A stretch of 64,000 nt of DNA. Origin: Patescibacteria group bacterium. GTDB taxonomy: Bacteria > Patescibacteriota > Patescibacteriia > JBDRGY01. The translations under genes and the position numbers were made by a program. The notes beneath the pieces are model-generated. The model had not been told where the DNA came from. It was given only the letters and a program-made list of their open reading frames with translations, and did not search any database. The DNA lies in NCBI GenBank assembly GCA_043817315.1, contig JBDRGY010000001.1, positions 9,732-73,731 of the forward strand, in the 5' to 3' direction. The stretch's first letter is position 1. The number at the start of each line of letters is the position of its first letter. Positions 1 to 64,000 of this stretch are shown here, piece after piece.

Positions 1-2
1 CC

Positions 3-209
3 ATTGCCAAAGCGGAAGAACACCACGAAGAAAGATACAAGAAACTGCTGAAAATTGTAGAAAATGGTACTGCCTTCAAGAAAGCTAAAGAAGTTTGGTG
101 GGTCTGTCGGGAATGCGGCTATGTTCATTTCGGAAACGAAGCTCCAAAGGTCTGTCCTTCCTGTGATCACGAGCAAGCTTTCTACATGCTTAAGTGCGAA
201 GAGTATTAG
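3..209 (+). CDS. rubrerythrin, C-terminal part (5' partial); ends with rubredoxin-like CxxC..CxxC domain
   Basis: Frame-3 translation gives ...EEHHEERYKKLLK...WVCRECGYVHFGNEAPKVCPSCDHEQAFY*. This is ferritin-like ExxH followed by a C-terminal rubredoxin fold, typical of rubrerythrin. Confidence 0.6.
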   Translation: MAKAEEHHEERYKKLLKIVENGTAFKKAKEVWWVCRECGYVHFGNEAPKVCPSCDHEQAFYMLKCEEY

Positions 210-263
210 TCTGAAGTTAGGAAGCCGATAAGTTATCAAGTTTAATATTAAATACCCAATTAC

Positions 264-782
264 ATGGTTAAATTATATCGCTGTGAAATCTGCGGTGATT
301 CTTATATTGGAGAAGAGCCACCCAGCCGCTGTCCTTTTTGCGGAGCTCATCAGAAGTATATTAAAGAGGTCAATGAGGCGAGAGTTAATTTTGAGGTGAA
401 TTTATCCGAAAAAGATAAGGCTAACGTTGAACACGCTTTACAGGTAGAAATCTCTAACGCCGCTTTTTACGATTGTGCTTCGAGTAAGACTGATGATGAC
501 GAGGGAAAATTACTGTTTAAAGCCTTAAAGAAAGTTGAGCTAGAACACGCTACTGTCTGGAAAAAGATTTTGAAACTTGATGCAATGCCAACTGGCAATG
601 ATCAGTGTCATGTTGCTAACAAAGAGAATCTGGAAGACTCACATACCAGAGAAACTAAAGCCATCGAATTTTACACTAAGGCGGCTGGCGAAGCTGATGA
701 TCAAAGGGTCAAACAGATTTTCCAAGCTTTCGTGGAAGTGGAAACTGATCATCTATATCTTTCTGAAGTTAGATTAAAATAA
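264..782 (+). CDS. reverse rubrerythrin-like protein (N-terminal rubredoxin-like CxxC..CxxC plus ferritin-like ELEH/ETDH motifs)
   Basis: ORF protein starts MVKLYRCEICGD...RCPFCGA and contains VELEHA and EVETDHL diiron-type motifs. Confidence 0.55.
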   Translation: MVKLYRCEICGDSYIGEEPPSRCPFCGAHQKYIKEVNEARVNFEVNLSEKDKANVEHALQVEISNAAFYDCASSKTDDDEGKLLFKALKKVELEHATVWKKILKLDAMPTGNDQCHVANKENLEDSHTRETKAIEFYTKAAGEADDQRVKQIFQAFVEVETDHLYLSEVRLK

Positions 783-795
783 GTAACCCAATTGT

Positions 796-1170
796 ATGAC
801 TGAACTTAAACAAGTATATAAATGCAGTGTTTGCGGTAATATCGTTGAGATGCTACATACTGGGGCCGGGGGATTGGTTTGTTGCGGACAACCGATGGAA
901 TTGCAGGTGGCTAATACTGTGGACGCTGCCCAGGAAAAGCACGTGCCGGTAATCGAAAAAACTGACAACGGCGTTAAAGTTAAAATTGGCTCCGAACCGC
1001 ATCCGATGACCGAAGAGCACCACATTGAATGGATTGAAGTAATTGTTGATGGTCATTCCTGCATGCAGTTTCTAGAACCAACCGGACAACCGGAAGCAGA
1101 ATTTTGTCTAACAGGAGAAAAAATAGAAACTAGAGCTTACTGCAATCTACACGGACTTTGGAAAGCTTGA
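796..1170 (+). CDS. dfx: desulfoferrodoxin / superoxide reductase (2Fe-SOR)
   Basis: N-terminal desulforedoxin motif CSVCGNIVE...CCGQPM, and a neelaredoxin-type domain with HVPV...HPM..EHHIEWIE. Size 124 aa is typical. Confidence 0.8.
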   Translation: MTELKQVYKCSVCGNIVEMLHTGAGGLVCCGQPMELQVANTVDAAQEKHVPVIEKTDNGVKVKIGSEPHPMTEEHHIEWIEVIVDGHSCMQFLEPTGQPEAEFCLTGEKIETRAYCNLHGLWKA

Positions 1171-1173
1171 AAA

Positions 1174-1662
1174 ATGGATCAAATAGAAGAAATTCAAACC
1201 GCCTCTTTCGCCGCCGGTTGTTTTTGGGGGATTGAACAAACTTTTCGAGATATACCGGGAGTAATTGAGACCAGCGTAGGTTACGCCAGCGGACAAATAA
1301 AAAACCCGACCTATAGCTTGGTTAGTACAGGGAAAACCGGTCATGCCGAAACGGTTCAGTTAAAATTCGATCCGGATCAAGTCAGTTATCAACAGCTTTT
1401 AGATAAATTCTGGAAGATCCATAACCCGACCAGTTTAAATGGACAGGGGCCGGATGTGGGCAGTCAGTACCGCTCGATTATCTTTTATCATAACGATCAG
1501 CAAAAAGAATTGGCCGAATCGACCAAGATACAGCTGGATAAGACAGGGCACTACGATAAGCCAATCGTTACCGAGATTGTCAAAGCAGGAGATTTTTACC
1601 GTGCCGAGGAGTATCATCAACAATACTACGAGAAAAAGGGAATAAAAGGCTGTAGCATTTAG
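1174..1662 (+). CDS. msrA: peptide methionine sulfoxide reductase A
   Basis: Contains the GCFWG active-site motif (AAGCFWGIEQTF) and is 162 aa. Confidence 0.85.
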   Translation: MDQIEEIQTASFAAGCFWGIEQTFRDIPGVIETSVGYASGQIKNPTYSLVSTGKTGHAETVQLKFDPDQVSYQQLLDKFWKIHNPTSLNGQGPDVGSQYRSIIFYHNDQQKELAESTKIQLDKTGHYDKPIVTEIVKAGDFYRAEEYHQQYYEKKGIKGCSI

Positions 1663-1674
1663 AAGAAATAAAAA

Positions 1675-1708
1675 AACTCCCAGTATATATACTCGGAGTT
1701 TTTTTATT
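1675..1708 (+). terminator. intrinsic terminator after msrA
   Basis: Hairpin actcc-cagtatatatactc-ggagt followed by a run of seven T. Confidence 0.6.
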
Positions 1709-1953
1709 GTTTATTTTACCTTTTTGCTTTGATTGCGAATGCAAGAAGTGCAAACCATGATTGATTTACCGTCTTTCTTAATTTTTTGTAAATTCAAATA
1801 TTGGCGCCGTTTAGTCGCTATGTTAGAATGACTCCTTTTATTTCCCTTGAGAGCTCCTCTTTGGCAGAGGGCACATACTTTAGCCATAAACGATAATGTG
1901 TTAAAATTACGAGGTACAAGTATTATAGCAAAAGAGATAAATTTGACAAGGGT

Positions 1954-2595
1954 ATGATAATAGAATTACTCTGGGAAAATCCACCATTATTTCTGGTCTG
2001 GGTGCTGGCCGTGGTATTTGCTATCACTATTCATGAATTCAGCCATGCCCTTTTTGGCTACCTTTTAGGTGATAAAACAGCCAAGGATATGGGCCGGTTG
2101 ACTCTCAATCCGTTAGCCCACTTGGATTTTTTTGGTTTCTTCTTACTGATGATTGCGGGATTTGGCTGGGGCAAACCAGTCCCTTTCAATCCTAATAACC
2201 TGAAGAATAAAAAATGGGGACCAGGAATAATTGCCTTTGCCGGTCCCTTGTCCAATTTGATATCAATTATTGTTTTTGGAATTGCCCTTAAATTGGTGGC
2301 CTCTTACTCTGGCTTGGCCATGGATAACTTATTGGTATTATTTCTGATTTACCTGATTCAGATTAATATGATATTGATGTTATTCAATCTTTTACCCATA
2401 CCTCCCCTGGATGGCTCTAAGGTGATGTTTTCCTTCTTGCCGCGAAGCGCCATCAACTTTAAGATTTTTCTGGAAAGATTCGGCCCCACCATTATTTTGA
2501 TGCTGATTTTGTTTGACAGGATGATTTTGGGATATGGCTTTTTTGGGACGGTATTTAGCGAAGTCTACTCCTTCATTTTAGACGTCATTTTTTAG
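1954..2595 (+). CDS. M50-family (site-2 protease-like) zinc metalloprotease, integral membrane
   Basis: HEFSH (HExxH) in the first TM region, and multiple hydrophobic segments. Confidence 0.6.
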   Translation: MIIELLWENPPLFLVWVLAVVFAITIHEFSHALFGYLLGDKTAKDMGRLTLNPLAHLDFFGFFLLMIAGFGWGKPVPFNPNNLKNKKWGPGIIAFAGPLSNLISIIVFGIALKLVASYSGLAMDNLLVLFLIYLIQINMILMLFNLLPIPPLDGSKVMFSFLPRSAINFKIFLERFGPTIILMLILFDRMILGYGFFGTVFSEVYSFILDVIF

Positions 2596-2708
2596 AATAA
2601 AGCCTCCTTTGGTCTGTCGGATCCGCAATCCGATTTTTTGATTGACACAATTATTAAATAGCAGTAAAGTGGGGGTGGATCTTTGAATATTCCTACAAGG
2701 AGGGGGTT

Positions 2709-2978
2709 ATGAAAAGCCAAGAACTTGAGGATCTGCATCGCCGGCTGCAGGAGCGGAAGAAGCAACTACAAGCTCCCGGTGCCAACCGTCAGCTGGTTGA
2801 ACAAGCGGAAAGAGTGGAAAGACTTTATGGTCAGCCCACGGTCCGCAGTCGTGGCTACCGCACCGAAGCCAGACAGGCCCGAATCCGGAGAGAAGCGCAA
2901 GTCGAGCTAATCAACGAAGCGCTGCGTGATCTGAGAAAAGGGGACCCCAGCAAGGCCCTGTCCATTTTGGGAGAATAA
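2709..2978 (+). CDS. small highly charged (R/E/Q-rich, likely coiled-coil) hypothetical protein; GC-rich relative to flanks
   Basis: Strong RBS aggagggggtt before the ATG. Own promoter TTGACA-16-TAAAGT at about 2643-2670. Followed by a terminator hairpin at 3005-3040. Codon composition is much more GC-rich than neighbouring genes. Confidence 0.5.
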   Translation: MKSQELEDLHRRLQERKKQLQAPGANRQLVEQAERVERLYGQPTVRSRGYRTEARQARIRREAQVELINEALRDLRKGDPSKALSILGE

Positions 2979-3004
2979 CGTTCCTTAATATGATCCAGCT
3001 ACGG

Positions 3005-3040
3005 GCGCCTCTTCCTGGCATTGAGGCGCTTTTCTTATTT
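3005..3040 (+). terminator. intrinsic terminator
   Basis: Hairpin ggcgcctcttcctggcattgaggcgc followed by ttttcttattt. Confidence 0.5.
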
Positions 3041-3043
3041 GCT

Positions 3044-3071
3044 TGACACCATATTTGCCCCGTGTTATGAT
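3044..3071 (+). promoter_or_regulatory. sigma70-like promoter of str operon (TTGACA-16-TATGAT)
   Basis: cttgacaccatatttgccccgtgttatgat, about 70 nt upstream of rpsL. Confidence 0.5.
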
Positions 3072-3141
3072 TTTGCTTGAAAAGATGAATCGCTTATCGT
3101 CTGCCAATAATCATCTTTTTTTGTTATAATAAATATCAACT

Positions 3142-3621
3142 ATGCCTACAATCAACCAATTAGTCAGAAAAGGGCGTAAAAAGATAAAGAAGAAGTCCAA
3201 AACTCCAGCCCTGGAGACAACCTTAAATGTGCTCAAAAGAAAGAAGACTAAGCTGAAAAAGGGCTGTGCTTTCAAGCGAGGGGTTTGTGTCAAGGTAACC
3301 ACGGTTACCCCCAAAAAGCCCAATTCAGCCCTGCGCAAGATTGCCAGAGTCCGGCTTTCTAATGGCATGGAAGTAACTGCTTACATTCCCGGTATCGGTC
3401 ATAATTTACAAGAACACTCCATAGTTTTGATACGAGGTGGCAGAGTTAAAGACCTGCCCGGCGTACGTTATCACGTGATTAGGGGTCGTTATGACACCCA
3501 GGGCGTAGATAACCGCAAGCAGAGCCGAAGTCTTTATGGAGTCAAAAAAGAAAAGGGGACTACCAAAGCTCCAACAGCTGCCAAGGCTCCCACTAAAGAA
3601 CCAACCAAAGAGGAGAAATAA
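3142..3621 (+). CDS. rpsL: 30S ribosomal protein S12, with internal insertion and ~35 aa K/T/P-rich C-terminal extension
   Basis: [14 protein letters not shown]...[22 protein letters not shown]...VRYHVIRG. Confidence 0.9.
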
Positions 3622-4086
3622 ATGAGAGGCAAAAAATCACCCAAAAGAAAGATTCAAGAAGATTATAAATTTGGAAGCCCGCTAGTGGCAAAATTTATCA
3701 ATCAACTAATGAAGGGGGGCAAAAAATCCGTGGCCCAAAAAGTTCTGTATTCTGCCATGGAACAAATCAGTGCCAAGACCAAACAAGATCCGTTAGACGT
3801 ATTAGATAAGGCTCTCAAAAATATTTCTCCCCAACTGGAGGTCAAATCCAGAAGGATCGGAGGTGCCCATTATCAGATTCCGATTGAAGTAAGGGGTGAG
3901 AGACGGACTACTCTGGCTATGCGTTGGCTGATTGGCGCTGCCAAGAGTCGCCAGGGTAAGCCGATGGGAGAAAAACTAGCCTTAGAATTAATTGACGCTT
4001 CCAATAAACTAGGAGAGGCCCACAAGAAGATGGAAGACGTACAGAGGATGGCTGAAGCCAATAGAGCTTTTGCTCATTTTGCTTAA
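3622..4086 (+). CDS. rpsG: 30S ribosomal protein S7
   Basis: Position after rpsL, and S7-like sequence (...LEVKSRRIGGAHYQIPIEV...). Confidence 0.9.
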   Translation: MRGKKSPKRKIQEDYKFGSPLVAKFINQLMKGGKKSVAQKVLYSAMEQISAKTKQDPLDVLDKALKNISPQLEVKSRRIGGAHYQIPIEVRGERRTTLAMRWLIGAAKSRQGKPMGEKLALELIDASNKLGEAHKKMEDVQRMAEANRAFAHFA

Positions 4087-4097
4087 ATTGAAAGACT

Positions 4098-6179
4098 ATG
4101 TCCAGAGAGTATCCTTTAGATAAAATTAGAAACATCGGGATTATCGCTCACATTGACGCTGGTAAGACCACAGTCACCGAGCGTATTTTATATTACACCG
4201 GAAAAAAACATAAAGTAGGGGAAGTTCATGAAGGCGAGGCGGAAATGGACTGGATGGAGCAGGAGAAAGAAAGAGGTATTACCATTACTTCAGCTGCCAC
4301 CACAGCTTTTTGGCCGTCTACCGGTGATACCCATCGCATCAATATTATAGACACCCCGGGACATATCGATTTCACGGTAGAAGTACAAAGGTCCCTGAGA
4401 GTTTTGGACGGCGGCGTGGTTGTTTTTGACGGTGTAGCCGGCGTGGAACCTCAATCAGAGACGGTTTGGCACCAGGCTGAAAAATTCGACGTTCCCTTAA
4501 TGGGTTTTATCAATAAGATGGACAGAACCGGAGCCGATTTTTACGCTGACCTCGATGACATCAGAGATAGATTGAACCCCAATGCTCACCCCATTCAGTT
4601 GCCAATCGGTGCAGAAGCAAATTTTCTGGGGATTATCGACTTACTTCGCCAAAAAGCTATTTTATACAAAGACGAAATGGGCAAGGAAATTGAAGAAACA
4701 GATATACCCGATGACATGAAGGAGAAGGTAGAGAAATTTCGCCACGATTTAATAGAGGCTGTAGCAGAACAAGACGATGATCTATTGCATAAATATTTAG
4801 AGGGCGAAGAGATAAAAATCGAGGAAATCCAACGGGTTCTCAGAAAAGCCACAATCGATAATAAGATTATCCCAATTCTCTGCGGTTCGGCATTGAAAAA
4901 CAAGGGTATCCAGTCCCTGCTGGATGCGATCAACCAATATTTACCCTCTCCTCTTGATATCCCTCCAGTTACAGGAAATGATCCCAAAACCGATGAAGAA
5001 AAAACACGTAAAGCTGATGATTCAGAACCTTTTTCCGCTTTGGCCTTTAAGATTGCTAGTGATCCTTTCGTAGGAAAACTGGCCTTTTTCCGAGTGTATT
5101 CTGGTGTTCTGGAGTCAGGTACTTATGTATTAAATTCAGTAAGTGGCAAGAAAGAAAGAATTTCTCGAATTGTCCGCCTACATGCCAACCATCGTGAAGA
5201 AGTCAAAGAAGTTTACGCCGGGGAGATAGCGGCTGCTGTTGGCCTTAAAGAAACAACTACCGGAGATACCTTATGTGACGAGGATAATCCTATTATTCTG
5301 GAGAAGATTACTTTCCCAGAACCAGTAATTTCTGTGGCTATCGAACCCAAGACTAAGGCAGACCAGGAAAAGCTGGGTATTGCTTTAAATAAACTGGCCG
5401 AGGAAGATCCCACTTTTAGAGTAAGGGGTGACGAAGAGACTGGTCAGACAATTATTTCTGGTATGGGAGAGCTGCATCTAGAAGTACTGGTAGAGAGAAT
5501 GAAACGGGAATTTAATGTAGAAGCCAATATCGGCAATCCGCAAGTCGCCTACAAAGAAACTATTAAGCAATTGGGGGAAGCCGAAGGAAAATATATCAAG
5601 CAATCCGGAGGCCGTGGCCAATACGGGCATTGCTGGGTACGTGTCGAGCCCAAAGAAAGAGGGGAAGGTTTTGAATTTGTTGACTCTATCAGGGGCGGAG
5701 TGATCCCCCAAGAATATATAACCCCGATTGGAAAGGGAATCAAAGAAGCTATGGACAACGGAGTAATGGCAGGCTACCCGGTGATCGATCTGAAAGCGAC
5801 AGTTTATGACGGTTCCTATCATGATGTTGATTCATCGGAAGTGGCCTTCAAGATTGCCGGCTCAATGGCTCTGCGGGCTGCTGTCAAAAAAGCCGACCCT
5901 GCCATTTTAGAACCAATCATGAAAATTGAAACAGTTACCCCGGAAGAATTTATGGGTGATGTCATAGGAGACCTCAATTCCAAGAGAGCCACCATTAAAG
6001 AAATGCGCGATCGAGGCAATGTAAAATTAATTGATGCCGATGTACCTTTATCAGAAATGTTTGGCTACGCCACTACCTTGAGGTCAATTACCCAAGGGCG
6101 GGGATCATATAACATGGAATTTGGCAGTTATCAAGAAGTGCCCAAGAATATCGCTGAGAAACTAATGGGAGAAGAATAG
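4098..6179 (+). CDS. fusA: elongation factor G
   Basis: AHIDAGKTT and DTPGHIDF GTPase motifs, 693 aa, in the str operon. Confidence 0.95.
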
Positions 6180-6752
6180 ATGAACGAAAAGAGTAGGTCA
6201 TCTTTACCATCAATAATTTTGATCCTGGTCTTGGCACTTGGCTTGGGTTATGTGATCTATACTAGCTCGCAAGCGTTACAAGATGAATTACCGGCCATGG
6301 CTAATCAACCGGCCCAGTTAGCTGTTGGAGGAGAAATTATAGACTTGGACAAAGAAGGGCTAGCCGATATATTAAATACCAACCAGGAGGTTACAGAAGA
6401 CTCGGAATATGTCGCCGACCAGTTCAGCGTTGTCTACCCGGGTGATTGGAAGCTGGCCCAAAGTAGTTCAGATGATTTTGAGATTTACGTTTTTAGCTCG
6501 GGCGATCAGGAAGTGACCCTAACCATAATGGACGCGGAAATGGAAGGAATTGTAGCTGACTCTGTGTCTGTTGATGAAGAGTCCACTGTCACTATTTCAG
6601 GTGTTGCCGCCCGCCAATTAAAAGGCGGTGATCTAAAAGACGGTTCGCAAATTTATTCAATACTGCTGATTAATGACGGTACTCTTTACAATTTTACAGC
6701 CCGAGACCTGACAGTTTTGAATCAAATAATCGATAATTTTACCTTAATGTAG
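6180..6752 (+). CDS. hypothetical membrane-anchored protein (N-terminal TM, acidic extracytoplasmic domain) inserted between fusA and tuf
   Basis: ATG overlaps the fusA stop (gaatagATG). Hydrophobic N-terminus SLPSIILILVLALGLGYVIY. Confidence 0.45.
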   Translation: MNEKSRSSLPSIILILVLALGLGYVIYTSSQALQDELPAMANQPAQLAVGGEIIDLDKEGLADILNTNQEVTEDSEYVADQFSVVYPGDWKLAQSSSDDFEIYVFSSGDQEVTLTIMDAEMEGIVADSVSVDEESTVTISGVAARQLKGGDLKDGSQIYSILLINDGTLYNFTARDLTVLNQIIDNFTLM

Positions 6753-6821
6753 CCAAAATATCCACAGATATGTTGAAAATCGAGTAATCATTAGGAATAG
6801 CTGGTTACTGAAAAAATCAAT

Positions 6822-6843
6822 ATTTGGCTAATATTAGCCAAAT
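6822..6843. promoter_or_regulatory. perfect 22-bp palindrome atttggctaat|attagccaaat upstream of tuf promoter
   Basis: Direct inspection. Lies about 30 nt upstream of TTGCCA-17-TATAAT (6873-6901). Confidence 0.5.
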
Positions 6844-6872
6844 ACATTAAAAGCTCTTAACAACTAAACCAC

Positions 6873-6901
6873 TTGCCAAGCCCAGAAACACCTGATATAA
6901 T
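6873..6901 (+). promoter_or_regulatory. tuf promoter TTGCCA-17-TATAAT
   Basis: acttgccaagcccagaaacacctgatataat. Confidence 0.5.
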
Positions 6902-6985
6902 CAGAATCACAATAGGTAACTGTGCTTTAAAATTCAATAGTATATAAATTTTTTTGGTTATTAAAATTCATAAGGGAGAATCATT

Positions 6986-8170
6986 ATGGCAGACAAATTT
7001 GAAAGAACAAAGCCCCATGTTAATGTGGGCACCATTGGTCACGTCGATCACGGAAAAACAACTTTGACAGCGGCCATTTTAAAGGTGCTTAAAAGCAAAG
7101 GCATGGTAGCTCAGGATAAATCTGTTGATGATATTGATAATGCACCTGAAGAAAAAGAAAGAGGCATTACAATCGCCACCGCCCACGTTGAGTATGAATC
7201 TGAAAAAAGACACTATGCTCACATTGACTGTCCCGGACATGCCGACTATATCAAAAACATGATTACCGGTGCCGCCCAAATGGACGGAGCCATACTTGTG
7301 GTTTCAGCTGCTGACGGTCCCATGCCCCAAACCAGGGAGCATATTCTGTTAGCCCGCCAGGTTGGGGTACCCGCTATTGTCGTTTATCTTAATAAAATCG
7401 ACCAGGTTGATGATAAAGAATTAATTGATTTGGTTGAAGTAGAAGTTAGAGATCTTCTGAAAAAGTATGAATTTCCCGGAGACGAAATTACAATCATCAA
7501 AGGTTCAGCTCTAAAGGCTCTAGAGGGTGATGAAGAAGAAGAAAAGAAAATTTTAGAGTTGATAAAGGCTTTAGACGAGAATATCCCGGAACCAAAACGC
7601 GATGTTGATTTGCCTTTTTTGATGCCGGTTGAAGATATCTTTACCATCGAGGGTAGAGGTACTGTAGTTACCGGTAGGATCGAAAGAGGTATCGTCAAGC
7701 TAAACGATGAAATTGAAATTGTCGGCATTAATGACACCCAGAAAACTATTGTTACCGGAATTGAAATGTTTAACAAGCAACTTGATGAAGGAAGGGCTGG
7801 TGATAATGCAGGTATCCTGTTACGTGGTACCAAGAAAGATGAAGTAGAAAGAGGACAGGTTTTAGCTAAACCCGGTTCAATCACTCCTCATTCTGAGTTC
7901 GATGCAGAAATCCTCATCTTGACCAAGGAAGAGGGTGGAAGACATACTCCATTTTTCAAAGGGTATAAACCACAATTCTACATAAGGACCACGGACGTAA
8001 CCGGTGGAGTTACTTTACCAGAAGGAACTGAAATGGTGATGCCTGGTGATACAGTTTCTCTGAAAGTAAAATTGATTGCACCGGTCGCCCTGGAAGAAAA
8101 ACAGAAATTCGCTATTAGAGAAGGCGGACACACTGTGGGAGCTGGCGTTGTAACTAAAATTATCCAATAA
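6986..8170 (+). CDS. tuf: elongation factor Tu
   Basis: [10 protein letters not shown] and DCPGHADY motifs, 394 aa. Confidence 0.95.
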
Positions 8171-8177
8171 CCGAAAA

Positions 8178-8210
8178 GGCCCTAAGTAATTAGGGCCAAT
8201 TTGGTAAAAT
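8178..8210 (+). terminator. probable terminator after tuf
   Basis: Hairpin ggccctaagtaattagggcc followed by an A/T-rich tail. Confidence 0.45.
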
Positions 8211-8247
8211 AAGTAGTTTAAAAATTCAAACATAAGATTGATCTTTT

Positions 8248-8610
8248 ATGCCCAACCAGGAAAAGAAAGCAGATCCGAAAAAAGCTGAACAAGGCGAAGA
8301 GGAAATTAAGCCGCGTATTCGAATTAAGATTCGAGCCTATGATCATAAGATTATTGATCAGTCGTGCCAGACAATCATCGATACTGCCGAGCGAACTGGA
8401 GCGGAGATATCAGGCCCTGTTCCTTTGCCAACCGAAAAAAGTAAATATACTTTGATTCGTTCTCCTTTTGTGCATAAAGATTCTCGCGAGCAGTACGAAA
8501 TGAGGATTCACAAGCGCCTGATTGATATCGTGGAACCTTCCGCTAAAACCGTGGATGAATTGAGCAATCTGAATTTACCGGCCGGCGTCGACATAGAAAT
8601 AAAAATGTAG
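8248..8610 (+). CDS. rpsJ: 30S ribosomal protein S10 (N-terminal ~18 aa extension)
   Basis: [16 protein letters not shown]...[15 protein letters not shown]. Confidence 0.9.
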
Positions 8611-8697
8611 ATTGAAAAACTTAAATAGCGAATTAGTTCAGGAGATGATAATACCAAAAACGCAGTGTTAATCTCCCGATAACGATTTGCCAAAGAA

Positions 8698-8738
8698 CCG
8701 AGATTTTTGGTATTTTTGCAGATCGTCTCGGTTTTTAT
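8698..8738 (+). promoter_or_regulatory. hairpin + T5 (terminator/attenuator-like) in rpsJ-rplC spacer
   Basis: ccgagatttttggtatttttgcagatcgtctcgg followed by ttttt, inside a 142-nt intergenic region. Confidence 0.4.
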
Positions 8739-8752
8739 TATATATGTACAGT

Positions 8753-9433
8753 ATGGATTTCATCTTAGGAAAAAAATTGAATATGTCTACTTCTTTCACC
8801 GAGGATGGTGAAGCATTGCCAGTTACTCTGGTTGAGGCTGGTCCCTGCATGGTAACTCAAATAAAGAGTCAGGATAAAGAAGGGTATCAAGCTGTGCAAA
8901 TTGGTTATGGTACCAAAAAGAAGCTGAACAAACCTCTAAAGGGGCATCTAAAGGACTTGGGCGACTGGCGCTTTTTAAGGGAGTTTCGAGTAGACAAGAC
9001 AGAGGACTTTAAAAAAGGACAAAAGATTGAAATAGGTCAATTTAAACCCGGAGACTTGCTGCGAATTACCGGAATTGCCAAAGGAAAAGGTTTTCAGGGA
9101 GTAGTTAAAAGATACGGCTTTAAGGGATCACCGGCTACCCACGGACACAAAGATCAATTACGAATGCCGGGCTCCATAGGGGCCACTGGTCCCCAAAAAG
9201 TTTTTAAAGGAACCAGGCTGCCGGGACGGATGGGAGGACATCAGGCCACTATTAAAAATTTAGAAGTATTGGAAGTTGATCCGGAAAAAAGCATAATGAC
9301 TATTAAAGGAGCCATTCCTGGATCCCGAAACGGCTTGTTGCTAATGCTAAAGACCGGAGCCAGGCCCCAAAAAGCTAAACCAGAAAAAGAGGAAGTTAAA
9401 AAAGAAAAGAAAGATAAAGAAGTGAAAAAATAA
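8753..9433 (+). CDS. rplC: 50S ribosomal protein L3 (K/E-rich C-terminal tail)
   Basis: The start is taken at MDFILGKKLNMSTSFTEDGEALPVT, an internal Met of the longer track ORF, because the upstream part lacks similarity. Confidence 0.8.
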   Translation: MDFILGKKLNMSTSFTEDGEALPVTLVEAGPCMVTQIKSQDKEGYQAVQIGYGTKKKLNKPLKGHLKDLGDWRFLREFRVDKTEDFKKGQKIEIGQFKPGDLLRITGIAKGKGFQGVVKRYGFKGSPATHGHKDQLRMPGSIGATGPQKVFKGTRLPGRMGGHQATIKNLEVLEVDPEKSIMTIKGAIPGSRNGLLLMLKTGARPQKAKPEKEEVKKEKKDKEVKK

Positions 9434-9434
9434 G

Positions 9435-10076
9435 ATGCCTAAAGATTTATCAGTTAAAATATATTCAGCGGATGGCAAGTCAACCGAGACCGTAAAACTT
9501 GACCCCAAAATCTTTAAGGTTGCTATCAAAGAACCCTTGGTTCACCAAGTAGCCGTAGCTCAATTGGCTAACGCTCGTCATCCCTTGGCCCATGCCAAAA
9601 TAAGATCCGAAGTTCGTGGTGGAGGAAGAAAGCCTTGGCGCCAGAAGGGTACAGGCCGAGCCAGACACGGTTCTATTAGGTCACCAATTTGGCGTGGCGG
9701 TGGCGTCACTTTCGGACCGACAAAAAATCGTAATTTTTCTAAAAGAGTAAATAAAGCTGCCAGACAGAAAGCAATTCGCATGGTTTTGACCGACAGACTG
9801 TCCAGCAAGGCAATAATAGTCTTGGATAACCTCAAGTTGGCTGATTACAAAACAAAAGATTTACTAAAGATACTCAACAAATTGCCGTCAAAGCAGAAAA
9901 GCAACTTAATAATCCTGCCAAAAAGCGACCAGAAAGTATATCGCTCGGCCAGTAATTTAAAAAAGGTGGAAACAATCTTGGCTGACAGTCTCAATGTAGT
10001 CAGCTTGCTCAAATACGACTATTTGATAATTATCAAAGACAGTTTAAAAAAGATATCTCAAACTTTTGCCAAATAA
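9435..10076 (+). CDS. rplD: 50S ribosomal protein L4
   Basis: Position and sequence ([25 protein letters not shown]). Confidence 0.9.
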
Positions 10077-10078
10077 AT

Positions 10079-10609
10079 ATGAGTTTACTAGATAAATTCA
10101 AAAAAAAACCGGCAGGAAAGAAAAAAGCTGATTTGGCGTACAAGAAAAAAGAATCCGACAAGAGACGCAAAGAAAAAGAAAAGCAGGAGAAGAAAAAACA
10201 GTTTCAAGCCGTACCGGCTGCCGGAAAAGTTGCTCCCAAGAAAGAAAAAACAGTTACTGATGTATCTGGCAAGAAAGAAAAGGTAACAGCTGCAAAGAAA
10301 GTGACCAAAGAAGACACTGGAGACGCCTACAAAATCCTTATCAGACCGATTATTACCGAAAAAATCACAGGTTTGTCAGTTTACAATCAGTACGGCTTTG
10401 TAGTGCCGACCTCTACCAATAAAATTGAAGTTAAAAAGGCAATCGAACAAGTTTATGGAGTTAAGCCGACTAAAGTTCGCATGATCAGTGTCAAGGGCAA
10501 GTCAGTAAGAACGGGAAAAGTGACCGGGCGAACCAACAATTGGAAAAAAGCAATTATTACGTTAAAACAAGGTGATAAAATCGAAGTTTACGAGACAGTA
10601 AAGAGTTAA
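10079..10609 (+). CDS. rplW: 50S ribosomal protein L23 with ~80 aa lysine-rich N-terminal extension
   Basis: C-terminal 95 aa match L23 ([12 protein letters not shown]...). N-terminus is K/E-rich. Confidence 0.85.
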
Positions 10610-10613
10610 AAAT

Positions 10614-11459
10614 ATGGCAGTTAAGATTTACAAACCAACAACTCCAGCTCGCCGCAAGACATCAGTGGTTGATTATTCACATTTGGATAAAACGAAGCCT
10701 CTAAAAAAACTGACTGTCCGCCTAAAACGAAATGCGGGACGCAACGTTCAGGGTAAGATAACCATAAGACATCGAGGCGGCGGAGCTAAAAAAATATATC
10801 GCCAGGTTGATTTTAAAAGGGAAAAATATGATCAACCAGCCAAAGTTTTGACCTTAGAATATGATCCCAACAGAACGGCTTTTATTTCTCTGGTGGAGTA
10901 CAAAGATGGAGAAAGAAGATACGTAATTGCCCCGGACGGTTTGAAAAAAGGAGACGTTATTATTTCATCAAAAAACAAAACTGAGATTAAAATGGGTAAT
11001 CGAATGCCCCTAAAGCATGTACCGCCAGGATTAAACGTTTACAATATAGAGCTGACACCAGGCCGGGGGGGTGCCATAGTTCGTTCAGCGGGAACGGCTG
11101 CCATACTTCAAAGTTTTGATGAAAATTTAGCCTTACTGAAGCTACCCTCGACTGAAATCAGAAAAGTTTCCCAAGAATCGGCTGCTACCCTTGGTCAAGT
11201 ATCCAATATTGACAAGAAGAACGTCCGTATCGGAAAAGCCGGTCGAATGCGCCATATGGGAGTGAGACCGACAGTACGTGGTAAGGCGATGAATCCGGTT
11301 GATCACCCTCATGGTGGTGGAGAGGGGTCACAGCCCATTGGCCTGAAGCACCCCAAAACACCCTGGGGTAAACCGGCCCTTGGCCGAAGGACCAGAAGGA
11401 AAGGAAAGATGTCATCTAAACTAATTGTCAAAAGAAGAGCTAAAAGAAGAAGAAAGTAA
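10614..11459 (+). CDS. rplB: 50S ribosomal protein L2
   Basis: GRNxxG...[25 protein letters not shown]. Confidence 0.95.
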
Positions 11460-11480
11460 GATTACTAATAATAAAATAGT

Positions 11481-11831
11481 ATGTCTAGAAGTTTAAAAAA
11501 AGGACCATTTGTTGACCCGAAACTGTTGCTGAAGATTTCCAAGCTGCGGGCTGGTGATAACACCGTGATTAAAACCTGGTCAAGAGCTTCTACCATTACC
11601 CCCGAAATGGTCGGTTTTACCTTTGGTGTTCACAATGGCAAGGATCACATCCCGGTTTCTGTGGTTGAGAATATGGTTGGCCACAAACTGGGAGAATTTG
11701 CAGCGACGCGCAAATTTGTTACCCATGGTGGACGCATGGCTAAAGAAGAGGCTCAGGCAGAAGCTGATGCCAAAAAGCAAGAATTGGCCAAGGCCAAAGA
11801 AGAGATAGATGGAAAGGCTAAGGAAGAATAA
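11481..11831 (+). CDS. rpsS: 30S ribosomal protein S19 (C-terminal K/E/A-rich extension)
   Basis: [12 protein letters not shown]...[17 protein letters not shown]. Confidence 0.9.
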
Positions 11832-11838
11832 ATAAACT

Positions 11839-12366
11839 ATGGAATTTACGGCAAAACTTAGACATTTGAGAGTTTCCCCTAAAAAGATCAGGTTGGTGAT
11901 TGATCCAATTCGAGGTCTTGATGTTATTGCCGCCCGCAATAAACTCAATTTCTTCGAGAAAAGAGCAGCCCAACCGGTCTTAAAACTTCTGGAGTCAGCT
12001 ATTGCCAATGCCAAAAATAATTTTCCGCACCTAGGGATCAAAGTGGAGGAAAATAATCTATATATCAAAGAAGTTGTGGCTAATGAAGGACCTACCCTAA
12101 AAAGATGGAGACCACGTGCCTTTGGTCGTGCCACTCCTATCCTAAAAAGATCAACACACATCAATTTGATATTGGCCGAAAGAAAACCCAGTCAAATCAA
12201 GAAAACTAAGGCCAAGAAACCGGAACTGGAGCCGATAAAAACCGTGGACGAGATAAAAGAGGGGCAGGATTTGACAAAGAAGGTGAAGCCTGTGAAGGAC
12301 CAAGAAAAGCCCAGAACTCGCTTCAGTAAATTAACCAATTTTATTAGAAAGACGGGATCCAAATAA
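11839..12366 (+). CDS. rplV: 50S ribosomal protein L22 (C-terminal extension)
   Basis: Position and sequence (LRHLRVSPKKIRLVIDPIRG). Confidence 0.9.
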   Translation: MEFTAKLRHLRVSPKKIRLVIDPIRGLDVIAARNKLNFFEKRAAQPVLKLLESAIANAKNNFPHLGIKVEENNLYIKEVVANEGPTLKRWRPRAFGRATPILKRSTHINLILAERKPSQIKKTKAKKPELEPIKTVDEIKEGQDLTKKVKPVKDQEKPRTRFSKLTNFIRKTGSK

Positions 12367-12367
12367 T

Positions 12368-13042
12368 ATGGGACGTAAAGTAAATCCAAGAATTTTCCGA
12401 ATCGATGGAACCTACCAGTGTCACTCTCGTTGGTTTTCCCAAAAGCAATACAGTCAATTTTTGGAAGAAGATGTCACAATTCGTAAGCATATTCAAAAAA
12501 AACTGAGAAATGGCGGAGTAGCCAGAGTGGATATTGAAAGAGGCAGGGAGAGTATCAAGATAATGATTCACACCAGCAAACCGGGCGTTATCATCGGTCG
12601 AGGCGGCGGCGGCATTGAAGAGCTGAAGACTACGATTAAGAAAATCTTTTTTGCCAACCGCAAAATCTCCATCAATATTGTCATCCAGGAAGTATCGAAA
12701 CCGGAATTATCGGCTGAGCTGGTAAAACAGAATATCATTGACCAATTAGAAAAAAGAATTCCTTTTCGTCGGGCCATAAAAAGGACTATGGCCACGGTAA
12801 CTTCCTCAGGGGCCAAGGGGGTCAAAGTTGTAGTTTCTGGTCGTTTGAATGGAGCATCCATTGCCCGGTCCGAGCTTTTCGTTGAAGGATCGATTCCCCT
12901 GCAGACCCTCCGAGCTGATATTGATTATTCACGTGGAGCGGCCAATACTACCTACGGTTCTGTGGGCGTCAAAGTCTGGATTTATAAAGGAGAAGTATTT
13001 AAAAAGGATAAAAAAGACAGTAACCAGAAGGATAAAATATAA
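12368..13042 (+). CDS. rpsC: 30S ribosomal protein S3
   Basis: KH-domain motif [11 protein letters not shown], 224 aa. Confidence 0.9.
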
Positions 13043-13044
13043 TT

Positions 13045-13458
13045 ATGTTAATGCCGCGAAAAGTAAAGTATAGGAAGTCATTCAGGGCCAAGGTAAAAGG
13101 AAAAGCCACTTCTGGTAATTATTTAAGTTTCGGCTCCTTTGGATTGAAAGCTGTGAACGGCGGTTGGGTAACCGCCAGGCAGATCGAAGCAGCCAGAAGA
13201 GCCATGACCAGGTTTATCAAAAGAGGCGGTAAATCTTGGATCCGTATCTTCCCTGATCGGGCTGTTAGCTCTAAGGGGGGAGAAGCCCGTATGGGCGGCG
13301 GCAAAGGAGCAGTGGATCACTATGTAGCCGTGGTTAAACCAGGTGCCATTATTTTTGAGATGGAAGGTGTAGAATTTGACCAGGCCAAGGAAGCATTTAA
13401 ATTAGCCTCTCACAAGTTACCAATCAAGGCCAGATTTATTAGCCGGGGAGAAGAATAA
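13045..13458 (+). CDS. rplP: 50S ribosomal protein L16
   Basis: [14 protein letters not shown].... Confidence 0.9.
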
Positions 13459-13459
13459 T

Positions 13460-13669
13460 ATGAAGATGAAAGAAATCAGAGAAAAAAATGACCCCGAATT
13501 GAAAAGGTTGTTACAGAGCCAAAAAGAAAAATTACGTTCCCTGCGCTTTAAGGTTTCCCAAAAACAATTGAAAGACGTCAGACAGCTAAGGGAAGTTAAA
13601 AGAGATATGGCTAGATTGAATACGGAAACCAAGAGGCGGCAGCAACAACCAAAGAAGAAACCTAAATAA
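13460..13669 (+). CDS. rpmC: 50S ribosomal protein L29
   Basis: Position between L16 and S17, 69 aa, and IRE...ELKRL.... Confidence 0.8.
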   Translation: MKMKEIREKNDPELKRLLQSQKEKLRSLRFKVSQKQLKDVRQLREVKRDMARLNTETKRRQQQPKKKPK

Positions 13670-13680
13670 TCAATATAATT

Positions 13681-13929
13681 ATGGAAAAACAAATCAAGCA
13701 GAGAAAATTAAAAGGGATAGTAGTTTCTGATAAACCAGATAAAACTATTGTAGTTAAAGTCGATCGAGCAGTCATCCATCCTAAATACCGTAAGCGTTAC
13801 ACCGTTAGCAAAAAATATAAAGCGCACGATGCCAAAAATGAGGCCCAAGAGGGACAATTGGTGGAATTGACTGAATGTCGTCCCATGTCAAAAGATAAGC
13901 GATGGAAATTAACCACTATTATTAAGTAA
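13681..13929 (+). CDS. rpsQ: 30S ribosomal protein S17
   Basis: [19 protein letters not shown]...HPKYRK. Confidence 0.85.
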
Positions 13930-13931
13930 TT

Positions 13932-14303
13932 ATGATTCAGGTCGGTACCAGTTTAAAAGTAGCAGACAATACAGGAGCCAAACGCATCCAATGTATCAAA
14001 GTTCTTGGTGGCCACAAAAAACGCTATGCCACAATCGGAGATATTATTACCATTTCAGTAAAAGAAGCGGTACCGCGAGCCATGGTAAAAAAAGGTGAAG
14101 TTTTGCAGGCAGTCATTGTTAGAACCAGAAAGGAAGTAGGACGTCCTGACGGTACCTATGTCCGTTTTGATGAAAACGCCGGAGTAATAGTCGATCCCAA
14201 GAACAAAGAACCGAAGGGAACCAGAATTTTTGGACCGATCGCACGTGAAATAAAAATTAAGGGATTCAATAAAATCGCCTCGCTGGCGCCTGAGGTTTTA
14301 TAG
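13932..14303 (+). CDS. rplN: 50S ribosomal protein L14
   Basis: [17 protein letters not shown].... Confidence 0.95.
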
Positions 14304-14314
14304 GGAATAAATGT

Positions 14315-14623
14315 ATGAAGATAAAAAAAGGAGATACAGTAAAAATCGTTCTGGGTAAGGACAGAGGAAAGAAGGGAAAAGTGCTTCAGGTTCTTCCCAA
14401 GAGCAATAAATTGAGCATTGAAGGATTGAATCTGCAGATTAGGCACACTCGTCCCAAGAAAGAAGGGGAGAAAGGGCAGCGTATTCAAGTAGCTTCCCCC
14501 ACTGATATTTCCAATGTAATGCTGGTTTGCCCCAAATGCAATAAACCAACCAGGGTAGGATATAAAATCCTGGCCAATAAGAAGAAACTGCGACTTTGTC
14601 GCAAATGTAAACAAGAATTTTAA
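14315..14623 (+). CDS. rplX: 50S ribosomal protein L24
   Basis: MKIKKGDTVKIVLGKDRGKKGKVL, KOW motif. Confidence 0.85.
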   Translation: MKIKKGDTVKIVLGKDRGKKGKVLQVLPKSNKLSIEGLNLQIRHTRPKKEGEKGQRIQVASPTDISNVMLVCPKCNKPTRVGYKILANKKKLRLCRKCKQEF

Positions 14624-14626
14624 ACT

Positions 14627-15175
14627 ATGTCAGATCTAGCCAAAAAATATAAAGATAAGGTAGTGCCAAAAATCATGGAAGATTTTGAATTAAAAAATAT
14701 TCATACTGTACCCAGGCTGGACAAAGTAGTTGTTAACGTGGGCATGGGACAAGCACTAACTGACTCTAAGTTTTTAGACGTAGTCAAGGGCACCCTAAGT
14801 AGCATTACTGGCCAAAAGCCGATTTTTACCAAGGCCAAGAAATCAATATCAAATTTTAAAATTCGTAGTGGGATGGTAGTAGGAGCCAAAGTAACCTTGA
14901 GAGGCAAGAGGATGTATGACTTTGTCGATAAACTGGTAAATATTTCCTTGCCCAGGGTAAGAGATTTTAGAGGACTGTCCATATCCGGTTTTGACGGTAA
15001 GGGTAATTACACCCTTGGTATCAAAGAACATATGGTATTTCCTGAAATGAATCCTCATGAAGTGGATAAACTTCACGGCCTGGATATTTCTATAGTGACT
15101 ACCGCCACCAATGACAAATTGGGTGAAGCCCTGTTGCGATACCTCGGTTTCCCTCTGGAAGTAAAAAATAAATAA
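14627..15175 (+). CDS. rplE: 50S ribosomal protein L5
   Basis: Position and sequence. Confidence 0.9.
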   Translation: MSDLAKKYKDKVVPKIMEDFELKNIHTVPRLDKVVVNVGMGQALTDSKFLDVVKGTLSSITGQKPIFTKAKKSISNFKIRSGMVVGAKVTLRGKRMYDFVDKLVNISLPRVRDFRGLSISGFDGKGNYTLGIKEHMVFPEMNPHEVDKLHGLDISIVTTATNDKLGEALLRYLGFPLEVKNK

Positions 15176-15184
15176 TTTTCTATC

Positions 15185-15370
15185 ATGCCAAAAAAATCAC
15201 AGATTGCCAGAGCCAAGAAAAAGCCAAAATACTCGACTAGAGTGGTGCGACGTTGTTGGCGCTGCGGGCGTCGCCGAAGTTATATACGCCAATTCAACCT
15301 TTGCCGAATTTGTTTTAGAGAATTGGCCAACAAAGGTGAAATGCCAGGCATAAATAAATCAAGCTGGTAA
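15185..15370 (+). CDS. rpsZ: 30S ribosomal protein S14, zinc-binding type Z
   Basis: 61 aa with [22 protein letters not shown]. Confidence 0.85.
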
Positions 15371-15400
15371 ATTACTAATCACTAATTACTATTTAGAAAA

Positions 15401-15811
15401 ATGACAGATCCGATAGCTGACATGTTAACAAGGATAAGAAACGCTTCTGCCGTCAATAAAGAAGAGGTGGTTATTCCCTTTTCCAAAATGAAATGGGAGA
15501 TTGCCCAAATATTGGAGAGAGAAGGATTTATTAAAGGGGCAGAAAAAACTAAGGAGGTTAACAGTTTTGGGAGTGAGTTTGACAACATCACGGTTGGTCT
15601 CCGTTATTCAGAAATTGACGGGCAGCCATTGGTAAGAAAAATAAAGCGAGTTTCTACTCCGGGTCGTAGAGTCTATAAAAAATACCAAGCGATGCCCCAT
15701 GTCTTGGGAGGACTGGGGATTGCCATAATCTCAACTTCTGCCGGTATCATGACTAATAAGGAAGCTAAGAAGAAAAAAGTTGGAGGAGAAATAATTTGCG
15801 AGGTGTATTAA
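15401..15811 (+). CDS. rpsH: 30S ribosomal protein S8
   Basis: MTDPIADMLTRIRNA.... Confidence 0.9.
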   Translation: MTDPIADMLTRIRNASAVNKEEVVIPFSKMKWEIAQILEREGFIKGAEKTKEVNSFGSEFDNITVGLRYSEIDGQPLVRKIKRVSTPGRRVYKKYQAMPHVLGGLGIAIISTSAGIMTNKEAKKKKVGGEIICEVY

Positions 15812-15823
15812 ATCTATATTATT

Positions 15824-16378
15824 ATGTCCAGGATTGGTAAACAACCTATAACTATCACAGAGGGGGTAACCGTAAAAATCGCCGAAGACAAAATGTCGGT
15901 CAAAGGCCCCAAGGGAGAGCTATCCTTGGATTTGCATCCCTTGGTGAAAATTGAGGCCAAAGACAAGCAGATAATTCTTTCCGTTAAAAAGCCTCAAGAT
16001 AAACAGAGCCGGTCTCTATGGGGGACCTACCGAGCGCTTATCGCTAACCAGATAGTGGGTGTCACTGAGGGATTTACCAAGAAGCTGGAAATAAACGGAG
16101 TTGGCTACCGGGTAGCTCTGGCCGGAAAAAAGATGACACTGGAAGTTGGCTTTTCTCATTCGGTAGAATACAAATTGCCAGAAGGGATAGAGGGTAAGGT
16201 AGAGAAAAATACCATTAGTATCTCTGGCATCGATAAGGCCTTGGTGGGCCAGGTGGCAGCCGAGATAAGAGCTATTAAAAAACCGGAACCCTATAAAGGT
16301 AAAGGGATAAAATACGATGATGAGGTAATAAGGAGAAAGGCCGGTAAAGTAGTTAAAACAGGGGCCGACGCAAAATAA
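15824..16378 (+). CDS. rplF: 50S ribosomal protein L6
   Basis: MSRIGKQPITI.... Confidence 0.9.
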   Translation: MSRIGKQPITITEGVTVKIAEDKMSVKGPKGELSLDLHPLVKIEAKDKQIILSVKKPQDKQSRSLWGTYRALIANQIVGVTEGFTKKLEINGVGYRVALAGKKMTLEVGFSHSVEYKLPEGIEGKVEKNTISISGIDKALVGQVAAEIRAIKKPEPYKGKGIKYDDEVIRRKAGKVVKTGADAK

Positions 16379-16414
16379 AACTTATTACTAATTTCCAATT
16401 ACTAAATACAAGAT

Positions 16415-16771
16415 ATGAAAAATAAGCAGAAAATAAAACAGGCCAAACTCCAGACCAGAAAGAAAAGAGTCAGGGCCAGGGTTATGGGCAGTGGTGATCG
16501 TCCACGCCTTAATGTTTATCGTTCCACCAAGCACCTTTTTGTTCAACTGATTAACGATGATAAAGGATTGACCGTAGTTTCTGCCCACGATCGTGAATTA
16601 AAAAAAGGCTTAGCCCAAATGGATAAAGCTAAGGAAATCGGTAAACTGATAGCTAAAAAGGCCTTAGTCAAAAGGATTGACCAAGTAGTATTCGACAGAG
16701 GTGGTCGACCTTTCCACGGTCGGATCAAAGCAGTAGCCGAAGGAGCCAGAGAAGGCGGTTTAAAATTTTAG
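16415..16771 (+). CDS. rplR: 50S ribosomal protein L18
   Basis: PRLNVYRSTKHLFVQLINDD.... Confidence 0.9.
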   Translation: MKNKQKIKQAKLQTRKKRVRARVMGSGDRPRLNVYRSTKHLFVQLINDDKGLTVVSAHDRELKKGLAQMDKAKEIGKLIAKKALVKRIDQVVFDRGGRPFHGRIKAVAEGAREGGLKF

Positions 16772-16784
16772 TAATAAATAGAAT

Positions 16785-17270
16785 ATGCGTAGAAAATTAC
16801 CAGAAGTAAAAGACCAAGAATTTGAGCAAAAAATTGTCGATTTAGCCCGGGTCACCAGAGTGATGGCCGGCGGCAAACGGATGCGTTTTCGAGCCTGTGT
16901 TGTCATCGGGAACGGTAAGGGTAAGGTAGCCTACGGTGTGGCCAAAGGTGCCGATGTTTCTATTTCCATCAATAAAGCCGTTACTCAGGCCAAAAAAGAC
17001 ATCAAGAAGGTTATGATAGTAGATGACACCATTCCTCACGAGGTCAATATAAAATTTAAGGCGGCTCGGCTGATGTTAAGACCAGCCCCGGCCGGTACCG
17101 GTGTAATTGCCGGGGGCGCGGTCCGGACCGTGATGGAATTGGCCGGAGTCAAGAATATCGTGACCAAGATGATTGGTTCCAAAAACAAGATCAACAACGT
17201 AAAGGCCACTTTCCTCGCTCTAGCCAGCCTGATTGGCAAGGAAAGACTTGAGGAAAGAAAGAAAAAATAG
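16785..17270 (+). CDS. rpsE: 30S ribosomal protein S5
   Basis: VTRVMAGGKRMRFRACVVIGNGKGKV.... Confidence 0.9.
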   Translation: MRRKLPEVKDQEFEQKIVDLARVTRVMAGGKRMRFRACVVIGNGKGKVAYGVAKGADVSISINKAVTQAKKDIKKVMIVDDTIPHEVNIKFKAARLMLRPAPAGTGVIAGGAVRTVMELAGVKNIVTKMIGSKNKINNVKATFLALASLIGKERLEERKKK

Positions 17271-17272
17271 TC

Positions 17273-17737
17273 ATGCCATTAAAACTACACAATTTAAAAA
17301 CCAACCGACACAAGACCCGCCAAAGACGAGGTCGTGGCAATGCTACAGGTTCCGGAAATTATTCAGGTCGGGGAATGAAAGGTCAGAAATCGCGTTCCGG
17401 CGGAAGGCACAAGGGTCGTCATGCAGGTAAGAAATTTCCCGCCTTCATCGCTCAAATTCCTAAAAAAAGAGGATTTAGAAGCATCCATCCCCAAAAGATT
17501 GTGGTAAATATTGAAGACATCAATAAAGAGTTTAAATCGGGTGAAACCGTAGACGTTAAAAAGTTGAAAGAAGCGGGATTGATTACCCAAACTCATCCTG
17601 GAGTTAAGATATTGGGCCGGGGCAAGATGTCCAAAAAACTTACGGTAACAGCTGATAGTTTTTCAAAATCAGCGTTTGATGCTATAAAGAAAGCAGGTGG
17701 AGAGCCGATAATAATTAAGAAGCCAAAGAAAAAATAA
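17273..17737 (+). CDS. rplO: 50S ribosomal protein L15 (directly follows S5; no L30 gene between)
   Basis: MPLKLHNLKTNRHKTRQRRGRG.... Confidence 0.85.
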   Translation: MPLKLHNLKTNRHKTRQRRGRGNATGSGNYSGRGMKGQKSRSGGRHKGRHAGKKFPAFIAQIPKKRGFRSIHPQKIVVNIEDINKEFKSGETVDVKKLKEAGLITQTHPGVKILGRGKMSKKLTVTADSFSKSAFDAIKKAGGEPIIIKKPKKK

Positions 17738-19017
17738 TGGGTTTAATGCAAAAAGTGTCACAGGTCTGGCGCGTCAAAGATATTCGAAAGCGTATACTTT
17801 TTGTATTGGGACTGTTGATAGTTTTTAGAATAGCTGCTCATATCCCGGTGCCCGGAGTTGATGTAGAAGCCTTGAAACAATTTTTTGACAGTAACCAGGT
17901 TTTAGGTTTATTGAATCTGTTTTCTGGTGGGGCCATGGCCAACTTTTCCATAGTGATGCTTGGTGTCGCTCCCTACATTACCGCTTCCATTATTTTCCAA
18001 CTGCTGACCATGATTATCCCCAAACTGGAAGAAATCCAAAGGGATGGAGAGGCAGGCCGAGCCAAGATCAATCAATGGCAGCGTTATCTGACTATTCCTT
18101 TAGCTGCTCTGCAGGCCTACAGCATGATAATCATTCTGTCCAAGCAGGGCCAGGGGATTATCAATATTGTTTCTCCGATACAGTGGTTGAGCACTATCAT
18201 TACAATTACCGCCGGTACTGTATTTCTGATGTGGTTAGGTGAGCTGATTACCGAAAAAAATATCGGCAACGGAATTTCCTTAATTATTTTCGCCGGTATC
18301 GTAGCCAGATATCCCACTCAGCTGCAACAGACCATGGCTACTTTTGACGCTACTCAGGTAATTACCTTAATAATCTTTGCCACCATTGCCATTCTGACTA
18401 TTGCCGGGGTGGTATTGGTTACCCAGGGACAGCGCAATATTCCCGTATCTTATGCCAAGAGAATTAGGGGCAATAGGATGTATGGCGGGGTCTCTACCCA
18501 TTTACCATTGAAAGTTAACCAAGCCGGCGTCATCCCAATTATTTTTGCCATTTCTATTATTTTGATTCCACCCATGGTGGCGCAATGGCTGGTAAATTCC
18601 AATATCACTTGGCTGGCATCTCTGGCCAACACGACAGTCAATCTTTTCAACAACCAAATATTCTATTCGGCTATCTATTTTACTTTTGTTGTCGCTTTTA
18701 CTTATTTTTACACTGCGGTTGTTTTCCACCCGGATCAGATCTCGGAGAATTTACAGAAACAAGGTGGTTTTGTACCCGGAATCAGACCAGGGCGCAATAC
18801 AGCCGAGTTTCTCAGCTACACCTCCTCACGCATTCTGCTTACCGGTGCCTTATTCTTGGGCATCATAGCTGTTCTGCCGTATATCATGCAGGCTACGACT
18901 AATATCACCACTTTTGCTATTGGCGGTACCAGTTTATTGATTGTAGTTTCCGTGGTTATCGAGACAGTCAAACAGGTAGAATCTCAACTGATCATGCGGG
19001 ATTACGAAGGATTTTAG
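17737..19017 (+). CDS. secY: preprotein translocase subunit SecY
   Basis: 426 aa multi-TM protein with typical SecY N-terminus (RILFVLGLLIVFRIAAHIPVPG). Confidence 0.95.
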   Translation: MGLMQKVSQVWRVKDIRKRILFVLGLLIVFRIAAHIPVPGVDVEALKQFFDSNQVLGLLNLFSGGAMANFSIVMLGVAPYITASIIFQLLTMIIPKLEEIQRDGEAGRAKINQWQRYLTIPLAALQAYSMIIILSKQGQGIINIVSPIQWLSTIITITAGTVFLMWLGELITEKNIGNGISLIIFAGIVARYPTQLQQTMATFDATQVITLIIFATIAILTIAGVVLVTQGQRNIPVSYAKRIRGNRMYGGVSTHLPLKVNQAGVIPIIFAISIILIPPMVAQWLVNSNITWLASLANTTVNLFNNQIFYSAIYFTFVVAFTYFYTAVVFHPDQISENLQKQGGFVPGIRPGRNTAEFLSYTSSRILLTGALFLGIIAVLPYIMQATTNITTFAIGGTSLLIVVSVVIETVKQVESQLIMRDYEGF

Positions 19018-19054
19018 TTTAGGAAGTAGGGATTAAAATAACAAATATTAAAAA

Positions 19055-19085
19055 ATGACCGGGGTGTTCCGGTCATTTTAAATTC
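19055..19085 (+). terminator. terminator after secY
   Basis: Hairpin aatgaccggggtgttccggtcatt followed by ttta. Confidence 0.5.
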
Positions 19086-19103
19086 TGCTGTGTTGTGGAA
19101 TTA

Positions 19104-19242
19104 AAGCCTCAGCTTGGTGCGCCAGAGACTAAAGTCTCTAATCCACATAGTTTTTACTAACACCAGAAACTGAAGTCTCCATTCCGCGGAGGTTGTGGGA
19201 TAGAAGCTTCAGCTTCTTTGCACCAGAGGCTAAAGTGTCTAC
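19104..19242. repeat. REP-like palindromic repeat cluster upstream of RAYT
   Basis: Two copies of a ~37-bp unit, each with the hairpin core cCAGAGRCTAAAGTSTCTA (19122-19140 and 19223-19242). Also one copy of the 27-bp repeat atccacatagtttttactaacaccaga (19141-19167). Confidence 0.6.
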
Positions 19243-19260
19243 CCCCGTAATATATTAAAA

Positions 19261-19758
19261 ATGAAAAATCCTTATCATAATCCACCTCATATATATTTAG
19301 ATGATACTGTATATTTTATTACAGCTAAAACAATTGGGAAAAATAATCATTTTAGTTCTAATAAGAAAAAAGAAATACTGAAAAATAGATTATCGCAAAC
19401 AGTGAAAGAATTGAAAATAATAATATATGCCTGGGTTATTCTTGATAACCACTATCACTTACTAATTAAAATAAAGAAAAAAAGCGACCTATCAAAGTTG
19501 ATGCAGCTATTCCATGGAAGAACGTCTTATATATTAAATAAAGTTGATGACAAAAAAGGCAGGCAAGTCTGGTTTAATTATTGGGACCATTGTATTAGAA
19601 ATGAAAAAGATTTTAATAATCATCTAAATTACATACATTTTAATCCGGTTAAACACGGCTTAGTTAGTAAACCAGGAGATTATAAATATTCGAGTTACGG
19701 CCAATATTTGAAGAAGGGTTATTATGAGCGGAAGAGACTAAAGCTCCAATCCACATAG
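19261..19758 (+). mobile_element. IS200/IS605-like HUH tyrosine transposase of the REP-associated (RAYT) type
   Basis: HuH motif NHYHLLIK and a catalytic-Tyr region YIHFNPVKHGLV...YKYSSY. The 3' end of the ORF is built from repeat sequence. Palindromic REP-like repeats flank it on both sides. Confidence 0.6.
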
Positions 19759-19840
19759 TTTTTACTAACACCAGAGGCTAAAATCTCTATTCCTGGGGCA
19801 AACGAGAGACTAAAGTCTCTATCCCGCAGGGGTTTTTGTG
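19731..19840. repeat. REP-like repeat cluster downstream of RAYT
   Basis: A degenerate core gaagagactaaagctccaat (19731-19750). A second copy of the 27-bp repeat (19748-19774). Cores ccagaggctaaaatctctat (19771-19790) and cgagagactaaagtctctat (19803-19822). Then cccgcaggggttttt. Confidence 0.6.
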
Positions 19841-19911
19841 CTATAATAATGGAGGCTTGACAGTATACTAATATTAAGATAAAGTATTAGACTAAATATT
19901 AAAGAAAAATC

Positions 19912-22900
19912 ATGACTAAAAAGGTAATCATTTTAGCGGTGGTTGGCGTTTTTTGCTTATTTTATAGCGCTGATTCAGCTCGGGCTCCTTATAAACAGGA
20001 TAGCCCTCAATTATGTACCCAAAGCTCTGAAGTGCTCGGTATTGATCAATCTGATCCTACGCCCAAGATCGGTTCTGCTAACCCGGCCGCTGTTTATTGT
20101 ACCGAACTTGGCTATAAGCATGATATCATCACCGAAGCTGATTCTAGTCAGCACGCCGATTGCGTTTTCCCTGATAATAGCCGGTGTGATGAATGGTCAT
20201 TTTACTATGGACAATGCGGGCAGACCCATTCTTATTGCGCCCAAAACGGTTACGATATTATTACCAAACAAGCAAATGATAATCCTTATTCTCAAAAGTA
20301 CACGGTTTGTACCGAGAATGGCCGAGAGATCGGGGCGGTGGCTGACTTGATGAATCTGGAGGATAAAATTGTAGGAGCCAGTTATAAACCAACGGCTGAA
20401 GAGATTTTAGCCTCGAAAGACAGTGGATCCGGAAGTAACAGAGTCCTGCCGGATAGTTTTAACTGGCAAGACTTTTTAGGCCAGAATTTTATGACTCCGG
20501 TTAAAGATCAACAGACTTGCCCTCTTTGTTGGGCTTTTTCTGCTATCGGCACTACAGAAGGAATGTATGATATCAGAAATGGTGCTGATTACAATCTGGA
20601 CATGTCCGAACAACAAATAGCTTCATCCGGCGGAGTCGGCTATTGTGCCGGTTACGGCTGTGTCCCCGGTGGTTCAACTAATGCCTTGAATTATATCAGA
20701 GATTATGGTTTGGTCAGTGAAACTTGTTTCCCTTACACCAATAGTGGTTCAACACCCTGCAATCTGTGCAGTGGCTGGGAATCAGAATTGAAGTATATCA
20801 CTGATAAGAATATTGATATTCCTTCGGATACTGAATCAATAAAGGAGTATATTTTTAATCACGGACCGGTCTCGGTTAATATGGCTTTTGATTTTGGAAC
20901 TATTCAGTGGGGAGATTATGATGGCAATAATATTTACCGTTGTGATGAAGGAGACCCCGGTTATGACATCAACCACGCGGTGGTCATCTCCGGCTATAAT
21001 GAGATAGAAGATTATTGGGTAGTCAAGAACAGCTATGGAACATACTGGGGTCAGGGAAACGGAGATGGATACTTCAATGTCGGCTATGGCGAGTGCAACA
21101 TACAGGGCAGTCCTACCGGGGTAGAGCTGGACCATGAATGCGGAGGTTTTGTCTACACCCAAGCTGATGCCACTTTGAATAAAGATTTAATTGGCTGTTC
21201 AAATGGATTGAGCATCATGGCAGATGATATCGCGTTTGATTGCCAAGGCCACAAAATTTCCGGAACCGGATCTGGTGTTGGTATTAATCTTAATGGCAGA
21301 ACCAATGTGACGATTAATAATTGTGTGATAGAAGGCTTTGACACAGGAATAAATCTGGTCAATTCCGAGAATAATCAGTTCTTTGGCAATATTTTCATGA
21401 ACAATAATTTCAATGCTTCTGAAGATGCCAGCTCCAATAATAATAACTGGAATGATGTTGATACTGGAAATTATTGGGATGATTATGAAATCAATCCTGG
21501 ATTGCCATGGGGTTATGAGATTACCGGACCAGGAGATGGCATGGATTACAAATTTTATCTGACAGAAGACAATGTGACAACCTTCAACAACGGTCTACCT
21601 TCAGAGCAATTGACTTTTACCGGAGAAGATATTACAAGATATATTGAACTGCCCAAAGATAATCTAGCAATTGGTGGCGATTTTGAGGTGACAGGCATAG
21701 TCTCTTACACTGCTAATGATGATGAGTTCCAGGATGATTGGGATAGTGCAGGTGAGTTCTATCTGCCGGCTACTTACGGTCCGGAAAAAGCGGTAGACGG
21801 TGATTACGGTACCAAGTCAATTTGTGTTTATGACACTTATTGTGACATATTTGAATATTATGATAGAGATCCCAGTATTACTTCAGCTACCTGGACTTTC
21901 AAATATCAGCTTTATTCCGGAGCCGGCGGAGCTAAAGTAGAATGTTGGAATTATGACACTAGTGCTTATGAACAGTTTTATTATTCTAGTCAAACTAATA
22001 TCCAAACTAAGAGTGCAGCGGTTCCGGCAGCTTGCTTAAGCGGCCCGCAATTGAAAGTGAGAACACCAATGAACGGTTTAGGCGGCGGCGGTTTCCGCTT
22101 ATTTGAAAGTAAAGTAACCTGGGATGAACCGATGTATCCGACCAATCCGGAGATAGAAGTAGGGACCGATGACAATAATCCAGAATGGTCATACAGTGGA
22201 GTATTTGACCAAAGCAATGTAGCCATTGGCGACTTTTCTTATGCTTTGTATCAAGCGCTGAATCACGGGGCTTGTGATTGCACCGGCTGTACTTTAAACG
22301 ACGATACTTGTTCCATCCCGGTCAAATTCCATTCAGCCACCGGCGGAATCCTGGAGTATTCCAATATTGGAGTAAGTCATGCTTCCCCATTTTTAGACAC
22401 TGATAGCGATGGAGTGGCTGATGTGAATGATAATTGTCAGGCAACTTATAACCCGGGACAGGAAGACTTTGACGAAGACGGAATCGGTGATGTCTGTGAC
22501 AACTGCCAAAACGACTACAACCCCGGGCAAGAGGACGGTGATGGTGATCTGATCGGCAACGTCTGCGATAATTGTCCGATTAACTATAACCCCGGCCAAG
22601 AAGACGGTGATGGAGATCTTGTTGGTGATGTCTGTGATAATTGTGAGTTTATTAATAACCCCGGCCAAGAAGATGATGACTCGGATGGGATTGGTAACGT
22701 TTGTGACAACTGTGTGGAAGATTATAACCCAACCCAGTTAAACTCTGATGCCGATGTCTGGGGTGACGCTTGTGACAATTGCCATTTGGTATACAACCCT
22801 GCCCAAGGAGACATTGATACAGACACTGTCGGCGATGCCTGTGATTACGAAGATTATGAATATATTAGGCATTTCTCGGCTGAATATTTGGATACCGGCA

Positions 22901-23364
22901 ATGTCAGTTATGACAATGTAATGGGTGGCGGGCCCTGTAACCAGCCTGGTGGTTGTGAATACACAGACCAAACAACTTCAGTAGCCTTCTGCAATGGACC
23001 GAGTTATCCCAACTATTGTAGCTACCAAGGAACCTGCTACGAGGGAAATGGTTCAGTAATCTTAGATATTGACGGCGATGATCGACACGAAGCCATCTGT
23101 GTCGGTAAGGGCTGGTGGGACTTAGATTCCGGAACTGAGTTAGGTTATGGTTATACGCCGTTACCGGGCATAGAAGTGTGTGAAATGGGTGGTTATCAGT
23201 GGCTACCAGGCGAAACAACCGCTGTGGGTGAATACCTGTGGAGTTACAATAACTTCGGTTGTTGCGGAGATGATGAGGGTGAGTATATTGATGGAATAAC
23301 CTGCAAGAGTTCGATTAGAAAATCAATTCCGGTCAAACAGCCAATTATCGGCTTATTTCGATAA
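19912..23364 (+). CDS. large secreted multidomain protein: signal peptide, papain-like (C1) cysteine peptidase domain, beta-helix-like region, six thrombospondin type-3-like Ca-binding repeats, Cys-rich C-terminus
   Basis: N-terminal hydrophobic leader. QQTCPLCWAFSAIG (catalytic Cys) with NHAVVISGYNE...YWVVKNSYGTYWG (His/Asn/Trp). Six DxDxDGxGDxCDNCxxxYNPxQED repeats at 22393-22850. Own promoter TTGACA-17-TAAAGT at about 19857-19890. Confidence 0.7.
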   Translation: MTKKVIILAVVGVFCLFYSADSARAPYKQDSPQLCTQSSEVLGIDQSDPTPKIGSANPAAVYCTELGYKHDIITEADSSQHADCVFPDNSRCDEWSFYYGQCGQTHSYCAQNGYDIITKQANDNPYSQKYTVCTENGREIGAVADLMNLEDKIVGASYKPTAEEILASKDSGSGSNRVLPDSFNWQDFLGQNFMTPVKDQQTCPLCWAFSAIGTTEGMYDIRNGADYNLDMSEQQIASSGGVGYCAGYGCVPGGSTNALNYIRDYGLVSETCFPYTNSGSTPCNLCSGWESELKYITDKNIDIPSDTESIKEYIFNHGPVSVNMAFDFGTIQWGDYDGNNIYRCDEGDPGYDINHAVVISGYNEIEDYWVVKNSYGTYWGQGNGDGYFNVGYGECNIQGSPTGVELDHECGGFVYTQADATLNKDLIGCSNGLSIMADDIAFDCQGHKISGTGSGVGINLNGRTNVTINNCVIEGFDTGINLVNSENNQFFGNIFMNNNFNASEDASSNNNNWNDVDTGNYWDDYEINPGLPWGYEITGPGDGMDYKFYLTEDNVTTFNNGLPSEQLTFTGEDITRYIELPKDNLAIGGDFEVTGIVSYTANDDEFQDDWDSAGEFYLPATYGPEKAVDGDYGTKSICVYDTYCDIFEYYDRDPSITSATWTFKYQLYSGAGGAKVECWNYDTSAYEQFYYSSQTNIQTKSAAVPAACLSGPQLKVRTPMNGLGGGGFRLFESKVTWDEPMYPTNPEIEVGTDDNNPEWSYSGVFDQSNVAIGDFSYALYQALNHGACDCTGCTLNDDTCSIPVKFHSATGGILEYSNIGVSHASPFLDTDSDGVADVNDNCQATYNPGQEDFDEDGIGDVCDNCQNDYNPGQEDGDGDLIGNVCDNCPINYNPGQEDGDGDLVGDVCDNCEFINNPGQEDDDSDGIGNVCDNCVEDYNPTQLNSDADVWGDACDNCHLVYNPAQGDIDTDTVGDACDYEDYEYIRHFSAEYLDTGNVSYDNVMGGGPCNQPGGCEYTDQTTSVAFCNGPSYPNYCSYQGTCYEGNGSVILDIDGDDRHEAICVGKGWWDLDSGTELGYGYTPLPGIEVCEMGGYQWLPGETTAVGEYLWSYNNFGCCGDDEGEYIDGITCKSSIRKSIPVKQPIIGLFR

Positions 23365-23650
23365 ATACAGCTTTAAAATTACCCGTTGGTTATGATATAG
23401 CCGGCGGGTAGTTTTTGTTATGTTTTACGACAATTACCGAACCGCCCCCTTGGCCACTTTGTTGGGTAATAACCCAAAGCCGTTTCCCCCTCCTTATCAA
23501 GGAGGGGAGAATGAGTTGGTTCTTTTTGCTGAGTAAGTGTTAGAGGGGAGGTCCGGTATCCTAGAACATATTACAAAGTAATCTAGTTAAACTCGGTCAT
23601 TTTATTATTTTATGCTATAATAAACGGGTAATTTTTATTGAATAATATAA

Positions 23651-24340
23651 ATGAACACTTTAGGCAATCCTAAACATTTGGTTTTCTTAGGGCCGCCGGG
23701 TTCCGGCAAGGGAACTCAGGCCAAGCTTTTGATGGAGCAATGGAAGATGAATTATCTTTCCACCGGTGATATGGTCCGGGATTTTTTGGCCAAAGCCAAA
23801 GATGGAGATAATGTTGGTAGCGAGATGAAAGTAAGATATGACAAAGGTATTCCCCAGCCCGATGATTTGATAATTAAGGGTGTAAGGGAAGTGATCAAAA
23901 ACTGGGATTTGAGAAAGGGTGTCATTTTTGACTCTTTTCCCCTATCCGAGCAGCAGGCCTGGGGATTAGATCTGATTGTTAAGGATTTTATCATGGAAAT
24001 CCCCATCGTCCTCTACATTGCCATTTCAGAGGAAGAGGCAGTCAACCGACTCTCCAAAAGGAAATATTGTCCTAACTGCAAATCTGTTTTTTACCCCCTA
24101 TCGCCCAATTATGAAAGTGGTTCTTGTGATAAGTGCAGTACAGTATTAATTTCTCGCTCTGATGATAAACCGGAAGTGGTTAAGAAGCGATATCTGGAAT
24201 ATGTAGGACGCATGGAGGCCTTGAAAAAATTCTATGAACCCAGACTTCGCTGGGTTAATATTGACGGGGAACAGTCTGTCGAGGAAGTACAACAAGAGAT
24301 AATAAAAAAATTGACCGAGTTTCGAGCCAAAAGAGCATGA
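23651..24340 (+). CDS. adk: adenylate kinase (zinc-finger LID)
   Basis: GPPGSGKGTQ P-loop and CPNC...CDKC lid motifs. Confidence 0.9.
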   Translation: MNTLGNPKHLVFLGPPGSGKGTQAKLLMEQWKMNYLSTGDMVRDFLAKAKDGDNVGSEMKVRYDKGIPQPDDLIIKGVREVIKNWDLRKGVIFDSFPLSEQQAWGLDLIVKDFIMEIPIVLYIAISEEEAVNRLSKRKYCPNCKSVFYPLSPNYESGSCDKCSTVLISRSDDKPEVVKKRYLEYVGRMEALKKFYEPRLRWVNIDGEQSVEEVQQEIIKKLTEFRAKRA

Positions 24341-25081
24341 TCGATATAAAGACCGATAAAGAAATTGCCTTGATGAAAAAGGGAGGGCAAATATTGTCCC
24401 TGGTTCTTCATCAAGTAGCCAAAAGTGTCAAACCCGGAATCTCCACCTACGACCTGGATAAAATGGCTTATCAAATGATAAAACAAAGGAAGGCCAAGCC
24501 TTCTTTTTTGGGTCATGAAGGTTATCCCGCCTCTCTCTGTGTTTCTATCAATGAAGAATTGGTGCATGGCTTGCCTCATAAAGACCGAATAATAAAGTCA
24601 GGAGATATTGTCAGTGTTGATCTGGGGGTTAAATATAAGGGACTTTATACTGATATGGCTCTGACAGTTGCGGTGGGCCAAATAAGTCCGGAAGCTTAAA
24701 AAACTGATCAGAGTTACGGCTAAATCATTGGATAAAGCCATTAAGGTATTGCGACCCGGTGTTCATCTGGGTGATGTATCGGCAGCCATTCAGAATTATG
24801 TGGAGCAGCAAGGTTTTTCCGTGGTACGCCAGCTGGTGGGTCACGGAGTAGGCAAAAAAGTCCACGAAGATCCCCGGGTGCCCAATTTCGGAAAGAAAGG
24901 GGAGGGAGTAATCCTCAAAGAAGGCATGTGCTTGGCTATAGAGCCGATGGTTAATATGGGCGGTGCGGACGTTGCCCTAAAAGGTGATGACTGGACCTAT
25001 CAATCGGCTGATTCTAGCTTATCAGCCCATTTTGAAAAGAGCATAGCCATTGTCAAAAACGGCTACCTAATTCTGACTTAA
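24337..25081 (+). pseudogene. map: methionine aminopeptidase type I split by a +1 frameshift in an A6 run (24698-24703)
   Basis: ORF 24337..24699 is the MAP N-terminal half ending ...VAVGQISPEA*. The next frame continues KLKKLIRVTAKSLDKAIKVLRPG..., which is the contiguous MAP sequence through to 25081. Confidence 0.75.
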
Positions 25082-25086
25082 GGAAT

Positions 25087-25485
25087 ATGGGAAAATATTT
25101 AGGAATCGACTACGGTAATAAACATGTCGGTATAGCAATCAGCAACGAAGAAAAAAATTTCGTTTTACCACGAGAAGGAGTGGCTACCAAAGAAATTTTC
25201 GATTACCTAAAAAATATTGTGGAAGATGAAGCCATTGAAAAAATCATCGTCGGCCTCCCCATAGGATTAAACGGCCAAGAGACGGCCCAAACCAAGAAGA
25301 CCAGAGAATTTATAGAGCAGCTTAATTGCCGACTGTCTGTTGAAATTGTAACCGAAGATGAAAGGCTAACCACCGGTGCAGCTAATCGTTTACTGGTGGG
25401 GTTAGACAAAAAATCGAAAAAGAAGAAAATTGACCAAAGTGCTGCCGCTTTGATATTACAAGATTATTTGACCAAAAATGCTTAA
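25087..25485 (+). CDS. ruvX: RuvX/YqgF Holliday-junction-resolvase-like pre-16S rRNA nuclease
   Basis: GIDYGNKHVGIAISN N-terminus, 132 aa. Confidence 0.8.
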   Translation: MGKYLGIDYGNKHVGIAISNEEKNFVLPREGVATKEIFDYLKNIVEDEAIEKIIVGLPIGLNGQETAQTKKTREFIEQLNCRLSVEIVTEDERLTTGAANRLLVGLDKKSKKKKIDQSAAALILQDYLTKNA

Positions 25486-26593
25486 TTATAGTTCCTACAT
25501 TTTACCTTTTGGCCTGGGAGTAGTTTTTGCAGTTATCTTTACCCTGGTAATCAAGAAAGTTGCTAATCAATGGCAAATTGTCGATCGGCCAGAAACTGAC
25601 CCAGCCAGAAAGATTCAGGATAAACCAACTCCTCTTTTGGGCGGCCTGGCTATCTATCTAGCCTTTTTAGTTGTGATCTTAATCTACGCCCTGGGCACTG
25701 ATCGCTTGTTCGGAGGATACTTCTTGCCTAAACATCTGGCGGGTCTTCTCCTGGCCGGTTTCTTTATAATGATTGGTGGCTTTTTGGATGATCGGTTTGA
25801 CCTTAAGCCCAAAAAGCAAATTATCTGGCCCCTATTGGCTGCTCTATCCATCATTGCGGCCGGCATCGGCATTAGTTACGTTACCAACCCCCTAGGCGGC
25901 ACCCTATATTTGGATCAGATAAAAATCAAACTTTTTAGTTTGGGAGATACTCCCTACAATTTTATCCTCTGGGCGGATATTTTTGCCCTGTTGTGGTTAC
26001 TGGGCATGATGTATACCACCAAGTTTTTAGACGGACTGGACGGATTGGTGGCCGGAATCAGCACCATTGGCGCTTTCATAATTTTTCTGCTCAGCCTAAA
26101 TCAAGAAGTGGCCCAGCCGGAAACCGCCTTGATCAGTATCATATTTGCGGGGGCGGCCCTGGGCTTCTTATTTTTTAATTGGCATAGGGCCAAGATATTT
26201 TTAGGCGAAGGAGGGTCACTATTTTGCGGTTTTATGCTGGGAATCCTGGCCATTATTTCCGGGGCCAAGATTGCAACAGCCTTACTGATTGTAGGAATCC
26301 CCATTTTAGACGTTATCTGGGTGGTTATCAGGAGACTATTTTTAGAAAGAAAATCACCTTTCTTTGGAGATAGTAAACATTTACATTTTCGTTTATTGGA
26401 TGCAGGACTAAGCCATCGTGGCGCTGTTTTGCTGCTTTATCTACTGACTATCATGTTCGGGATTTCCGCTCTTATCCTCAAGGGCCAGTGGAAACTATAT
26501 TCCCTGCTTATCCTGGCTGGGGTGATGATTATTATGGCCATTGTTCTGGTTTTGGCTTATCGGCGCAAGAAAGTTGACCCCGAAACAAATTAA
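25478..26593 (+). CDS. polyprenyl-phosphate N-acetylhexosamine-1-phosphate transferase (MraY/WecA family)
   Basis: About 10 TM segments and the DDRFDLKPKKQI loop, 371 aa. Whether it is the WecA or MraY subfamily cannot be decided. Confidence 0.6.
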   Translation: MLNYSSYILPFGLGVVFAVIFTLVIKKVANQWQIVDRPETDPARKIQDKPTPLLGGLAIYLAFLVVILIYALGTDRLFGGYFLPKHLAGLLLAGFFIMIGGFLDDRFDLKPKKQIIWPLLAALSIIAAGIGISYVTNPLGGTLYLDQIKIKLFSLGDTPYNFILWADIFALLWLLGMMYTTKFLDGLDGLVAGISTIGAFIIFLLSLNQEVAQPETALISIIFAGAALGFLFFNWHRAKIFLGEGGSLFCGFMLGILAIISGAKIATALLIVGIPILDVIWVVIRRLFLERKSPFFGDSKHLHFRLLDAGLSHRGAVLLLYLLTIMFGISALILKGQWKLYSLLILAGVMIIMAIVLVLAYRRKKVDPETN

Positions 26594-26606
26594 AACCTAG
26601 AAGCAT

Positions 26607-26876
26607 ATGTACTACACCTATGTATTGCTGAGCTTTAAAGACAAGAAATTCTATATTGGATATACAAATGATATTGTTAAAAGGGTCAGGAACCATAATA
26701 AGGGAAAAGTAACGTCGACGAAATACCGTCAGCCTTTAAAGCTAATATATTATGAGGCGTGTTTAAATAAAGATGATGCCATTACCAGAGAAAAATACCT
26801 GAAATCCGGAGTGGGAAAACGCTATATAAAGAATAGGCTAAAGAAGTTTCTCGACAAAAATTTGTTTCGGGGTTGA
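26607..26876 (+). CDS. small GIY-YIG nuclease-superfamily protein (YhbQ/UPF0213-like), copy 1
   Basis: YTYVLLSFKDKKFYIGYTNDIVKRVRNHNKG, 89 aa. Confidence 0.7.
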   Translation: MYYTYVLLSFKDKKFYIGYTNDIVKRVRNHNKGKVTSTKYRQPLKLIYYEACLNKDDAITREKYLKSGVGKRYIKNRLKKFLDKNLFRG

Positions 26877-26930
26877 CACATCAGGATAATTAAGATAAAA
26901 TATTGATTACCTAATAATTTAAGGATAAAT

Positions 26931-27242
26931 ATGGCAGAAGCAGTAATAAAGACAGGCGGCAAGCAATACCTGGTCAAGAAAGGTGATGTTATTAAGATTG
27001 AGAAAATCAACAAAAAAGAGGGAGCTGAAGTAAGCTTTAAAGATGTTTTATTGTTCAGTGACTCCAAAGGAGTGAAGGTCGGAAAACCTAAGGTAGCCGG
27101 AGCTAAAGTAACCGGTGAAGTATTGAACCAGGCCAAGGATAAAAAGGTTACAATAATCAAATACAAACGAAAAACCCGTTACAGAAGAAAACAGGGACAC
27201 CGCCAGTTTTTTACCCAAGTGAAAATCACGGCGGTTAGCTAA
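26931..27242 (+). CDS. rplU: 50S ribosomal protein L21 (no rpmA follows)
   Basis: MAEAVIKTGGKQYLVKKGDVIKIEKI.... Confidence 0.85.
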   Translation: MAEAVIKTGGKQYLVKKGDVIKIEKINKKEGAEVSFKDVLLFSDSKGVKVGKPKVAGAKVTGEVLNQAKDKKVTIIKYKRKTRYRRKQGHRQFFTQVKITAVS

Positions 27243-27250
27243 AATAAACT

Positions 27251-27286
27251 AAAAAAGACTCCAGTTTATGTGGGTCTTTTTTGGAT
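27251..27286. terminator. bidirectional terminator between rplU (+) and recR (-)
   Basis: aaaaaagac-tccagtttatgtgg-gtctttttt, an A-run, stem-loop and T-run. Confidence 0.55.
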
Positions 27287-27291
27287 TTTGT

Positions 27292-27891
27292 TTAAACTGG
27301 CAAACGCCCCTTTAAGGCATTAGTCAGCGTTATCTCGTCGGCGTATTCAATGGACGAGCCGGTGGGCAATCCTTGGGCCAGCCGGGTTACTTTTACTTCA
27401 TATTTACCTAATAACTTTATCAGGTACAAAACTGTGGACTCTCCTTCTATGGTAGGATCTAAGGCGATTATAATCTCTTTTATCCCATCTTTGTCTAGGC
27501 GATCGGTTAACTGCTTGATTTTTAGGTCTTTGGGACCAATACCTTCCACTGCGTTAATCACTCCGCCCAGGATATGATAGACACCGGTGTATTCCCCGGT
27601 TTTTTCAATGGCCAGCACATCAGGACTTTCAGCAACAACACAGATGGTCTGGTGGTCTCTTGATCGGGTGTTGCAGATGGGACAAGGATCAGATTCAGAG
27701 TAATTTTGGCAGGAGGAACAGATCTGTATTTTATCTTTGAGATGTTCAACAGCCTGTCCCAGTTTCTCCAGCTCGGCTTTGGGTTGGGATAGTAAATAAA
27801 AAACAAACTTCTCAGCCGTTTTCGGACCAATGCCGGGAAGCTTGTTGAATTCATCTATCAATCTTTCGATAGAGGGGGAGTGAGTTGACAT
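27292..27891 (-). CDS. recR: recombination protein RecR
   Basis: HhH motif LPGIGPKTAEK, C4 zinc finger CSSCQNYSE..CPIC, and Toprim, 199 aa. Confidence 0.9.
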   Translation of the reverse strand: MSTHSPSIERLIDEFNKLPGIGPKTAEKFVFYLLSQPKAELEKLGQAVEHLKDKIQICSSCQNYSESDPCPICNTRSRDHQTICVVAESPDVLAIEKTGEYTGVYHILGGVINAVEGIGPKDLKIKQLTDRLDKDGIKEIIIALDPTIEGESTVLYLIKLLGKYEVKVTRLAQGLPTGSSIEYADEITLTNALKGRLPV

Positions 27892-28038
27892 AAAATACGA
27901 AATTATAATATCGAAATTCGAAACAAATTTAAAATCCTAATATTCAAATTCCAAACACTTATTAATACCAGGTTTAGAATTTAGAATTTTGAACATTGAG
28001 ATTTATTTAGTATTTAGTATTTCGGATTTCGAATTTAC

Positions 28039-28335
28039 TCAAGTCGTTCCTGGAATATTCATCCCAGAGGAGTATAATTTCTGGGCCATTAGTTGTTTGA
28101 TTTTCTGCATGCAATCAATATGGGCCTCTTTTAAAGCTTCTTCCAGCTCCGGCTTCTTGTCAGGACTGAGCAGTTCCGGCTCAATGTTAATACTCTGAAT
28201 GTTCTGATTACCGTTCATTTCAATACTGACCTTATTGGCCGCAGCTACACCGGTAACTGTTTCTTGGGCCAAGGTCGCTTCCAGTTGCTTGGCCTGATCT
28301 CGCAGATCTTTTAGTTGTTTAAGTTTATCTAACAT
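28039..28335 (-). CDS. ybaB: YbaB/EbfC nucleoid-associated protein
   Basis: The start is taken at the internal MLDKLKQLKDLRDQAKQLE.... YbaB-like sequence (GNQNIQSINI...). The longer track ORF (to 28386) probably over-extends. Confidence 0.75.
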   Translation of the reverse strand: MLDKLKQLKDLRDQAKQLEATLAQETVTGVAAANKVSIEMNGNQNIQSINIEPELLSPDKKPELEEALKEAHIDCMQKIKQLMAQKLYSSGMNIPGTT

Positions 28336-28400
28336 ACGTATATTGTAGAGCAAATCGATAAAAAAATAAAGAGGATCACTCTTCATTTTTAAGCTTAATA

Positions 28401-29783
28401 TTAGAAATTCGGGGATTCCGGAACATCTTCAAGGGATTTTTCCAGATTTCTAAAGGAAACTCTTTTCTCGTCAAAGAATAAATCAACAATACCAGTGGGG
28501 CCATTACGGTGTTTGGCGATATGGATTTGGGCGATACTTTGCTTTTCCGGGGGTAAATCCTTCTTATACATGGCTTCACGGTAGATAAACATGACTACAT
28601 CAGCGTCTTGTTCAATAGAACCGGATTCACGCAAATCAGCTAATTTGGGGATATTGGAAGGTCTTTGTTCTACGGCCCGAGACAGCTGAGACAAAGCCAA
28701 AACAGGTACTTTCAATTCCCGGGCGATCCCCTTAAGAGCTCTGGTAATCTCGGAAACTTCCTGGACACGATTATCGGATCCAGCCCGGCCTTCCATCAGC
28801 TGCAAGTAATCGATGATGATCAAGCCCAAATTATGTTCGGCCTGAAGCCGCCTGGCCTTAGTGCGCAATTCCATTATATTAGAGGTGGCTGAATCATCGA
28901 TATAAATGGGGGCTTCTGAAAGCACTCCCATGGCATGCCCGATTTTGGGGAAATCGTCGTCTTCCGGGCGATCGGAAAGACGACCGGTTCTCATTTTCCA
29001 CAATTCGACATTAGCTTCTGAGCAGAGTAAACGGTCAACTAATTGTTCTTTGGACATTTCCAGGCTGAATATGCCAACCGGGACTTTTTGTTTGGTAGCT
29101 ACGTGCCGGGCCATGTCCAGAGCCAGGGTGGTTTTTCCCATTGAGGGGCGGGAAGCTAAAATCACCAGGTCGGAAGCCTGCAAACCAGCCAGTTTATTAT
29201 CCAGGTCTGAAAAGCCGGTGGGAATCCCTCTGAGCTTGCCGGATTCGCGGTGCAGTTCATCGATCCGATCAAAGGCTTCGGTTAAAACATTTTTGATAGG
29301 AATAAAATTTTGTTTGAGGTATTTCTGGGATACTTGAAACAGGGACTGCTCAGCCTTATCCAGCAAAACATCGACTTCGTCAGTTTCCTGATAACCGAAA
29401 CCTAGAATTTCTGAAGCGGTATGTATTAATCGCCTCAGGGTAGATTTTTTCTGGACCGTATTGGCGTAACTGGCTACATGACTGGCTGTGGGCACTGAAT
29501 TAGCCAGAGTAGCAAGATAAGTTTTTCCACCGATCTCTTTTAGCTTGCCTTTTTCCTCTAAACGGTTGGAGAGGCTAAGGATATCAATCGGCTCGTGTTT
29601 TTCATACAGTTCCACCATGGACTCAAAGATAGCGTTGTGAGTGTCCTTGTAGAAATCACCGGGAAGTATTATATCGGCGATTTTAGTAATGGCGTCTTTA
29701 TCAATCAATAAAGACCCCAATACCGCCTGTTCGGCTTCAATATTTTGGGGTGGTAGCTTTTCCGTCTGCTCATTTTTGGCCAT
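28401..29783 (-). CDS. dnaB: replicative DNA helicase DnaB
   Basis: 460 aa, Walker A GSRPSMGKTTLAL, and DnaB N-terminal domain. Confidence 0.9.
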   Translation of the reverse strand: MAKNEQTEKLPPQNIEAEQAVLGSLLIDKDAITKIADIILPGDFYKDTHNAIFESMVELYEKHEPIDILSLSNRLEEKGKLKEIGGKTYLATLANSVPTASHVASYANTVQKKSTLRRLIHTASEILGFGYQETDEVDVLLDKAEQSLFQVSQKYLKQNFIPIKNVLTEAFDRIDELHRESGKLRGIPTGFSDLDNKLAGLQASDLVILASRPSMGKTTLALDMARHVATKQKVPVGIFSLEMSKEQLVDRLLCSEANVELWKMRTGRLSDRPEDDDFPKIGHAMGVLSEAPIYIDDSATSNIMELRTKARRLQAEHNLGLIIIDYLQLMEGRAGSDNRVQEVSEITRALKGIARELKVPVLALSQLSRAVEQRPSNIPKLADLRESGSIEQDADVVMFIYREAMYKKDLPPEKQSIAQIHIAKHRNGPTGIVDLFFDEKRVSFRNLEKSLEDVPESPNF

Positions 29784-29923
29784 AGTATTGTTTATGTTAA
29801 CAGAAAAGCAGATTATAGCAATAGCGTTATCAATAGCTTACCCACAGTGATTTTCCACAAAAAAGTGGATACTTGATTTTCTTGAAAATCCCTGTAAAAT
29901 ACTATATACTTTATAAATACTAT

Positions 29924-30023
29924 GGGTCGTTAGCTCAGTTGGTCCCTCGTTCTTGGTCTCTGACGCACCCTGCGAACTACGGGATCCCGTCCCCGCTTTT
30001 AGTGGGAGAGGGATAGAGCGCCA
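29924..30023 (+). other. disrupted duplicate of tRNA-Lys 5' part: nt 1-20 (29924-29943) + 70-nt insertion (29944-30013) + nt 21-30 tagagcgcca (30014-30023)
   Basis: The first 20 nt and the 10-nt D-stem/anticodon-stem segment are identical to the intact tRNA-Lys at 30269. They are separated by a structured 70-nt insert, ccctcg...gagggat. Confidence 0.55.
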
Positions 30024-30029
30024 TTGATA

Positions 30030-30278
30030 ATGCCCTACGTTTACATATTAAAGAGCCAAAAAGATAGAAACTTATATGTCGGGGCTACTTCTGATGTTAG
30101 AAAACGTTTCGATGAACATAATAGGGGGAGAGTGAAATCAACTAGAAATCGAAGGCCACTTGTACTAGTATATAAAGAGGAATATCGAACATTATCAGAA
30201 GCCAGAAAGAGGGAGTGGTATTTAAAACATCATCCCACGGGACAGCAATTGAAAAAGAAATTAATCATGGGTCGTTAG
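30030..30278 (+). CDS. small GIY-YIG nuclease-superfamily protein, copy 2; stop codon lies inside the tRNA-Lys 5' end
   Basis: MPYVYILKSQKDRNLYVGATSDVRKRFDEHNRG. Ends ...IMGR* with TAG at 30276-30278. Confidence 0.7.
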   Translation: MPYVYILKSQKDRNLYVGATSDVRKRFDEHNRGRVKSTRNRRPLVLVYKEEYRTLSEARKREWYLKHHPTGQQLKKKLIMGR

Positions 30279-30341
30279 CTCAGTTGGTAGAGCGCCAGCC
30301 TTTTAAGCTGGGCGTCACAGGTTCGAATCCTGTACGACCCA
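30269..30341 (+). tRNA. tRNA-Lys (anticodon TTT)
   Basis: Hand-folded cloverleaf. Acceptor gggtcgt/acgaccc, D-stem gctc/gagc, anticodon stem ccagc/gctgg with loop cTTTtaa, T-arm acagg-ttcgaat-cctgt. Confidence 0.9.
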
Positions 30342-30353
30342 CGGTCCATCTCA

Positions 30354-30443
30354 TACTGCGGCTTCCGCGTGAAAAAACAAGTTTCTCCCGCTGCAGCCTC
30401 CGCATGAGTGTACCTTTCCGAAAAATTGCACGCAATTTTTCGG
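30354..30443. promoter_or_regulatory. imperfect direct repeat (ctgcggcttccgcgtga / ctgcagcctccgcatga) followed by perfect 26-bp palindrome ccgaaaaattgc-ac-gcaatttttcgg
   Basis: Direct inspection. Lies between the tRNA-Lys and the promoter of the OMPdc-like gene. Confidence 0.45.
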
Positions 30444-30491
30444 ACAGAAGACAGACCCGAACAGGGTTTGTTTTTATTTGGGGTCCAGGGC

Positions 30492-30519
30492 TTGACAAAT
30501 TGGACCTATAGGGTAAGAT
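30492..30519 (+). promoter_or_regulatory. promoter TTGACA-16-TAAGAT for GC-rich OMPdc-like gene
   Basis: cttgacaaattggacctatagggtaagat, about 75 nt before the RBS ggaggtagcATG. Confidence 0.5.
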
Positions 30520-30595
30520 AGCTCAATTGGCTCTTTTTAGTGTTAGTTGTTGGCTGGGTCAAACGTGACCCGAAACGTGTGGCAAAGGAGGTAGC

Positions 30596-31393
30596 ATGAA
30601 GCCCGCAGACAGAGTGATGGCCAATGTTCAGGTCAGTGAGATGGGGGAGTTGATCGCCGCAGTGGATGCTCTGGGTCCCTACATCCAGACCTTCCGCATC
30701 GACACTTCGGAATCGGCGGCACTGGGGATTCCTCATGCCTTCAACGAGATCCACGAGCGGGGTCGGCAGGTCTTCTTTGACTGCCGCCTGCACGAGGATC
30801 CGGGAACCATGGCGGACACTGCCATCGAGCTGGCTCAGGCCAAGATCGCTTTCTTCAGCATCCACGCCTCAGCTGGCATGGCTGCCATGAGGGCGGCCGT
30901 GATCAACAAGGGTGACTGCAAGGTCCTGGCAGTGACTGTACCCCCGCACTTCAGCGGGACTGACTGTGAGAGGATCTACGGTGTCTCTCTGAAGACCAAG
31001 ACTATCCAGCTGGCTCATGAAGCCGAGACAGCAGGAGTGGACGGGCTGGTCTGTTCGGCGGCTCAGATGAAGATCCTTCGAGACAGCGGAGAGTTCGACG
31101 ATACCTTCATCGTGGTTACTGACATTCTGCCCAGCCCTTCGAGCGAGGAGAAGCGCAGAGGGCTGCTCAGTGCCTACGACGCCATAAGCGGCGGGGCTGA
31201 TGCCATCGTGGTTAGTCAGCTGACTGCTGATCTCTACGCGGTCGGTGCCGAGGTGACCGAAGCTGGGAGATCGGCCCTGTCCCATCTGATGGGTGCTGTG
31301 CAGCTGGGCCTCGGCGAGGTCAGCAAACGAGTCGGGCAGGCGGCTACCGGAGTTGGTAAGGCCAAGGCCAAGGTCGGCCCGGGCGAGGAGTAG
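30596..31393 (+). CDS. divergent orotidine-5'-phosphate decarboxylase-family protein (catalytic DxKxxD replaced by DCRLHE), with ~60 aa Gly/Ala/Lys-rich C-terminal tail; GC-rich
   Basis: Similarity to the PyrF motif regions: VFFDCRLHEDPGTMADT..FFSIHASAG and AETAGVDGLVCSAAQMKIL. GC content is far above the flanks. Confidence 0.55.
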   Translation: MKPADRVMANVQVSEMGELIAAVDALGPYIQTFRIDTSESAALGIPHAFNEIHERGRQVFFDCRLHEDPGTMADTAIELAQAKIAFFSIHASAGMAAMRAAVINKGDCKVLAVTVPPHFSGTDCERIYGVSLKTKTIQLAHEAETAGVDGLVCSAAQMKILRDSGEFDDTFIVVTDILPSPSSEEKRRGLLSAYDAISGGADAIVVSQLTADLYAVGAEVTEAGRSALSHLMGAVQLGLGEVSKRVGQAATGVGKAKAKVGPGEE

Positions 31394-31401
31394 CACGACA
31401 A

Positions 31402-31445
31402 GCGGTTTTTGGTAGATATTACCAGAAACCGCTATTTTATTTGTG
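31402..31445 (+). terminator. intrinsic terminator
   Basis: gcggtttttggta-gatat-taccagaaaccgc followed by tattttattt. Confidence 0.55.
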
Positions 31446-31493
31446 AAGATCATTTTTTTCTGTTAAAATTAAGATAAATAAACCCATTTTTTT

Positions 31494-34172
31494 ATGCCCA
31501 AAACCATTTGGCACAGTTCAACGATAGAAGAAGTCTTGGGAGACGTTAAGTCGGCAAAAACTGGCCTAACTATTAGCGAAGTAAAAAAAAGATTACATCA
31601 TTTTGGCTATAACGAGCTACCCAAAGAAAAAGGCTTAACTAAACTGACGATTCTACTGGAGCAGTTCAAAAGCTCCTTAATTTATGTTTTGCTGTCAGCT
31701 GTTTTTATTACACTTTTGATGAGTCACTTTATTGATGCTGGGGTAATTTTTGCATCCGTTGTTTTAAATGTGATAGTAGGATTTTTTCAGGAGAACAGGG
31801 CCTATAACGCCTTGGAGAAATTACGCCAGGTAGTTTCTTATCGAGCTGAGGTGAAACGAGAAGATCACGAGATGGAAATCGCGGTTGAGGAAATAGTACC
31901 GGGTGACATTTTAGTACTACGACCAGGGGAGAAAGTACCTGCCGATGCCCGATTAATATCAGCTAAAGATCTGCAAATCAATGAAGCCAGCCTAACTGGT
32001 GAATCATATCCAGAAAGTAAGCAAAATAAGAAACTGGTGGGAAAAGTAGATTTAGGTGATCGGAAGAATATGGCATATATGGGAACGGCTGTTACCCGAG
32101 GAGTAGGGGAAGCAGTAGTGGTGGCAACCGGTGCCCACACTGAAATTGGCAAAATAGCTTCTTTGATCAAAGAAACCAAAGAAGAACTGACTCCTTTGCA
32201 AAAACGTTTACAGAAATTTTCCAAATGGTTGGCCAAGGCAGTTTTATCAATCTCTGCTCTTTTATTTATTATAGGGGTAGTTTCGGGAAGAAATATTGAA
32301 GAGATGTTTACTACTTCGGTGGCAGTGGCCGTTTCAGCCATTCCCGAGGGATTGATCGTGGCGGTTACGGTTATCTTAACTATCGGCATGCGCCGCATTT
32401 TAAAAGAAAAAGGATTAGTAAAAAAACTGGTAGCTGCTGAAGCCTTGGGGTCAACAACAGTTATTTGTACTGATAAGACCGGAACATTAACTGAAGGCAT
32501 AATGCACGTTTCAGAGATAATTACTAACAATTATAATTTAGATACTACCAAGAAGAAGTCACCTGATATTTTTAAAAAGGGTCAATCAACATTGATGGCT
32601 TTGCATATCGGCATGTTGTGTAATAACGCCTTCGTGGAAAACGAAGAGGAAGATTTAATACAGTGGAAAGTGATTGGGAATCCCACGGAAAGGGCCTTGT
32701 TGGTAGCCGGAAATAAACTTGGTTTGCGCAAAAGCGAACTGGAAAAACACTATCCCCGACTCGATGAAATTCCTTTTGATTCGGCCAAGAAATACATGGT
32801 AACTCTAAACAAAAAAGACTCTCAGAAGAATTATGTCTTTATGAAGGGAGCTCCGGAGAAAGTGCTGGCCATGTGCAGCCGGATTGACGATGACGGAAAA
32901 GTAATTAAATTAACCGAGGAAAAACGTCAACAATTCCTCAAGCGCTTTGAGCAATTAAGCAGCCAGGGGCTGCGCTTGCTGTCTTTTGCCTACAAGGAAG
33001 TGTCTGCCGGCATTCACCAATTTGTAGACTTCCAGGAATGGGGAGAGAAATTAATTTTTGTTGGTTTTGTCTCCATCAAGGATCCTTTGCGCCCGGAAAC
33101 CAAGCAGGCGATTAAAATCTGCCGCAAGGCTGGCCTAAAGCCGATTATGATCACCGGTGACCATAAATTAACCGCTAAGGCCATTGCCTCTGAATTAGGT
33201 ATTCCAGCTGGCATTCACAATATTATGACCGGCGAAGAGATTATGGAAATCAGCGATAAAGATTTGGTCGCGAGAGTTAAAGATATTACCGTTTATGCCC
33301 GGGTTTCCCCGGAAGATAAGTTGCGGATTATTGACGCCTGGCAAGCGCGTGGCGAAGTAGTAGCCATGACTGGCGATGGAATCAATGATGCTCCGGCTCT
33401 AAAAGCGGCTGATATCGGAGTAGCTTTGGGTTCGGGTACCGATGTCACCAAAGAAACGGCTGAACTGATTATTTTGGATGACAACTTTAGTACAATTGTT
33501 AAAGCGATTGAACAAGGTAGGGTTATTTACGATAATATTAAAAAGGTAATACTATATCTTCTTTCTGATAGCTTTACCGAAATTATTATTATCGTTGGCG
33601 GTATTATCCTGGGTTTTCCCTTGCCTTTACTGGCGGCCCAGATTCTTTGGGTTAATATTGTTGATGACGGGCTGCCCAATTTAGCTTTGACAGCCGAACC
33701 CGAGGAGCCGGAAATCATGATCGAATCTCCTCAGAGGGTTGAGAAAGGCTTTTTGGACAAAGAAATGAAGGTGCTGATTGGTTTGATAAGCTTTATTACT
33801 GGAATTATTATCCTGGGGATTTTTTATTATTTTTGGCAGAAGACAGGCGATATAGTTTTGGCCCGGACAGCCGCTTTTACTGCCCTGGGTATCGATTCCC
33901 TACTTTATGTTTTTAGTACCCGGTCAGTCAGACACCCGATCTGGCACAAGAATCCGTTTTCCAATAAGTTGTTGGTTGGGGCGGTATTTATTGGGATTTT
34001 CTTACAACTCGCAGCAATTTACACTCCCTTCTTACAAAAGGTATTAAGAACGACCTCATTAAGCTGGCAGCAGTGGCAAATAATTATTCCCCTCACTCTT
34101 GTAGTAATATTTTTTATTGAGTTAACCAAGTACATCTTTATTCATAAACGGATTAAAGTTAAGCAAGAATAA
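31494..34172 (+). CDS. cation-transporting P-type ATPase (type II, Ca2+/Mg2+-ATPase-like)
   Basis: DKTGTLT phosphorylation site, TGDGINDAPAL hinge, 892 aa with N-terminal cation-ATPase domain and about 10 TM segments. Confidence 0.85.
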   Translation: MPKTIWHSSTIEEVLGDVKSAKTGLTISEVKKRLHHFGYNELPKEKGLTKLTILLEQFKSSLIYVLLSAVFITLLMSHFIDAGVIFASVVLNVIVGFFQENRAYNALEKLRQVVSYRAEVKREDHEMEIAVEEIVPGDILVLRPGEKVPADARLISAKDLQINEASLTGESYPESKQNKKLVGKVDLGDRKNMAYMGTAVTRGVGEAVVVATGAHTEIGKIASLIKETKEELTPLQKRLQKFSKWLAKAVLSISALLFIIGVVSGRNIEEMFTTSVAVAVSAIPEGLIVAVTVILTIGMRRILKEKGLVKKLVAAEALGSTTVICTDKTGTLTEGIMHVSEIITNNYNLDTTKKKSPDIFKKGQSTLMALHIGMLCNNAFVENEEEDLIQWKVIGNPTERALLVAGNKLGLRKSELEKHYPRLDEIPFDSAKKYMVTLNKKDSQKNYVFMKGAPEKVLAMCSRIDDDGKVIKLTEEKRQQFLKRFEQLSSQGLRLLSFAYKEVSAGIHQFVDFQEWGEKLIFVGFVSIKDPLRPETKQAIKICRKAGLKPIMITGDHKLTAKAIASELGIPAGIHNIMTGEEIMEISDKDLVARVKDITVYARVSPEDKLRIIDAWQARGEVVAMTGDGINDAPALKAADIGVALGSGTDVTKETAELIILDDNFSTIVKAIEQGRVIYDNIKKVILYLLSDSFTEIIIIVGGIILGFPLPLLAAQILWVNIVDDGLPNLALTAEPEEPEIMIESPQRVEKGFLDKEMKVLIGLISFITGIIILGIFYYFWQKTGDIVLARTAAFTALGIDSLLYVFSTRSVRHPIWHKNPFSNKLLVGAVFIGIFLQLAAIYTPFLQKVLRTTSLSWQQWQIIIPLTLVVIFFIELTKYIFIHKRIKVKQE

Positions 34173-34176
34173 TAGC

Positions 34177-34809
34177 ATGAACAGCAGTTTAAATAAAAGG
34201 ATAATCTGGCTTGCCATTGGTTCTTTATTTGTTTTATTGGGCTTGGAGTTTTTCTTGAATTATGACACTACGGATCGCCAGATTGCTTTGGCCATTACCA
34301 ATTTAGTGACTTTGGCAATTTATCTGTCGATTCATTTATACTGGCAGAAGAAATTTAAAATCGAACTCCCCTGGATTGTTATTTGGTCAGTAGCTATTGG
34401 GGTCTGGTTGGATGCCGTCGGCAACTTTGCCCACTATTATGTTGACCTGGCCTGGTATGATGATTTCACCCATGTGGTTGGTACTATGACTGTGGCTGTT
34501 GCCCTGTTTGTCATCTTGCGCAGCCTAAACAGAATTGGCCAAATCAAGGTAAGCCGTTTTGTTTTGTCACTGTTTACAGTTTCTTTAAGCGTCATGTTAA
34601 GTTCTTTTTATGAAATTACCGAATACTGGGGAGATATGATGTTCAACACCTACCGCATTGGTGACCGTTTTGATACGGCCTCAGATTTGATGTGGAATTT
34701 GCTGGGAGCGGTGGTAGTAGTCCTAGTTGCCAATTTGATTAGCAAAAAACAGTCCATTAGAGAAGTTTCTAACAATTATTCTTCGAGCGATATCGAGCGA
34801 ACGAAGTGA
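34177..34809 (+). CDS. hypothetical integral membrane protein immediately downstream of the P-type ATPase
   Basis: Five to six hydrophobic segments, with a 4-nt gap after the ATPase stop. Confidence 0.45.
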   Translation: MNSSLNKRIIWLAIGSLFVLLGLEFFLNYDTTDRQIALAITNLVTLAIYLSIHLYWQKKFKIELPWIVIWSVAIGVWLDAVGNFAHYYVDLAWYDDFTHVVGTMTVAVALFVILRSLNRIGQIKVSRFVLSLFTVSLSVMLSSFYEITEYWGDMMFNTYRIGDRFDTASDLMWNLLGAVVVVLVANLISKKQSIREVSNNYSSSDIERTK

Positions 34810-34976
34810 GTCGAGATAGAGTCGAAAAGTTTACATTAAATTTAAAGAAAAGTTCTCGATGCGTCCCGACGATCTCGCGACTTACTCGAACAATGAAGAG
34901 AGGTTTACTAACCTTGCTTTTTTATCACAAAAAGCCGGAGGGTTGAGACTTCGGCTTAGTTAGAATAAGTAATATT

Positions 34977-35774
34977 TTAATCAACAATATCAAAATCCAG
35001 GATCAGGGGCAGATGATCGGAAATATCGGTTTCCCTAACTTGAAAATCATTTACCTTTATTTGATCATTGATGAAAATGTAATCTAAGACTCCTTTCTTG
35101 GTAGTCTCGGTACCGTGATCAAATTTTGGAATAGTTGAAGTAATCTTATATTCTTTGATCAGGTTGCTAAATTCTTTTTCCATCAAGGCAATGCTCTTGG
35201 TGTCCGGCAATAAATTGAAATCGCCGGCGATTATGGTTGGATTTTTTTTTCTTTTAGCAGCCTCAATAATGTATTTACTTTGTTTAATGGTGCGGGGAAT
35301 ATCCTTTTTATCTCTGGTATATAAACCGTGTAAAGTCAGAATCTGTAATGGTTGGCCTGCAACGTCTAATTCAACAATGGCAACTGATCTGGCATGATCA
35401 TCAGTATGAAAGTTGGTTCTATCAGAACTATCTTCGTATGATTTATGATAATGTTCGTTGGCCGCTCTTTTGATAGGGAACCTGGATATGACTTCATTTC
35501 CTTGTTCGATTTTTCCGCCAAAATCACGGCAGACTTTGTTATTTTTGATATCGGCATAAGCAAACCACTGGGGGCCGAAGAAGGAATAGGGTAAACCTGG
35601 CCCAATGATTTTCTCTATTTTAGATTTTGATTGGTACATATCAAAAACAGAATCATCAAAATGTCTGATAATTTCCTGGAAAGCCACAATGTCGGGCTGC
35701 TCTGATTGAATAAATTCAGCAACTTTTTGGGAGTTATCGATTTTGATAGCGACGTTTAGACTGATAAATTTCAT
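34977..35774 (-). CDS. endonuclease/exonuclease/phosphatase (EEP) family protein
   Basis: IVAFQEI and C-terminal SDHLPL motifs, 265 aa. Confidence 0.7.
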   Translation of the reverse strand: MKFISLNVAIKIDNSQKVAEFIQSEQPDIVAFQEIIRHFDDSVFDMYQSKSKIEKIIGPGLPYSFFGPQWFAYADIKNNKVCRDFGGKIEQGNEVISRFPIKRAANEHYHKSYEDSSDRTNFHTDDHARSVAIVELDVAGQPLQILTLHGLYTRDKKDIPRTIKQSKYIIEAAKRKKNPTIIAGDFNLLPDTKSIALMEKEFSNLIKEYKITSTIPKFDHGTETTKKGVLDYIFINDQIKVNDFQVRETDISDHLPLILDFDIVD

Positions 35775-35919
35775 TTATAGCTAACTTAGCCAATAAATTA
35801 TGCATTTGTTTCAGCTTTATTATACGAGAAAAAGTGAGAATTAGCCAAAATTTGCATAATCTTAGGGTCGGACTATTCTTTTGACGAAACCCAATTATTT
35901 TGTTATAATTTGATAAACT

Positions 35920-37197
35920 ATGCCGTATATTTTACTCAAAGACGTTAGCCAGAACACAGAAAAGGAGGTAATTATCAGAGGTTGGGCAAATAATGTCCGT
36001 TCTTCCGGCAAAATTTTGTTTATCCAGCTCCGCGATGGAACCGGGGAAGTACAAGCCATAATTAATCAAGCTGATGTTAAATCATCAGCTTTTGATTTGG
36101 CCAAGACGATCACTATTGAATCCTCACTGGAATTAACAGGTAAAATTAAGGAAGAACCACGTTCACCCTCTGGCTACGAAATGCTAGTTAGCGATTTAAA
36201 AATAATACAAGTGGCCGCAAAATACCCCATAGGCAAGAAAGAGCACGGTCCGGAATTTTTGATGGATAATCGTCATCTGTGGCTGCGTTCTCCCAAACAA
36301 GCGGCAATTTTAAAAATTCGTGATGAAGCAATTTTTGCCATGCGGGAGTTTTTTAGAAAAGAAGGGTTTACTTTGACCGATTCGCCGATCTTGACCGCTT
36401 CAGCCTGTGAGGGTGGTACTACCTTATTTAAGACGGATTATTTCGGTGAAGATGCCTTCCTGTCGCAATCAGGCCAGTTGTATTTGGAAGCCACGATATA
36501 TTCTCTGGGACGGGTTTATGATTTTGGCCCGACCTTCCGAGCCGAGAAATCAAAAACCAGAAGGCACCTGATTGAATTTTGGATGTTGGATGCCGAGGCG
36601 GCATTCGTAGAGTTTGAAGAAAATTTGGAAATCCAGGAACAGCTGGTTAGTTACGTTGTTAGACAGATATTGATTAACAGGGAAATGGAATTAGAAATTT
36701 TGGAACGGGATACCAAGTTACTTCAAAAAGTAAAGCCGCCTTTTCCACGCCTCAAGTACGACGATGCTGTGAAAAATTTAAAAATAAAATGGGGCGAAGA
36801 TCTGGGAGGAGATGAAGAAACAGAAATTTCTAAGCAGTATGATAAACCAGTTTTTATAACCCACTACCCTGCCAAAGCCAAAGCTTTTTATATGCAGCCT
36901 GATCCTGATGACGAAAAATACGTTTTGAATTCAGATTTAATTGCCCCCGAGGGTTACGGCGAAATTAGTGGCGGCTCTGAAAGGATTCATGATTACGACT
37001 TGCTCGTCAAGAAATTGAAAGAGTTCAAGTTATCAGCCAAAGAATATCAGTGGTATCTGGATTTGAGGAAGTACGGCTCCGTGCCTCATGCCGGCTTTGG
37101 TATCGGCCTGGAACGGACCGTAGCCTGGATTTGCGGCTTACATCACGTCAGAGAAACCATACCATTTGCCAGATTATTAAATAGACTGAGACCATGA
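35920..37197 (+). CDS. asnS: asparagine--tRNA ligase (class IIb)
   Basis: [21 protein letters not shown] (motif 2) and C-terminal [24 protein letters not shown], 425 aa. Promoter TTGACG-17-TATAAT upstream. Confidence 0.7.
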
Positions 37198-37670
37198 GAT
37201 CGAAAAAATCGGCTAAAACGTGGGATAATCATAAAGGTTTAGCTTCTGCCCTCTCTATCATAGTGCTGGTTGTCTTGTCCGGGGGCATGGGAGCTGGTAT
37301 TTGGGCCTTTTCCAGGGCTGAAATTGTCAACTTTGGAGAAGGAATAGAAATACAAATAGACGAGTATCAAAGTGTTTTGGTCACTGAGCTGGCCAAATCA
37401 GCCAAAAACTACGCCGGTCAGAAAATAGAGGTCGTGGGACTGGTTAAAAGCGGTCAAAACAATACTTGTTTGATTGAGGAATCAGGCCGACAGTTTGAGG
37501 TTGAATGTTGGGCTCCAATTAATGAACCACCCCCAGTAAATACCAATGTCCCCTTGGCGCCAACCCGGACCATGAGCTATTACTTTGATAAGAAATGGGT
37601 ATTAAATGGAGAAGTTGTCCCCAAAGGCAGCGGTTACTATCTTACTGTGGAATCTTATAACGCTTTATAG
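37194..37670 (+). CDS. hypothetical membrane-anchored protein
   Basis: N-terminal TM segment ([24 protein letters not shown]). No recognisable motifs. Confidence 0.4.
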
Positions 37671-37672
37671 CT

Positions 37673-38737
37673 ATGCCCCAAAAGAAAAAAAAGATTATCA
37701 AGAAACAGATTAAGCCAAGAACAGTTAAGAAGACTGTTAAGAAAAGAACCACCAGGAAAGCGGCGGCCAAGAAAAATTTATTATTGAAAGATTTAATCGG
37801 TGGAGCAGTTATAATGGGAATAGGGCTTTTTGTTTTGAATTTGTCGGTCACTCTTTTGGGGAGTACCGGCCCGATTCCCCTGGAAACAAAACAGCCAGTC
37901 GTTTTAGGAGACAATCATGTTATGCCTTCGGCGCCATTGATAACCGAGACTGCTACTCCTCCACAATTAGATGAAGTGGCAGAGACAGTGACACCATGTT
38001 GCGGGGCCCAGATGCCTCCCGTTGAGGAGGAAAACTTAGTTGAAGAGGCTGATCCTGTTGAATCAGCTATCCAACCAGAGACCCCCGAAGAGCCGGAAGC
38101 TGTCGCAGAAAAAATTGCCACCCCAATTCTGGATGCCATGTTTTGTTCTAACTACAGTTTTCATCAATTAGACCTATCCAGCCAAGACCCTTCTCATTCC
38201 TCAATTATTCTTAGGGAGAAGGAAAAGAATTCCGCCGTTACTTTAATTGAGGACGTAAGCGTTTTTAAGCAACGGGACGGTTACCATCTGCACCTGTTGA
38301 CTCAATTGGCTGATAATGGTGATTGTCGCCTGCTATTTTTTACAGAAGTTGATAACCAGCCGAAATCTCCCAAAGAAGGTTTATTCTCCTACGATATCCA
38401 GACCGGCGAGTTTAAGGAACTTAATACCTCAGATCGATTTAAAGGATTCAGCAACTTTCAATTTAACGAGGACTTTTCGCACCTAATTGTAGTGCATGAC
38501 AATCAAGAGCTAGATGATACTGGCAAGACACTAGAAGTAATAAATTTACCTGAAGATACTACCCGAATTATGGTAAAATTAGAGGGAAATGAGACCTTTA
38601 ACGCTGGTGGTGGATTTGGTGGTTTTTCGGGAAATTTTGGTTGGCAAGACGACCAAAAAACCATCTTTTATTACGTATATGAGGATACTGATGGGCAAGT
38701 AGGGTTTATGGAACAAAGAACAGTAGCTTTGGAATAA
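37673..38737 (+). CDS. hypothetical secreted/membrane-anchored protein with K-rich N-terminus, TM segment and P/E-rich acidic linker
   Basis: MPQKKKKIIKKQIK...TM...PPQLDEVAETVTP...EEPEAVAEK. Confidence 0.4.
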   Translation: MPQKKKKIIKKQIKPRTVKKTVKKRTTRKAAAKKNLLLKDLIGGAVIMGIGLFVLNLSVTLLGSTGPIPLETKQPVVLGDNHVMPSAPLITETATPPQLDEVAETVTPCCGAQMPPVEEENLVEEADPVESAIQPETPEEPEAVAEKIATPILDAMFCSNYSFHQLDLSSQDPSHSSIILREKEKNSAVTLIEDVSVFKQRDGYHLHLLTQLADNGDCRLLFFTEVDNQPKSPKEGLFSYDIQTGEFKELNTSDRFKGFSNFQFNEDFSHLIVVHDNQELDDTGKTLEVINLPEDTTRIMVKLEGNETFNAGGGFGGFSGNFGWQDDQKTIFYYVYEDTDGQVGFMEQRTVALE

Positions 38738-39111
38738 TGGTAGAAGGAGAAGAAAAAAAAAGCAGATTTAACATGTCCGCTGTCTGGTGGGGCCTGGTGG
38801 CCATAGTGATAGTGGGGGGATTGGGTACTTATGTTTGGCTCAATTCACTTCGCTACGAGGCCGAAGAAAGAGCTAATGCCAATATTAACATTACGGTCAA
38901 TATTAATAGTGAACTGGTATCAGATACTGACGGAGATGGTCTGATAGACGTTCGGGAAGAATTTTGGGGGACTGATCCCAGAAACCCGGATAGTGATGGC
39001 GACACTTATTCTGACGGTTTTGAGATCGCCAACGGCTATAACCCCAAGGGAGAAGGTAAATTAGAAATCTATAACATCAATAACATCAATGGAACGAACA
39101 CCAATAATTGA
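38737..39111 (+). CDS. hypothetical membrane-anchored protein with Asp-rich Ca-binding-like repeats (DTDGDGLIDV...DSDGDTYSDG)
   Basis: TM segment followed by DxDxDG motifs. Overlaps the aspS start by 23 nt. Confidence 0.4.
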   Translation: MVEGEEKKSRFNMSAVWWGLVAIVIVGGLGTYVWLNSLRYEAEERANANINITVNINSELVSDTDGDGLIDVREEFWGTDPRNPDSDGDTYSDGFEIANGYNPKGEGKLEIYNINNINGTNTNN

Positions 39112-40465
39112 GACAAGCCAACACAAAGAGAAAATAATCAAGCTTTTTGGCTGGGTCAATAATACCCGAAGAATGGGTAAAATTATTTTTGTTGACCTTA
39201 GAGACAAAAGTGGTTTAGTACAAGTAGTCTGCGGTCCGGAAATCAAAGGGGCTGATGAGCTGCGCTCGGAATTTGTAGTTGAAATAACCGGCAAAGTAGT
39301 GTCGCGATCTGAAAAAAATATCAATACGGATCTAGCCACTGGTCGGATTGAAGTGCAAGCCTCCGGTTTAGTGGTACTGGCCCAAGCCAAGACTCCGCCG
39401 TTTGAAATTGCCAAGGAAAGAACAGTAGAAGAAGAAACCAGACTGAAGTACCGCTACCTAGATTTGCGCTTACCGCGAATGAAGAGAAATTTGATTTTGC
39501 GGCATAAGGTCAATAAATTTTTCCGAACCTTTTTAGATGACAGAGGATTTACCGAAGTGGAAACTCCCATTCTATCCAATGCCACCCCAGAGGGAGCCAG
39601 GGACTACCTGGTACCTTCCCGGATTCAGAAAGGAAATTTCTACGCTTTACCCCAAGCACCGCAACAGTTTAAGCAATTGTTAATGGTGGCGGGCTTGGAA
39701 AAATATTATCAGATTGCCCGTTGTTTTCGTGATGAAGATACCCGGGGTGATCGCCAACCGGAATTTACCCAGCTGGATATAGAGCTGAGCTTTGTTACCA
39801 TGGATGACATTATGAAGCTGACCGAGAAGATGTTTATCGAGCTGGTCAAAGAGGTCTGTCCTGACAAGAAAATCACTTTAACTCCTTTTCCCAGATTATC
39901 TTACGCCGATTCCTTAGCCCAATACCAGACCGATAAGCCTGATCTGCGTAAAAACAAGAAGAACGCCAAAGAATTGGCTTTTTGCTGGGTGATTAACCCA
40001 CCACTATTCGAGTTTTCGGAAAATGAAAAAAAATTAATATCCACTCATCATCCATTTACTGCTCCCATAGAAGACCAGGCCAAGCATTTGGATAAAAAAC
40101 CGGAAAACGTCTTATCCCAGGCTTACGACATTGTCTTAAACGGCTACGAATTAGGGACCGGCAGTATCAGAATCCACGATTATAAACTGCAGGAAAAGAT
40201 TTTCAAGATACTGGGTTTGAAGGACAAGGAGATCAAGGCCAAGTTCGGCCACCTGCTGGAAGCGTTTAGTTACGGAGTGCCCCCGCACGGCGGCATCGCC
40301 CCGGGCATTGATCGTGTTATGATGATTTTAGCTGAGGAGCCCAATATCAGAGAAGTGATCGCTTTTCCCAAAACTTCTGATGCCAGGGATTTGATGATGG
40401 GAGCTCCGGCCGAAATTGACAAAAAACAACTAGGCGAATTAGGAATTGAGATAAAGAAAAAATAA
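39089..40465 (+). CDS. aspS: aspartate--tRNA ligase, bacterial-type motifs but lacking the GAD insertion domain (458 aa)
   Basis: FRDEDTRGDRQPEFTQLDIELSF, C-terminal GGIAPGIDRVMMIL, and N-terminal OB anticodon-binding domain. Confidence 0.8.
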   Translation: MERTPIIETSQHKEKIIKLFGWVNNTRRMGKIIFVDLRDKSGLVQVVCGPEIKGADELRSEFVVEITGKVVSRSEKNINTDLATGRIEVQASGLVVLAQAKTPPFEIAKERTVEEETRLKYRYLDLRLPRMKRNLILRHKVNKFFRTFLDDRGFTEVETPILSNATPEGARDYLVPSRIQKGNFYALPQAPQQFKQLLMVAGLEKYYQIARCFRDEDTRGDRQPEFTQLDIELSFVTMDDIMKLTEKMFIELVKEVCPDKKITLTPFPRLSYADSLAQYQTDKPDLRKNKKNAKELAFCWVINPPLFEFSENEKKLISTHHPFTAPIEDQAKHLDKKPENVLSQAYDIVLNGYELGTGSIRIHDYKLQEKIFKILGLKDKEIKAKFGHLLEAFSYGVPPHGGIAPGIDRVMMILAEEPNIREVIAFPKTSDARDLMMGAPAEIDKKQLGELGIEIKKK

Positions 40466-40466
40466 T

Positions 40467-40805
40467 ATGGATAATCAAAAAGAAGAGAAAAAGGATATTG
40501 TGGGAGAAAAAAAAGAGCCGGGTTTGTTTTACCTTATTATGGTGATTATTTTTAGTGTGGTTGGATACTTTATATTGTATTTTATTCTTTTATATTATGA
40601 AGTTGGTGATGCTTGGGGGGCCACAAGTCATCTCCCTGATTCAATTTACAGCCTTAAGGAAATATTAGTCGTCTTGTTTTTGGCATTAACCAGCTATTGG
40701 GCTAGCCGAAAACTCTTGCGCCACCGGCTTAGAAATTTTCTAATTATATTTTTTACAACTCTAATACTTCTTTTTGGTCTTATGTTTTTAATGTCGAAAT
40801 GGTAA
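40467..40805 (+). CDS. hypothetical small membrane protein
   Basis: Two to three hydrophobic segments. Confidence 0.35.
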   Translation: MDNQKEEKKDIVGEKKEPGLFYLIMVIIFSVVGYFILYFILLYYEVGDAWGATSHLPDSIYSLKEILVVLFLALTSYWASRKLLRHRLRNFLIIFFTTLILLFGLMFLMSKW

Positions 40806-40809
40806 AATT

Positions 40810-41127
40810 ATGCGACTTTCAAAATTACAAAAATACATTTTAATCCAGAGCCTGGGTCGCAAGCCCGGTCGTTTTGGCCGTAATGTTTTAAATCGGTTTT
40901 ACGACAAAGAAAAGAAAAAACCGTCGAAGAAAGACATCCAGAACATCATTACCAAAAGTATAGAAAGAATGATTGATAAAGAGTTATTGATTGGTTACGG
41001 CCGGCGGACGCCTCACATGTGGTTTATTGACGAAATTCAGCTGACTGGCAAGGGGAGAAGAGAAGCTAAGAAACTTTTTGGCCAGCAGCAGGCCCTGCCT
41101 TTTAAGAAGAGAAAGAAATTAACTTAA
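40810..41127 (+). CDS. hypothetical basic protein
   Basis: ORF only. No recognisable motif. Confidence 0.3.
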   Translation: MRLSKLQKYILIQSLGRKPGRFGRNVLNRFYDKEKKKPSKKDIQNIITKSIERMIDKELLIGYGRRTPHMWFIDEIQLTGKGRREAKKLFGQQQALPFKKRKKLT

Positions 41128-41142
41128 ACTTAATATAAAACT

Positions 41143-41640
41143 ATGCCAATTCCCAAATCAGTTTTAAGCTACTTAGACCAAAATAAAATAAAATACGATA
41201 CCGTGGAACACCGCACAGTTTATACCGCCTGGGATTCGGCCCAAACCCAGCATATCAAGCCGGATCAGGTGGTTAAGACTTTAGTGTTGAAATATGATGC
41301 CGGCCACTGCTTAGCTTTACTTCAAGCCAACAAAAATATTGACTTTGCTAAATTCAAGAAAGTATTGAACGCCTGGCTGAAGCAAGAAGAACAAAAAGCA
41401 GCCAAAAAGGTCAGCCTGGACAAAGAAGCCTGGATGAAAAAGAGTATTGTGGGCAAAGTGGGTGCCACTCCGCCTTTTGGTTCTTTACTGAAAATGCCGG
41501 TTTTTATCGATGCCCCCGTTCTCAAGCAAAAAAAGATTCAAGTTAATTCCGGCGATTACGATTTTTCCCTGCAGATTACTGCCAGCGCCTTAATTAAATT
41601 AGAAAACCCCATCAAAGGAAACTTCGGAAAGAAAAAATAA
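41143..41640 (+). CDS. YbaK/ProX-family aminoacyl-tRNA deacylase-like protein
   Basis: 165 aa. N-terminal pattern VLSYLDQNKIKYDTVEHRTVYT and GATPPFG are typical of YbaK/ProX editing domains. Confidence 0.55.
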   Translation: MPIPKSVLSYLDQNKIKYDTVEHRTVYTAWDSAQTQHIKPDQVVKTLVLKYDAGHCLALLQANKNIDFAKFKKVLNAWLKQEEQKAAKKVSLDKEAWMKKSIVGKVGATPPFGSLLKMPVFIDAPVLKQKKIQVNSGDYDFSLQITASALIKLENPIKGNFGKKK

Positions 41641-41643
41641 AAA

Positions 41644-42363
41644 ATGTATAAAATAAAATTAGAACAGTTTGAAGGACCTCTTGATTTACTGCTGCAGCTG
41701 ATTGAACAGCAGGAACTGGATATTACCACCATATCTTTATCTACAGTCACTGGTCAGTATTTAGAATATTTAGCCAACACTGAAAGTCTGGCCCCTGAAG
41801 AATTAGCCGATTTTTTAGTTGTAGCCGCTAAGCTGCTGTTGATAAAATCTAAAACTCTGTTGCCCCAGCTGGATTGGGAAGATGAAGATGCCGGTTCATT
41901 GGAAACCCATCTGAAGATTTATAAGGAATTTCTGGAAGCATCTTATGTAATCCAAAAAACGATACGCCGCCATAAATGGTCCTACACCAGGGAAACTTTG
42001 AAAACTTTTAACCTGACGCCGGTTTTTAGCCCGCCCCAGCATTTGACCACTATTGATCTGCGGGACATGTTCATCAGAATCATTAAAGATATTGAGCCTA
42101 TTGTGGAACTACCGGCCAGTGTGATCAGGAAAACCATTTCCATCAAAGACCGCATTGGCTATATCCAGGGGCTGATCAATGAACGCATTTCCGTCAATTT
42201 TTTGGCGGTATTGAAGGGAGCTAAAACTAAAACTGATATCGTAGTTACCTTTTTAGCCCTGCTGGAATTAGTCAAACAAAAGACAGTCGTAGTTACCCAA
42301 CCGTCAATTTTTTCCGATATAATTATTAAAAGAAATGAACCAAAGGAAGAGCTACATGAGTAA
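41644..42363 (+). CDS. scpA: segregation and condensation protein A
   Basis: LEQFEGPLDLLLQLIEQQELDIT N-terminus. Confidence 0.8.
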   Translation: MYKIKLEQFEGPLDLLLQLIEQQELDITTISLSTVTGQYLEYLANTESLAPEELADFLVVAAKLLLIKSKTLLPQLDWEDEDAGSLETHLKIYKEFLEASYVIQKTIRRHKWSYTRETLKTFNLTPVFSPPQHLTTIDLRDMFIRIIKDIEPIVELPASVIRKTISIKDRIGYIQGLINERISVNFLAVLKGAKTKTDIVVTFLALLELVKQKTVVVTQPSIFSDIIIKRNEPKEELHE

Positions 42364-42991
42364 AGCAAAATCAAAAATAGAAAGCCTTCTTTTTATTTCG
42401 CACAAACCTCTTTCTGTCCAAAAAATTGCTGAGCTGACCAAGTCCGAGAAAGAAACGGTCAAAAACACTCTAAATGAATTGATGCAGCAGTATCAGGAAG
42501 AAGAGCGCGGTTTTCAGATTATGAAAGTTGGTCAATCTTACCAGATGGTTTCGGCTCCGGACAATGGCAAGATTATCAAAGAGTTTCTCAAAGACGAACA
42601 GACTGGTGAGATGACCAAACCTTCATTGGAAACTTTGACCATTATCGCTTATCGCGGGCCCATTACCAAGGCCGAGCTGGATATGATCCGAGGAGTTAAT
42701 TGTAGCTTGATCCTGCGCAATTTGATGATCAAAGGGCTGGTGGAGTCTAAAGAAGACAAATCCAAGATGCAGACAGTCTACGGCATTACCTTTGATTTTA
42801 TGAGACACCTGGGTATTTCTCAACTGAAGGATTTGCCGGACTACGAAAAATTAAATCAAAATGACAATCTGGACAAACTACTTCATCCGGAAGAAACCGA
42901 GGCAGCCAAACAGGAACAATTACAAAGCGAATTAAATAATCAAGAAAGTAACCAAGAACCCGAGCCAGATGATACTGAAAATCCTTCTTAA
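42356..42991 (+). CDS. scpB: segregation and condensation protein B
   Basis: IESLLFISHKPLSVQKIAELT and ITKAELDMIRGV winged-helix motifs. Start chosen at the internal Met overlapping the scpA stop. Confidence 0.75.
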   Translation: MSKAKSKIESLLFISHKPLSVQKIAELTKSEKETVKNTLNELMQQYQEEERGFQIMKVGQSYQMVSAPDNGKIIKEFLKDEQTGEMTKPSLETLTIIAYRGPITKAELDMIRGVNCSLILRNLMIKGLVESKEDKSKMQTVYGITFDFMRHLGISQLKDLPDYEKLNQNDNLDKLLHPEETEAAKQEQLQSELNNQESNQEPEPDDTENPS

Positions 42992-43904
42992 TTTATTTTT
43001 CGTTTCCTATCTTTTGGTGCCGGTAGAGTCGACCGACCAGGCTATGGTTGCTACACTTGACGACGCCAACCAAGTAAGTTACCAGGTTACCAGCCATTAT
43101 TTGCCGGAGATTGGTAATAAATACAAACTACCGGCTAAATTAGGAGACTCTTTAGGCATAAAAGTGTCAGCTGATTCCGTGATTATTATTGATGCCAATT
43201 CGGGACAGGTGCTCTGGCAAAAAAACCCAGGACGCAGTCACCCCATTGCCTCATTGACCAAATTAATGACTGCCTACACCTTTTTGGGAGAGAATTACGA
43301 CTTAGATAAAGTTGTGGAAATTTCCTTAACCCAGAAAGAAGACCCAGAAGAATCCACTTTGAACGTATCCCGAGGAGAGCAGATTACCGTTTATGATCTC
43401 TTTTACTCTGCCTTGGTCGGTTCAGCTAACAACGCTACCCGTGAGCTGGCGACTTCTTTGGGCTATACCGAGAGTCAGTTTACGGCTCTGATGAACGAAA
43501 AGGCTCAAGGTCTGGGCCTGACTGAAACTAATTTTGTAGATGTGACCGGGATTAGCAAGGGTAATGTTTCTACAGCTTCTGACTACATAAAACTGGTAAG
43601 ACTGGCCCTCAATAAGGAGCTGATCCAGGACGCTACTACCAAATTAGAGCATCGTTTTACTACAGTTTCTGGTAGCGGCCATAATATTAAAAACAGCAAT
43701 AAGCTTCTAGAAAGAGATCTAAATATCATTGCCGGAAAAACCGGGTTTATCAACGAGGCCGGTTATTGTCTGGCCTTGAAAGTAGAGGATGACGAAGGAA
43801 ACGCCATTATCATTTTAAGTTTGGGCAGCGACAGCTCCTCAGCCCGTTTTGCTGAAGTAAAAAGCCTGGCCCAGTGGACTTTCTTAAATTATCAATGGGA
43901 TTGA
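42969..43904 (+). CDS. D-alanyl-D-alanine carboxypeptidase (S11, PBP5/6-like), secreted
   Basis: SxxK (ASLTKLM), SGN-like SAN, and KTG (AGKTGF). Confidence 0.7.
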   Translation: MILKILLNLFFVSYLLVPVESTDQAMVATLDDANQVSYQVTSHYLPEIGNKYKLPAKLGDSLGIKVSADSVIIIDANSGQVLWQKNPGRSHPIASLTKLMTAYTFLGENYDLDKVVEISLTQKEDPEESTLNVSRGEQITVYDLFYSALVGSANNATRELATSLGYTESQFTALMNEKAQGLGLTETNFVDVTGISKGNVSTASDYIKLVRLALNKELIQDATTKLEHRFTTVSGSGHNIKNSNKLLERDLNIIAGKTGFINEAGYCLALKVEDDEGNAIIILSLGSDSSSARFAEVKSLAQWTFLNYQWD

Positions 43905-43924
43905 ATTTAGCCTAAAAATACGAT

Positions 43925-44419
43925 ATGTTTAGTGTAGACTACGTCGAATTATTTCGAAGTGTCCCCGAAGGACTGGCCACCTTCTTAATTGCCACCATAC
44001 CTGTTGCTGAGCTAAGGGTGTCTATCCCAGTGGCCTTGAGCTCCTTTGATATGACCTGGGTCTCGGCCTACTTCTTCTCGGTTCTGGGCAATATTTTTCC
44101 CATAATATTTTTACTATGGTGGTTGGAGCCCATTTCTAAGTTTTTGAGCAGGCACTTTAAAATAATGGCCAAATTTTTTAACTGGCTGTTCGATCGAACC
44201 AGAAAAAAACACAGCCAGAAGTTTGATAAATGGGGAGCCATTGCCCTGATCACCTTTGTGGCCATCCCCCTACCGATTACCGGAGGTTGGACCGGAGCGG
44301 CAGCTGCTTTTGTCTTCGGTATTCCTTTCAAAAAAGCTCTCCCCTGGATTTTTCTGGGAATATTAATTGCTGGAATAATCGTCACCGTAGCCAGTTTAGG
44401 ATTCATATCAATATTTTAA
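43925..44419 (+). CDS. predicted small integral membrane protein (possibly small multidrug-export-like)
   Basis: Four TM segments, 164 aa. Confidence 0.4.
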   Translation: MFSVDYVELFRSVPEGLATFLIATIPVAELRVSIPVALSSFDMTWVSAYFFSVLGNIFPIIFLLWWLEPISKFLSRHFKIMAKFFNWLFDRTRKKHSQKFDKWGAIALITFVAIPLPITGGWTGAAAAFVFGIPFKKALPWIFLGILIAGIIVTVASLGFISIF

Positions 44420-44425
44420 AATCAA

Positions 44426-45196
44426 ATGAGATCACAACACATCATCGCCAACTGGAAAATGAACAAGGATTTAAAGGAAGCAGAAGTTTTTGCATTAGAG
44501 TTGGCGGAAAAGTTAAAAGGCACAGGCAAGGTGAGGGTAATAATTGCTGCGCCCTACATTCATCTGCCCTTCTTGAAAGATAAGGCTAATAAGAAAATCG
44601 GTTTGGCGGCCCAGAATCTATATCCCGGAGAGAAAGGTGCTTTCACCGGTGAAATCTCCGGCAATATGTTAAAGCCGTATGTTAGCTATGTCATCCTGGG
44701 GCATTCGGAGCGCCGCTCTCTTTTTGGTGACAACGATCAGCTAGTTAATGAAAAAATTCAATCGGCTCTGTTCTTTAACTTGCGACCAATTATCTGCCTT
44801 GGTGAAACAACCGAACAAAAGGAAAACGGTCAAACCAAGCAAGTACTTAATGACCAGCTGTCCGTTTGTTTAAAAGGCCTAAAGGCCGACGAGGTAGCCA
44901 AATGCATTTTGGTCTATGAACCGATTTGGGCCATTAGTTCTTCACCGGGCGCAACTGGACAAGGTGATAATCCGGAAAATGCCCAAGTGATGCATAAACT
45001 CATTCGACATTTTATTGAAGAGAAATTCGGGAAAGAATTAGCTGACAAAATTCCAATAATCTATGGTGGTTCCGTCAATCCCCAAAACGCCTCAGACCTT
45101 CTGGCCATGCCCGATATTGACGGGGGGTTGGTAGGCAAAGCCAGTTTGCCAGTTAACAGTTTTTTTGAGATAATAGAGATAGCAGCCAAACAATAA
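44426..45196 (+). CDS. tpiA: triosephosphate isomerase
   Basis: ANWKMN and catalytic motifs, 256 aa. Confidence 0.9.
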   Translation: MRSQHIIANWKMNKDLKEAEVFALELAEKLKGTGKVRVIIAAPYIHLPFLKDKANKKIGLAAQNLYPGEKGAFTGEISGNMLKPYVSYVILGHSERRSLFGDNDQLVNEKIQSALFFNLRPIICLGETTEQKENGQTKQVLNDQLSVCLKGLKADEVAKCILVYEPIWAISSSPGATGQGDNPENAQVMHKLIRHFIEEKFGKELADKIPIIYGGSVNPQNASDLLAMPDIDGGLVGKASLPVNSFFEIIEIAAKQ

Positions 45197-45202
45197 TAAC
45201 TT

Positions 45203-46063
45203 ATGTTAGTTTCTACAAAAGACATCTTACAGAAAGCCTTAAAAGAAAAATATGCAGTTGGGGCTTTTGATATTTACAACATGGAAGTGGCTTTGGCGGT
45301 GGCTCGGGCTGCTGTAGAAATGAAGTCACCAGTTATCATGTTGGTTTCCGAAACCACTCTAAAATACGCCGGGATAAAATCAATCGTCCATATAGTTTCC
45401 ACTATTGCTAAAAATGACGCTTTATCCGTTCCAGTGGCTTTACATCTGGATCATGGTAAATCCTTTAAATCAGTAGTGGAATGTATCAAGGCTGGATTTA
45501 CCTCTATTCATATTGATGCTTCTGATTTACCGATTGATGAAAACGTGTTGATAACTAAACAATCAGTAGATTATGCGCACAAAAACGGAGTCTGGGCCCA
45601 AGGCGAATTGGGGACACTCAAAGGAGAACATAGAGTCGGTGGAAAATTTGAAGGAGAAATACCCAAAACTGATCCCACTCAAGTGAAGGAATTTATCAAA
45701 AAAACTGGGGTTGATATGCTGGCAGTTGCAGTTGGACCGACTCATGGTATATATTCCAACGAGCGAGTTGATTTTGAACTACTGAAAAAAGTAAAACAAA
45801 AAGCTGGACAAACTCCTTTGGTTCTCCACGGTTCATCTGGCGTACCGGAAAATGAAATAAAAGAATCAATTAAATATGGAATTGCTAAGATTAACGTGGG
45901 TACAATTATTAGAAAAACATTTACTGACAGTTTAGTGGATACAATCAAGAATAAAGACAAAGATATGATAGACGTCAGAAAGATAATGCAGCCCTCTATC
46001 GATGCTGTTCAGGCCGTAGTCAAACACAAAATTGAAATTTTTGGCAGCGCCGGCAAAGCTTAA
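45203..46063 (+). CDS. fba: class II fructose-bisphosphate aldolase
   Basis: ALHLDHGKSF, 286 aa. Confidence 0.85.
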   Translation: MLVSTKDILQKALKEKYAVGAFDIYNMEVALAVARAAVEMKSPVIMLVSETTLKYAGIKSIVHIVSTIAKNDALSVPVALHLDHGKSFKSVVECIKAGFTSIHIDASDLPIDENVLITKQSVDYAHKNGVWAQGELGTLKGEHRVGGKFEGEIPKTDPTQVKEFIKKTGVDMLAVAVGPTHGIYSNERVDFELLKKVKQKAGQTPLVLHGSSGVPENEIKESIKYGIAKINVGTIIRKTFTDSLVDTIKNKDKDMIDVRKIMQPSIDAVQAVVKHKIEIFGSAGKA

Positions 46064-46081
46064 CCATTAAATAAATATAAT

Positions 46082-47089
46082 ATGATCAAAGTAGCCATTA
46101 ACGGATTCGGTCGCATCGGCCGTCCTGCCCTCAAAATAGCCTTAACCAAATCAGATTTGGAAGTGGTAGCCATAAACGATTTAACCGATGTGGAAACGTT
46201 GGCTCATCTGCTTAAGTACGATTCCAGTTATGGCATCTACCCCCAAGAAGTTACCACTACAGACAATTCTATCAAAATTGGCGATAAAGAAATTAAGATT
46301 GTTTCAGAGAAAGAGCCCGATAAATTACCCTGGAAGGATATGGGGGTTGATATCGTTATTGAATCAACCGGTCTTTTTACCAAGGAAGAGGATGCTTCCA
46401 AGCACCTAGAAGCTGGTGCCAAGAAGGTAATCATCTCTGCCAATGCCAAATCAGACTCGATACCTTATCTGGTGATGGGAGTCAACCAAGAAAACTATGA
46501 TCCCAAGAATAACGATATTGTCTGCAACTGTTCCTGCACCAGTAATTGTCTGGCCAATATTGCCAAAGTTTTAAACGATACTTTGGGCATTGAGAAGGGT
46601 TTAATGAGTACGGTGCATAGCATAACCAATACTCAGAGGATATTGGATCTGCCACACAAAAGCTTAAGGGAAGCCAGATCAGCCAGCCAGAATATAATTC
46701 CTACCGAAACCGGAGCGGCCAAATCAATCGGCAAACTGGTTCCGGAGTTGGATGGTATCATGCACGGCATGGCTTTCCGAGTACCCACCCCGGTGGTTTC
46801 TGTTGTGGACCTGGTAGCTTTGGTCAAAAAAGAAACCACCAAAGAGGAAGTTGATAAAATTTATATCGAAGCCGCCAGATCGGATGGCCTCAAGGGAATT
46901 TTGGGCGTCAGCTTGGAACCATTGGTTTCTATGGACTATAAAGGTAGCCCCTATTCAGCAGTTGTCGATCTGCCCCTCACTTTAGTAGTCAGCGGTAATT
47001 TGGTAAAAGTAGTGGCTTGGTACGATAACGAATGGGGTTATGCCAACCGCTTGGTGGAACTAACCGAATATATAGGAAAGAAATTATAA
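46082..47089 (+). CDS. gap: glyceraldehyde-3-phosphate dehydrogenase
   Basis: INGFGRIGR, SCTSNCLA, 335 aa. Confidence 0.9.
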   Translation: MIKVAINGFGRIGRPALKIALTKSDLEVVAINDLTDVETLAHLLKYDSSYGIYPQEVTTTDNSIKIGDKEIKIVSEKEPDKLPWKDMGVDIVIESTGLFTKEEDASKHLEAGAKKVIISANAKSDSIPYLVMGVNQENYDPKNNDIVCNCSCTSNCLANIAKVLNDTLGIEKGLMSTVHSITNTQRILDLPHKSLREARSASQNIIPTETGAAKSIGKLVPELDGIMHGMAFRVPTPVVSVVDLVALVKKETTKEEVDKIYIEAARSDGLKGILGVSLEPLVSMDYKGSPYSAVVDLPLTLVVSGNLVKVVAWYDNEWGYANRLVELTEYIGKKL

Positions 47090-47116
47090 AATAAATAATT
47101 TTGGGAGAAAAAGCGT

Positions 47117-47305
47117 ATGTTCAAGCTAAACCACAAACTGCTAGCCAATTCATTCTTTTGGTTTGCAGTCACTTGCGCCATCTTTGGCATCGCCACCCAA
47201 TATTCAGACAAGATCTGGATTGCTCCGGGCAGTTTCTATTTGGAATTAGCCATTATCTCCATGCTTGGCGGTATCTTTGTCGCCTTGAAGGAAAAGTACT
47301 TGTAA
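47117..47305 (+). CDS. hypothetical small membrane protein (62 aa)
   Basis: Two hydrophobic segments, followed by hairpin+T-run at about 47330-47375. Confidence 0.3.
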   Translation: MFKLNHKLLANSFFWFAVTCAIFGIATQYSDKIWIAPGSFYLELAIISMLGGIFVALKEKYL

Positions 47306-47497
47306 TCAAATAAAAACAAAAACAGTCAAAAACTGAAATTTTGGGTACCTGCTCAAAACTCAGTTTTTGTTTTTAAAGAGGCCCTATCGTCCCCGCCTAC
47401 GTACACTGCGGCGGGTAGGTAGTGGTTAGGACCCCACAACTATTCGCCTGCGGCTCAAGTGCGGGGCAAGCATCAGGTTCAATATAATTAGTAATAT

Positions 47498-47572
47498 GCC
47501 GCGTTCGTCTAGTGGCTAGGACGCTAGGTTCTCATCCTAGTAACACGGGTTCGATTCCCGTACGCGGTACCA
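47498..47572 (+). tRNA. tRNA-Glu (anticodon CTC), CCA encoded
   Basis: Hand-folded. Acceptor gccgcgt/acgcggt, D-arm gtct-agtggcta-ggac, anticodon stem ctagg/cctag with loop ttCTCat, T-arm acggg-ttcgatt-cccgt, 3' acca. Confidence 0.85.
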
Positions 47573-47600
47573 GAAATTCCGAAATTTAAATTGAGTATAA

Positions 47601-48248
47601 ATGAGTCGAGCTTATCCGATCAGCCGTTATTTTCTCTACTACCCGTTTCTGTGGAGAGTGAATGAAGTCAGGGGAATTGACAATCTGCCCAAGACAGGTC
47701 CTTTTATTTTGGCTGCCAACCACGTTAGCTACTGGGACCCTTTTTTTATTGTTATTCTGATCGTCAAACATCTAAATCGTAAAATCCACTTTATTGCTAA
47801 TCCCCGAATTTGGAATTGGCCGGGACGAAAGATAACCGCTGCTTATTCTGGCACTATCCATCTTGATTTATCTGACAAGGGAAAGGTGCTGGAACCTGCC
47901 TTGGCAGTTTTAAAGAAAAATGGGATTATCGGCATCTTTCCGGAAGGACATCAGCATCAGGGAACCAGTTTGGGTAAAGCGCGAACCGGATTGGCTCGCC
48001 TGGCCTTAGCCTCCCGAGTGCCTGTTATCCCGGTCGGCTGTTACGGGTTTGAGACACCATCATTATGGCTAAAAATAAAAAAATTACTACGCAAAAAAGA
48101 ACCGGTAGAAATATATTTTGGCGAACCAATCAATCTAGATCAATATTACAACCAACCAGTCGATAAAATGCTATTGGACAAGATTTCTAATCAGGTAATG
48201 CAAGCCATCGCTCAGTTGTCCAATAAATCCTACCCTTTCGTTGCCTGA
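47601..48248 (+). CDS. plsC: 1-acyl-sn-glycerol-3-phosphate acyltransferase
   Basis: NHVSYWDP (HxxxxD) and FPEG motifs. Confidence 0.75.
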   Translation: MSRAYPISRYFLYYPFLWRVNEVRGIDNLPKTGPFILAANHVSYWDPFFIVILIVKHLNRKIHFIANPRIWNWPGRKITAAYSGTIHLDLSDKGKVLEPALAVLKKNGIIGIFPEGHQHQGTSLGKARTGLARLALASRVPVIPVGCYGFETPSLWLKIKKLLRKKEPVEIYFGEPINLDQYYNQPVDKMLLDKISNQVMQAIAQLSNKSYPFVA

Positions 48249-48278
48249 TTTGGGGCAATCAGTTATCCTAAAAATGTT

Positions 48279-49412
48279 ATGCGTATAGCAATAATCACCC
48301 AATTATATTATCCAGTATTAGGCGGTATTACCGAACATGTTTATTATACCTATCAAGAGTTAACTAAGCTGGGCCACCAGGTGACCATAATCACTTCCCA
48401 TTTCATGGGGAGGAATTATGATAGGGGAGCGGACGTCATCAGGATAGGTTATGACATTCCTGTTCCCATTCCCATGAACGGTTCTTTCCCGGAGTTCAAT
48501 CTAGGCAAAGACGTTCCCAAAGAATTGAATAAGATTACCCGCCAGAAAAAATTTGACTTGATCCACATTCATAGCCCCCTAACCCCGCTGCTACCCTTTA
48601 TCGCTTTAAAAACCATAAAAGGTATTCCTAAGGTGGGCACCTTTCACACTTTCGGTCGTGACACCATGCTGTACCAGGTTTTTAAATATCCGCTGAAGAC
48701 TTTTACTAAAGAGTTGGACGGACGCATTGCCGTTTCCCCTGCAGCCAAAAAATACATATCCAAAAATTTTCCGGGGAACTATGTAATCATTTCCAACGGA
48801 GTGGATACGGTTCGCTTCAACCCCCATAATCCCGAGATCGCTGATTACGACGATGATAAATTCAATATTCTTTTCGTGGGACGGATGGACCCCAGAAAAG
48901 GATTGCGTCATTTACTGCTGGCCTTTCCCTATGTAAAAAAACAAATTAAGAATGCCAGGTTGATCATCGTGGGTGGTGGCCATCTCAAGGCCTACTATAA
49001 AAGTTTTGTGACTCAAGAACACAAAAACGATATCATCTTTGAGGGGTATGCTCCTTATGATGATTTACCTAAGTATTACCGGACAGCTGACATCTACTGC
49101 TCCCCGGCTACCGGGGGAGAGAGTTTCGGTATTGTTTTGATTGAGGCTATGGCTTCCGGTACCCCAATTGTGGCTTCTGACATTGATGGCTATCGCGACG
49201 TCTTAAGCGACGGCCAAGAGGGGCTGTTGACCAAAAATAAAGATAGTAAGGATCTGGCAGCAAAGATTATCAAATTGGCCAAGAACAAAAAGCTCAGAGA
49301 ACAGATGGGACAAAATGGGGTAAAAACCTCGCAGAAATATGGCTGGCCCAAGGTTACTAAACAAATAGAGGGTTATTATAAAGAAGTTTTAGCCAATTAT
49401 CGTAAGAAGTAG
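48279..49412 (+). CDS. GT4-family glycosyltransferase
   Basis: C-terminal GESFGIVLIEAMASGTPIVASD motif, 377 aa. Confidence 0.75.
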   Translation: MRIAIITQLYYPVLGGITEHVYYTYQELTKLGHQVTIITSHFMGRNYDRGADVIRIGYDIPVPIPMNGSFPEFNLGKDVPKELNKITRQKKFDLIHIHSPLTPLLPFIALKTIKGIPKVGTFHTFGRDTMLYQVFKYPLKTFTKELDGRIAVSPAAKKYISKNFPGNYVIISNGVDTVRFNPHNPEIADYDDDKFNILFVGRMDPRKGLRHLLLAFPYVKKQIKNARLIIVGGGHLKAYYKSFVTQEHKNDIIFEGYAPYDDLPKYYRTADIYCSPATGGESFGIVLIEAMASGTPIVASDIDGYRDVLSDGQEGLLTKNKDSKDLAAKIIKLAKNKKLREQMGQNGVKTSQKYGWPKVTKQIEGYYKEVLANYRKK

Positions 49413-49445
49413 ATAATAAACGGTACAAGGGGAGTCTTGTAGTAC

Positions 49446-49474
49446 TTGACACCCTTTTTTAGTATTGATATGAT
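49446..49474 (+). promoter_or_regulatory. promoter TTGACA-17-TATGAT of hrcA operon
   Basis: cttgacaccctttttagtattgatatgat, immediately upstream of CIRCE. Confidence 0.6.
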
Positions 49475-49478
49475 GATT

Positions 49479-49505
49479 TTAGCACTCTCTACATAAGAGT
49501 GCTAA
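49479..49505 (+). promoter_or_regulatory. CIRCE operator (HrcA binding site) TTAGCACTC-N9-GAGTGCTAA, perfect match
   Basis: ttagcactc tctacataa gagtgctaa, 16 nt upstream of the hrcA start. Confidence 0.9.
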
Positions 49506-49520
49506 TGGGAGAATCTAACT

Positions 49521-50213
49521 ATGGATGACCGAAAAAAGGCCATTTTAAGCGAAATTTTAGAGGAGTATATCAAGTCAGCCAAACCGATTGGCTCCAAAGC
49601 TATTGTGGATAAATACTACAATGATCTGAGTTCGGCTACTATTCGTAATGAAATGAAGACTTTGGAAAAAGAAGGGTTTATTACCCATCCTCATACTTCA
49701 GCCGGCCGTATTCCCACAGAAAAAGGTTACCAGTTTTATATCGACAATTTCTTGAAGGAGAAGGAAGTCGCCAAGTCAGACCGGGAATTTATCCAGGGAA
49801 CTATCAGTCACTTTAAGAATTACGAACCGGATTTAGCTAAAAACCTGGCCAAGGCAATTTCCCACCTTTCTGACGAGACGGTCTTTGTGGCTTTTTCAGA
49901 AAATGACTTTTTCTACACCGGAATTTCCAATATCTTTAAAAAGCCGGAATTTGCCGATTTGCAATTAGTTTATAATATCTCAGAAATAATTGATCACATG
50001 GACGAAGTCTTAAACGAACTGTTTACAGAAATAGATCAGGGGACGATCCTGTTAGGCCAGCAAAATCCTTTTGGCGATTTTTGTTCCTCAGTGATTACCA
50101 AATACCACAACGAATCACAAAGCGGGTTACTGGGAATCTTAGGCCCTTTGCGTATGGACTACAATCGTAATAGACAACTGGTTAATTACGCTGAAAAATT
50201 ATTAAGTTCATAA
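49521..50213 (+). CDS. hrcA: heat-inducible transcription repressor HrcA (short form)
   Basis: N-terminal winged-helix MDDRKKAILSEILEEYIKSAKPIGSKAI, 230 aa. Confidence 0.85.
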   Translation: MDDRKKAILSEILEEYIKSAKPIGSKAIVDKYYNDLSSATIRNEMKTLEKEGFITHPHTSAGRIPTEKGYQFYIDNFLKEKEVAKSDREFIQGTISHFKNYEPDLAKNLAKAISHLSDETVFVAFSENDFFYTGISNIFKKPEFADLQLVYNISEIIDHMDEVLNELFTEIDQGTILLGQQNPFGDFCSSVITKYHNESQSGLLGILGPLRMDYNRNRQLVNYAEKLLSS

Positions 50214-50214
50214 A

Positions 50215-50721
50215 ATGATAGAAACCAATAAAACTTCTCGACAAAGCTCGAAGCAAGAAGAAGAAAAACACCCGGAAGAAATCGAGATTCTAAAAACCAA
50301 GATGGCAGAATATCTGGATGGCTGGAAACGTGCCAAGGCTGATTATCTTAATCAGAAGAAAGAGACAGAAGCTCAACTCAAAGATACGGTTATGTTTGCC
50401 AACGCCAGCCTTATCTTTGAACTGTTGCCGGTGATGGACAATTTTGATCGAGCTATGTCTCATGTCGCCAAGAAGGACAAAGACACCGATTGGGTTAAAG
50501 GTGTGGTTCAGATTCAGAAACAGCTGGAAGATATTTTGAAAATTGAAGGTGTTGAAAGAATCAAGACCGTTGGAGAAAAATTTAACCCGGAAGTTCATGA
50601 AGCCATTACCATGGAAGACAAAAAAGAAGAAGAATCAGGAATAATTTCGGAAGAAATGGAAGCCGGGTATAAATTGAATGAAAAAGTGCTACGACCGGCC
50701 AAGGTCAAAGTTATTAAATAA
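50215..50721 (+). CDS. grpE: nucleotide exchange factor GrpE
   Basis: Coiled-coil N-terminus and C-terminal GrpE beta domain (GYKLNEKVLRPAKV). Confidence 0.9.
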   Translation: MIETNKTSRQSSKQEEEKHPEEIEILKTKMAEYLDGWKRAKADYLNQKKETEAQLKDTVMFANASLIFELLPVMDNFDRAMSHVAKKDKDTDWVKGVVQIQKQLEDILKIEGVERIKTVGEKFNPEVHEAITMEDKKEEESGIISEEMEAGYKLNEKVLRPAKVKVIK

Positions 50722-50740
50722 TTGATAAGGAGACGATACT

Positions 50741-51160
50741 ATGTCAATTGTCAGATGGAGACCATTAATTCAACCGGATGAATTCGGCAGTATGTTTGAG
50801 GATTTTATGCCGCAGAGAGGTAATTTTATCCCAGCCCTGGACGTTTATCAAGACAAAAACAACGTAATAGTGGAAACCCCGTTAGTGGGGATAGACCCCG
50901 ACAAAATCAATATTTCCGTGGAAAATGATGTTTTGACCATAGAGGGTAATACCGAAAAGAAAACCGAAGTTGATGATAAAAAGTATTACCGTAAGGAAAT
51001 AAGGACAGGTTCATTTCACCGAGCCGTGGCTTTGCCTACAGCAGTTAACGGAGAAAAGGCTGAAGCCTCTTATGCTGAAGGAGTGTTGAAAATAGTGATT
51101 CCCAAAGAGGAAAGAGCTAAGAAGAAAACGATCAAAGTTCAAGTAAAAGGCAAGAAATAA
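50741..51160 (+). CDS. Hsp20/alpha-crystallin small heat shock protein
   Basis: ACD motifs (LTIEGNTEKK...YYRKEIRTGSFHRAVALP...GVLKIVIPK). Confidence 0.85.
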   Translation: MSIVRWRPLIQPDEFGSMFEDFMPQRGNFIPALDVYQDKNNVIVETPLVGIDPDKINISVENDVLTIEGNTEKKTEVDDKKYYRKEIRTGSFHRAVALPTAVNGEKAEASYAEGVLKIVIPKEERAKKKTIKVQVKGKK

Positions 51161-51398
51161 GTTTTTTGAAATAAAAAAGGCCCGCGAAGCGTCGGGGCCT
51201 TGACCCAGAATACGCTGAGTCTTTTGGAGCAAAAAGGACAAAGACGATCAGGGAGATACTGAAGAGAATCATGACGATACCGGCCATCTGGGGTATGGTT
51301 ATCACATCCCAAGTGGGATTGTGCCGCCGCCACATCCAGACACCGATCAAGCCGGTGACTATAAAGATGCCGAGGAAGACTGTCTCTATAGGTTCCAT
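51132..51398 (-). CDS. GC-rich small membrane protein (88 aa); C-terminal 25 codons read through a GC hairpin+T-run that otherwise looks like its terminator
   Basis: ORF in track. Two TM segments. The hairpin aggcccgcgaagcgtcggggcct (51178-51200) with a T-run on the minus strand lies inside the 3' end. Confidence 0.4.
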   Translation of the reverse strand: MEPIETVFLGIFIVTGLIGVWMWRRHNPTWDVITIPQMAGIVMILFSISLIVFVLFAPKDSAYSGSRPRRFAGLFYFKKLISCLLLEL

Positions 51399-51403
51399 AA
51401 TTA

Positions 51404-51583
51404 CCTCACAGACTGATGGTTATGATACCGATGATAAAAGCCATGAAAATGGCGTAGAGGACAACCGCTACCAGGCCGTCTATCAGATTAGAGAAGGCTA
51501 CGGCCAGGCCACCGAAGATAACCACGCCCATGAAGGAAAGAAAGGCGCCTGTTCCCAGAGCAAGCTTTCCCAAGATGATTCCC
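51404..51583 (-). CDS. GC-rich small membrane protein (59 aa, below ORF-track cutoff): MGIILGKLALGTGAFLSFMGVVIFGGLAVAFSNLIDGLVAVVLYAIFMAFIIGIITISL
   Basis: Hand translation of the minus strand. RBS aagggggtgaaactATG. Minus-strand promoter TTGACA-17-TAAAGT at plus coords 51629-51657. Confidence 0.45.
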
Positions 51584-51698
51584 ATAGTTTCACCCCCTTG
51601 TTGAAAAGAACATTTAGGTAATTAAGTTACTTTATTAAATATTAAGTATTTTGTCAACCACGCCCAAATTTTTTAAGAAATTTAGTCGGGTAAATAAT

Positions 51699-52013
51699 AT
51701 GAACAATAAATTAAAAATTCAATCTGATTGTCCCTTTTGCGGGTCAGAATACGATATGCAGTCTTTGCACGTTCTTGAAGAAAGAGGCAGCGGATTCTTA
51801 GCTCATCTCAAATGTATGAACTGTCACGGTGCCGTGGTTACCTTAGTTTCCATGAGTCCGCTGGGCGGTCTGCTGGTAACCGGAGTAGCTACTGACTTGC
51901 AGGAGAGCGAGGTTCTGGGATTTGAAAAAGGGGAAGAGGTTAGTTATGACGACGTAATAAATATTCACGGGCTTTTAGAAAATAACGGGGAGTTGTTTAT
52001 TGATGTGAATTAA
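51699..52013 (+). CDS. hypothetical Zn-ribbon protein (CPFCG...CMNCHG)
   Basis: ORF with probable ATG start MNNKLKIQSDCPFCG. The track ORF begins at a TTG at 51651. Confidence 0.4.
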   Translation: MNNKLKIQSDCPFCGSEYDMQSLHVLEERGSGFLAHLKCMNCHGAVVTLVSMSPLGGLLVTGVATDLQESEVLGFEKGEEVSYDDVINIHGLLENNGELFIDVN

Positions 52014-52300
52014 TGAAAGAAAAAACGTACTACGTTTACATGTTATCTAATAAAAGGAAGAATGTTCTTTACACGGGAATTACTGGAAATTTGGAAGGAA
52101 GAGTTAGAGAGCACAAGAATAAGTTAGTTATGGGGTTTACCAGTAAGTATAATGTTGATCTATTGGTGTATTACGAGGAATATAATGATGTTTATGATGC
52201 GATTGCAAGGGAAAAGCAGATAAAGGGATGGTTGCGTAGCAAAAAGGATCAATTGATTAATAAACTAAATCCTAAATGGAAAGATTTGAGCGAAGGATAA
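52013..52300 (+). CDS. small GIY-YIG nuclease-superfamily protein, copy 3
   Basis: TYYVYMLSNKRKNVLYTGITGNLEGRVREHKN. The ATG overlaps the upstream stop (TAATGA). Confidence 0.7.
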   Translation: MKEKTYYVYMLSNKRKNVLYTGITGNLEGRVREHKNKLVMGFTSKYNVDLLVYYEEYNDVYDAIAREKQIKGWLRSKKDQLINKLNPKWKDLSEG

Positions 52301-52380
52301 AATATATAGTATTGTCATTCTGAATAAAGTGAAGAATCTCGATAAGTAACGAGATCCTTCGCTCCTCTCAGGATGACAGT
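52283..52380 (+). promoter_or_regulatory. complex stem-loop region with mutually exclusive pairings between GIY-YIG 3' end and dnaK
   Basis: gagcgaagga (52285-94) pairs with tccttcgctc (52357-66). Competing with this, tgtcattctga (52312-22) pairs with tcaggatgaca (52370-80), enclosing gaagaatctcg/cgagatccttc. Confidence 0.4.
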
Positions 52381-52413
52381 TGAGGAAATGATTAATAACA
52401 AATTAATTAATAA

Positions 52414-54396
<1,983 letters not shown>

Positions 54397-54407
54397 TGTT
54401 TAAATTA

Positions 54408-54431
54408 CCACCCCGCCGCAAGGCGGGGTGG
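54408..54431 (+). terminator. terminator hairpin after dnaK
   Basis: ccaccccgcc-gcaa-ggcggggtgg. The T-tract is weak (cttactta). Confidence 0.5.
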
Positions 54432-54439
54432 CTTACTTA

Positions 54440-54721
54440 ATGAACGTGGTATATAAAAATATGAATTGGAAAAGATTTTTTAAGCCAACTATTTGGACAT
54501 TATTACTTACCATTGTAATTTTCGCTGGATTTTACGAGTTAATCTTGTCTTATGGTACTGGACTACATGTTGATTGTTTTGAATGGCACGAAGGGTGTGG
54601 ATATCATCCGCCAAGGTTTGATTTGGGGATTGGCTTTAAAGGCATGCTAGTATTAGCTTACTTCTTATCCTATTTGATCTCTTGTTTGTTGTTATATTTT
54701 ATTAAGAGAGAGAAAAAGTAA
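54440..54721 (+). CDS. hypothetical membrane protein
   Basis: AT-rich ORF with three hydrophobic segments. The ATG at 54440 is preferred over the upstream GTG. Confidence 0.35.
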   Translation: MNVVYKNMNWKRFFKPTIWTLLLTIVIFAGFYELILSYGTGLHVDCFEWHEGCGYHPPRFDLGIGFKGMLVLAYFLSYLISCLLLYFIKREKK

Positions 54722-54724
54722 TAA

Positions 54725-54973
54725 ATGAAAAAGTCAGAACGTTTCTTGGCTAAAGCCAAGCAGGAGGGCTATGATATTCCTCAAAAGTACCTGACCAAGT
54801 ATAAACTGCCCAAGTATCAGGATTTCATTATTTTGGGCAAATGTTGGCGAGCGCTCAAGAAAAAGAAGTTGTCTAAGGAGGATCGGCAGCAGGTGCGCTT
54901 TATTATGACTCAACTGCTAGCCAAATGGCGGCCGCCGTTGGAGAAAGAGATAGATAGGATTTTGAGAAAATAA
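54725..54973 (+). CDS. hypothetical small basic protein
   Basis: ORF only. Confidence 0.3.
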   Translation: MKKSERFLAKAKQEGYDIPQKYLTKYKLPKYQDFIILGKCWRALKKKKLSKEDRQQVRFIMTQLLAKWRPPLEKEIDRILRK

Positions 54974-55014
54974 GAGATTCGTAATTGGATATTCGTAATT
55001 CGGGGGATTTTTTT

Positions 55015-55057
55015 GTTGGAAAAAGAAGAACCCCTGCACCACGATGTGATGCAGGGG
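55015..55057 (-). terminator. island terminator T1 (minus strand): hairpin cccctgcatcacatcgtggtgcagggg + T-rich tail
   Basis: Plus-strand cccctgcaccacgatgtgatgcagggg at 55030-55056, preceded by aaaaagaagaa on the plus strand. Near-identical to T2. Confidence 0.6.
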
Positions 55058-55088
55058 GTGCCCGAGATGGGCAAGGTGCGGATAGGAG

Positions 55089-55340
55089 TTACATGATAGG
55101 TCCGGAGATTTCTCCCATTCTATGCATCTCCTTGATCAGCTTGAAGAGCAGGAGCAGAGTATGAGAGGTAGCTTGGTCTACCTCTTCAGGGCTGGGTTCG
55201 CTGCCCTTTTCTTGGTGCAGGTTCTGGCGGACAGCATCCTCGATCCCGATGCGAGCCAGGTCAGCCCTTTCTTCTTCGCTGAGATTGAGAGTAGGATCCT
55301 TCAGAATCCTACTCATCTTGGTCATCGGTTTGCTGGCCAT
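55089..55340 (-). CDS. island gene J, hypothetical (83 aa), GC-rich
   Basis: ORF on the minus strand, last gene before T1. Confidence 0.4.
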   Translation of the reverse strand: MASKPMTKMSRILKDPTLNLSEEERADLARIGIEDAVRQNLHQEKGSEPSPEEVDQATSHTLLLLFKLIKEMHRMGEISGPIM

Positions 55341-55412
55341 TATTGACTCCTCTTTTCTCCAGCCAAAGCTGGGAAACCGTTAGTGGCTACCTCCCAACGA
55401 AAATAGGCTGAC

Positions 55413-55643
55413 TCAATCAATTACCAGAGAACCCGGCAAGAAGATGCGCGAGTTCGGGTGGCCCTCGATCGTGCCGTCGGGTGTTATCTTAACAGTATTA
55501 GTGCCGTCCACAAATTGGCACCCGCCGCTGGCAAAGGCTACAACTATTTGCGGCTTCATCAGCCTGCAGCTTGTCATTACGTCATTGCCTATTCCCGATA
55601 TGCAGATTATATCTGCCTTGCTGATCGCCTCGGCCCAGTTCAT
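55413..55643 (-). CDS. island gene I, hypothetical (76 aa) with ITPDGTIEG motif; may be fused with gene H if a frameshift is present
   Basis: ORF. It is 16 nt downstream of H in a different frame. Confidence 0.4.
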   Translation of the reverse strand: MNWAEAISKADIICISGIGNDVMTSCRLMKPQIVVAFASGGCQFVDGTNTVKITPDGTIEGHPNSRIFLPGSLVID

Positions 55644-55659
55644 CTCATCTCCTGTGTGT

Positions 55660-55989
55660 TTACCATGTTTCGAAGCAGCGGTGAAACTGCACCCGTTCTT
55701 GCAGCTCGATCCAGGCTCGTATTGGTGCCCGGTCCACCTGAACCCAGACCTGGCTTTTTATGTACCAGGTATCCTCGTTAACATCGAATCTCCCGTCCTT
55801 TTCCCGGTAAAGACGGCCTTGGTAATCCATCAGGAAACGAACTGAACCATCTTGGTCATTGACCATGGTCAGGATAGCCCCCTCTTTGACCAATTCAACG
55901 GCCTCGGGTTTTCCTTCCCAGGTCCCGCCATTCTTTAAGTCGTTGATGCGAAAGGGCTGTTCCGTATTGGCCAGACTGGCGATACTCAT
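55660..55989 (-). CDS. island gene H, hypothetical (109 aa)
   Basis: ORF with RBS agaggagag. Minus-strand promoter TTGACT-17-TATGAT at 56035-56062. Confidence 0.45.
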   Translation of the reverse strand: MSIASLANTEQPFRINDLKNGGTWEGKPEAVELVKEGAILTMVNDQDGSVRFLMDYQGRLYREKDGRFDVNEDTWYIKSQVWVQVDRAPIRAWIELQERVQFHRCFETW

Positions 55990-56034
55990 GGTGGCTCTCC
56001 TCTAAGGTGATTGAATGAAACGAACGGTTATTTA

Positions 56035-56062
56035 TCATATTAGAAACCACTAATTCAGTCAA
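56035..56062 (-). promoter_or_regulatory. island promoter P_H (TTGACT-17-TATGAT, minus strand)
   Basis: Reverse complement reads gtttgactgaattagtggtttctaatatgat. Confidence 0.5.
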
Positions 56063-56097
56063 ACAAAAAATCCCTGCACCACGTAGGTGATGCAGGG
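56063..56097 (-). terminator. island terminator T2 (minus strand)
   Basis: Plus-strand ccctgcaccacgtaggtgatgcaggg, preceded by aaacaaaaaat. On the minus strand this is a hairpin followed by atttttgttt. Confidence 0.6.
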
Positions 56098-56124
56098 CAT
56101 AGAGTTAGCAAAGAACAGTTGAAG

Positions 56125-56418
56125 TCAACTTTGAGGTTGACCTCTTCTCTGGCGAATCTGCTGGCCGCCTTTGATGTCTTCCTGGATCTCCAATTGCTGG
56201 TTTCTGTCGTGGACGTTGATGCCGTTGTCGTCAATGGTCACCGTGCCTGGCCGGGTTCCATGGATGACCACAGCCAGTCCGTCCCGGTATTCCTTGCAGT
56301 CAGCAATCTGACCTTTGAGGATGATCTTGGGTGCAGAGGTTCCCTTATCACCGGTGACTGACTGGGTCTTATCTACCAGTCGGGCAGACTGACCGAGTAA
56401 AACCTGACGATCGATCAT
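56125..56418 (-). CDS. island gene G, hypothetical (97 aa)
   Basis: ORF, 13 nt downstream of gene F. Confidence 0.4.
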   Translation of the reverse strand: MIDRQVLLGQSARLVDKTQSVTGDKGTSAPKIILKGQIADCKEYRDGLAVVIHGTRPGTVTIDDNGINVHDRNQQLEIQEDIKGGQQIRQRRGQPQS

Positions 56419-56431
56419 TAGCGTGCTCCTT

Positions 56432-57070
56432 TCAGACCTGACAGGCTCGAGCCGGGGGATAGACCCAGCTGTTACCCTGAAACTGGGTGACCAAGGGCAC
56501 TTCTATCACGAAGCCCTCGTCCTCTTCACTATCGATAACCTGAGCGAAGCAATCATGAAAAGCCCCAGCGGTCGGCTTGATCGTTCCGTCAGTTCGGATC
56601 ATCACTATGTGTTCCGGACCCTCGGAATTATCTTCATGGACGGTGACCAGGGTAATAACCACGATGTCAGGATCGCGCTCCGAAATGATCGGCCCTTCGA
56701 CTCTGCCTTGACGGATGACCTTTCCTGAACTGGCCTTGACGATCTGCAGGCCGTGGCAATCACGCAGCACGCTTTGCAGGAATTCGACGGGCAGGTGACG
56801 CCTTTCGGTAATCGGTAACCAGGTGCCATCTTCACCGATACGACGCTCGATCCGTATCTCGGGGATAGCCGAGTAGAACCCATCTGGTGTCACGGTAATT
56901 ATTCGGGGTTCGATGTCGTTGGGTCCCATCATCTTGATGTCCACTGGTCCCTTGGTATCTGACTGAGGGGTTATTTCTTCAACGGATCCCTCAAAAAGGA
57001 CTGCCCCATCCCGGTCAATCCGTGGATCTACTGCCCTGACCTGATCGTAATCAGCTAGCAAAACAGCCAT
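56432..57070 (-). CDS. island gene F, hypothetical (212 aa) with repeated (I/V)TPDG / RTDGTIKP motifs
   Basis: ORF. Promoter P_F lies upstream. Confidence 0.45.
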   Translation of the reverse strand: MAVLLADYDQVRAVDPRIDRDGAVLFEGSVEEITPQSDTKGPVDIKMMGPNDIEPRIITVTPDGFYSAIPEIRIERRIGEDGTWLPITERRHLPVEFLQSVLRDCHGLQIVKASSGKVIRQGRVEGPIISERDPDIVVITLVTVHEDNSEGPEHIVMIRTDGTIKPTAGAFHDCFAQVIDSEEDEGFVIEVPLVTQFQGNSWVYPPARACQV

Positions 57071-57135
57071 TGACCGATTCTCCTTATGGACTGCTGGGCC
57101 GATAGTAACCCACTGGAATGAGAAAAACTGGCTCT

Positions 57136-57164
57136 ATCTTATTAAAAACTAGAAGTTTAGTCAA
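57136..57164 (-). promoter_or_regulatory. island promoter P_F (TTGACT-17-TAAGAT, minus strand)
   Basis: Reverse complement reads ttgactaaacttctagtttttaataagat. Confidence 0.5.
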
Positions 57165-57165
57165 G

Positions 57166-57191
57166 AAAAAAAGCCCTGCAATTTGCAGAGC
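57166..57191 (-). terminator. island terminator T3 (minus strand)
   Basis: Plus-strand aaaaaaa + gccctgcaatttgcagagc. Confidence 0.55.
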
Positions 57192-57210
57192 TTGGGGAAT
57201 GAGTCCTAGA

Positions 57211-57771
57211 TTAGTCCTCATCTCGATCAGTGTCGATGAAGAGAACCTGTTGCCACTCCAACCAGTCATCAGAGTCTGACTTCCGAAACTGTACTACAGC
57301 ATTACCAGGTTGGTTGGCCAAGGAACCGTCCACGGTTCTGACAAGCAGACGCCTATCATTACCGCCTAGGTTGAGAAAATCTCCAGTACGGTAATGATCA
57401 AGGTAGCCGAAAGAAAGCCCATGTGGGACCTGCTGGTCGGCATTCCAGATACGGATAGACCAGCCAACTTGTACTACTTCATTGTGGTGAGCTTCCCAGG
57501 GCCCGAACCGGATCAGACTGCTAAGTTCCTGCCATCTGTCTGGTAGGTATACAACAGAGATAACCACCGAGGGATGGCTAAGACACTTACCGTCCCGTCC
57601 CACTTCGTAGGTTTGTTCTCCGATATGTTCCAAATCGACAGTGAAAGCCAAGCCGGACTCAGTCGGCCTCACTTTGGTAATTTCGGCAATCGGAGCTTCT
57701 GATCCTGGGGTCAGGGTACAAACGATTTTAACCAGCTGTTCCGGCTTGATAAAATCATGAATGATCATCAT
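57211..57771 (-). CDS. island gene E, hypothetical (~186 aa from MMIIHDF...), paralog of gene A (shared W-x-RIW-N/D-A and DDWLEWQQV motifs)
   Basis: ORF in the track runs 57211..57801. RBS gggagga precedes the ATGATG at 57771. Confidence 0.45.
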   Translation of the reverse strand: MMIIHDFIKPEQLVKIVCTLTPGSEAPIAEITKVRPTESGLAFTVDLEHIGEQTYEVGRDGKCLSHPSVVISVVYLPDRWQELSSLIRFGPWEAHHNEVVQVGWSIRIWNADQQVPHGLSFGYLDHYRTGDFLNLGGNDRRLLVRTVDGSLANQPGNAVVQFRKSDSDDWLEWQQVLFIDTDRDED

Positions 57772-57815
57772 TCCTCCCGTTTGGCGGTTTCTTCCTTTCA
57801 ATGTGCAATTAAACT

Positions 57816-57844
57816 ATCTTAGGAAATTAAGCCAAATAAGTCAA
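57816..57844 (-). promoter_or_regulatory. island promoter P_E (TTGACT-17-TAAGAT, minus strand)
   Basis: Reverse complement reads ttgacttatttggcttaatttcctaagat. Confidence 0.5.
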
Positions 57845-57871
57845 GTAACACAGCACCAGGTTCGGTGCAGG

Positions 57872-57901
57872 ATAAAAAAACCCCGTCAAAAACGACAGGG
57901 T
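57872..57901 (-). terminator. island terminator T4 (minus strand)
   Basis: Plus-strand aaaaaaa + ccccgtcaaaaacgacaggg. Confidence 0.55.
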
Positions 57902-57914
57902 CTAAGGAACGAAG

Positions 57915-58574
57915 TTAAGAGGTTAGTTGCCTGCGGCGATACAGCACAGCGGCGCGTTCGTCCACTGGGACAAAACCCAGTTCCGGCACTTCTTTCTCCA
58001 CGATGAAGTGGTCGTAGAACTGTGGGGGATCAGCACTGATTTGATGTGAGCCAGAATCACGTCCCGCTGCCAGGCGCAGGAAAAATCCCCGATTATGATC
58101 TGGAGGCATCTGCCGGATGTTGCCGGTAAAGATGATGCCCTTTTTCTGGCCTATACGGCGACGTCGCTCCTCGGTGTTGACGATGCGGACCACATCAGCT
58201 ACTTGGAAACGGCCTACTTGATGAGGATCCAGCTGACCTTGCAGCAGCAGCCAGGCCAGATCCTGATTGGCCATCAGGAAAGTGAGGAAGAACCAAGTGT
58301 CCTCGATTCTGACCAGGATTTCGATGACACCTCGCTTGGGGTAGGAGAAGTTGGGTGTAATGGTCTCAGCGACCTTACCACCCAGGTTAACCGTCAGCTT
58401 CTTCAAGGCGTGGAAGGGTCTATCCAGACGAATCTCTGCCTCCCGATCAGTAAAGGGGAGTCTGCCCAGCTCAATAAGGAGTTCAGCGAATTGGCTGGGG
58501 CGGATCCTGACACTTCTTCCTTTACAGAGAAGTAGTTTCAGTAGATCCAGAGGATACCTCTGTCTCTTGATCAT
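57915..58574 (-). CDS. island gene D, hypothetical (219 aa)
   Basis: ORF, third gene of the B-C-D unit. Confidence 0.4.
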   Translation of the reverse strand: MIKRQRYPLDLLKLLLCKGRSVRIRPSQFAELLIELGRLPFTDREAEIRLDRPFHALKKLTVNLGGKVAETITPNFSYPKRGVIEILVRIEDTWFFLTFLMANQDLAWLLLQGQLDPHQVGRFQVADVVRIVNTEERRRRIGQKKGIIFTGNIRQMPPDHNRGFFLRLAAGRDSGSHQISADPPQFYDHFIVEKEVPELGFVPVDERAAVLYRRRQLTS

Positions 58575-58589
58575 CTCTGACTCCTCGTC

Positions 58590-58871
58590 TCAATCATCAA
58601 CCCCGAACCTAACTTGCTTGAGAGTGGCACCGTCTTGGACAAAGAGCCGGAACTCATCACCAGGAACCGGCACCTGGCCATCGAAGGAGCAATTGAACAT
58701 GCATTCGCTTCGGCCAGTGACCATCTCTATCTGGACACCAACTCCCAGGTCGGTCAGTCTGGCAAACCTTCCTTTCAGATGATATTCACCGGCCAGGATG
58801 CGTTCGCTGGGAGTCTTGGGATCAGCCACTACTATAGTGTCGCCCGGGGTTAATCTTTCCACGGTTTCCAT
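58590..58871 (-). CDS. island gene C, hypothetical (93 aa)
   Basis: ORF. Confidence 0.4.
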   Translation of the reverse strand: METVERLTPGDTIVVADPKTPSERILAGEYHLKGRFARLTDLGVGVQIEMVTGRSECMFNCSFDGQVPVPGDEFRLFVQDGATLKQVRFGVDD

Positions 58872-58883
58872 TCAGCCTCTCCT

Positions 58884-59432
58884 TTATCGGGACAGCTTGT
58901 CTAGAGTGATCCATTTGCTGGCACCGGCGACCCAGTAAAACATCATCTGATCCTGCTGGCCCTTGATGTTGCCCTCGAGGTCGATGGTGGCTTGACGGTC
59001 TGTCTTGTTCTTGTCGCGATAGGTGACAATCCAGCCTTCTGGTGGATGATTGACCCTAATCAGGTCATTGATGGTGCCTTCCAGCAGGATCTCGGGATTG
59101 CCGTCTGGATCTTGAGACGGATAACCAATACCGATATAATCTCCGTCTCTTAGCGCTGCCCGCATGACCATTTCCTTTCTCGGCTCGGTAACTTGCCTCC
59201 ATTTTTCTTCAATTGGCAGCCGGTACTCGATTTTTTCTTCCGGATAGTCCACTAAGACTCCGTCAGGCTGGACTAACAGCCAGTCGTAGTTGATGCCCTT
59301 GCCTGGTCTGATCAGCCAGATACAGAAGTTATCTCCAGCTGTCTTTAAAGACATTATCAAGCCCAGATATTCCTCGGTTCCGTCAGGGTGGATACGACGG
59401 ATCCGATCTCCTTCCTGCAGGTAGAAGGCCAT
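58884..59432 (-). CDS. island gene B, hypothetical (182 aa) with HPDG/QPDG motifs
   Basis: ORF with RBS aataggag. Confidence 0.45.
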   Translation of the reverse strand: MAFYLQEGDRIRRIHPDGTEEYLGLIMSLKTAGDNFCIWLIRPGKGINYDWLLVQPDGVLVDYPEEKIEYRLPIEEKWRQVTEPRKEMVMRAALRDGDYIGIGYPSQDPDGNPEILLEGTINDLIRVNHPPEGWIVTYRDKNKTDRQATIDLEGNIKGQQDQMMFYWVAGASKWITLDKLSR

Positions 59433-59477
59433 TAGTAGCTCCTATTTGATGTCGATTTCTAAGGTGCGAATTGGGTT

Positions 59478-59506
59478 ATCTTAGCCAATATAATATATAA
59501 AGTCAA
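59478..59506 (-). promoter_or_regulatory. island promoter P_B (TTGACT-17-TAAGAT, minus strand)
   Basis: Reverse complement reads ttgactttatatattatattggctaagat. Confidence 0.5.
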
Positions 59507-59507
59507 G

Positions 59508-59541
59508 AAATAAAAACCCCGCTAAGTCTAATTTAGCGGGG
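59508..59541 (-). terminator. island terminator T5 (minus strand)
   Basis: Plus-strand aaataaaaa + ccccgctaagtctaatttagcgggg. Confidence 0.6.
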
Positions 59542-59550
59542 GACTAATGA

Positions 59551-60195
59551 TCAAGCTGCTGCCTCCACTTTGCCACCAATTGGCCATTTGGCACGGGCTT
59601 CCTCGGGCGGTGTCGGTTGTAAGCAGTATGCTTCGAAGGTAACTAGCCCCAGTTTGTTGCCGAACCAGCGGTAGATTTGGTAGGTTCGTTTACCATCCCT
59701 GACTCTGGCATCAAACCTGGCAAAAACTGGTACGTCCCTGTAAGCAGCATTCCGCACCGTGATGATGACGCCATCGGGGGTTACCCGGGTACCCTGGACT
59801 TTGCCACTGACTAGTACACCTACCCGGCCGCCGCGTTGGCGATCCTTCCTGCGCAGAGATTCGGGTACGGGAGTATCTGATATTTGAATGATGGTTTCCC
59901 TGGGCATAGTTGAAAAGGGTAGGGTGTAGCCTGGACCCAGGGCACAGACATCGTACCAGTCCAGCCATTCCTCAGATCCAGGTTCCTGGAACTGGACAAA
60001 ACGGGTGCTCCTGGAATTAACCACTGAACCGTCACAGCAATTCATGTGGATGCTATATCCCTTTTTATCAGAATTCCACAGGATGGAACCGGTTCCAGAA
60101 TGTCCTTGGTACTCCCATTCTTTCACGCACTTGTCGGCGACAGCGTCCCAGATACGTAGATGCCAGCCTTTACCGACTTGCTTTCTCTCGGGCAT
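59551..60195 (-). CDS. island gene A, hypothetical (214 aa), paralog of gene E
   Basis: ORF. Motifs WHLRIWDAVA and SEEWLDWYDV match WSIRIWNADQ and SDDWLEWQQV of gene E. Confidence 0.45.
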   Translation of the reverse strand: MPERKQVGKGWHLRIWDAVADKCVKEWEYQGHSGTGSILWNSDKKGYSIHMNCCDGSVVNSRSTRFVQFQEPGSEEWLDWYDVCALGPGYTLPFSTMPRETIIQISDTPVPESLRRKDRQRGGRVGVLVSGKVQGTRVTPDGVIITVRNAAYRDVPVFARFDARVRDGKRTYQIYRWFGNKLGLVTFEAYCLQPTPPEEARAKWPIGGKVEAAA

Positions 60196-60337
60196 CAGTT
60201 ATCCCTTTCGGCGCTGGCGCCAGCCTTCGGGTCGTTTACTGCCTCGATTCCTTCTAGAGGTGATTCCTAGTGAACTGTGGGTCAGGGTTAACCAGTTACC
60301 GTTTCGCGAAAGAAATTTCAGACATAGGTAACCAGGA

Positions 60338-60514
60338 TCACTGAAGTTGTTGTTTGGATTTATCTGATACACTATCGCGTCTTCGTATCATCATGACGGA
60401 TACTTTCTCACCTTCGATTTGATAACCGCCGTAATGTCCATGAGCTACTGGTTCTCCGACATTACTATCAAGGACACGAAGACGGGTTACGCCCTTGACC
60501 ACTTGTTTTCCCAT
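60338..60514 (-). CDS. island gene L, small hypothetical (58 aa, below track cutoff): MGKQVVKGVTRLRVLDSNVGEPVAHGHYGGYQIEGEKVSVMMIRRRDSVSDKSKQQLQ
   Basis: Hand translation. RBS ggaggg precedes the ATG at 60514. Confidence 0.4.
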   Translation of the reverse strand: MGKQVVKGVTRLRVLDSNVGEPVAHGHYGGYQIEGEKVSVMMIRRRDSVSDKSKQQLQ

Positions 60515-60560
60515 TTGGCACCCTCCAGCTTAGGTACTTAAATAAAGAACGAATTTATAT

Positions 60561-60589
60561 ATCTTATTAAATAGGTTATACTTAGTCAA
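60561..60589 (-). promoter_or_regulatory. island promoter P_L (TTGACT-17-TAAGAT, minus strand)
   Basis: Reverse complement reads ttgactaagtataacctatttaataagat. Confidence 0.5.
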
Positions 60590-60596
60590 GTGGCAC

Positions 60597-60633
60597 AATA
60601 AAAATAGGCCCTGCCAGTTTAGCCTGACAGGGC
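60597..60633 (-). terminator. island terminator T6 (minus strand)
   Basis: Plus-strand aataaaaatag + gccctgccagtttagcctgacagggc. Confidence 0.6.
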
Positions 60634-60652
60634 AAAGAACAGATGGAGGTCC

Positions 60653-60937
60653 TTAGTCGATACAGCCGAGGGCGATGAGGGTCTGACGACTCAGGCGAAT
60701 ACAGCCGAGGTCAGGATCTTCACAGTGCATCTCCCTGGCACCGTTGGCCCAGAGAGTGGCATCATGCATCACTTCGATGGACTGTACGCGGCCATTCTCA
60801 GTGATTTTAAAGAAGGTGCGGCCGTCACGGGCCGATATGTCCGATAAAGTCATGGGAAAGGCCCGTGGTACAAATTCCTCGCGGGCAGTGTCGTAGAGCC
60901 GGAGCCTGGAGCCCGGTTTCAACCTGCCTGTGCACAT
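60653..60937 (-). CDS. island gene K, hypothetical (94 aa)
   Basis: ORF with an upstream divergent intergenic region. Confidence 0.4.
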   Translation of the reverse strand: MCTGRLKPGSRLRLYDTAREEFVPRAFPMTLSDISARDGRTFFKITENGRVQSIEVMHDATLWANGAREMHCEDPDLGCIRLSRQTLIALGCID

Positions 60938-61085
60938 GAGTTACCTCCGTGGGCGTTTTCAAGGAATTCCCCGAAAACAAGCCAAAAGTGCCCTTATTTA
61001 TCCACAACAATTATTAATGATATCAGAAATTGCTAATGTTAGCAATTATCATATCAAGTATGACAATTAGGAAAGGAAAAACTTT

Positions 61086-61388
61086 ATGAACGGACAAAAT
61101 CCCCAGCAGCAACAGCAAATCCAGATCAAAATCCCCGATGAGGTATTAAAGGGTTTTCACGCTAATATGATGGCTGTGGCCCACTCCAAAGAAGAATTTG
61201 TGTTGGATTATATCAACGTTTATCCGTGGCAGAAATCCGGTATTGTGGGCGCGCGAATAATTTTGACGCCGGGACATCTGAAACGAATCATCTCCGCCTT
61301 AGCCGAAAATCTGAAAAAGTACGAAAAACAATTTGGCAAGATTGAAGAAGCTAAAGCACCCTCTGAAGAGATTGGCTTCAAAACCTAG
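61086..61388 (+). CDS. hypothetical protein (100 aa, Gln-rich N-terminus)
   Basis: AT-rich ORF. Palindrome attgctaa-tg-ttagcaat in its upstream region (61039-61056). Confidence 0.4.
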   Translation: MNGQNPQQQQQIQIKIPDEVLKGFHANMMAVAHSKEEFVLDYINVYPWQKSGIVGARIILTPGHLKRIISALAENLKKYEKQFGKIEEAKAPSEEIGFKT

Positions 61389-61424
61389 ATTGAAAAAAAC
61401 CCCAATTTCCGCTAAAATTAGTAT

Positions 61425-62462
61425 ATGACTAATAAAACATTGATCAAAGAGATTTCTTTAGGATTGATGACTTTAATAATAGCCATCTTTTTTTGGCTGG
61501 CGGTTTTTGCCGCTTTTCAGATGGAGTTTGCTTTCGATACCTTGAGCTTAGTTGGTTGGAGCTCTTTGGTATATTCTTTGCTGGCCTTTTGTCTGCTGCT
61601 CACTTTTTTGGGAATTTTTGGCACCTTAGTGCGCAACAAAATGGTTGTTTATCTAACCGTTTTTTTAGTAGCCGTAGTGCCTTTCTTCTTTTTCATCAAA
61701 GGTTATTATTCACTATTCATCATAGTCAGTTGTACTATGATGTTTTGGTTTTACACTAAGTATTGTCGTGATGAAACGGATGGACGGTATAAATTCTCCA
61801 TTGTACGCAGTACTTATTTTGGTCTGCCGCTGGTGGTTATTGTATTATTAATTGCTCTGTCTCTAAGCTATTACGTAGCTATGACCCATGACGATGAAGA
61901 CGGCACCAAGCTAAAAGATAGCATTAATACCATTGTTCTCAATTCTTTAAACAAAGTAATGGAGAGCCGGATGGAAGACTATGACCCCAATATGGCTCTG
62001 GATGACTGGTTGGGTAATCTGCAGATTCAGGAAGTCTTTAGTACTTTGCCTGAGTTTCTGGGACCTGAAGTTATCTCCGAAGATTTAAAGAATGAGATCG
62101 AACAATCAGCCGAGTATCAAGAAGCATTATCCGAGGCTGAAGAACAGGCCAAGGCAGAAGTGATTGTAAGCCTGCGCAACGAATTTCTAAAACAATTTGA
62201 AATTGAAGCCGAAGGAAGTGATCCTATTTCTGAAGTTCTAACCAAATGGGTGGACCAGACCATCGGTGATTTTGTAACTCCTTATACCAAATTTATTCCG
62301 CCCGTTTTGGCTATCTCCTTATTTCTCGTTCTTAGATTACTCACCCCAATATATATTGCCATTGCCCGTTTCTTCCAGTGGATAATCTTCAGCTTGCTAC
62401 TCAAATCAGGATTTATTCATATTAAGAAGGAAAAGAAAGAAGTGGAAATTGTGGGGTTATAA
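61425..62462 (+). CDS. hypothetical integral membrane protein (345 aa)
   Basis: Four to five TM segments in the N-terminal half, an acidic middle, and a TM segment at the C-terminus. Confidence 0.45.
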   Translation: MTNKTLIKEISLGLMTLIIAIFFWLAVFAAFQMEFAFDTLSLVGWSSLVYSLLAFCLLLTFLGIFGTLVRNKMVVYLTVFLVAVVPFFFFIKGYYSLFIIVSCTMMFWFYTKYCRDETDGRYKFSIVRSTYFGLPLVVIVLLIALSLSYYVAMTHDDEDGTKLKDSINTIVLNSLNKVMESRMEDYDPNMALDDWLGNLQIQEVFSTLPEFLGPEVISEDLKNEIEQSAEYQEALSEAEEQAKAEVIVSLRNEFLKQFEIEAEGSDPISEVLTKWVDQTIGDFVTPYTKFIPPVLAISLFLVLRLLTPIYIAIARFFQWIIFSLLLKSGFIHIKKEKKEVEIVGL

Positions 62463-62463
62463 C

Positions 62464-62492
62464 TTGACAGTAGATCGTTTTTTTGATAAATT
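62464..62492 (+). promoter_or_regulatory. promoter TTGACA-17-TAAATT
   Basis: cttgacagtagatcgtttttttgataaatt. Confidence 0.5.
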
Positions 62493-62499
62493 AGGTAAT

Positions 62500-62896
62500 T
62501 GTCAGCTGCGGCGAAGTTCAAAAGAAAGGAGGGATATTCGCCTAGGTGGGGACTTAACAACATGAACCCTGCTTCCTATAGGGAGGTTGCGGATGCCAAG
62601 AAGGAGCCGTTTCAGCAGGTCTACCTCTGTGGCCACTCTGGATCCTTGCCAGCACTGCAAGGGAACTCGGGCCACATTCAAGATGGGCGGTAACGCGGAG
62701 CACAGAGCAACGATTCTTGATCCGGATAGCGGACAGGTATCACTGGTTAGGGCAGGCCAGAAACCAGCCAAGGCAGTTCTGGGAAGGGTGAGCCGCAAAG
62801 GCCCCCTAACCGCTACCTTGGCGAATGGAATGCCCTGGAGATCCACTACCCAAGTGAAACAAATCCTACTAGAAGTACCCAAGTAGGGCTGACATA
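62500..62896 (+). ncRNA. candidate structured RNA, ~400 nt, GC-rich, possibly RNase P RNA-like (unverified); alternatively encodes an atypical 99-aa Arg-rich ORF (62587..62886)
   Basis: Bounded by a promoter and a strong terminator. The 5' tgtcagc (62500-06) can pair with the 3' gctgaca (62888-94), P1-like. The transcript contains the P3-like hairpin ggcgaa...ttcgcc, UAUAGGGAGG, GGGCGGUAACGCGGAGCACAGAGCAACG and GGGAAGGGUGAG, which resemble conserved RNase P RNA segments. Confidence 0.35.
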
Positions 62897-62905
62897 GCAG
62901 TAATC

Positions 62906-62948
62906 GAGGTGGGACCGAGCCAGGCTCGACCCACCTCAAATTTTTTTA
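62906..62948 (+). terminator. intrinsic terminator
   Basis: gaggtgggaccgagcc-agg-ctcgacccacctc followed by aaattttttt. Confidence 0.6.
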
Positions 62949-62963
62949 AAACATTTCTTCAAT

Positions 62964-64000
62964 ATGGCCAAGGATTACTACAATTTATTAGGCATAAACA
63001 AATCAGCTTCCGTGGCGGAAGTTAAAAAGGCTTTTCGCAAACTGGCCCATAAATACCACCCTGATAAAGGAGGAGGGGACGAGGCTAAGTTTAAAGAGAT
63101 TAACGAGGCCTATCAGGTTTTAAGTAATAAAGAGAAGCGGGCCCAATACGATCAATTCGGTACTACCTTTGAGGATGCAGCCAAAGGGGGGGCTGGTGGT
63201 TTTAATTGGCAGGATTTTACAGGAGGACAAACTGGGGGGTTTTCTGGCTTTGGAGGGGCGGGGGGACAGTATGGCGGGCAAGGAGCTAATTTCGATTTTG
63301 AAGACTTGGGCGACCTGTTTGGTGACATGTTTGGTTTCGGAGGAGGACGTCGCCGCAAGAGAGGGGGAGGTGCTTCCGATATTGCAGCAGAGCTTACTGT
63401 TGATTTTAATGATGCGGCTTTTGGGGCTGATAAAGTTTTGGATTTATACAAGGATATTATTTGTCCCAAGTGCAAAGGTAACAAAGCAGAACCTGGTTCT
63501 AAGATAGAAGATTGCAAAACTTGTGAAGGTTCCGGTCAAGTGCAGCAGGTGCAGCAAACTTTCCTGGGTGCTTTCCGTACTGTGGCCGCTTGCCCAGAAT
63601 GTCGGGGTGAAGGAAAATCCTATTCCCAAAAATGCAAGAAGTGCCAGGGTATCGGAGTGATAAAAGACAATAAAAGGATTAAGGTTAAAATACCTGCCGG
63701 CATAGACAACGGCCAGACAATTAGACTGGCTGGTGAAGGAGAAGCCAGTTCCACCGGGCAATCCGGAGATTTATTTTTAAGAGTTAACGTTAAACCACAC
63801 CCATCGTTGAAGCGGGTCGGTTACAACATTCATACGGAAAAAGAGATTACTATCTCCCAGGCCGTTTTGGGCGCCAAGGTGCCCATTGAGACTGTAGACG
63901 GTGAAGTAACACTAAAAATCCCTGCAGCCACCCCGGCTGGCAAAGTATTCAAACTGTCCGGAAAAGGAGTTACCAAATTAGGGGGCAGAGGTAAAGGGGA
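62964..64000 (+). CDS. dnaJ: molecular chaperone DnaJ (3' partial, runs off window)
   Basis: J domain MAKDYYNLLGINKSAS...KYHPDKG, a Gly/Phe-rich region, and four CxxCxGxG zinc-finger repeats. Confidence 0.9.
   Translation, partial: MAKDYYNLLGINKSASVAEVKKAFRKLAHKYHPDKGGGDEAKFKEINEAYQVLSNKEKRAQYDQFGTTFEDAAKGGAGGFNWQDFTGGQTGGFSGFGGAGGQYGGQGANFDFEDLGDLFGDMFGFGGGRRRKRGGGASDIAAELTVDFNDAAFGADKVLDLYKDIICPKCKGNKAEPGSKIEDCKTCEGSGQVQQVQQTFLGAFRTVAACPECRGEGKSYSQKCKKCQGIGVIKDNKRIKVKIPAGIDNGQTIRLAGEGEASSTGQSGDLFLRVNVKPHPSLKRVGYNIHTEKEITISQAVLGAKVPIETVDGEVTLKIPAATPAGKVFKLSGKGVTKLGGRGKG

What the first reader, a model, noticed from the sequence alone, without database searches (positions are those of the whole stretch)
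30354..31445. GC-rich stand-alone module next to tRNA-Lys: divergent OMP-decarboxylase-family protein with altered catalytic motif, own promoter, 26-bp perfect palindrome and terminator
The protein aligns with PyrF motif regions, but the canonical DxKxxD catalytic segment reads DCRLHE (Lys to Arg, Asp to Glu). It also carries a ~60-aa Gly/Ala/Lys-rich tail. It may therefore not be a true OMP decarboxylase but another member of the OMPDC/KGPDC/HPS-type superfamily. It is much more GC-rich than its surroundings and lies immediately downstream of a tRNA, a classic integration hotspot. Upstream there is a perfect palindrome ccgaaaaattgc-ac-gcaatttttcgg (30418-43) plus an imperfect 17-nt direct repeat. 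Small-genome symbiont-like bacteria generally lack pyrimidine de novo synthesis, so an isolated pyrF-like gene is odd.
Basis: partly seen in the sequence, partly recalled or inferred. Interest (0 to 1): 0.65.

Follow-up and report, generated by a model that had tools for sequence, protein, structure and literature searches.

The report
Inactivated PyrF-like gene beside tRNA-Lys
A small symbiont-type bacterium (Patescibacteria) carries a foreign, GC-rich gene derived from the pyrimidine enzyme OMP decarboxylase that has lost nearly every residue needed for that reaction yet is still kept by selection, so it is a repurposed enzyme shell of unknown role rather than a real pyrF.

Summary
Window 30596-31393 (+) is a 265-aa ORF with its own sigma-70-like promoter, strong Shine-Dalgarno sequence and 15-bp terminator. 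It lies 253 nt downstream of tRNA-Lys(UUU). It is the strongest composition outlier in the window (GC 0.61, GC3 0.73, against a mean GC3 of 0.45).

The protein is a confident (beta/alpha)8 barrel whose nearest sequence and fold relatives are all PyrF. It cannot be an OMP decarboxylase. Both tetrad lysines are Arg, the trans-subunit Asp is Glu/Leu, the ribose-binding Asp is Gln, the pyrimidine-umbrella Ser is His, and the whole phosphate gripper is gone.

Only one relative exists among billions of proteins (62% identity, another Patescibacterium). It sits in the same slot (dnaB | tRNA-Lys | gene | P-type ATPase) with the same GC anomaly and most of the same substitutions. dN/dS is 0.28 (CI 0.20-0.39), so the gene is maintained.

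Related genomes have this slot empty or filled with other genes. The best reading is an old horizontal acquisition from a GC-rich donor, only partly ameliorated.

The 26-bp palindrome is the middle hairpin of a three-hairpin tRNA trailer. The KGPDC/HPS idea is not supported. This is a new variant of a known family, of moderate to low interest, with unknown function.

The parts
30269..30342 (+). tRNA-Lys(UUU), the left boundary of the variable slot
   Evidence: ARAGORN; Rfam tRNA at 75 bits. It is 100% identical in L002 and lies divergent from dnaB in several related Patescibacteria.
30343..30414 (+). Trailer hairpin H1 (72 nt, imperfect), directly after the tRNA
Evidence: The same fold is predicted in the window and in L002. 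All 17 shared pairs are formed in both, and 2 pairs change on both sides. The stretch is about 80% identical between lineages.
30418..30443 (+). Trailer hairpin H2, the 26-bp perfect palindrome
   Evidence: -15.4 kcal/mol, z -5.8. In L002 a different inverted repeat (CCCCaCCGACG..CGTCGGcGGGG) occupies the same position. In assembly L001 the AC loop reads GT, its reverse complement.
30447..30479 (+). Trailer hairpin H3: stem CAGACCC/GGGTTTG plus a TTTTTATTT run, the probable terminator of the tRNA transcript
   Evidence: Fold, conserved in L002. The consensus scan did not list it, probably because the stem can extend into the T-run. The assignment is my reading of the fold.
30492..30519 (+). 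Sigma-70-like promoter TTGACA-16-TAAGAT of the module
   Evidence: 10 of 12 matches. Both hexamers are identical in L002.
30520..30595 (+). 5' leader of about 76 nt with a small hairpin GGGTCA-AACG-TGACCC (30556-30571) and the Shine-Dalgarno AAGGAGGT (30585-30592)
   Evidence: Sequence. 76% identical to L002, with the hairpin kept (GGGTC..GGCCC). No Rfam match. The fold z-score is only -1.9.
30596..31393 (+). Gene for a 265-aa PyrF-derived (beta/alpha)8 barrel with a remodelled active site and a C-terminal helical extension
31401..31443 (+). Intrinsic terminator of the module (15-bp stem 31401-31433, then ATTTTATTTG)
   Evidence: -21.3 kcal/mol, z -6.5. No mismatches to L002 across the hairpin and a single 1-nt indel just after it, 49 of 50 aligned columns.

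Best explanation
Origin (inferred). The module is one monocistronic gene that entered the variable slot between tRNA-Lys(UUU) and a P-type ATPase gene by horizontal transfer. The donor was GC-rich, plausibly another Patescibacterium or a similar organism with a 'GPQ/PPxEIG'-type PyrF. The transfer happened before two present-day Patescibacteria lineages split. Third-codon positions have since drifted only part of the way toward the host's composition.

The protein (shown). It keeps the OMP decarboxylase barrel. It has lost the chemistry and the substrate grip of that enzyme:
- K34R and K64R replace both lysines of the Lys-Asp-Lys-Asp' tetrad.
- The trans-subunit Asp is Glu in the window protein and Leu in the orthologue.
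- The ribose-binding Asp is Gln12.
- The pyrimidine-umbrella Ser is His118.
- The phosphate gripper (Gln, Arg/Tyr, Gly-Arg) is replaced by non-conserved residues.
It therefore does not make UMP from OMP.

Selection (shown). It is not decaying. The reading frame, promoter, ribosome-binding site and terminator are intact in both lineages. dN/dS is 0.28. The new pocket residues Q12, R34, D36, D62, R64, D68 and P116-P117-H118 are identical in both.

Function (inferred, weakly). The barrel now binds, or acts on, a ligand that is not a 5'-phosphate ester, probably a small anionic or carboxylate-bearing metabolite held by the Arg-Asp-Arg network. The heptad-patterned C-terminal helix that ends in GVGKAKxKV would mediate self-association or docking to a partner.

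Flanking RNA elements (structure shown, role inferred). The upstream palindrome is not a regulator of this gene. It is the second of three hairpins in the tRNA-Lys 3' trailer. The third hairpin, with its T-run, ends the tRNA transcript and insulates it from the module's own promoter.
For: Family and fold:
- PF00215 match.
- AlphaFold model with pLDDT 90 and pTM 0.87, a (b/a)8 barrel plus helix 222-259.
- All 50 PDB fold hits listed are OMPDC, with TM about 0.8 when normalised to the target.
- PDB sequence hits are OMPDC only.

Loss of function:
- Scores 91 bits against a cut-off of 193 for the PyrF equivalog model.
- Of the columns 100% conserved in 51 canonical PyrFs, D12, K34, G36, K64, D67, T117, S118, P175, G176, R178, D186, Q187, R189, G207, R208 and P209 are changed in both family members.
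- The roles of these residues come from PMC12631982 and PMC12874384. In the latter, a triple gripper variant drops kcat/Km from 1.1e7 to 0.037 M-1 s-1.

Descent from PyrF:
- The best non-family hits (P0122-P0143, 100-129 bits) almost all keep every canonical motif; P0136, P0137 and P0140 deviate at a few positions.
- One of them is named as Patescibacteria.

Selection:
- dN/dS 0.28, bootstrap CI 0.20-0.39; 0.23 for the barrel and 0.55 for the tail.
- The frame is intact in both lineages although the pairwise dS is about 1.
- Promoter, Shine-Dalgarno and terminator are conserved.

Foreign origin:
- GC3 is 0.73 and 0.70 in the two lineages, against 0.42-0.48 in the neighbours.
- GC1 and GC2 (0.64, 0.46) match a PyrF from a 63% GC genome (0.67, 0.44), whose GC3 is 0.89.
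- The gene is absent within 8 kb of dnaB in 80 related genomes.
- The slot is empty in L066 (about 75 nt between tRNA-Lys and the ATPase start). In L024 it holds a CitMHS_2 transporter.
- Trailer, promoter and terminator are found only in the two carrier lineages.

Trailer structure.
Against: - Only two sequences define the family, so 'conserved new pocket' rests on a single comparison.
- No ligand, partner or operon context points to a function. The neighbouring ATPase is separated from the gene by a terminator.
- The pocket geometry was not inspected in coordinates.
- The amelioration argument is a rough calculation. The neighbours' synonymous sites are saturated (pS 0.62-0.79), so timing is uncertain. 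Selection maintaining the high GC cannot be excluded.
- No mobility gene or att repeat documents the transfer.
- The rest of the genome was not available, so a real pyrF and other pyr genes elsewhere cannot be ruled in or out.
- The H3 terminator was not called by the scan tool.
- Covariation in H1 is not statistically significant with two sequences (117 of 500 shuffles).
Confidence: 0.65

Rival explanations
1. It is still a working OMP decarboxylase, with Arg standing in for Lys and a different way of holding the phosphate. It would give this symbiont a last step of UMP synthesis from scavenged orotate or OMP.
For: The fold and family are PyrF. Asp62, the central Asp of the tetrad, is kept, as are the structural motifs LAVTV and GVDGxxCS. 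Some close canonical PyrFs sit next to a pyrE-like gene in small genomes, so a pyrF-pyrE salvage pair exists in such organisms.
Against: - Three of the four tetrad residues are changed, as are the ribose Asp, the umbrella Ser and all phosphate-gripper residues.
- The gripper positions are not even conserved between the two orthologues: R/G, S/T and Q/S.
- Removing the three gripper side chains alone costs about 3e8-fold in kcat/Km (PMC12874384).
- The score is far below the PyrF equivalog cut-offs.
- No pyrE lies beside it or anywhere in the window.
Confidence: 0.03
2. It is a functionless relic: a transferred pyrF that lost its activity and is on the way to being deleted.
For: - It evolves about three times faster at the protein level than its neighbours (61.5% against 83-86% identity; dN/dS 0.28 against 0.08).
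- The tail is nearly relaxed (0.55).
- The family has only two members.
- No functional context is apparent.
Against: - dN/dS is well below 1, with a CI of 0.20-0.39.
- Both lineages keep a full-length frame, with no stop or frameshift, after about one synonymous substitution per site.
- Promoter, Shine-Dalgarno and terminator are more conserved than the coding neighbours' silent sites.
- The substituted pocket residues are identical in both lineages.
Confidence: 0.1
3. It belongs to the metal-dependent branch of the OMPDC suprafamily (3-keto-L-gulonate-6-phosphate decarboxylase or hexulose-6-phosphate synthase type).
For: PF00215 covers those enzymes as well. The active site clearly differs from PyrF.
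Against: - No NCBIfam hit to any HPS or KGPDC model, even at E up to 1. Only three PyrF models hit.
- PDB sequence and fold hits are all OMPDC.
- The nearest proteins are canonical PyrFs.
- From my knowledge of Gerlt and co-workers' suprafamily papers (not re-read here), those enzymes keep the Lys of DxKxxD and a phosphate-binding site, and use a Glu at the end of strand 2 as a Mg ligand. This protein has Arg64, no phosphate site and Arg34.
Confidence: 0.04
4. The high GC does not mark foreign origin. It is maintained by selection on the DNA or RNA (a structured RNA, an antisense gene, or codon preference) in a gene that is native to the lineage and was lost elsewhere.
For: - The anomaly is equally strong in two lineages whose neighbouring genes are saturated at silent sites.
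- pS is lower in this gene than in its neighbours (0.55 against 0.62-0.79).
- A 194-aa antisense ORF exists in the window.
Against: - The mRNA folds no better than shuffled sequence (z -0.9).
- The antisense ORF is not conserved in L002.
- No Rfam hit.
- GC1 and GC2 are also donor-like.
- The gene and all its flanking signals are absent from the same slot in related genomes.
- A donor GC3 of about 0.9 decaying to 0.7 over roughly half a substitution per site is arithmetically feasible (my estimate).
Confidence: 0.1

Closest known systems
Bacterial type-1 orotidine 5'-phosphate decarboxylase (PyrF; e.g. PDB 3LDV Vibrio cholerae, 1EIX E. coli, 1DBT B. subtilis)
   Same: - Same Pfam family and (beta/alpha)8 fold.
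- 20-30% identity over residues 7-208.
- Keeps the central Asp of the tetrad and the LAVTV and GVDGxVCS motifs.
   Different: - Lys to Arg at both tetrad lysines.
- Asp' to Glu/Leu.
- Ribose Asp to Gln.
- Umbrella Ser to His.
- PGxR to (T)D/N-I-L.
- DQxR to K-R/G-x-G.
- GRP to S/T-Q/S-L.
- Adds a helical extension of about 25-30 aa.
- Below the equivalog cut-offs (91 against 193 bits).
The uncultivated-bacteria PyrF subfamily represented by P0122/P0123 (one named Patescibacteria), with the motifs 'GPQ.V' and 'PP.EIGSP'
   Same: Best non-family hits at 100-129 bits. They share local signatures such as HASAGxxAMxAAVxNKGxxKVLAVTV, IYGxS..KV.QFA and AGVDGIICS. This subfamily is the probable ancestral stock.
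   Different: Those proteins almost all keep every catalytic and gripper residue; P0136, P0137 and P0140 deviate at a few positions. At least one relative sits next to a pyrE-like gene. No intermediate forms were found between 129 and 543 bits.
KGPDC / HPS members of the OMPDC suprafamily
   Same: Same broad Pfam family and barrel. Like them, this protein does not do OMP chemistry.
   Different: No specific sequence or fold affinity. It lacks the DxKxxD Lys and a phosphate site.
Pseudoenzymes or repurposed TIM-barrel enzymes in general
   Same: Catalytic residues are lost while the fold and purifying selection are retained.
   Different: I found no report of an OMPDC-derived pseudoenzyme. Whether this one is non-catalytic or has a new activity is unknown.

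Membership tests
OMP decarboxylase (PyrF, EC 4.1.1.23) | (beta/alpha)8 barrel of the OMPdecase family | tested here: met
   PF00215 at 52 bits. AF2 model with pLDDT 90. All 50 fold hits listed are OMPDC.
OMP decarboxylase (PyrF, EC 4.1.1.23) | Catalytic tetrad Lys-Asp-Lys-Asp' (human K281-D312-K314-D317'; PMC12631982) | tested here: not met
   R34, D62, R64, and E67 (L67 in P0002). These columns are 100% K/D/K/D in 51 canonical PyrFs.
OMP decarboxylase (PyrF, EC 4.1.1.23) | Ribose-binding Asp at the end of strand 1, and Thr' after the DxKxxD motif | tested here: not met
   D12 is Gln in both members. T71 is kept in the window protein but is Asn in P0002.
OMP decarboxylase (PyrF, EC 4.1.1.23) | Pyrimidine-umbrella Ser (yeast S154, human S372) | tested here: not met
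   LTS is replaced by PPH (His118) in both members.
OMP decarboxylase (PyrF, EC 4.1.1.23) | Phosphodianion gripper (Gln, Tyr/Arg, Gly-Arg) | tested here: not met
   Q187 is R/G, R189 is G, and G207-R208 is S-Q / T-S. These positions are not conserved between the two members.
OMP decarboxylase (PyrF, EC 4.1.1.23) | Reaches the curated equivalog score | tested here: not met
   NF001273: 91 against 193 bits. TIGR01740: 69 against 92 bits.
OMP decarboxylase (PyrF, EC 4.1.1.23) | Companion pyrimidine genes (pyrE and others) in the genome | tested here: inconclusive
   There is no pyrE and no second pyrF in the 64-kb window.
KGPDC / HPS branch of the OMPDC suprafamily | Specific similarity to KGPDC or HPS models or structures | tested here: not met
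   NCBIfam returned only PyrF models at E up to 1. There are no KGPDC or HPS entries among the PDB sequence hits or the 50 fold hits listed.
KGPDC / HPS branch of the OMPDC suprafamily | Retained Lys of DxKxxD, and an acidic metal ligand at the end of strand 2 (from my knowledge of the suprafamily literature) | tested here: not met
   Arg64 and Arg34 occupy those positions. The residue roles were not re-checked in a paper here.
tRNA-targeted integrative genomic island | Compositional anomaly, and absence from the same site in relatives | tested here: met
tRNA-targeted integrative genomic island | Integrase gene, and a direct repeat of the tRNA 3' end at the distal boundary | tested here: not met
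   The module holds a single ORF. Only chance matches of 7-12 nt to the tRNA occur downstream. The upstream GIY-YIG gene is a nuclease, not an integrase.

The most novel reading that the evidence does not exclude
The protein is the founding member of a new functional branch of the OMPDC suprafamily, and the first without a phosphate-binding site. Its Arg34-Asp62-Arg64 network, together with Gln12, Asp36, Asp68 and His118, would bind or transform a non-phosphorylated anionic metabolite, for instance a nucleobase- or orotate-like carboxylate scavenged from the host. That would give an episymbiotic Patescibacterium a new salvage or sensing capability.
Probability: 0.2. Interest if true: 0.6.

Novelty: new variant of a known kind. 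Interest (0 to 1): 0.33.

Why it matters
OMP decarboxylase is a textbook case of extreme catalytic proficiency, and its active site is almost invariant across life. This natural descendant has swapped both lysines for arginines and discarded the phosphate gripper, yet it is still under purifying selection. It is therefore a rare natural experiment in how this barrel can be repurposed.

In practical terms, the gene is annotated in GenBank as 'orotidine 5'-phosphate decarboxylase / HUMPS family protein'. It should not be counted as evidence for pyrimidine biosynthesis in metabolic reconstructions of Patescibacteria.

The locus also shows that the site downstream of tRNA-Lys is a variable cargo slot in this group of genomes. 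The family has only two known members and no functional lead, so the wider impact is limited for now.

Tried and rejected
- **Antisense gene as the cause of high GC.** The 194-aa minus-strand ORF (30869-31453) has no counterpart in L002. Rejected as a by-product of GC-rich sequence.
- **Structured RNA inside the ORF.** The fold z-score is -0.9, no better than a control piece of the ATPase gene. Rejected.
- **Known RNA families in the trailer, the leader or anywhere in the window.** Rfam finds only the two tRNAs.
- **Defence-system or phage protein.** No PADLOC hit and no meaningful PHROG hit.
- **Cargo of a phage or plasmid.** Only ordinary pyrF at 31% identity or less.
- **Integrase-type att repeat of the tRNA 3' end.** None found.
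It is 14/17, is not detected by the repeat finder and is not conserved. It is simply the two arms of hairpin H1.
- **Other copies of the palindrome in the window.** None.
- **Assembly chimera.** Excluded by the independent contig L001.
- **More family members.** A word-indexed search of 5.8e9 proteins and an exhaustive HMM search of 1.84e9 representatives found only P0002.
- **Literature on OMPDC pseudoenzymes or OMPDC in Patescibacteria.** Nothing found.
- **Caveat.** The residue conclusions rest, not on those two rows.
Full report
**What is there.**
- Window 30596-31393 (+) is an ATG-to-TAG ORF of 265 aa.
- It lies 253 nt downstream of tRNA-Lys(UUU) at 30269-30342 and 100 nt upstream of a P-type cation ATPase gene (31494-34172).
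- dnaB lies on the other strand at 28401-29783.
- The ORF has GC 0.608 and GC3 0.726. The window as a whole is 0.431 GC. It is the most extreme of 65 ORFs, whose GC3 averages 0.448 (sd 0.073).
- An independent ENA assembly (L001, 1,746 bp) matches window 29933-31678 at 99.5% and encodes the identical protein, so the GC-rich piece is not a mis-join.

**Signals around the gene.**
- A TTGACA-16-TAAGAT promoter-like site lies at 30492-30519.
- The Shine-Dalgarno sequence AAGGAGGT ends 3 nt before the ATG.
- A 15-bp hairpin followed by ATTTTATTTG lies at 31401-31443 (-21.3 kcal/mol, z -6.5).
- The '17-nt direct repeat' is 14/17 by my reading, is not picked up by the repeat finder and is not conserved in the orthologous locus.

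**The protein is PyrF-derived but cannot be a PyrF.**
- Pfam gives OMPdecase at 52 bits.
- NCBIfam's PyrF equivalogs are hit far below their cut-offs (91 against 193 bits; 69 against 92), and no HPS or KGPDC model is hit at all.
- PDB sequence hits are OMPDCs only.
- An AlphaFold model built on a 53-sequence alignment is confident (pLDDT 90.3, pTM 0.87). It shows a (beta/alpha)8 barrel plus a long C-terminal helix, residues 222-259.
- All 50 Foldseek PDB hits listed are OMPDC chains, with TM about 0.8 when normalised to the target.
- In the 53-sequence alignment I listed the columns that are 100% conserved in the 51 canonical PyrFs.
  - Kept: F60, D62, L111-A-V-T-V115, G150, S154, V173, A196, G200 and V205.
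  - Changed in both family members: D12Q, K34R, G36D, K64R, D67E/L, T117P, S118H, P175T, G176D/N, R178L, D186K, Q187R/G, R189G, G207S/T, R208Q/S and P209L.

**What the changed residues do in real OMPDC.**
- By motif equivalence these are the catalytic tetrad (human K281, D312, K314, D317'), the ribose-binding Asp259 and Thr321', the base-binding Ser372, and the phosphate binders Gln430, Tyr432, Gly450 and Arg451 (PMC12631982).
- In yeast OMPDC, removing just the three gripper side chains lowers kcat/Km from 1.1e7 to 0.037 M-1 s-1 (PMC12874384).
Only one of the four tetrad residues survives, and the whole phosphate site is gone.
- No alignment shift rescues a Lys.

**A two-member family.**
- A search of 5.8e9 proteins found only one close relative, P0002 (273 aa, 62% identity, Patescibacteria MAG GCA_018818805.1). 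After that the hits fall to about 30% identical PyrFs.
- An exhaustive HMM search of 1.84e9 cluster representatives found nothing between the family itself (543 bits) and 129 bits.
- The best outsiders (P0122-P0143) almost all keep every canonical motif; three (P0136, P0137, P0140) deviate at a few positions. One is named as Patescibacteria.
- The protein shares local signatures with this subfamily, so that is the likely ancestral stock. No transitional forms are known.

**Same slot, same anomaly, under selection.**
- P0002 lies in the same arrangement: recR-ybaB-dnaB on one strand, then tRNA-Lys(UUU), the gene and the P-type ATPase on the other.
- Its GC is 0.583 and its GC3 is 0.697, against 0.42-0.44 for dnaB and the ATPase.
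- Between the two lineages DnaB is 86% identical and the ATPase 82.5%, but this protein only 61.5%.
- dN/dS is 0.28, against 0.08 for the ATPase.
- The bootstrap CI is 0.20-0.39. The barrel gives 0.23 and the tail 0.55.
- Both copies are full length after about one synonymous substitution per site, which neutral decay would not allow (inference).
- Many substituted pocket residues are identical in both: N10-V11-Q12, R34, D36, R64, D68, P116-P117-H118, L178, K186 and G189. The former phosphate-gripper positions differ: R/G, S/T and Q/S.
- My reading is that the phosphate site was abandoned and drifts, while the former base/ribose site was remodelled and is now conserved.

**Origin.**
- Using DnaB as a handle, I fetched 80 loci from related Patescibacteria at 60-74% DnaB identity. 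None encodes an OMPDC-like protein within 8 kb.
- Several of them keep tRNA-Lys divergent from dnaB.
- In L066 the ATPase starts about 75 nt after tRNA-Lys, an empty slot.
- In L024, whose tRNA-Lys is 97% identical, the slot holds a 461-aa CitMHS_2 transporter.
- L012 has a GHKL-ATPase-domain ORF between tRNA-Lys and the ATPase, but there the tRNA is in the opposite orientation, so it is not strictly the same slot.
- The trailer, promoter/leader and terminator sequences of the module occur only in the two carrier lineages.
- GC1 and GC2 of the ORF (0.64, 0.46) equal those of a PyrF from a 63% GC genome (0.67, 0.44). GC3 is lower (0.73 against 0.89).
- A two-state decay from about 0.9 toward 0.43 over roughly half a silent substitution per site per lineage gives about 0.7, so partial amelioration is feasible (my estimate).
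- No integrase, no att-like repeat of the tRNA 3' end and no phage or plasmid relatives document the route of entry.
- I conclude that this is an old horizontal gain into a variable slot, not a recent island.

**The palindrome and the tRNA trailer.**
- The 143 nt after the tRNA fold into three hairpins in both lineages (z -4.4 and -6.0).
- H1 (30343-30414) has all 17 shared pairs formed in both, and two pairs changed on both sides. With only two sequences this is not significant (117 of 500 shuffles reach it).
- H2 is the palindrome. L002 has a completely different inverted repeat at the same place.
- H3 (30447-30475, plus a T-run to 30479) looks like the terminator of the tRNA transcript. The scan tool did not list it, probably because the stem can extend into the T-run.
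- The promoter of the module follows 17 nt later. So the palindrome belongs to the tRNA's 3' trailer rather than to the regulation of the gene (inference).
- In L001 the two loop bases AC read GT, the exact reverse complement. This is either a flipped hairpin or an assembly ambiguity.

**Function.**
- Nothing identifies a ligand or a partner.
- The gene is monocistronic and is separated from the ATPase by a terminator whose hairpin has no mismatches between the lineages, with a single 1-nt indel just after the stem.
- The C-terminal helix has hydrophobic residues at 3-4 spacing that are conserved in both proteins (L228, L231, V235, L239, V242, V246, A249/A250, V253). It ends in the conserved GVGKAKxKV. 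That pattern suggests helix-helix packing or docking (inference).
- My best guess is a ligand-binding or neo-catalytic barrel for a non-phosphorylated anionic metabolite. I hold that part at roughly 0.3-0.4.
- The claims 'not an OMP decarboxylase' (about 0.95), 'maintained by selection' (about 0.85) and 'horizontally acquired' (about 0.75) are much firmer.

**Verdict.** It is partly wrong: not a KGPDC/HPS-type member, and not a recent integrase-type island. This is a new variant of a known family, of moderate to low interest. The concrete annotation consequence is that it should not be read as pyrimidine biosynthesis.

Noticed in passing
window 29882-30278 (also L066 3973-4170 and L002 3385-3569): Directly after a promoter-like site (TTGAAA-17-TATACT, 29882-29910) comes a truncated 5' copy of tRNA-Lys:
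- tRNA nt 1-20 at 29924-29943
- a 70-nt GC-rich insert with inverted ends TCCCTC..GAGGGA
- tRNA nt 20-29 at 30014-30023
- an 82-aa GIY-YIG nuclease ORF (30030-30278; PF01541, E 6e-17), whose stop codon lies inside the intact tRNA

L002 keeps only remnants of this. A Jacksonbacteria locus (L066) has the same theme: tRNA nt 1-13, then an insert with a TCCGCC/GGCGGA hairpin, then tRNA nt about 22-33, then the intact tRNA.

It looks like a homing-endonuclease cassette that split the tRNA-Lys gene at the anticodon stem and regenerated it by carrying its own copy of the 5' part. If so, the tRNA is now co-transcribed with the nuclease gene.
   Followed up: partly
window 30239-30257: Between the window and the independent assembly L001, six of the eight differences in 1,746 nt are third-codon-position (synonymous) changes. 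They are packed into 19 nt at the 3' end of the GIY-YIG ORF, just upstream of the tRNA. Such a dense synonymous patch suggests a gene-conversion tract or a recoded nuclease target, rather than ordinary mutation.
   Followed up: no
window 30430-30431: The two loop bases of the 26-bp palindrome are AC in the window and GT (the reverse complement) in assembly L001. The hairpin appears flipped between strains or assemblies.
   Followed up: no
window about 55400-60200, minus strand: A second GC-rich block (GC 0.50-0.54, GC3 0.50-0.62) holds a run of seven or so minus-strand ORFs of 93-219 aa. The five tested have no Pfam match. It is not rRNA. It may be another foreign island of orphan genes.
   Followed up: partly
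window 19261-19758 (+): An AT-rich outlier ORF (GC 0.29, GC3 0.27) between secY and a 1150-aa gene matches the IS200-like Y1 transposase family (PF01797, E 9e-10). It is probably a RAYT/IS200-type element inserted at the end of the ribosomal-protein cluster.
   Followed up: partly
window 30520-30595 and 31401-31433: The 5' leader hairpin (30556-30571) and especially the 3' terminator hairpin are unusually conserved between the two lineages. The terminator has no mismatches and one 1-nt indel over 50 aligned columns, loop included, while coding DNA is about 75% identical. Terminator loops normally drift, so this hairpin may have an additional role, for example as a protein-binding site, a recombination boundary or part of the ATPase promoter region.
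   Followed up: no

Follow-up and report, generated by a model that had tools for sequence, protein, structure and literature searches.

In the genome of an uncultured member of the Patescibacteria, a GC-rich array of small genes separates dnaK from dnaJ, two chaperone genes; we analysed it within a 64-kb stretch of DNA (the window). Its genes turn over fast as cassettes, and the block was neither misassembled nor imported in a single event. Specifically, we read it as an autonomous cassette array at a dnaK / DUF3467-dnaJ hotspot in one small Patescibacteria clade, a statement that, taken as a whole and with more weight on the architecture, we hold with a probability of roughly 0.6. We consider the architecture and the turnover model likely, and we propose a conflict-related function of the array only tentatively. 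Related genomes keep the address, orientation, GC contrast and junction modules of the array; the cargo is mostly replaced.

We profiled base composition across the window. In 1-kb steps, GC is 0.48-0.53 between 55 and 61 kb and 0.33-0.51, mostly about 0.42, elsewhere, where only 28.4-31.5 kb (coding for DnaB and OMP decarboxylase) also comes near 0.5. By tetranucleotide frequencies, the island lies farthest from the remainder of the window (distance 4.6-4.7 vs 1.3-3.4), and the island genes have a GC3 of 0.58 (host genes, 0.43 +/- 0.056) and an Arg/Lys ratio inverted relative to host genes. Relative codon usage of the island correlates with that of the host at r = 0.68; when the host genes are split into two halves, these correlate at r = 0.98. 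These profiles confirm the compositionally distinct block of the preliminary description, which had named a uniform GC profile as evidence to the contrary; the profile is not uniform. The left compositional edge coincides with the unit 6 terminator and the right edge of the array with the unit 1 promoter, which is divergent from the DUF3467 gene. Twelve ORFs, g01 to g12, each preceded by an AGGAG/GGAGG-like Shine-Dalgarno site, tile the block on the minus strand, opposite to nearly every other gene in the window.

Using consensus matching and folding, we predicted the promoters and terminators of this block (Table 1), which arrange its genes in six units: g01, g02-g03, g04-g05-g06, g07, g08-g09 and g10-g11-g12 (K, L-A, B-C-D, E, F-G and H-I-J in the preliminary description). 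The exact pattern TTGACT-N17-TAWGAT occurs five times in 64 kb, always on the island minus strand, against an expectation of 0.02. There are 23 promoter-like and 20 terminator-like sites, where shuffled sequences give 10.2 +/- 3.2 and 9.6 +/- 3.3, respectively. The six predicted terminators are hairpins with a U-run: a short perfect stem (9-12 bp) leads into a T-run, folding energies range from -13.9 to -22.4 kcal/mol, and z-scores lie between -3.0 and -7.0. By pattern counts, shuffles and folding, the predicted promoter-to-terminator units proposed earlier stand far above chance, and each terminator does lie just before the next promoter, 6-33 nt from the following -35 hexamer. That every unit has a canonical promoter, meaning here 9-10 of 12 consensus positions matched, holds for five uniform units; the unit 1 promoter is weaker and of another type, and the matching first promoter in L083, L085 and L086 reads TTGACT-17-TAA(G/A)AT. 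Each unit is predicted to be insulated by a sigma-70-type promoter of one uniform kind (TTGACT-N17-TAAGAT) and an intrinsic terminator. The hairpin type shared by the unit 5 and unit 6 terminators occurs at those two places in the window and at two junctions in the related genome L086; 85 other loci lack it.

Table 1. Genes and predicted transcription signals of the dnaK-dnaJ interval, in window positions.
Feature	Position	Strand	Remarks
dnaK	52429-54396	+	
orf82, 82 aa	54725..54973	+	low (host-like) GC, basic, all-helical; convergent with g12
Terminator, unit 6	55031..55057	-	CCCCTGCATCAC-ATC-GTGGTGCAGGGG + T-run; -22.4 kcal/mol, z = -7.0
g12, 83 aa	55089..55340	-	helical look judged by eye
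g11, 76 aa	55413..55643	-	ORF call
g10, 109 aa	55660..55989	-	no relative detected
Promoter, unit 6	56034..56062	-	TTGACT-17-TATGAT
Terminator, unit 5	56072..56097	-	CCCTGCATCAC...GTGGTGCAGGG, hairpin family of unit 6 terminator; -20.3 kcal/mol
g09, 97 aa	56125..56418	-	related to C-terminal part of g04
g08, 212 aa	56432..57070	-	N-terminal 100 aa paralogous to g04 N-terminus
Promoter, unit 5	57136..57164	-	TTGACT-17-TAAGAT
Terminator, unit 4	57171..57193	-	-13.9 kcal/mol
g07, 186 aa	57211..57771	-	start follows NCBI protein P0005; 57771 most likely
Promoter, unit 4	57816..57844	-	TTGACT-17-TAAGAT
Terminator, unit 3	57878..57903	-	-15.6 kcal/mol
g06, 219 aa	57915..58574	-	distant relative of 204-aa gene after g03 in L081
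g05, 93 aa	58590..58871	-	ORF call
g04, 182 aa	58884..59432	-	g08-like N-terminus and g09-like C-terminus
Promoter, unit 3	59478..59506	-	TTGACT-17-TAAGAT
Terminator, unit 2	59517..59541	-	-15.5 kcal/mol
g03, 214 aa	59551..60195	-	best conserved cargo gene
g02, frameshifted	60199..60514	-	ancestral gene ~104-112 aa split by 1-nt insertion near 60375
Promoter, unit 2	60561..60589	-	TTGACT-17-TAAGAT
Terminator, unit 1	60608..60633	-	-20.3 kcal/mol
g01, 94 aa	60653..60937	-	N-terminus LKPGSRLRL resembles LKPGHRVRL of first L085 cassette
Promoter, unit 1	61017..61045	-	TTGCTA-17-TATCAT with TG
Extra GC-rich cassette	62464..62943	+	upstream of dnaJ
dnaJ	starts 62964	+	

The cargo proteins have no match in Pfam, NCBIfam, PHROGs, PADLOC or PDB sequences. 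A HMMER scan of 1.84 billion (1.84e9) representative proteins with eight concatenated island proteins returned self-hits only, a word-index search with g03 matched g03 itself only, and 2.9 million viral contigs contained no relatives of four single island proteins or of the g03/g07 alignment. Domain searches of the 12 proteins turned up nothing enzymatic, be it nuclease, ATPase, NTPase or otherwise, and no hydrophobic segment reaches the Kyte-Doolittle threshold of 1.6 (membrane control, 2.33). The database and HMMER negatives agree with the earlier statement that none of the 12 belongs to a recognisable family, and the housekeeping homology that would have spoken against it was not found. The cargo is predicted to be small and soluble, with neither signal peptide nor membrane segment, and appears to have no relatives outside the clade; fast-evolving soluble beta-rich proteins are the best reading. 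A novel anti-phage defence island, made of enzymatic systems absent from the catalogues, is unlikely: strong variation in content between strains, TIR-domain and HD-domain proteins at the same hotspot in L001 and a PIN-like DUF3368 gene at the array edge in L086 would fit it, but the PADLOC and enzymatic-domain results do not, and monocistronic units of 94-186 aa with beta-rich binder-like sequences are atypical of known systems.

Sequence comparison indicates two sets of paralogues within the array. The C-terminal 80 aa of g07 pair with the N-terminal domain of g03 (BLASTP E = 3e-9, z = 15.7), and g04 combines an N-terminus related to that of g08 (BLASTP E = 2e-5; z = 8.2-8.8) with a C-terminal part related to g09 (Smith-Waterman z = 5.2-5.4). 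The gene g02 is the frameshifted remnant of one ancestral gene: a 58-aa ORF (60338-60514) is continued in another frame (60199-60372), across what had looked like a 140-nt gap ahead of g03. An intact 112-aa homologue is present in L085 (5070-5408), against which the reconstructed protein scores z = 30.5, and the frameshift is common to L081 and L084. Apart from g02, g03 and orf82, cargo links between genomes are weak (z = 4-7.5). The g01 protein, found exactly in ENA assembly ERZ24794676, is 33% identical to the first L085 cassette (z = 4.2); g06 and its L081 relative (z = 5.7-6.0) have the common motif W[FW]xL[TP]FLMxNQxLA; g08 matches L086 8414-8776 (z = 7.5); a g11 remnant lies at L086 4870-4730 (53% identity over 47 aa); and g12 is weakly related to two 113-aa L086 genes (z = 4.1 each) through the motif EP[ST]x[ED]EVx[QE]A, spotted by eye. 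The AF2 structure prediction for g03 has a pLDDT of 46.

A search for the equivalent block in related genomes, which the preliminary description had suggested, located arrays at the same address in L085 and L086. The three genomes are roughly equidistant, with DnaJ 74-79% and a 345-aa membrane protein 58-60% identical between pairs. Both arrays adjoin the DUF3467 gene as in the window, with both flanks and synteny reproduced, the same GC contrast and the same promoter type; their cargo is mostly different, and the L086 array has seven or more units. The best conserved cargo protein, g03, is 65% identical over 125 aa to its L085 homologue, about the conservation of the flanking genes. The near-adjacency of dnaK and dnaJ described before is seen in the more distant relatives L007, L062, L005, L064 and L006, where they lie within about 1.2 kb; in L001 and L002, 7.8-7.9 kb of unrelated genes, including ones for TIR_2 and HD_4 proteins, separate them.

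These genomes bear on whether the block was imported once and recently from a GC-richer donor, as a decayed prophage or as phage early genes or morons, and kept by chance in this metagenome-assembled genome (MAG). Its foreign composition and codon usage and its strand would fit such an import, and small relative-less genes with their own promoter and terminator fit the published definition of morons (PMC3594210). However, the same site and GC contrast recur in three genomes despite their DnaJ divergence, g03 has diverged about like its flanks, PHROGs and the viral contigs gave no matches, and an integrase, tRNA or flanking direct repeats were looked for at the locus and not found. The import reading is distinctly unlikely and already weakened by L085 and L086, and the singular foreign insertion implied earlier is not supported. 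Since the three genomes are alike in address and GC contrast and g03 is conserved as its flanks are, we conclude that the locus is old and maintained, with turnover.

The strain variant L081 is mosaic: about 99% identity falls to about 68% at a recombination breakpoint inside g03, at about 59700 (codon about 165-170), and a different cassette follows; similarity stops altogether at the -35 hexamer of the unit 3 promoter. Codons 1-170 of g03 have a dS of 0.05 and a dN/dS of 0.30 against L081, and the tail a dS of 3.7 and a dN/dS of 0.07. For g02 and g03, dN/dS is 0.25-0.30, and synonymous changes are over-represented (binomial p = 0.007). L084, from another sample, covers 61184-60140 at 99.1% identity, a span that takes in the DUF3467 gene, the 61-kb junction, both g01 and g02, and the beginning of g03. 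An assembly chimera had been named as a possible refutation; the right junction is reproduced in independent assemblies and is therefore not chimeric. More broadly, a MAG source and proteins without homologues might raise the suspicion of an artefact, whether a chimera, contamination or ORFs that arose by chance in non-coding DNA of high GC, where stop codons are fewer and long ORFs arise more easily. L084, the two flanks around equivalent arrays in L086 and L085, Shine-Dalgarno sites before all 12 ORFs tiling one strand, purifying selection and the conservation of g03 across species essentially refute this reading.

Two further elements flank the minus-strand units. One, orf82, travels with the array in the relative L086, where three copies (70-81% aa identity) are interleaved with GC-rich minus-strand cassettes. 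Pfam, PDB, phage and viral searches gave no match for it, and its AF2 model (pLDDT 73, five helices) gave none in fold comparison. In the plus-strand cassette, a promoter-like site (62464-62492) precedes an ORF of some 97 aa (roughly 62593-62886, GC 0.56) and a strong hairpin (62900-62943); at L086 11170-11454, tblastn picks up a weak homologue (E = 0.002, for a very small search space).

Our best reading is a recombination-driven, moron-like array at a core-gene-flanked hotspot. Cassettes would be gained, lost, duplicated and swapped through homologous or illegitimate recombination, between repeated terminator-promoter junctions and via the conserved flanks, and probably following uptake of DNA. 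Since start and stop signals come with every unit, as they do in phage morons, shuffling should cause no polarity in neighbouring units or in opposite-strand dnaK and dnaJ. General recombination is assumed because no recombinase or dedicated machinery was found. An integron-like or rAID-like system, in which a recombinase encoded elsewhere captures cassettes at hairpins doubling as terminators, is highly improbable. Co-directional genes, skewed GC and repetitive intergenic modules, as for rAID-1 (10.1101/471110), the recurrence of one hairpin sequence behind unrelated cargo in two genomes, and junctions conserved while cargo differs would agree with it. Against it, no tyrosine or serine recombinase was found in the dnaK-dnaJ interval, and none turned up when mid-sized proteins of the window were tested, nor at distances of up to 10 kb in L086; the stems and T-runs have the form of intrinsic terminators, not attC; every unit has its own predicted promoter, unlike integron cassettes; and the single strain-level breakpoint seen is inside g03, not at a junction.

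The cassette model does not account for a GC excess that persists across species-level divergence; it could stem from exchange with a gene pool of higher GC, from GC-biased gene conversion where recombination is concentrated, or from amino-acid constraints. High turnover, purifying selection on retained genes and TIR in the hotspot of a sister lineage together suggest a role in conflict, doubtful as it still is. The proteins might act as immunity-like binders that neutralise phage proteins or toxins of neighbouring bacteria, or might serve a likely episymbiont in manipulating its host cell.

Among known systems, morons are extra, independently transcribed units in phage genomes (PMC3594210). 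[quoted passage not shown] In contrast to morons, the array sits outside any phage or prophage, consists of six tandem units (seven or more in L086) with a common promoter type and a terminator hairpin that recurs, and stays at the same place in the chromosome from species to species. The rAID-1 loci of Bacteroidales are arrays of orphan immunity genes (10.1101/471110) that resemble it in their many small co-directional genes, skewed GC, repetitive intergenic sequences, strain variation and plausible conflict-related role. The array differs in that no XerD-like recombinase was found at its head, its cargo matches no Pfam family, immunity-protein families included, its GC is skewed upward rather than downward, and its junction repeats are plainly terminator plus promoter. 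Integron arrays likewise have short same-orientation cassettes, hairpin-forming junctions and variable cargo, but the array lacks intI, attI and attC architecture, and its cassettes bear their own promoters and terminators. Bacterial chromosomes also have horizontal-transfer hotspots between core genes, and here too dnaK and DUF3467/dnaJ bracket lineage-specific accessory content without an integrase. Unlike ordinary hotspots, the array holds not a miscellany of unrelated insertions but, within the clade, a regular repeated cassette grammar with a sustained base composition of its own.

Comparison among strains and species shows the interval between dnaK and dnaJ to hold an old, clade-restricted array of predicted autonomous cassettes at a fixed address, whose members appear to have been duplicated, lost, replaced and recombined. 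In the window, the array consists of 12 ORFs (g01 to g12, numbered right to left) in a block of distinct composition, as a preliminary description had proposed and as GC, GC3 and the tetranucleotide profile bear out. GC of the 55-61 kb block is 0.48-0.53 compared with ~0.42 for the window, GC3 is 0.58 in island genes compared with 0.43 +/- 0.056 in host genes, and the tetranucleotide distance to the remaining window reaches its maximum here (4.6-4.7, against 1.3-3.4 elsewhere). Codon usage correlates at r = 0.68 between island and host (0.98 when the host genes are split into halves and compared), and Arg/Lys contents are 8.0%/4.4% in island genes and 4.1%/9.3% in host genes. The sole other GC-richer patch of the window, at 28.4-31.5 kb, was considered as a second island and rejected, as it holds housekeeping genes (DnaB, OMP decarboxylase). 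Nearly all non-island genes lie on the plus strand, with positive GC skew, and therefore the array runs against the prevailing direction; it would be head-on to replication if the plus strand is the leading strand.

Coordinates of features in the window and at related loci
Locus	Feature	Coordinates	Strand	Remark
Window	Small GIY-YIG nuclease gene	26610-26807	+	
Window	Small GIY-YIG nuclease gene	30036-30215	+	
Window	Class-II aminoacyl-tRNA synthetase paralogue	35920-37197	+	
Window	Class-II aminoacyl-tRNA synthetase paralogue	39089-40465	+	
Window	Small GIY-YIG nuclease gene	52013-52300	+	directly upstream of dnaK
Window	dnaK	52429-54396	+	
Window	97-aa membrane protein	54428-54721	+	
Window	orf82, 82-aa helical protein	54725-54973	+	
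Window	CCTGCAYCA...TGRTGCAGG hairpin	55033-55055		after g12
Window	Twelve ORFs, g12 to g01	55089-60937	-	
Window	CCTGCAYCA...TGRTGCAGG hairpin	56073-56096		after g09
Window	g02	60199-60514	-	
Window	DUF3467 gene	61086-61388	+	Pfam E = 2e-21
Window	345-aa membrane protein	61425-62462	+	
Window	500-nt stretch ahead of dnaJ (leader)	62464-62963	+	
Window	dnaJ-leader ORF, ~97 aa	~62593-62886		
Window	dnaJ-leader hairpin	62900-62943		
Window	dnaJ	start 62964	+	
L086	orf82 copy	3647-3895	+	
L086	orf82 copy	4545-4874	+	
L086	orf82 copy	5656-5910	+	
L086	CCTGCAYCA...TGRTGCAGG hairpin	7448-7471		behind unrelated cargo gene
L086	CCTGCAYCA...TGRTGCAGG hairpin	8070-8092		behind unrelated cargo gene
L001	dnaK-to-DUF3467 interval	11966-19720		
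L002	dnaK-to-DUF3467 interval	11984-19833		

Elsewhere in the window, two genes spaced by 2 kb encode paralogous class-II aminoacyl-tRNA synthetases (tRNA-synt_2 plus OB anticodon-binding domain). The three small GIY-YIG genes are also paralogues; the one next to dnaK is kept there in the species-level relative L086, another sits just before tRNA-Lys, and in the distant relative L005 a homologue lies between dnaK and dnaJ.

The arrangement of the ORFs in six promoter-to-terminator units (g01, g02-g03, g04-g05-g06, g07, g08-g09 and g10-g11-g12) was upheld, because promoter and terminator patterns exceed chance and Shine-Dalgarno-type sites (AGGAG/GGAGG) precede the ORFs, 12 of 12. Consensus scans of 54.3-63.0 kb gave 23 promoter-like and 20 terminator-like sites, compared with 10.2 +/- 3.2 and 9.6 +/- 3.3 in shuffles. 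Five promoter-like sites are uniform: exact TTGACT-N17-TA(A/T)GAT occurs five times in the 64-kb window (0.02 expected), always on the island minus strand, before g02, g04, g07, g08 and g10. g01 has a weaker site (TTGCTA-17-TATCAT, TG upstream), and the best host promoter-like sites outside the island are TTGACA. Folding predicts a hairpin plus U-run terminator at each of the six unit ends (-13.9 to -22.4 kcal/mol, z-scores -3.0 to -7.0), 6-33 nt upstream of the following -35 hexamer; strong coding-strand terminators are scarce outside the island, about four in 55 kb. One terminator hairpin, CCTGCAYCA...TGRTGCAGG, occurs twice in the window and twice in L086, and is absent from the 85 other fetched loci. 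A 17-nt motif (CTGTTCTTTGC core) stands ahead of the hairpins behind g09 and g01. Two further candidates were discarded, namely AATTCGTTCWTTT, seen after several -10 hexamers, as a 5'-UTR box (87 matches compared with 77 +/- 9 expected, no enrichment) and a 10-nt tandem repeat at 54977-55000 as an array element (not conserved in L086). Rfam at relaxed thresholds gave only chance-level matches in the island and dnaJ leader.

To judge from their sequences, the island ORFs are genes. Compared with the strain variants L081 and L084, g01, g02 and g03 codons 1-170 are little changed (dN/dS 0 to 0.30), and the diverged tail of g03 has dN/dS 0.07 against the variant. Pooled changes are synonymous in 9 of 17 cases, compared with 23% expected (p = 0.007), with all substitutions coming from one variant allele. 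Over 125 residues, g03 shares 65% identity with its homologue in the species-level relative L085. For g02, the gene itself stands; its earlier rendering as 58 aa followed by a 140-nt gap does not, since L085 has an intact 112-aa homologue, which stops 3 nt ahead of the g03 start. Aligned with this protein, g02 keeps one frame to about codon 47 and the next frame beyond, the break being a 1-nt insertion near 60375 (the extra G in GAT-AGT-G-TAT), and reconstructed g02 matches it with z = 30.5. Since two independent assemblies also carry the frameshift, making three assemblies of the population in all, g02 would be a pseudogene that has become fixed, or else a site of +1 frameshifting.

The cargo proteins had been described as lacking any recognisable family, and this was borne out across Pfam, NCBIfam, PHROGs, PADLOC and PDB, with partial scopes outside Pfam. 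No match was found for any of the twelve in Pfam, for g01 and g03 to g11 in NCBIfam (both at E <= 1 or 0.1), for g01 to g10 in PHROGs or for the 10 scanned with PADLOC at E <= 1 (g01 to g08, g11 and g12). PDB sequences, queried with g05, g06, g08 and a profile built on the domain that g03 and g07 have in common, gave no match either. A concatenate of g01, g03, g05, g06, the g07 N-terminal part, g08, g09 and g10 was run in a full HMMER scan against 1.84 billion representative proteins, one per 50%-identity cluster with closer relatives hidden inside the clusters; all eight matches were the query proteins themselves, from the NCBI MAG 'Patescibacteria group bacterium' (locus tags ABIB97_00475-00525). 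The g07 start used here, 57771 (186 aa), is that of the NCBI protein. Searches of viral contigs with four single island proteins and the g03/g07 alignment returned no relatives, no contig contained the exact sequence of g03, the DUF3467 protein or orf82, and a genome-contig scan with the 345-aa membrane protein gave no match.

The island proteins are predicted to be soluble and free of Sec-type signal peptides, because none has a hydrophobic stretch at membrane threshold (Kyte-Doolittle 19-residue mean at most 1.38, below the usual threshold, compared with 2.33 in the adjoining membrane protein). Several are paralogous in part: the N-terminus of g03 resembles the C-terminus of g07 (E = 3e-9, z = 15.7), g04 and g08 resemble each other at their N-termini (E = 2e-5, z = 8.2-8.8), and the C-terminus of g04 resembles g09 (z = 5.2-5.4). 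Clusters built with jackhmmer drew in antisense decoy ORFs and were rejected, and therefore only shuffle-tested pairwise relations were retained. Relative to host proteins, the DG dipeptide is enriched 2.6-fold and PDG ~20-fold, and about 6 of 30 cassette proteins carry an N-terminal motif L-x-[PEV]-G-[DSHE]-x-[IVL]-R, which together suggest hairpin-rich, possibly SH3-like small barrels. An AF2 model of g03 from a three-row alignment is all-beta, with a pLDDT of 46, too low for use; from sequence features, we infer small domains rich in beta-hairpins in the cargo.

Population variants bear on whether the block might be an assembly chimera and on how it changes. L084, from a different ENA sample (ERZ24794676), aligns without gaps at 99.1% identity to window 61184-60140, a segment that begins within the DUF3467 gene, crosses the right boundary, covers g01 and g02 and reaches into g03. 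The chimera test thus came out negative, with the right junction present in L084 and the neighbourhood, with an equivalent array, in two more assemblies. L081 and L082 (ENA ERZ24794679 / ERR13325278) are ~99% identical to the window from g01 to ~59702, inside g03. Past this point identity drops abruptly to ~68% across the g03 end, the terminator and the next promoter, and similarity stops entirely just after the TTGACT hexamer; dS across the breakpoint rises from 0.05 to 3.7. Downstream, the variant has another TTGACT-N17-TAAGAT, then a 204-aa protein distantly related to g06 (z = 5.7-6.0, common motif W[FW]xL[TP]FLMxNQxLA), then a new small ORF. The sample that yielded the variant shows 97.9% identity to the window in the flanking region of the membrane protein and dnaJ (dS at most 0.03); directly ahead of the DUF3467 gene its sequence differs and bears the uniform promoter type.

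Relatives were sought in three ways: 185,579 species genomes were scanned with DnaK, JGI metagenomes were scanned with a profile, and homologues of the 345-aa membrane protein were searched for. In distant Patescibacteria (L005, L006, L007, L062 and L064) the dnaK-dnaJ gap is below ~1.2 kb and sometimes holds just the DUF3467 gene or a small GIY-YIG gene. L001 and L002 (DnaK 76-77% identical) have 7.8-7.9 kb between dnaK and the DUF3467 gene, filled with genes unrelated to those of the window. An HD-domain protein, with Pfam HD_4 confirmed in L001 alone, and minus-strand families of 66-79-aa paralogues occur in both intervals; at the place where L002 has membrane proteins, L001 encodes a TIR_2-domain protein of 394 aa. 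The window, L085 (JGI Ga0180007) and L086 (ENA ERZ27252253, DnaK ~91% identical) are roughly equidistant, with identities of 74-79% for DnaJ, 58-60% for the membrane protein and 83-91% for DUF3467. In L085 and L086 an array begins directly upstream of the DUF3467 gene and divergent from it, GC-rich relative to its flanks (0.49-0.55 against 0.40 in L085, 0.49-0.62 against 0.36-0.45 in L086) and composed of the same modules as in the window, with TTGAC(T/A)-N17-TAA(G/A/C)AT promoter-like sites behind hairpin plus T-run terminators. L085 carries a g01-like first gene (33% identical), an additional 93-aa cassette and homologues of g02 and g03. The ~13 small genes of L086 lack Pfam families and have few, weak links to the window: a g11 remnant (53%), two g12-like genes (z = 4.1) and a 120-aa protein (z = 7.5 to g08). 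Same flanks, differing content and near-emptiness in distant relatives mark a core-gene-flanked HGT hotspot.

These equivalent arrays at the same address argue against the singular foreign insertion implied by the preliminary description, whose observation was confirmed and whose interpretation was right in part: its units, composition and lack of families stand, and the implied one-off import does not. The GC excess persists across the species-level divergence of the window, L085 and L086, and a simple recent import does not fit as its source; it might be maintained by ongoing exchange with a gene pool of higher GC, or by GC-biased conversion in a hotspot of recombination.

The array appears to have companions on the opposite strand. 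orf82, at its left edge, encodes a basic protein, has host-like GC and is single-copy in the window. Its three copies in L086 each pair or alternate with GC-rich minus-strand cassettes, one being fused to an antisense g11 remnant; because these copies interleave with array cassettes, we take orf82 to travel with the array. An AF2 model has five helices (pLDDT 73) and no significant fold match in PDB or among viral structures, and relatives were found neither in Pfam and PDB nor in phage GenBank records and viral contigs. The dnaJ leader holds a promoter-like TTGACA-17-TAAATT with TG, an ORF (GC 0.56, GC3 0.58) preceded by a GGGAGG site, and a strong hairpin of 14 bp. A 94-aa gene in the same place in L086 is weakly similar (tblastn E = 0.002), and the leader ORF looks like a thirteenth cassette on the opposite strand.

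Recombination, acting between repeats of the junction modules and through the conserved flanks, may drive turnover, and unit autonomy would make cassette shuffling harmless for neighbouring genes, in the style of phage morons. The preferred functional reading, tentative and somewhat doubtful, is a role in conflict, be it with phage, with toxins of neighbours or with the host cell, drawn solely from turnover, clade restriction and the company found in the L001 hotspot. Less likely still is a so far undescribed Patescibacteria cassette system in which junction modules, the CCTGCAYCA...TGRTGCAGG hairpin included, would act both as expression signals and as substrates for capture and shuffling, perhaps with the orf82 protein or an unlinked recombinase taking part. 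Such a system would maintain a private GC-rich repertoire of rapidly diversifying small beta-rich binder proteins, which a reduced-genome episymbiont would deploy against phages, against toxins of its neighbours or against its host cell.

The genomes of Patescibacteria are tiny, and these bacteria probably live attached to other cells; to our knowledge, very little is known of their accessory genes or of how they acquire and turn over DNA, and our literature search found nothing directly relevant on such arrays in Patescibacteria or CPR. The locus offers a concrete cross-genome case, with a fixed address, a terminator-promoter-cargo grammar, strain-level turnover and at least three clade-restricted protein families. 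We consider it of moderate interest because of its regular grammar, a form conserved without its content, proteins without relatives outside the clade and the little-explored accessory genome of this group. If junction modules drive exchange, cassettes would move here in a system that lacks an integrase; should the proteins prove to be immunity or anti-phage binders, they would form a new source of these factors. A GC-rich block of relative-less genes in a MAG need not mean contamination or recent import, and its sustained GC excess poses the question of cause, gene-pool exchange or GC-biased conversion.

Among known systems, integron membership was rejected, as every defining feature fails: a recombinase domain is missing from the interval, from the window proteins tested and, within 10 kb, from L086, and, unlike the attC sites that border the mostly promoterless cassettes of integrons, the junctions are 23-27 nt perfect stem-loops plus T-runs with a promoter-like site directly next. 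A classical integrase/tRNA island or prophage does not fit either, with tRNAs only at 30.3 and 47.5 kb, no integrase found and no direct repeats at the array edges. PADLOC matched none of the 10 proteins scanned to a catalogued anti-phage defence system. The Bacteroidales rAID-1 immunity array, which is co-directional, has skewed GC and contains repetitive intergenic sequences (10.1101/471110), is the closest described parallel for an array with these features. The twelve island genes share its co-direction and have repeated promoter/hairpin modules, with GC skewed upward here; they differ in that its defining recombinase was not found in the window interval, L085 or L086, and in cargo without immunity-gene homology (Pfam and NCBIfam at E <= 1 or 0.1). 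[quoted passage not shown] Unlike morons, the array is flanked by dnaK and DUF3467/dnaJ rather than by phage genes, and the proteins scanned have no PHROGs or viral-contig relatives. On present evidence, the locus is a moron-like cassette array in a core-gene-flanked hotspot, and not a categorically new system.

What the first reader, a model, noticed from the sequence alone, without database searches (positions are those of the whole stretch)
55015..60633. Repeated terminator-promoter junction modules with near-identical TTGACT-N17-TAAGAT promoters
Five minus-strand promoters (56035-62, 57136-64, 57816-44, 59478-506, 60561-89) share -35 TTGACT, an exact 17-nt spacer and -10 TAAGAT (TATGAT once). 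Each lies within 1-30 nt of the GC-hairpin terminator of the preceding unit. Terminators T1 (55030-56) and T2 (56072-97) are near-identical 26-nt sequences (ccctgcaccacg..gtgatgcaggg). This suggests duplication of junction cassettes or strong co-regulation by one sigma factor. The pyrF-like gene elsewhere in the window (30492-30519) also uses -10 TAAGAT.
Basis: seen in the sequence. Interest (0 to 1): 0.6.

Follow-up and report, generated by a model that had tools for sequence, protein, structure and literature searches.

The report
Insulated promoter–terminator units in an orphan-gene island
A 6.7-kb foreign-looking island in an uncultured Patescibacteria genome is split into small, separately transcribed gene units, each with nearly the same standard promoter and its own terminator; the parts are ordinary, the genes have no known relatives, and their function is unknown.

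Summary
Five minus-strand sites match cTTGACT-N17-TA(A/T)GATa. These are the only such sites in 64 kb (0.02 expected). Each lies 6-33 nt after a stable hairpin plus T-run. The T1 and T2 arms are identical, including a shared T·G wobble.

They punctuate a 6.7-kb island (54.4-61.1 kb; GC 51% vs 42%) between dnaK and a DUF3467 gene in a Patescibacteria MAG. The island holds 12 small minus-strand ORFs, each with an SD-like motif. None matches Pfam, and the ten also tested match no PHROGs, PADLOC or NCBIfam family. The five proteins searched found only this MAG among billions of sequences.

Housekeeping promoters in the window (rpsL, rplU, hrcA and others) are the same class but read TTGACA, never TTGACT.

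Weak paralogy links unit A to C and unit B to D. The junctions also share short segments in a mosaic pattern. Spacers are near-random (41% identity), whereas the 14 core positions are 94% identical. This points to old duplication of whole units with selection keeping the hexamers.

Relatives carry different minus-strand orphan cassettes, with similar terminator-to-promoter junctions, at the same dnaK-DUF3467 site. The site is therefore a variable hotspot.

Verdict: real but ordinary σ70-type promoters and intrinsic terminators in a moron-like orphan island. Cargo function is unknown. Interest is modest.

The parts
54397..61085 (.). Variable region between dnaK (52429-54396, +) and the DUF3467 gene (61086-61388, +). 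The GC-rich minus-strand island proper spans about 54974-61085.
   Evidence: GC is 0.48-0.53 against about 0.42 in the host. GC3 is 0.51-0.66 against 0.36-0.50. Flanking genes were identified. In relatives the same gap measures 0.16, 0.7, 2.1 or 7.8 kb.
61017..61045 (-). Candidate promoter of the first island gene. It is a different type: TTGCTA-N17-TATCAT with an upstream TG. Its -35 lies inside the inverted repeat TTGCTAA-CA-TTAGCAA.
60653..60937 (-). o60653 (94 aa), the first island gene. It is an orphan.
60608..60633 (-). Terminator after o60653: GCCCTGTCAGG...CTGGCAGGGC followed by a T-run.
   Evidence: -20.3 kcal/mol, z = -4.3.
60561..60589 (-). Promoter P_A: TTGACT-N17-TAAGAT.
59551..60514 (-). 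Unit A. It contains o60338 (60338-60514, 58 aa), a 142-nt non-coding gap, and o59551 (59551-60195, 214 aa; ABIB97_00515).
59517..59541 (-). Terminator of unit A.
   Evidence: -15.5 kcal/mol, z = -4.1.
59478..59506 (-). Promoter P_B: TTGACT-N17-TAAGAT.
57915..59432 (-). Unit B. It contains o58884 (58884-59432, 182 aa), o58590 (58590-58871, 93 aa) and o57915 (57915-58574, 219 aa; ABIB97_00500).
57853..57903 (-). Terminator of unit B (57903-57878), followed by a second small hairpin (57868-57853).
   Evidence: -24.1 kcal/mol, z = -4.5.
57816..57844 (-). Promoter P_C: TTGACT-N17-TAAGAT.
57211..57771 (-). Unit C: o57211 (186 aa). Its C-terminal domain is paralogous to the N-terminus of o59551.
57171..57193 (-). 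Terminator of unit C.
   Evidence: -13.9 kcal/mol, z = -3.5.
57136..57164 (-). Promoter P_D: TTGACT-N17-TAAGAT.
56125..57070 (-). Unit D. It contains o56432 (56432-57070, 212 aa; ABIB97_00490) and o56125 (56125-56418, 97 aa). They are paralogous to the N- and C-terminal parts of o58884.
56072..56097 (-). Terminator T2. Its arms are identical to those of T1.
   Evidence: -20.3 kcal/mol, z = -5.1.
56034..56062 (-). Promoter P_E: TTGACT-N17-TATGAT. Its spacer matches that of P_D at 11 of 17 positions.
55089..55989 (-). Unit E. It contains o55660 (55660-55989, 109 aa), o55413 (55413-55643, 76 aa) and o55089 (55089-55340, 83 aa).
55031..55057 (-). Terminator T1, at the end of the island. Its T-run is interrupted (TTCTTCTTTTT).
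   Evidence: -22.4 kcal/mol, z = -3.9.

Best explanation
The five sites are working group-1 (σ70/σA-type) promoters, and the six hairpins are intrinsic terminators. Together they divide a lineage-specific orphan-gene island into one leading gene plus five insulated units of 1-3 genes each. The island is either horizontally acquired or evolving very fast.

Inferred mechanism:
- The host RNA polymerase holoenzyme binds cTTGACT and TAAGATa across the optimal 17-bp spacer.
- Transcription starts about 7 nt downstream, in a weakly conserved AATT(C/G) patch.
- The 5'UTR is about 38 nt; the distance from the -10 hexamer to the ATG is 44-46 nt in 4 of 5 units.
- Each unit ends at its own hairpin plus U-tract.
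- The T-tract of each terminator abuts the next -35 hexamer, so each unit is expressed on its own without read-through.

Inferred origin: the array grew by duplication of whole units (A~C, B~D, with the D and E regulatory parts related), followed by recombination among junctions. The cargo diverged to about 30% identity or beyond recognition, while selection held the promoter hexamers and the terminator stems.

What is shown: the motifs, their statistics, the hairpin stabilities, the composition shift, the paralogy, the orphan status and the hotspot synteny. What is inferred: actual transcription starts and stops, the sigma factor used, and the evolutionary route. The function of the cargo is unknown.
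For: - Motif: 5 hits against 0.02 expected, all at unit starts.
- Core versus spacer: the 14 core positions are 94% identical, while spacers are 41% identical against 34% expected.
- Terminators: ΔG of -14 to -24 kcal/mol, z of -3.5 to -5.1. They are 12-fold denser in the island than in the host sequence.
- Coding evidence: every one of the 12 ORFs has an SD-like motif (a GGAG-containing one for 11; AGGGA for o59551) a few nt before its ATG (read from the sequence). GC1 > GC2 periodicity fits real coding sequence.
- Same promoter class in the host: TTGACA-N17-TAnnnT precedes rpsL, rplU, a class II aminoacyl-tRNA synthetase gene and hrcA.
- Both hexamer variants occur in mapped strong E. coli promoters of phage T7. 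A1 has a TTGACT -35 and A2 has a TAAGAT -10.
- Paralogy between units.
- Mosaic shared k-mers between junctions.
- Island status: GC and GC3 shift. dnaK and DUF3467 are adjacent in L007 and L206, but separated by unrelated inserts in L204, L202, L001 and L002.
- Those inserts also carry minus-strand small genes with terminator-to-promoter junctions.
Against: - There are no transcript data, so promoters and terminators are predictions only.
- The less constrained promoter positions (the sixth base of the -35, and the middle AG of the -10) are also invariant. Selection for generic σ70 binding alone does not predict that.
- The source is a MAG, and the island borders were not checked against reads.
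- No homologue of any tested cargo protein exists, so neither conservation nor function could be tested.
- Only 64 kb of a contig of at least 321 kb could be scanned for the motif.
Confidence: 0.6

Rival explanations
1. The island is a remnant or cargo of a phage or other mobile element. On this view it is an early-gene or host-takeover-like module, or a run of morons, whose uniform strong promoters came in with the element. This does not exclude the main explanation. It adds a claim about origin.
For: - Small orphan proteins, uniform near-consensus promoters, SD-like motifs before every ORF, and one terminator per unit. This mirrors the SPO1 host-takeover module as described in PMC6873191 and the definition of morons in PMC2920897.
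- GC is 9 points above the host.
- The island sits in a recurrently variable site.
Against: - No PHROGs hit for the 10 proteins tested.
- No relatives in IMG/VR for two proteins.
- No blastn or tblastn match in 50,697 phage records or 72,556 plasmids.
- No recognisable domain (hence no recognisable integrase) in any island ORF or in the small ORFs next to the island; no tRNA gene nearer than about 7 kb. The rest of the window was not scanned for an integrase.
- No phage structural or replication genes nearby.
Confidence: 0.2
2. The invariant cTTGACT and TAAGATa are read by a dedicated factor that turns all five units on together as a regulon. The factor would be an island-encoded or alternative sigma or activator, not just the housekeeping sigma.
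For: - Positions that normally drift in σ70 promoters are fixed in 4-5 of 5 sites.
- Host promoters in the same window vary at these positions: their -10 hexamers read TAAAGT, TATGAT, TAAAAT, TATAAT and TAAATT, and their -35 hexamers end in A or G.
- Four island proteins are basic, with pI 8.9-10.1.
Against: - No σ70-family or DNA-binding domain was detected in any island protein.
- No conserved operator-like element lies in the spacers or flanks.
- The hexamers lie well inside the ordinary σ70 range, and both occur in T7 A1 and A2.
Confidence: 0.1
3. Assembly or binning chimera. On this view a fragment of another organism or element was joined into the Patescibacteria contig, and the modules belong to a different genome.
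For: There is a sharp composition change at both borders. The cargo has no relatives among the host's kin.
Against: - Both flanks are syntenic with relatives.
- The insert sits exactly in the dnaK-DUF3467 gap, which also holds variable minus-strand cassettes in four related genomes from independent assemblies.
- A misjoin that enters and leaves within a single intergenic gap is unlikely.
- The 5'UTR and intergenic parts have host-like GC, 0.36-0.43.
Confidence: 0.05
4. Nothing special: chance matches to a generic consensus in AT-rich intergenic DNA.
For: σ70-like matches are common in AT-rich spacers. The scan finds 31 promoter-like sites in 12 kb against 14.7 in shuffles.
Against: - 5 exact matches against 0.02 expected.
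- All are on the coding strand, at unit starts, directly after terminators.
- The distance from -10 to ATG is 44-46 nt in 4 of 5 units.
Confidence: 0.02

Closest known systems
Group-1 (σ70/σA) promoters paired with intrinsic (Rho-independent) terminators
   Same: TTGACx -35, 17-bp spacer, TAnnnT -10, a GC-rich hairpin plus U-tract after the stop codon, and SD-led genes. Housekeeping genes in the same window use the same class.
   Different: The five copies are far more uniform than the host set. They always read TTGACT, where the host reads TTGACA. They are packed at about 1 promoter and 1 terminator per kb, against about 0.1 terminators per kb elsewhere.
Phage morons, as defined in PMC2920897 citing Hendrix et al.
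   Same: Extra genes with their own promoter and terminator, a GC content unlike the surroundings, and sitting in hotspots where different cargo is found in different genomes.
   Different: The island is not inside a prophage and has no phage genes around it. It holds five units in a row that are partly paralogous to each other. None is found in any other genome.
SPO1 host-takeover module (PMC6873191; Stewart et al. 1998, cited there)
   Same: A cluster of mostly small genes of unknown fold, arranged in many short operons. Each has a strong host-type promoter and ribosome-binding site.
   Different: That module is in a virulent phage's terminal redundancy. Here the context is chromosomal, there is no sequence similarity, and no evidence of toxicity or early timing.
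T7 early promoters A1 and A2
   Same: A1 has the -35 hexamer TTGACT. A2 has the -10 hexamer TAAGAT followed by A. These are the two hexamers combined here.
   Different: This is a resemblance of hexamers only. The spacers are 17 and 18 nt, the flanks are different, and no homology is implied.
Integron cassette arrays
   Same: A one-directional array of small, mostly orphan cassettes at a fixed chromosomal site, with a hairpin at every cassette boundary.
   Different: No recognisable integrase in the island or its adjacent genes. The hairpins are short perfect stems followed by T-runs, not attC sites. Every unit has its own promoter, whereas integron cassettes are typically promoterless.

Membership tests
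σ70/σA-type (group 1) promoter | -35 hexamer close to TTGACA | tested here: met
   TTGACT in 5 of 5 sites, which is 5 of 6 consensus bases.
σ70/σA-type (group 1) promoter | Spacer of 17±1 bp and a -10 hexamer of the form TAnnnT | tested here: met
   The spacer is 17 nt in all five. The -10 is TAAGAT four times and TATGAT once.
σ70/σA-type (group 1) promoter | Position upstream of a gene, with a plausible 5'UTR | tested here: met
   The distance from the -10 to the ATG is 44-46 nt in four units and 65 nt in one. An SD-like motif precedes each ATG.
σ70/σA-type (group 1) promoter | A mapped transcription start or holoenzyme-dependent transcription | not testable with these tools
   This needs dRNA-seq, 5'RACE or in-vitro transcription.
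Intrinsic terminator | Stable GC-rich hairpin directly followed by a U-tract | tested here: met
   Six hairpins of 9-12 bp, with ΔG of -13.9 to -24.1 kcal/mol and z of -3.5 to -5.1. The T-run of T1 is interrupted.
Intrinsic terminator | Location just after a stop codon on the coding strand | tested here: met
   The stems start 9-31 nt after the stop codons.
Intrinsic terminator | Measured termination (3' ends at the U-tract) | not testable with these tools
   This needs Term-seq or an in-vitro assay.
Phage moron | Own promoter and/or terminator | tested here: met
Phage moron | GC content different from the surrounding genes | tested here: met
   GC 0.50-0.57 against 0.39-0.46; GC3 0.51-0.66 against 0.36-0.50.
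Phage moron | Inserted between phage genes of a (pro)phage | tested here: not met
   The flanks are dnaK and a DUF3467 gene. There are no PHROGs hits and no match in phage collections.
Integron cassette array | IntI integrase next to the array, and attC sites at cassette ends | tested here: not met
   None of the island ORFs or the adjacent genes tested has a recognisable domain of any recombinase; the whole window was not scanned. The boundary hairpins are terminator-like, with short perfect stems plus a T-run.
Integron cassette array | Promoterless cassettes expressed from a common Pc promoter | tested here: not met
   Each unit has its own promoter-like site.
Intergenic mobile repeat (MITE, Correia-like) carrying a promoter and terminator | Copies alike along their whole length, with terminal inverted repeats | tested here: not met
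   Junction alignment gives 48% mean identity. Only short mosaic segments are shared, and no terminal repeats were found.

The most novel reading that the evidence does not exclude
The dnaK-DUF3467 gap in this Patescibacteria clade may be a previously undescribed kind of cassette-accumulating locus. Self-contained units of terminator, σ70-type promoter and orphan gene would pile up there in one fixed orientation, antisense to the flanks, without any recognisable integrase. Within each genome the junctions would be kept alike, by junction-to-junction recombination or by a clade-specific requirement of the transcription machinery. The genome-specific junction forms seen are TTGACT/TAAGAT in the window, TTTTTTTATCC...TTGACT in L002, and ttttcaaaaaacttt..TTGACAaaat in L202. 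The cargo could be a fast-turnover set of effector, immunity or anti-phage proteins used by these episymbionts.
Probability: 0.15. Interest if true: 0.6.

Novelty: new member of a known kind. Interest (0 to 1): 0.33.

Why it matters
The finding gives five near-identical, well-delimited candidate promoters and six clean terminators in a phylum where, in the literature search run here, no mapped transcription signals turned up. They are useful test cases for metatranscriptome mapping, and possibly as expression parts.

It also flags a variable hotspot next to dnaK in which several related Patescibacteria keep different orphan mini-operons. That is a place to look for the fast-evolving genes that may mediate host or phage interactions in these reduced genomes.

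The individual elements are standard bacterial signals, and the function of the cargo remains unknown.

Tried and rejected
- Function from homology: no Pfam hit for any of the 12 island proteins, and no PHROGs, PADLOC or NCBIfam hit for the ten tested there.
- Word-indexed searches of 5.8 billion proteins with o59551, o57915 and an o56432/o58884 profile returned only this MAG.
- Full HMMER of an o57211/o59551 profile against 1.84 billion representatives returned only those two proteins, plus many-stretch hits in giant repetitive proteins. I judge those hits spurious, because their Pfam matches are unrelated Ig, LRR and fn3 repeats or sub-threshold noise.
- Exact-sequence look-ups of o59551 and the DUF3467 protein found no contig on record.
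- AlphaFold2 on single sequences of o59551 and o57915 gave pLDDT 31 and 33, which is unusable, so no fold search was run.
- IMG/VR: no relatives of o56432 or o57211. The T1/T2 terminator pattern is absent.
- blastn of the whole island against the phage and plasmid collections, and tblastn of o57915 against phages, gave no match.
- Rfam at gathering and at E ≤ 1 found nothing relevant. The 142-nt gap in unit A folds no better than shuffles, z = -0.17.
- Relic promoter after T1: the alignment suggests TCCAAC-N17-TACGAA, but that is only 2 of 6 and 4 of 6 matches. Rejected as not significant.
- Cross-genome homology of junctions: a 15-mer (GTTTTTTTATCCTGC) is shared with an L002 junction, and a 17-mer is shared with L001. 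The 17-mer lies inside an unrelated ORF with no flanking similarity. This is too weak to claim.
- Literature searches on transcription signals and variable islands in Patescibacteria/CPR found nothing relevant.

Full report

Yes. The pattern TTGACT-N17-TA[AT]GAT occurs five times in the 64-kb window. All five sites are on the minus strand, at 56062-56034, 57164-57136, 57844-57816, 59506-59478 and 60589-60561. Dinucleotide-preserving shuffles give 0.02 expected matches, and none of 100 shuffles reaches five.

The conserved core is one base longer on each side. It reads cTTGACT in 4 of 5 sites and TA(A/T)GATA in 5 of 5.

Each site follows a hairpin plus T-run. The hairpins fold at -13.9 to -24.1 kcal/mol, 3.5-5.1 standard deviations better than shuffles. 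The distance from stem end to the -35 hexamer is 6-33 nt.

T1 (55057-55031) and T2 (56097-56072) have identical 11-nt arms, including the same T·G wobble pair, and differ only in the loop. A shared wobble argues for common descent, not independent selection for a hairpin.

With the same criteria applied to the whole window, strong terminator-like hairpins occur at 1.05 per kb in the island and 0.09 per kb elsewhere.

TTGACA-N16-TAAGAT at 30492-30519 precedes an OMP-decarboxylase gene.

**2. What surrounds the sites?**

The sites punctuate a region at about 54.4-61.1 kb. Its GC is about 51%, against about 42% for the rest of the window. GC3 is 0.51-0.66 in the island and 0.36-0.50 in host genes.

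The region lies between hrcA-grpE-dnaK (dnaK at 52429-54396, +) and a DUF3467 gene (61086-61388, +).

The island holds 12 non-overlapping minus-strand ORFs of 58-219 aa:

| Unit | Promoter | Genes | Terminator |
|---|---|---|---|
| Leading gene | 61045-61017 (different type) | o60653 | 60633-60608 |
| A | 60589-60561 | o60338, o59551 | 59541-59517 |
| B | 59506-59478 | o58884, o58590, o57915 | 57903-57878 |
| C | 57844-57816 | o57211 | 57193-57171 |
| D | 57164-57136 | o56432, o56125 | T2, 56097-56072 |
| E | 56062-56034 | o55660, o55413, o55089 | T1, 55057-55031 |

Evidence that the ORFs are genes:
- Each has an SD-like motif (a GGAG-containing one for 11; AGGGA for o59551) a few bases before its ATG (read from the sequence).
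- Codon-position GC follows the coding pattern GC1 > GC2.
- The source annotation calls at least the six larger ones as genes: the tags returned were ABIB97_00490, _00500, _00510 and _00515, and the two between follow from the numbering.

All 12 proteins are predicted soluble.

**3. Which organism, and is this an island?**

The proteins retrieved belong to an NCBI MAG named 'Patescibacteria group bacterium', on a contig of 321,535 bp.

Among relatives found through DnaK, the gap between dnaK and DUF3467 varies widely:

| Locus | dnaK-DUF3467 gap |
|---|---|
| L007, L206 | about 160 nt (adjacent) |
| L204 | 0.7 kb |
| L202 | 2.1 kb |
| L001, L002 | 7.8 kb |
| window | 6.7 kb |

None of the inserts is homologous to the window's island. 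L001 and L002 share only some cassettes with each other.

The inserts have the same general build:
- Small genes without Pfam matches lie on the strand opposite to dnaK.
- They are separated by hairpin plus T-run followed by TTGACx-N17-TAnnnT.
- Minus-strand matches to that promoter pattern inside the hotspot number 8 in L002, 5 in L001 and 3 in L202. The roughly 14-20 kb of flanks in each locus hold 0-2.
- Junctions resemble each other in a genome-specific way.

The site is therefore a recurrent variable hotspot, and the island in the window is one occupant of it. This also argues against an assembly chimera, which would need to enter and leave within a single intergenic gap.

**4. Are these just the housekeeping promoters?**

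They are the same class but a distinct sub-form. Good matches upstream of rpsL, rplU, a class II aminoacyl-tRNA synthetase gene, hrcA, pyrF and others read TTGACA or TTGACG, then N16-17, then varied -10 hexamers: TAAAGT, TATGAT, TAAAAT, TAAGAT, TATAAT and TAAATT.

None of the nine TTGACN-N17-TAnnnT matches outside the island ends its -35 in T, whereas all five island promoters do (Fisher p = 5e-4). The exact form is therefore confined to the island within these 64 kb. The rest of the genome was not available.

Both hexamers occur in mapped strong E. coli promoters of phage T7. A1 has TTGACT and A2 has TAAGAT followed by A. Ordinary holoenzyme recognition is therefore plausible.

**5. Duplication or selection?**

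Both appear to have acted.

Evidence for duplication of units:
- The o57211 C-terminus aligns with the o59551 N-terminus (score 104 against 30.8±4.9 for shuffles; Gumbel p = 2e-9).
- The o56432 N-terminus aligns with the o58884 N-terminus (p = 3e-6).
- o56125 aligns with the o58884 C-terminus (p = 5e-4).
- Unit A is thus related to unit C, and unit B to unit D. This fits an old duplication of a two-unit block.
- o60338 looks like a truncated third copy of the o59551/o57211 domain, at 36% identity over 33 aa. This evidence is weak.

Evidence from the junctions:
- With the hexamers masked, the six junctions share 13 exact 9-mers against 0.34 expected.
- The sharing is mosaic: CTGTTCTTTGC (J0, J4), CACCTTAGA (J1, J4), CGGGGTTTTT (J1, J2), and the terminator arms (J4, J5).
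- The spacers of P_D and P_E match at 11 of 17 positions. The terminators of the same two units are the T2/T1 pair, although their genes are unrelated.
- Overall junction identity is only 48%. Spacers are near-random, at 41% identity against 34% expected. The 14 core promoter positions are 94% identical.

Recent copying cannot produce that contrast. Purifying selection on the promoters, with some recombination among junctions, can.

One point is left unexplained. The normally tolerant positions, the sixth base of the -35 and the central AG of the -10, are also fixed.

**6. What do the genes do?**

Unknown.
- No Pfam hit for any of the 12 proteins, and no PHROGs, PADLOC or NCBIfam hit for the ten tested there.
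- Three word-indexed searches of 5.8 billion proteins, and one full HMMER search of 1.84 billion representatives, returned only the MAG's own proteins. The HMMER search also returned spurious hits in giant repetitive proteins.
- No relatives in IMG/VR, or in the phage and plasmid collections.
- Single-sequence AlphaFold models were unusable, with pLDDT 31 and 33.
- No Rfam family matches.

**7. Most likely mechanism**

The host RNA polymerase with its primary sigma factor starts at each cTTGACT-N17-TAAGATa, about 7 nt downstream, in a weakly conserved AATT(C/G) patch. It transcribes a 1-3-gene unit with a 5'UTR of about 38 nt and stops at the unit's own hairpin plus U-tract. The next promoter begins within a few bases of that T-tract, so the units are insulated from each other and from the convergent dnaK transcript.

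This is inference from sequence. No step has been observed.

**8. Comparison with known systems**

- Phage morons are the closest in build. They have their own promoter and terminator, deviant GC, and a hotspot location (PMC2920897).
- The SPO1 host-takeover module is also close. It consists of many short operons of small genes with strong host-type promoters and ribosome-binding sites (PMC6873191).
- Membership in either fails on phage context, which was tested and not met.
- Integron arrays and MITE-like intergenic repeats were considered. They fail on their defining features: integrase and attC sites with promoterless cassettes for integrons, and full-length similarity with terminal repeats for MITEs.

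**9. Verdict**

This is a real, statistically solid pattern made of ordinary parts. It is an array of moron-like insulated mini-operons in a lineage-specific orphan island, at a variable hotspot of a Patescibacteria genome.

The more novel possibility is that the hotspot is a distinct cassette-accumulating locus with homogenised junctions. That is not excluded, but it currently rests on four related genomes and weak cross-genome similarity.

Noticed in passing
L001:11924-19720; L002:11909-19833; L202:11924-14030; L204:11795-12495: In related Patescibacteria genomes the same dnaK-DUF3467 gap holds unrelated small minus-strand genes with no Pfam match. They are separated by hairpin plus T-run followed by TTGACx-N17-TAnnnT. 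L002 has at least 7 such junctions in 3 kb, several reading TTTTTTTATCC...TTGACT. Two L202 junctions are nearly identical to each other.
   Followed up: partly
L001:11966-13150 (+) and L001:18452-19009 (+): The hotspot insert of the closest relative also encodes a TIR-domain protein (PF13676, E = 4e-24) and an HD-domain protein. This hints that the site may collect defence-type genes.
   Followed up: no
window 54977-54986 and 54991-55000 (+): A direct repeat ATTCGTAATT occurs twice, 14 nt apart. It sits at the left edge of the GC-rich island, between the stop of a small plus-strand ORF (54725-54973) and terminator T1.
   Followed up: no
window 61045-61030 and 60978-60955 (-): The first island gene, o60653, has a different candidate promoter: TTGCTA-N17-TATCAT with an upstream TG. 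Its -35 lies in a 7-2-7 inverted repeat, TTGCTAA-CA-TTAGCAA. A second palindrome, GTTTTCGGGGAATTCCTTGAAAAC, lies in its 5'UTR. Both look operator-like.
   Followed up: no
window 60196-60337 (-) and o60338 (60338-60514): Unit A has a 142-nt non-coding gap that folds no better than shuffles (z = -0.17). The 58-aa o60338 before it resembles the start of o59551 (36% over 33 aa) and has host-like GC3 (0.32). It may be a truncated duplicate.
   Followed up: partly
window 55062-55078 (-) and L001:13465-13481 (-): An exact 17-mer, CACCTTGCCCATCTCGG, is shared between the 3'UTR of unit E and the antisense strand of an unrelated ORF in L001. There is no similarity on either side. This is probably chance, although only about 4e-4 matches were expected.
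   Followed up: partly
window 57868-57853 (-) and L002 near 18366-18349 (-): The junction between units B and C has a second small hairpin between the terminator and the promoter. Its start shares the 15-mer GTTTTTTTATCCTGC with a terminator-to-promoter junction of L002.
   Followed up: partly
window 19912-23364 (+): This 1150-aa protein combines a papain-type peptidase C1 domain with DUF333, thrombospondin type-3 repeats and a NosD-like domain. That is a large multidomain protease for a reduced genome.
   Followed up: no
window 19857-19885 and 26873-26901 (+): Two host promoters, upstream of the large protease gene and of rplU, share the extended stretch TTAAGATAAA(G/A)T around the -10. TAAGAT therefore also appears in host promoters, but shifted 5 nt upstream of the assigned -10.
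   Followed up: no
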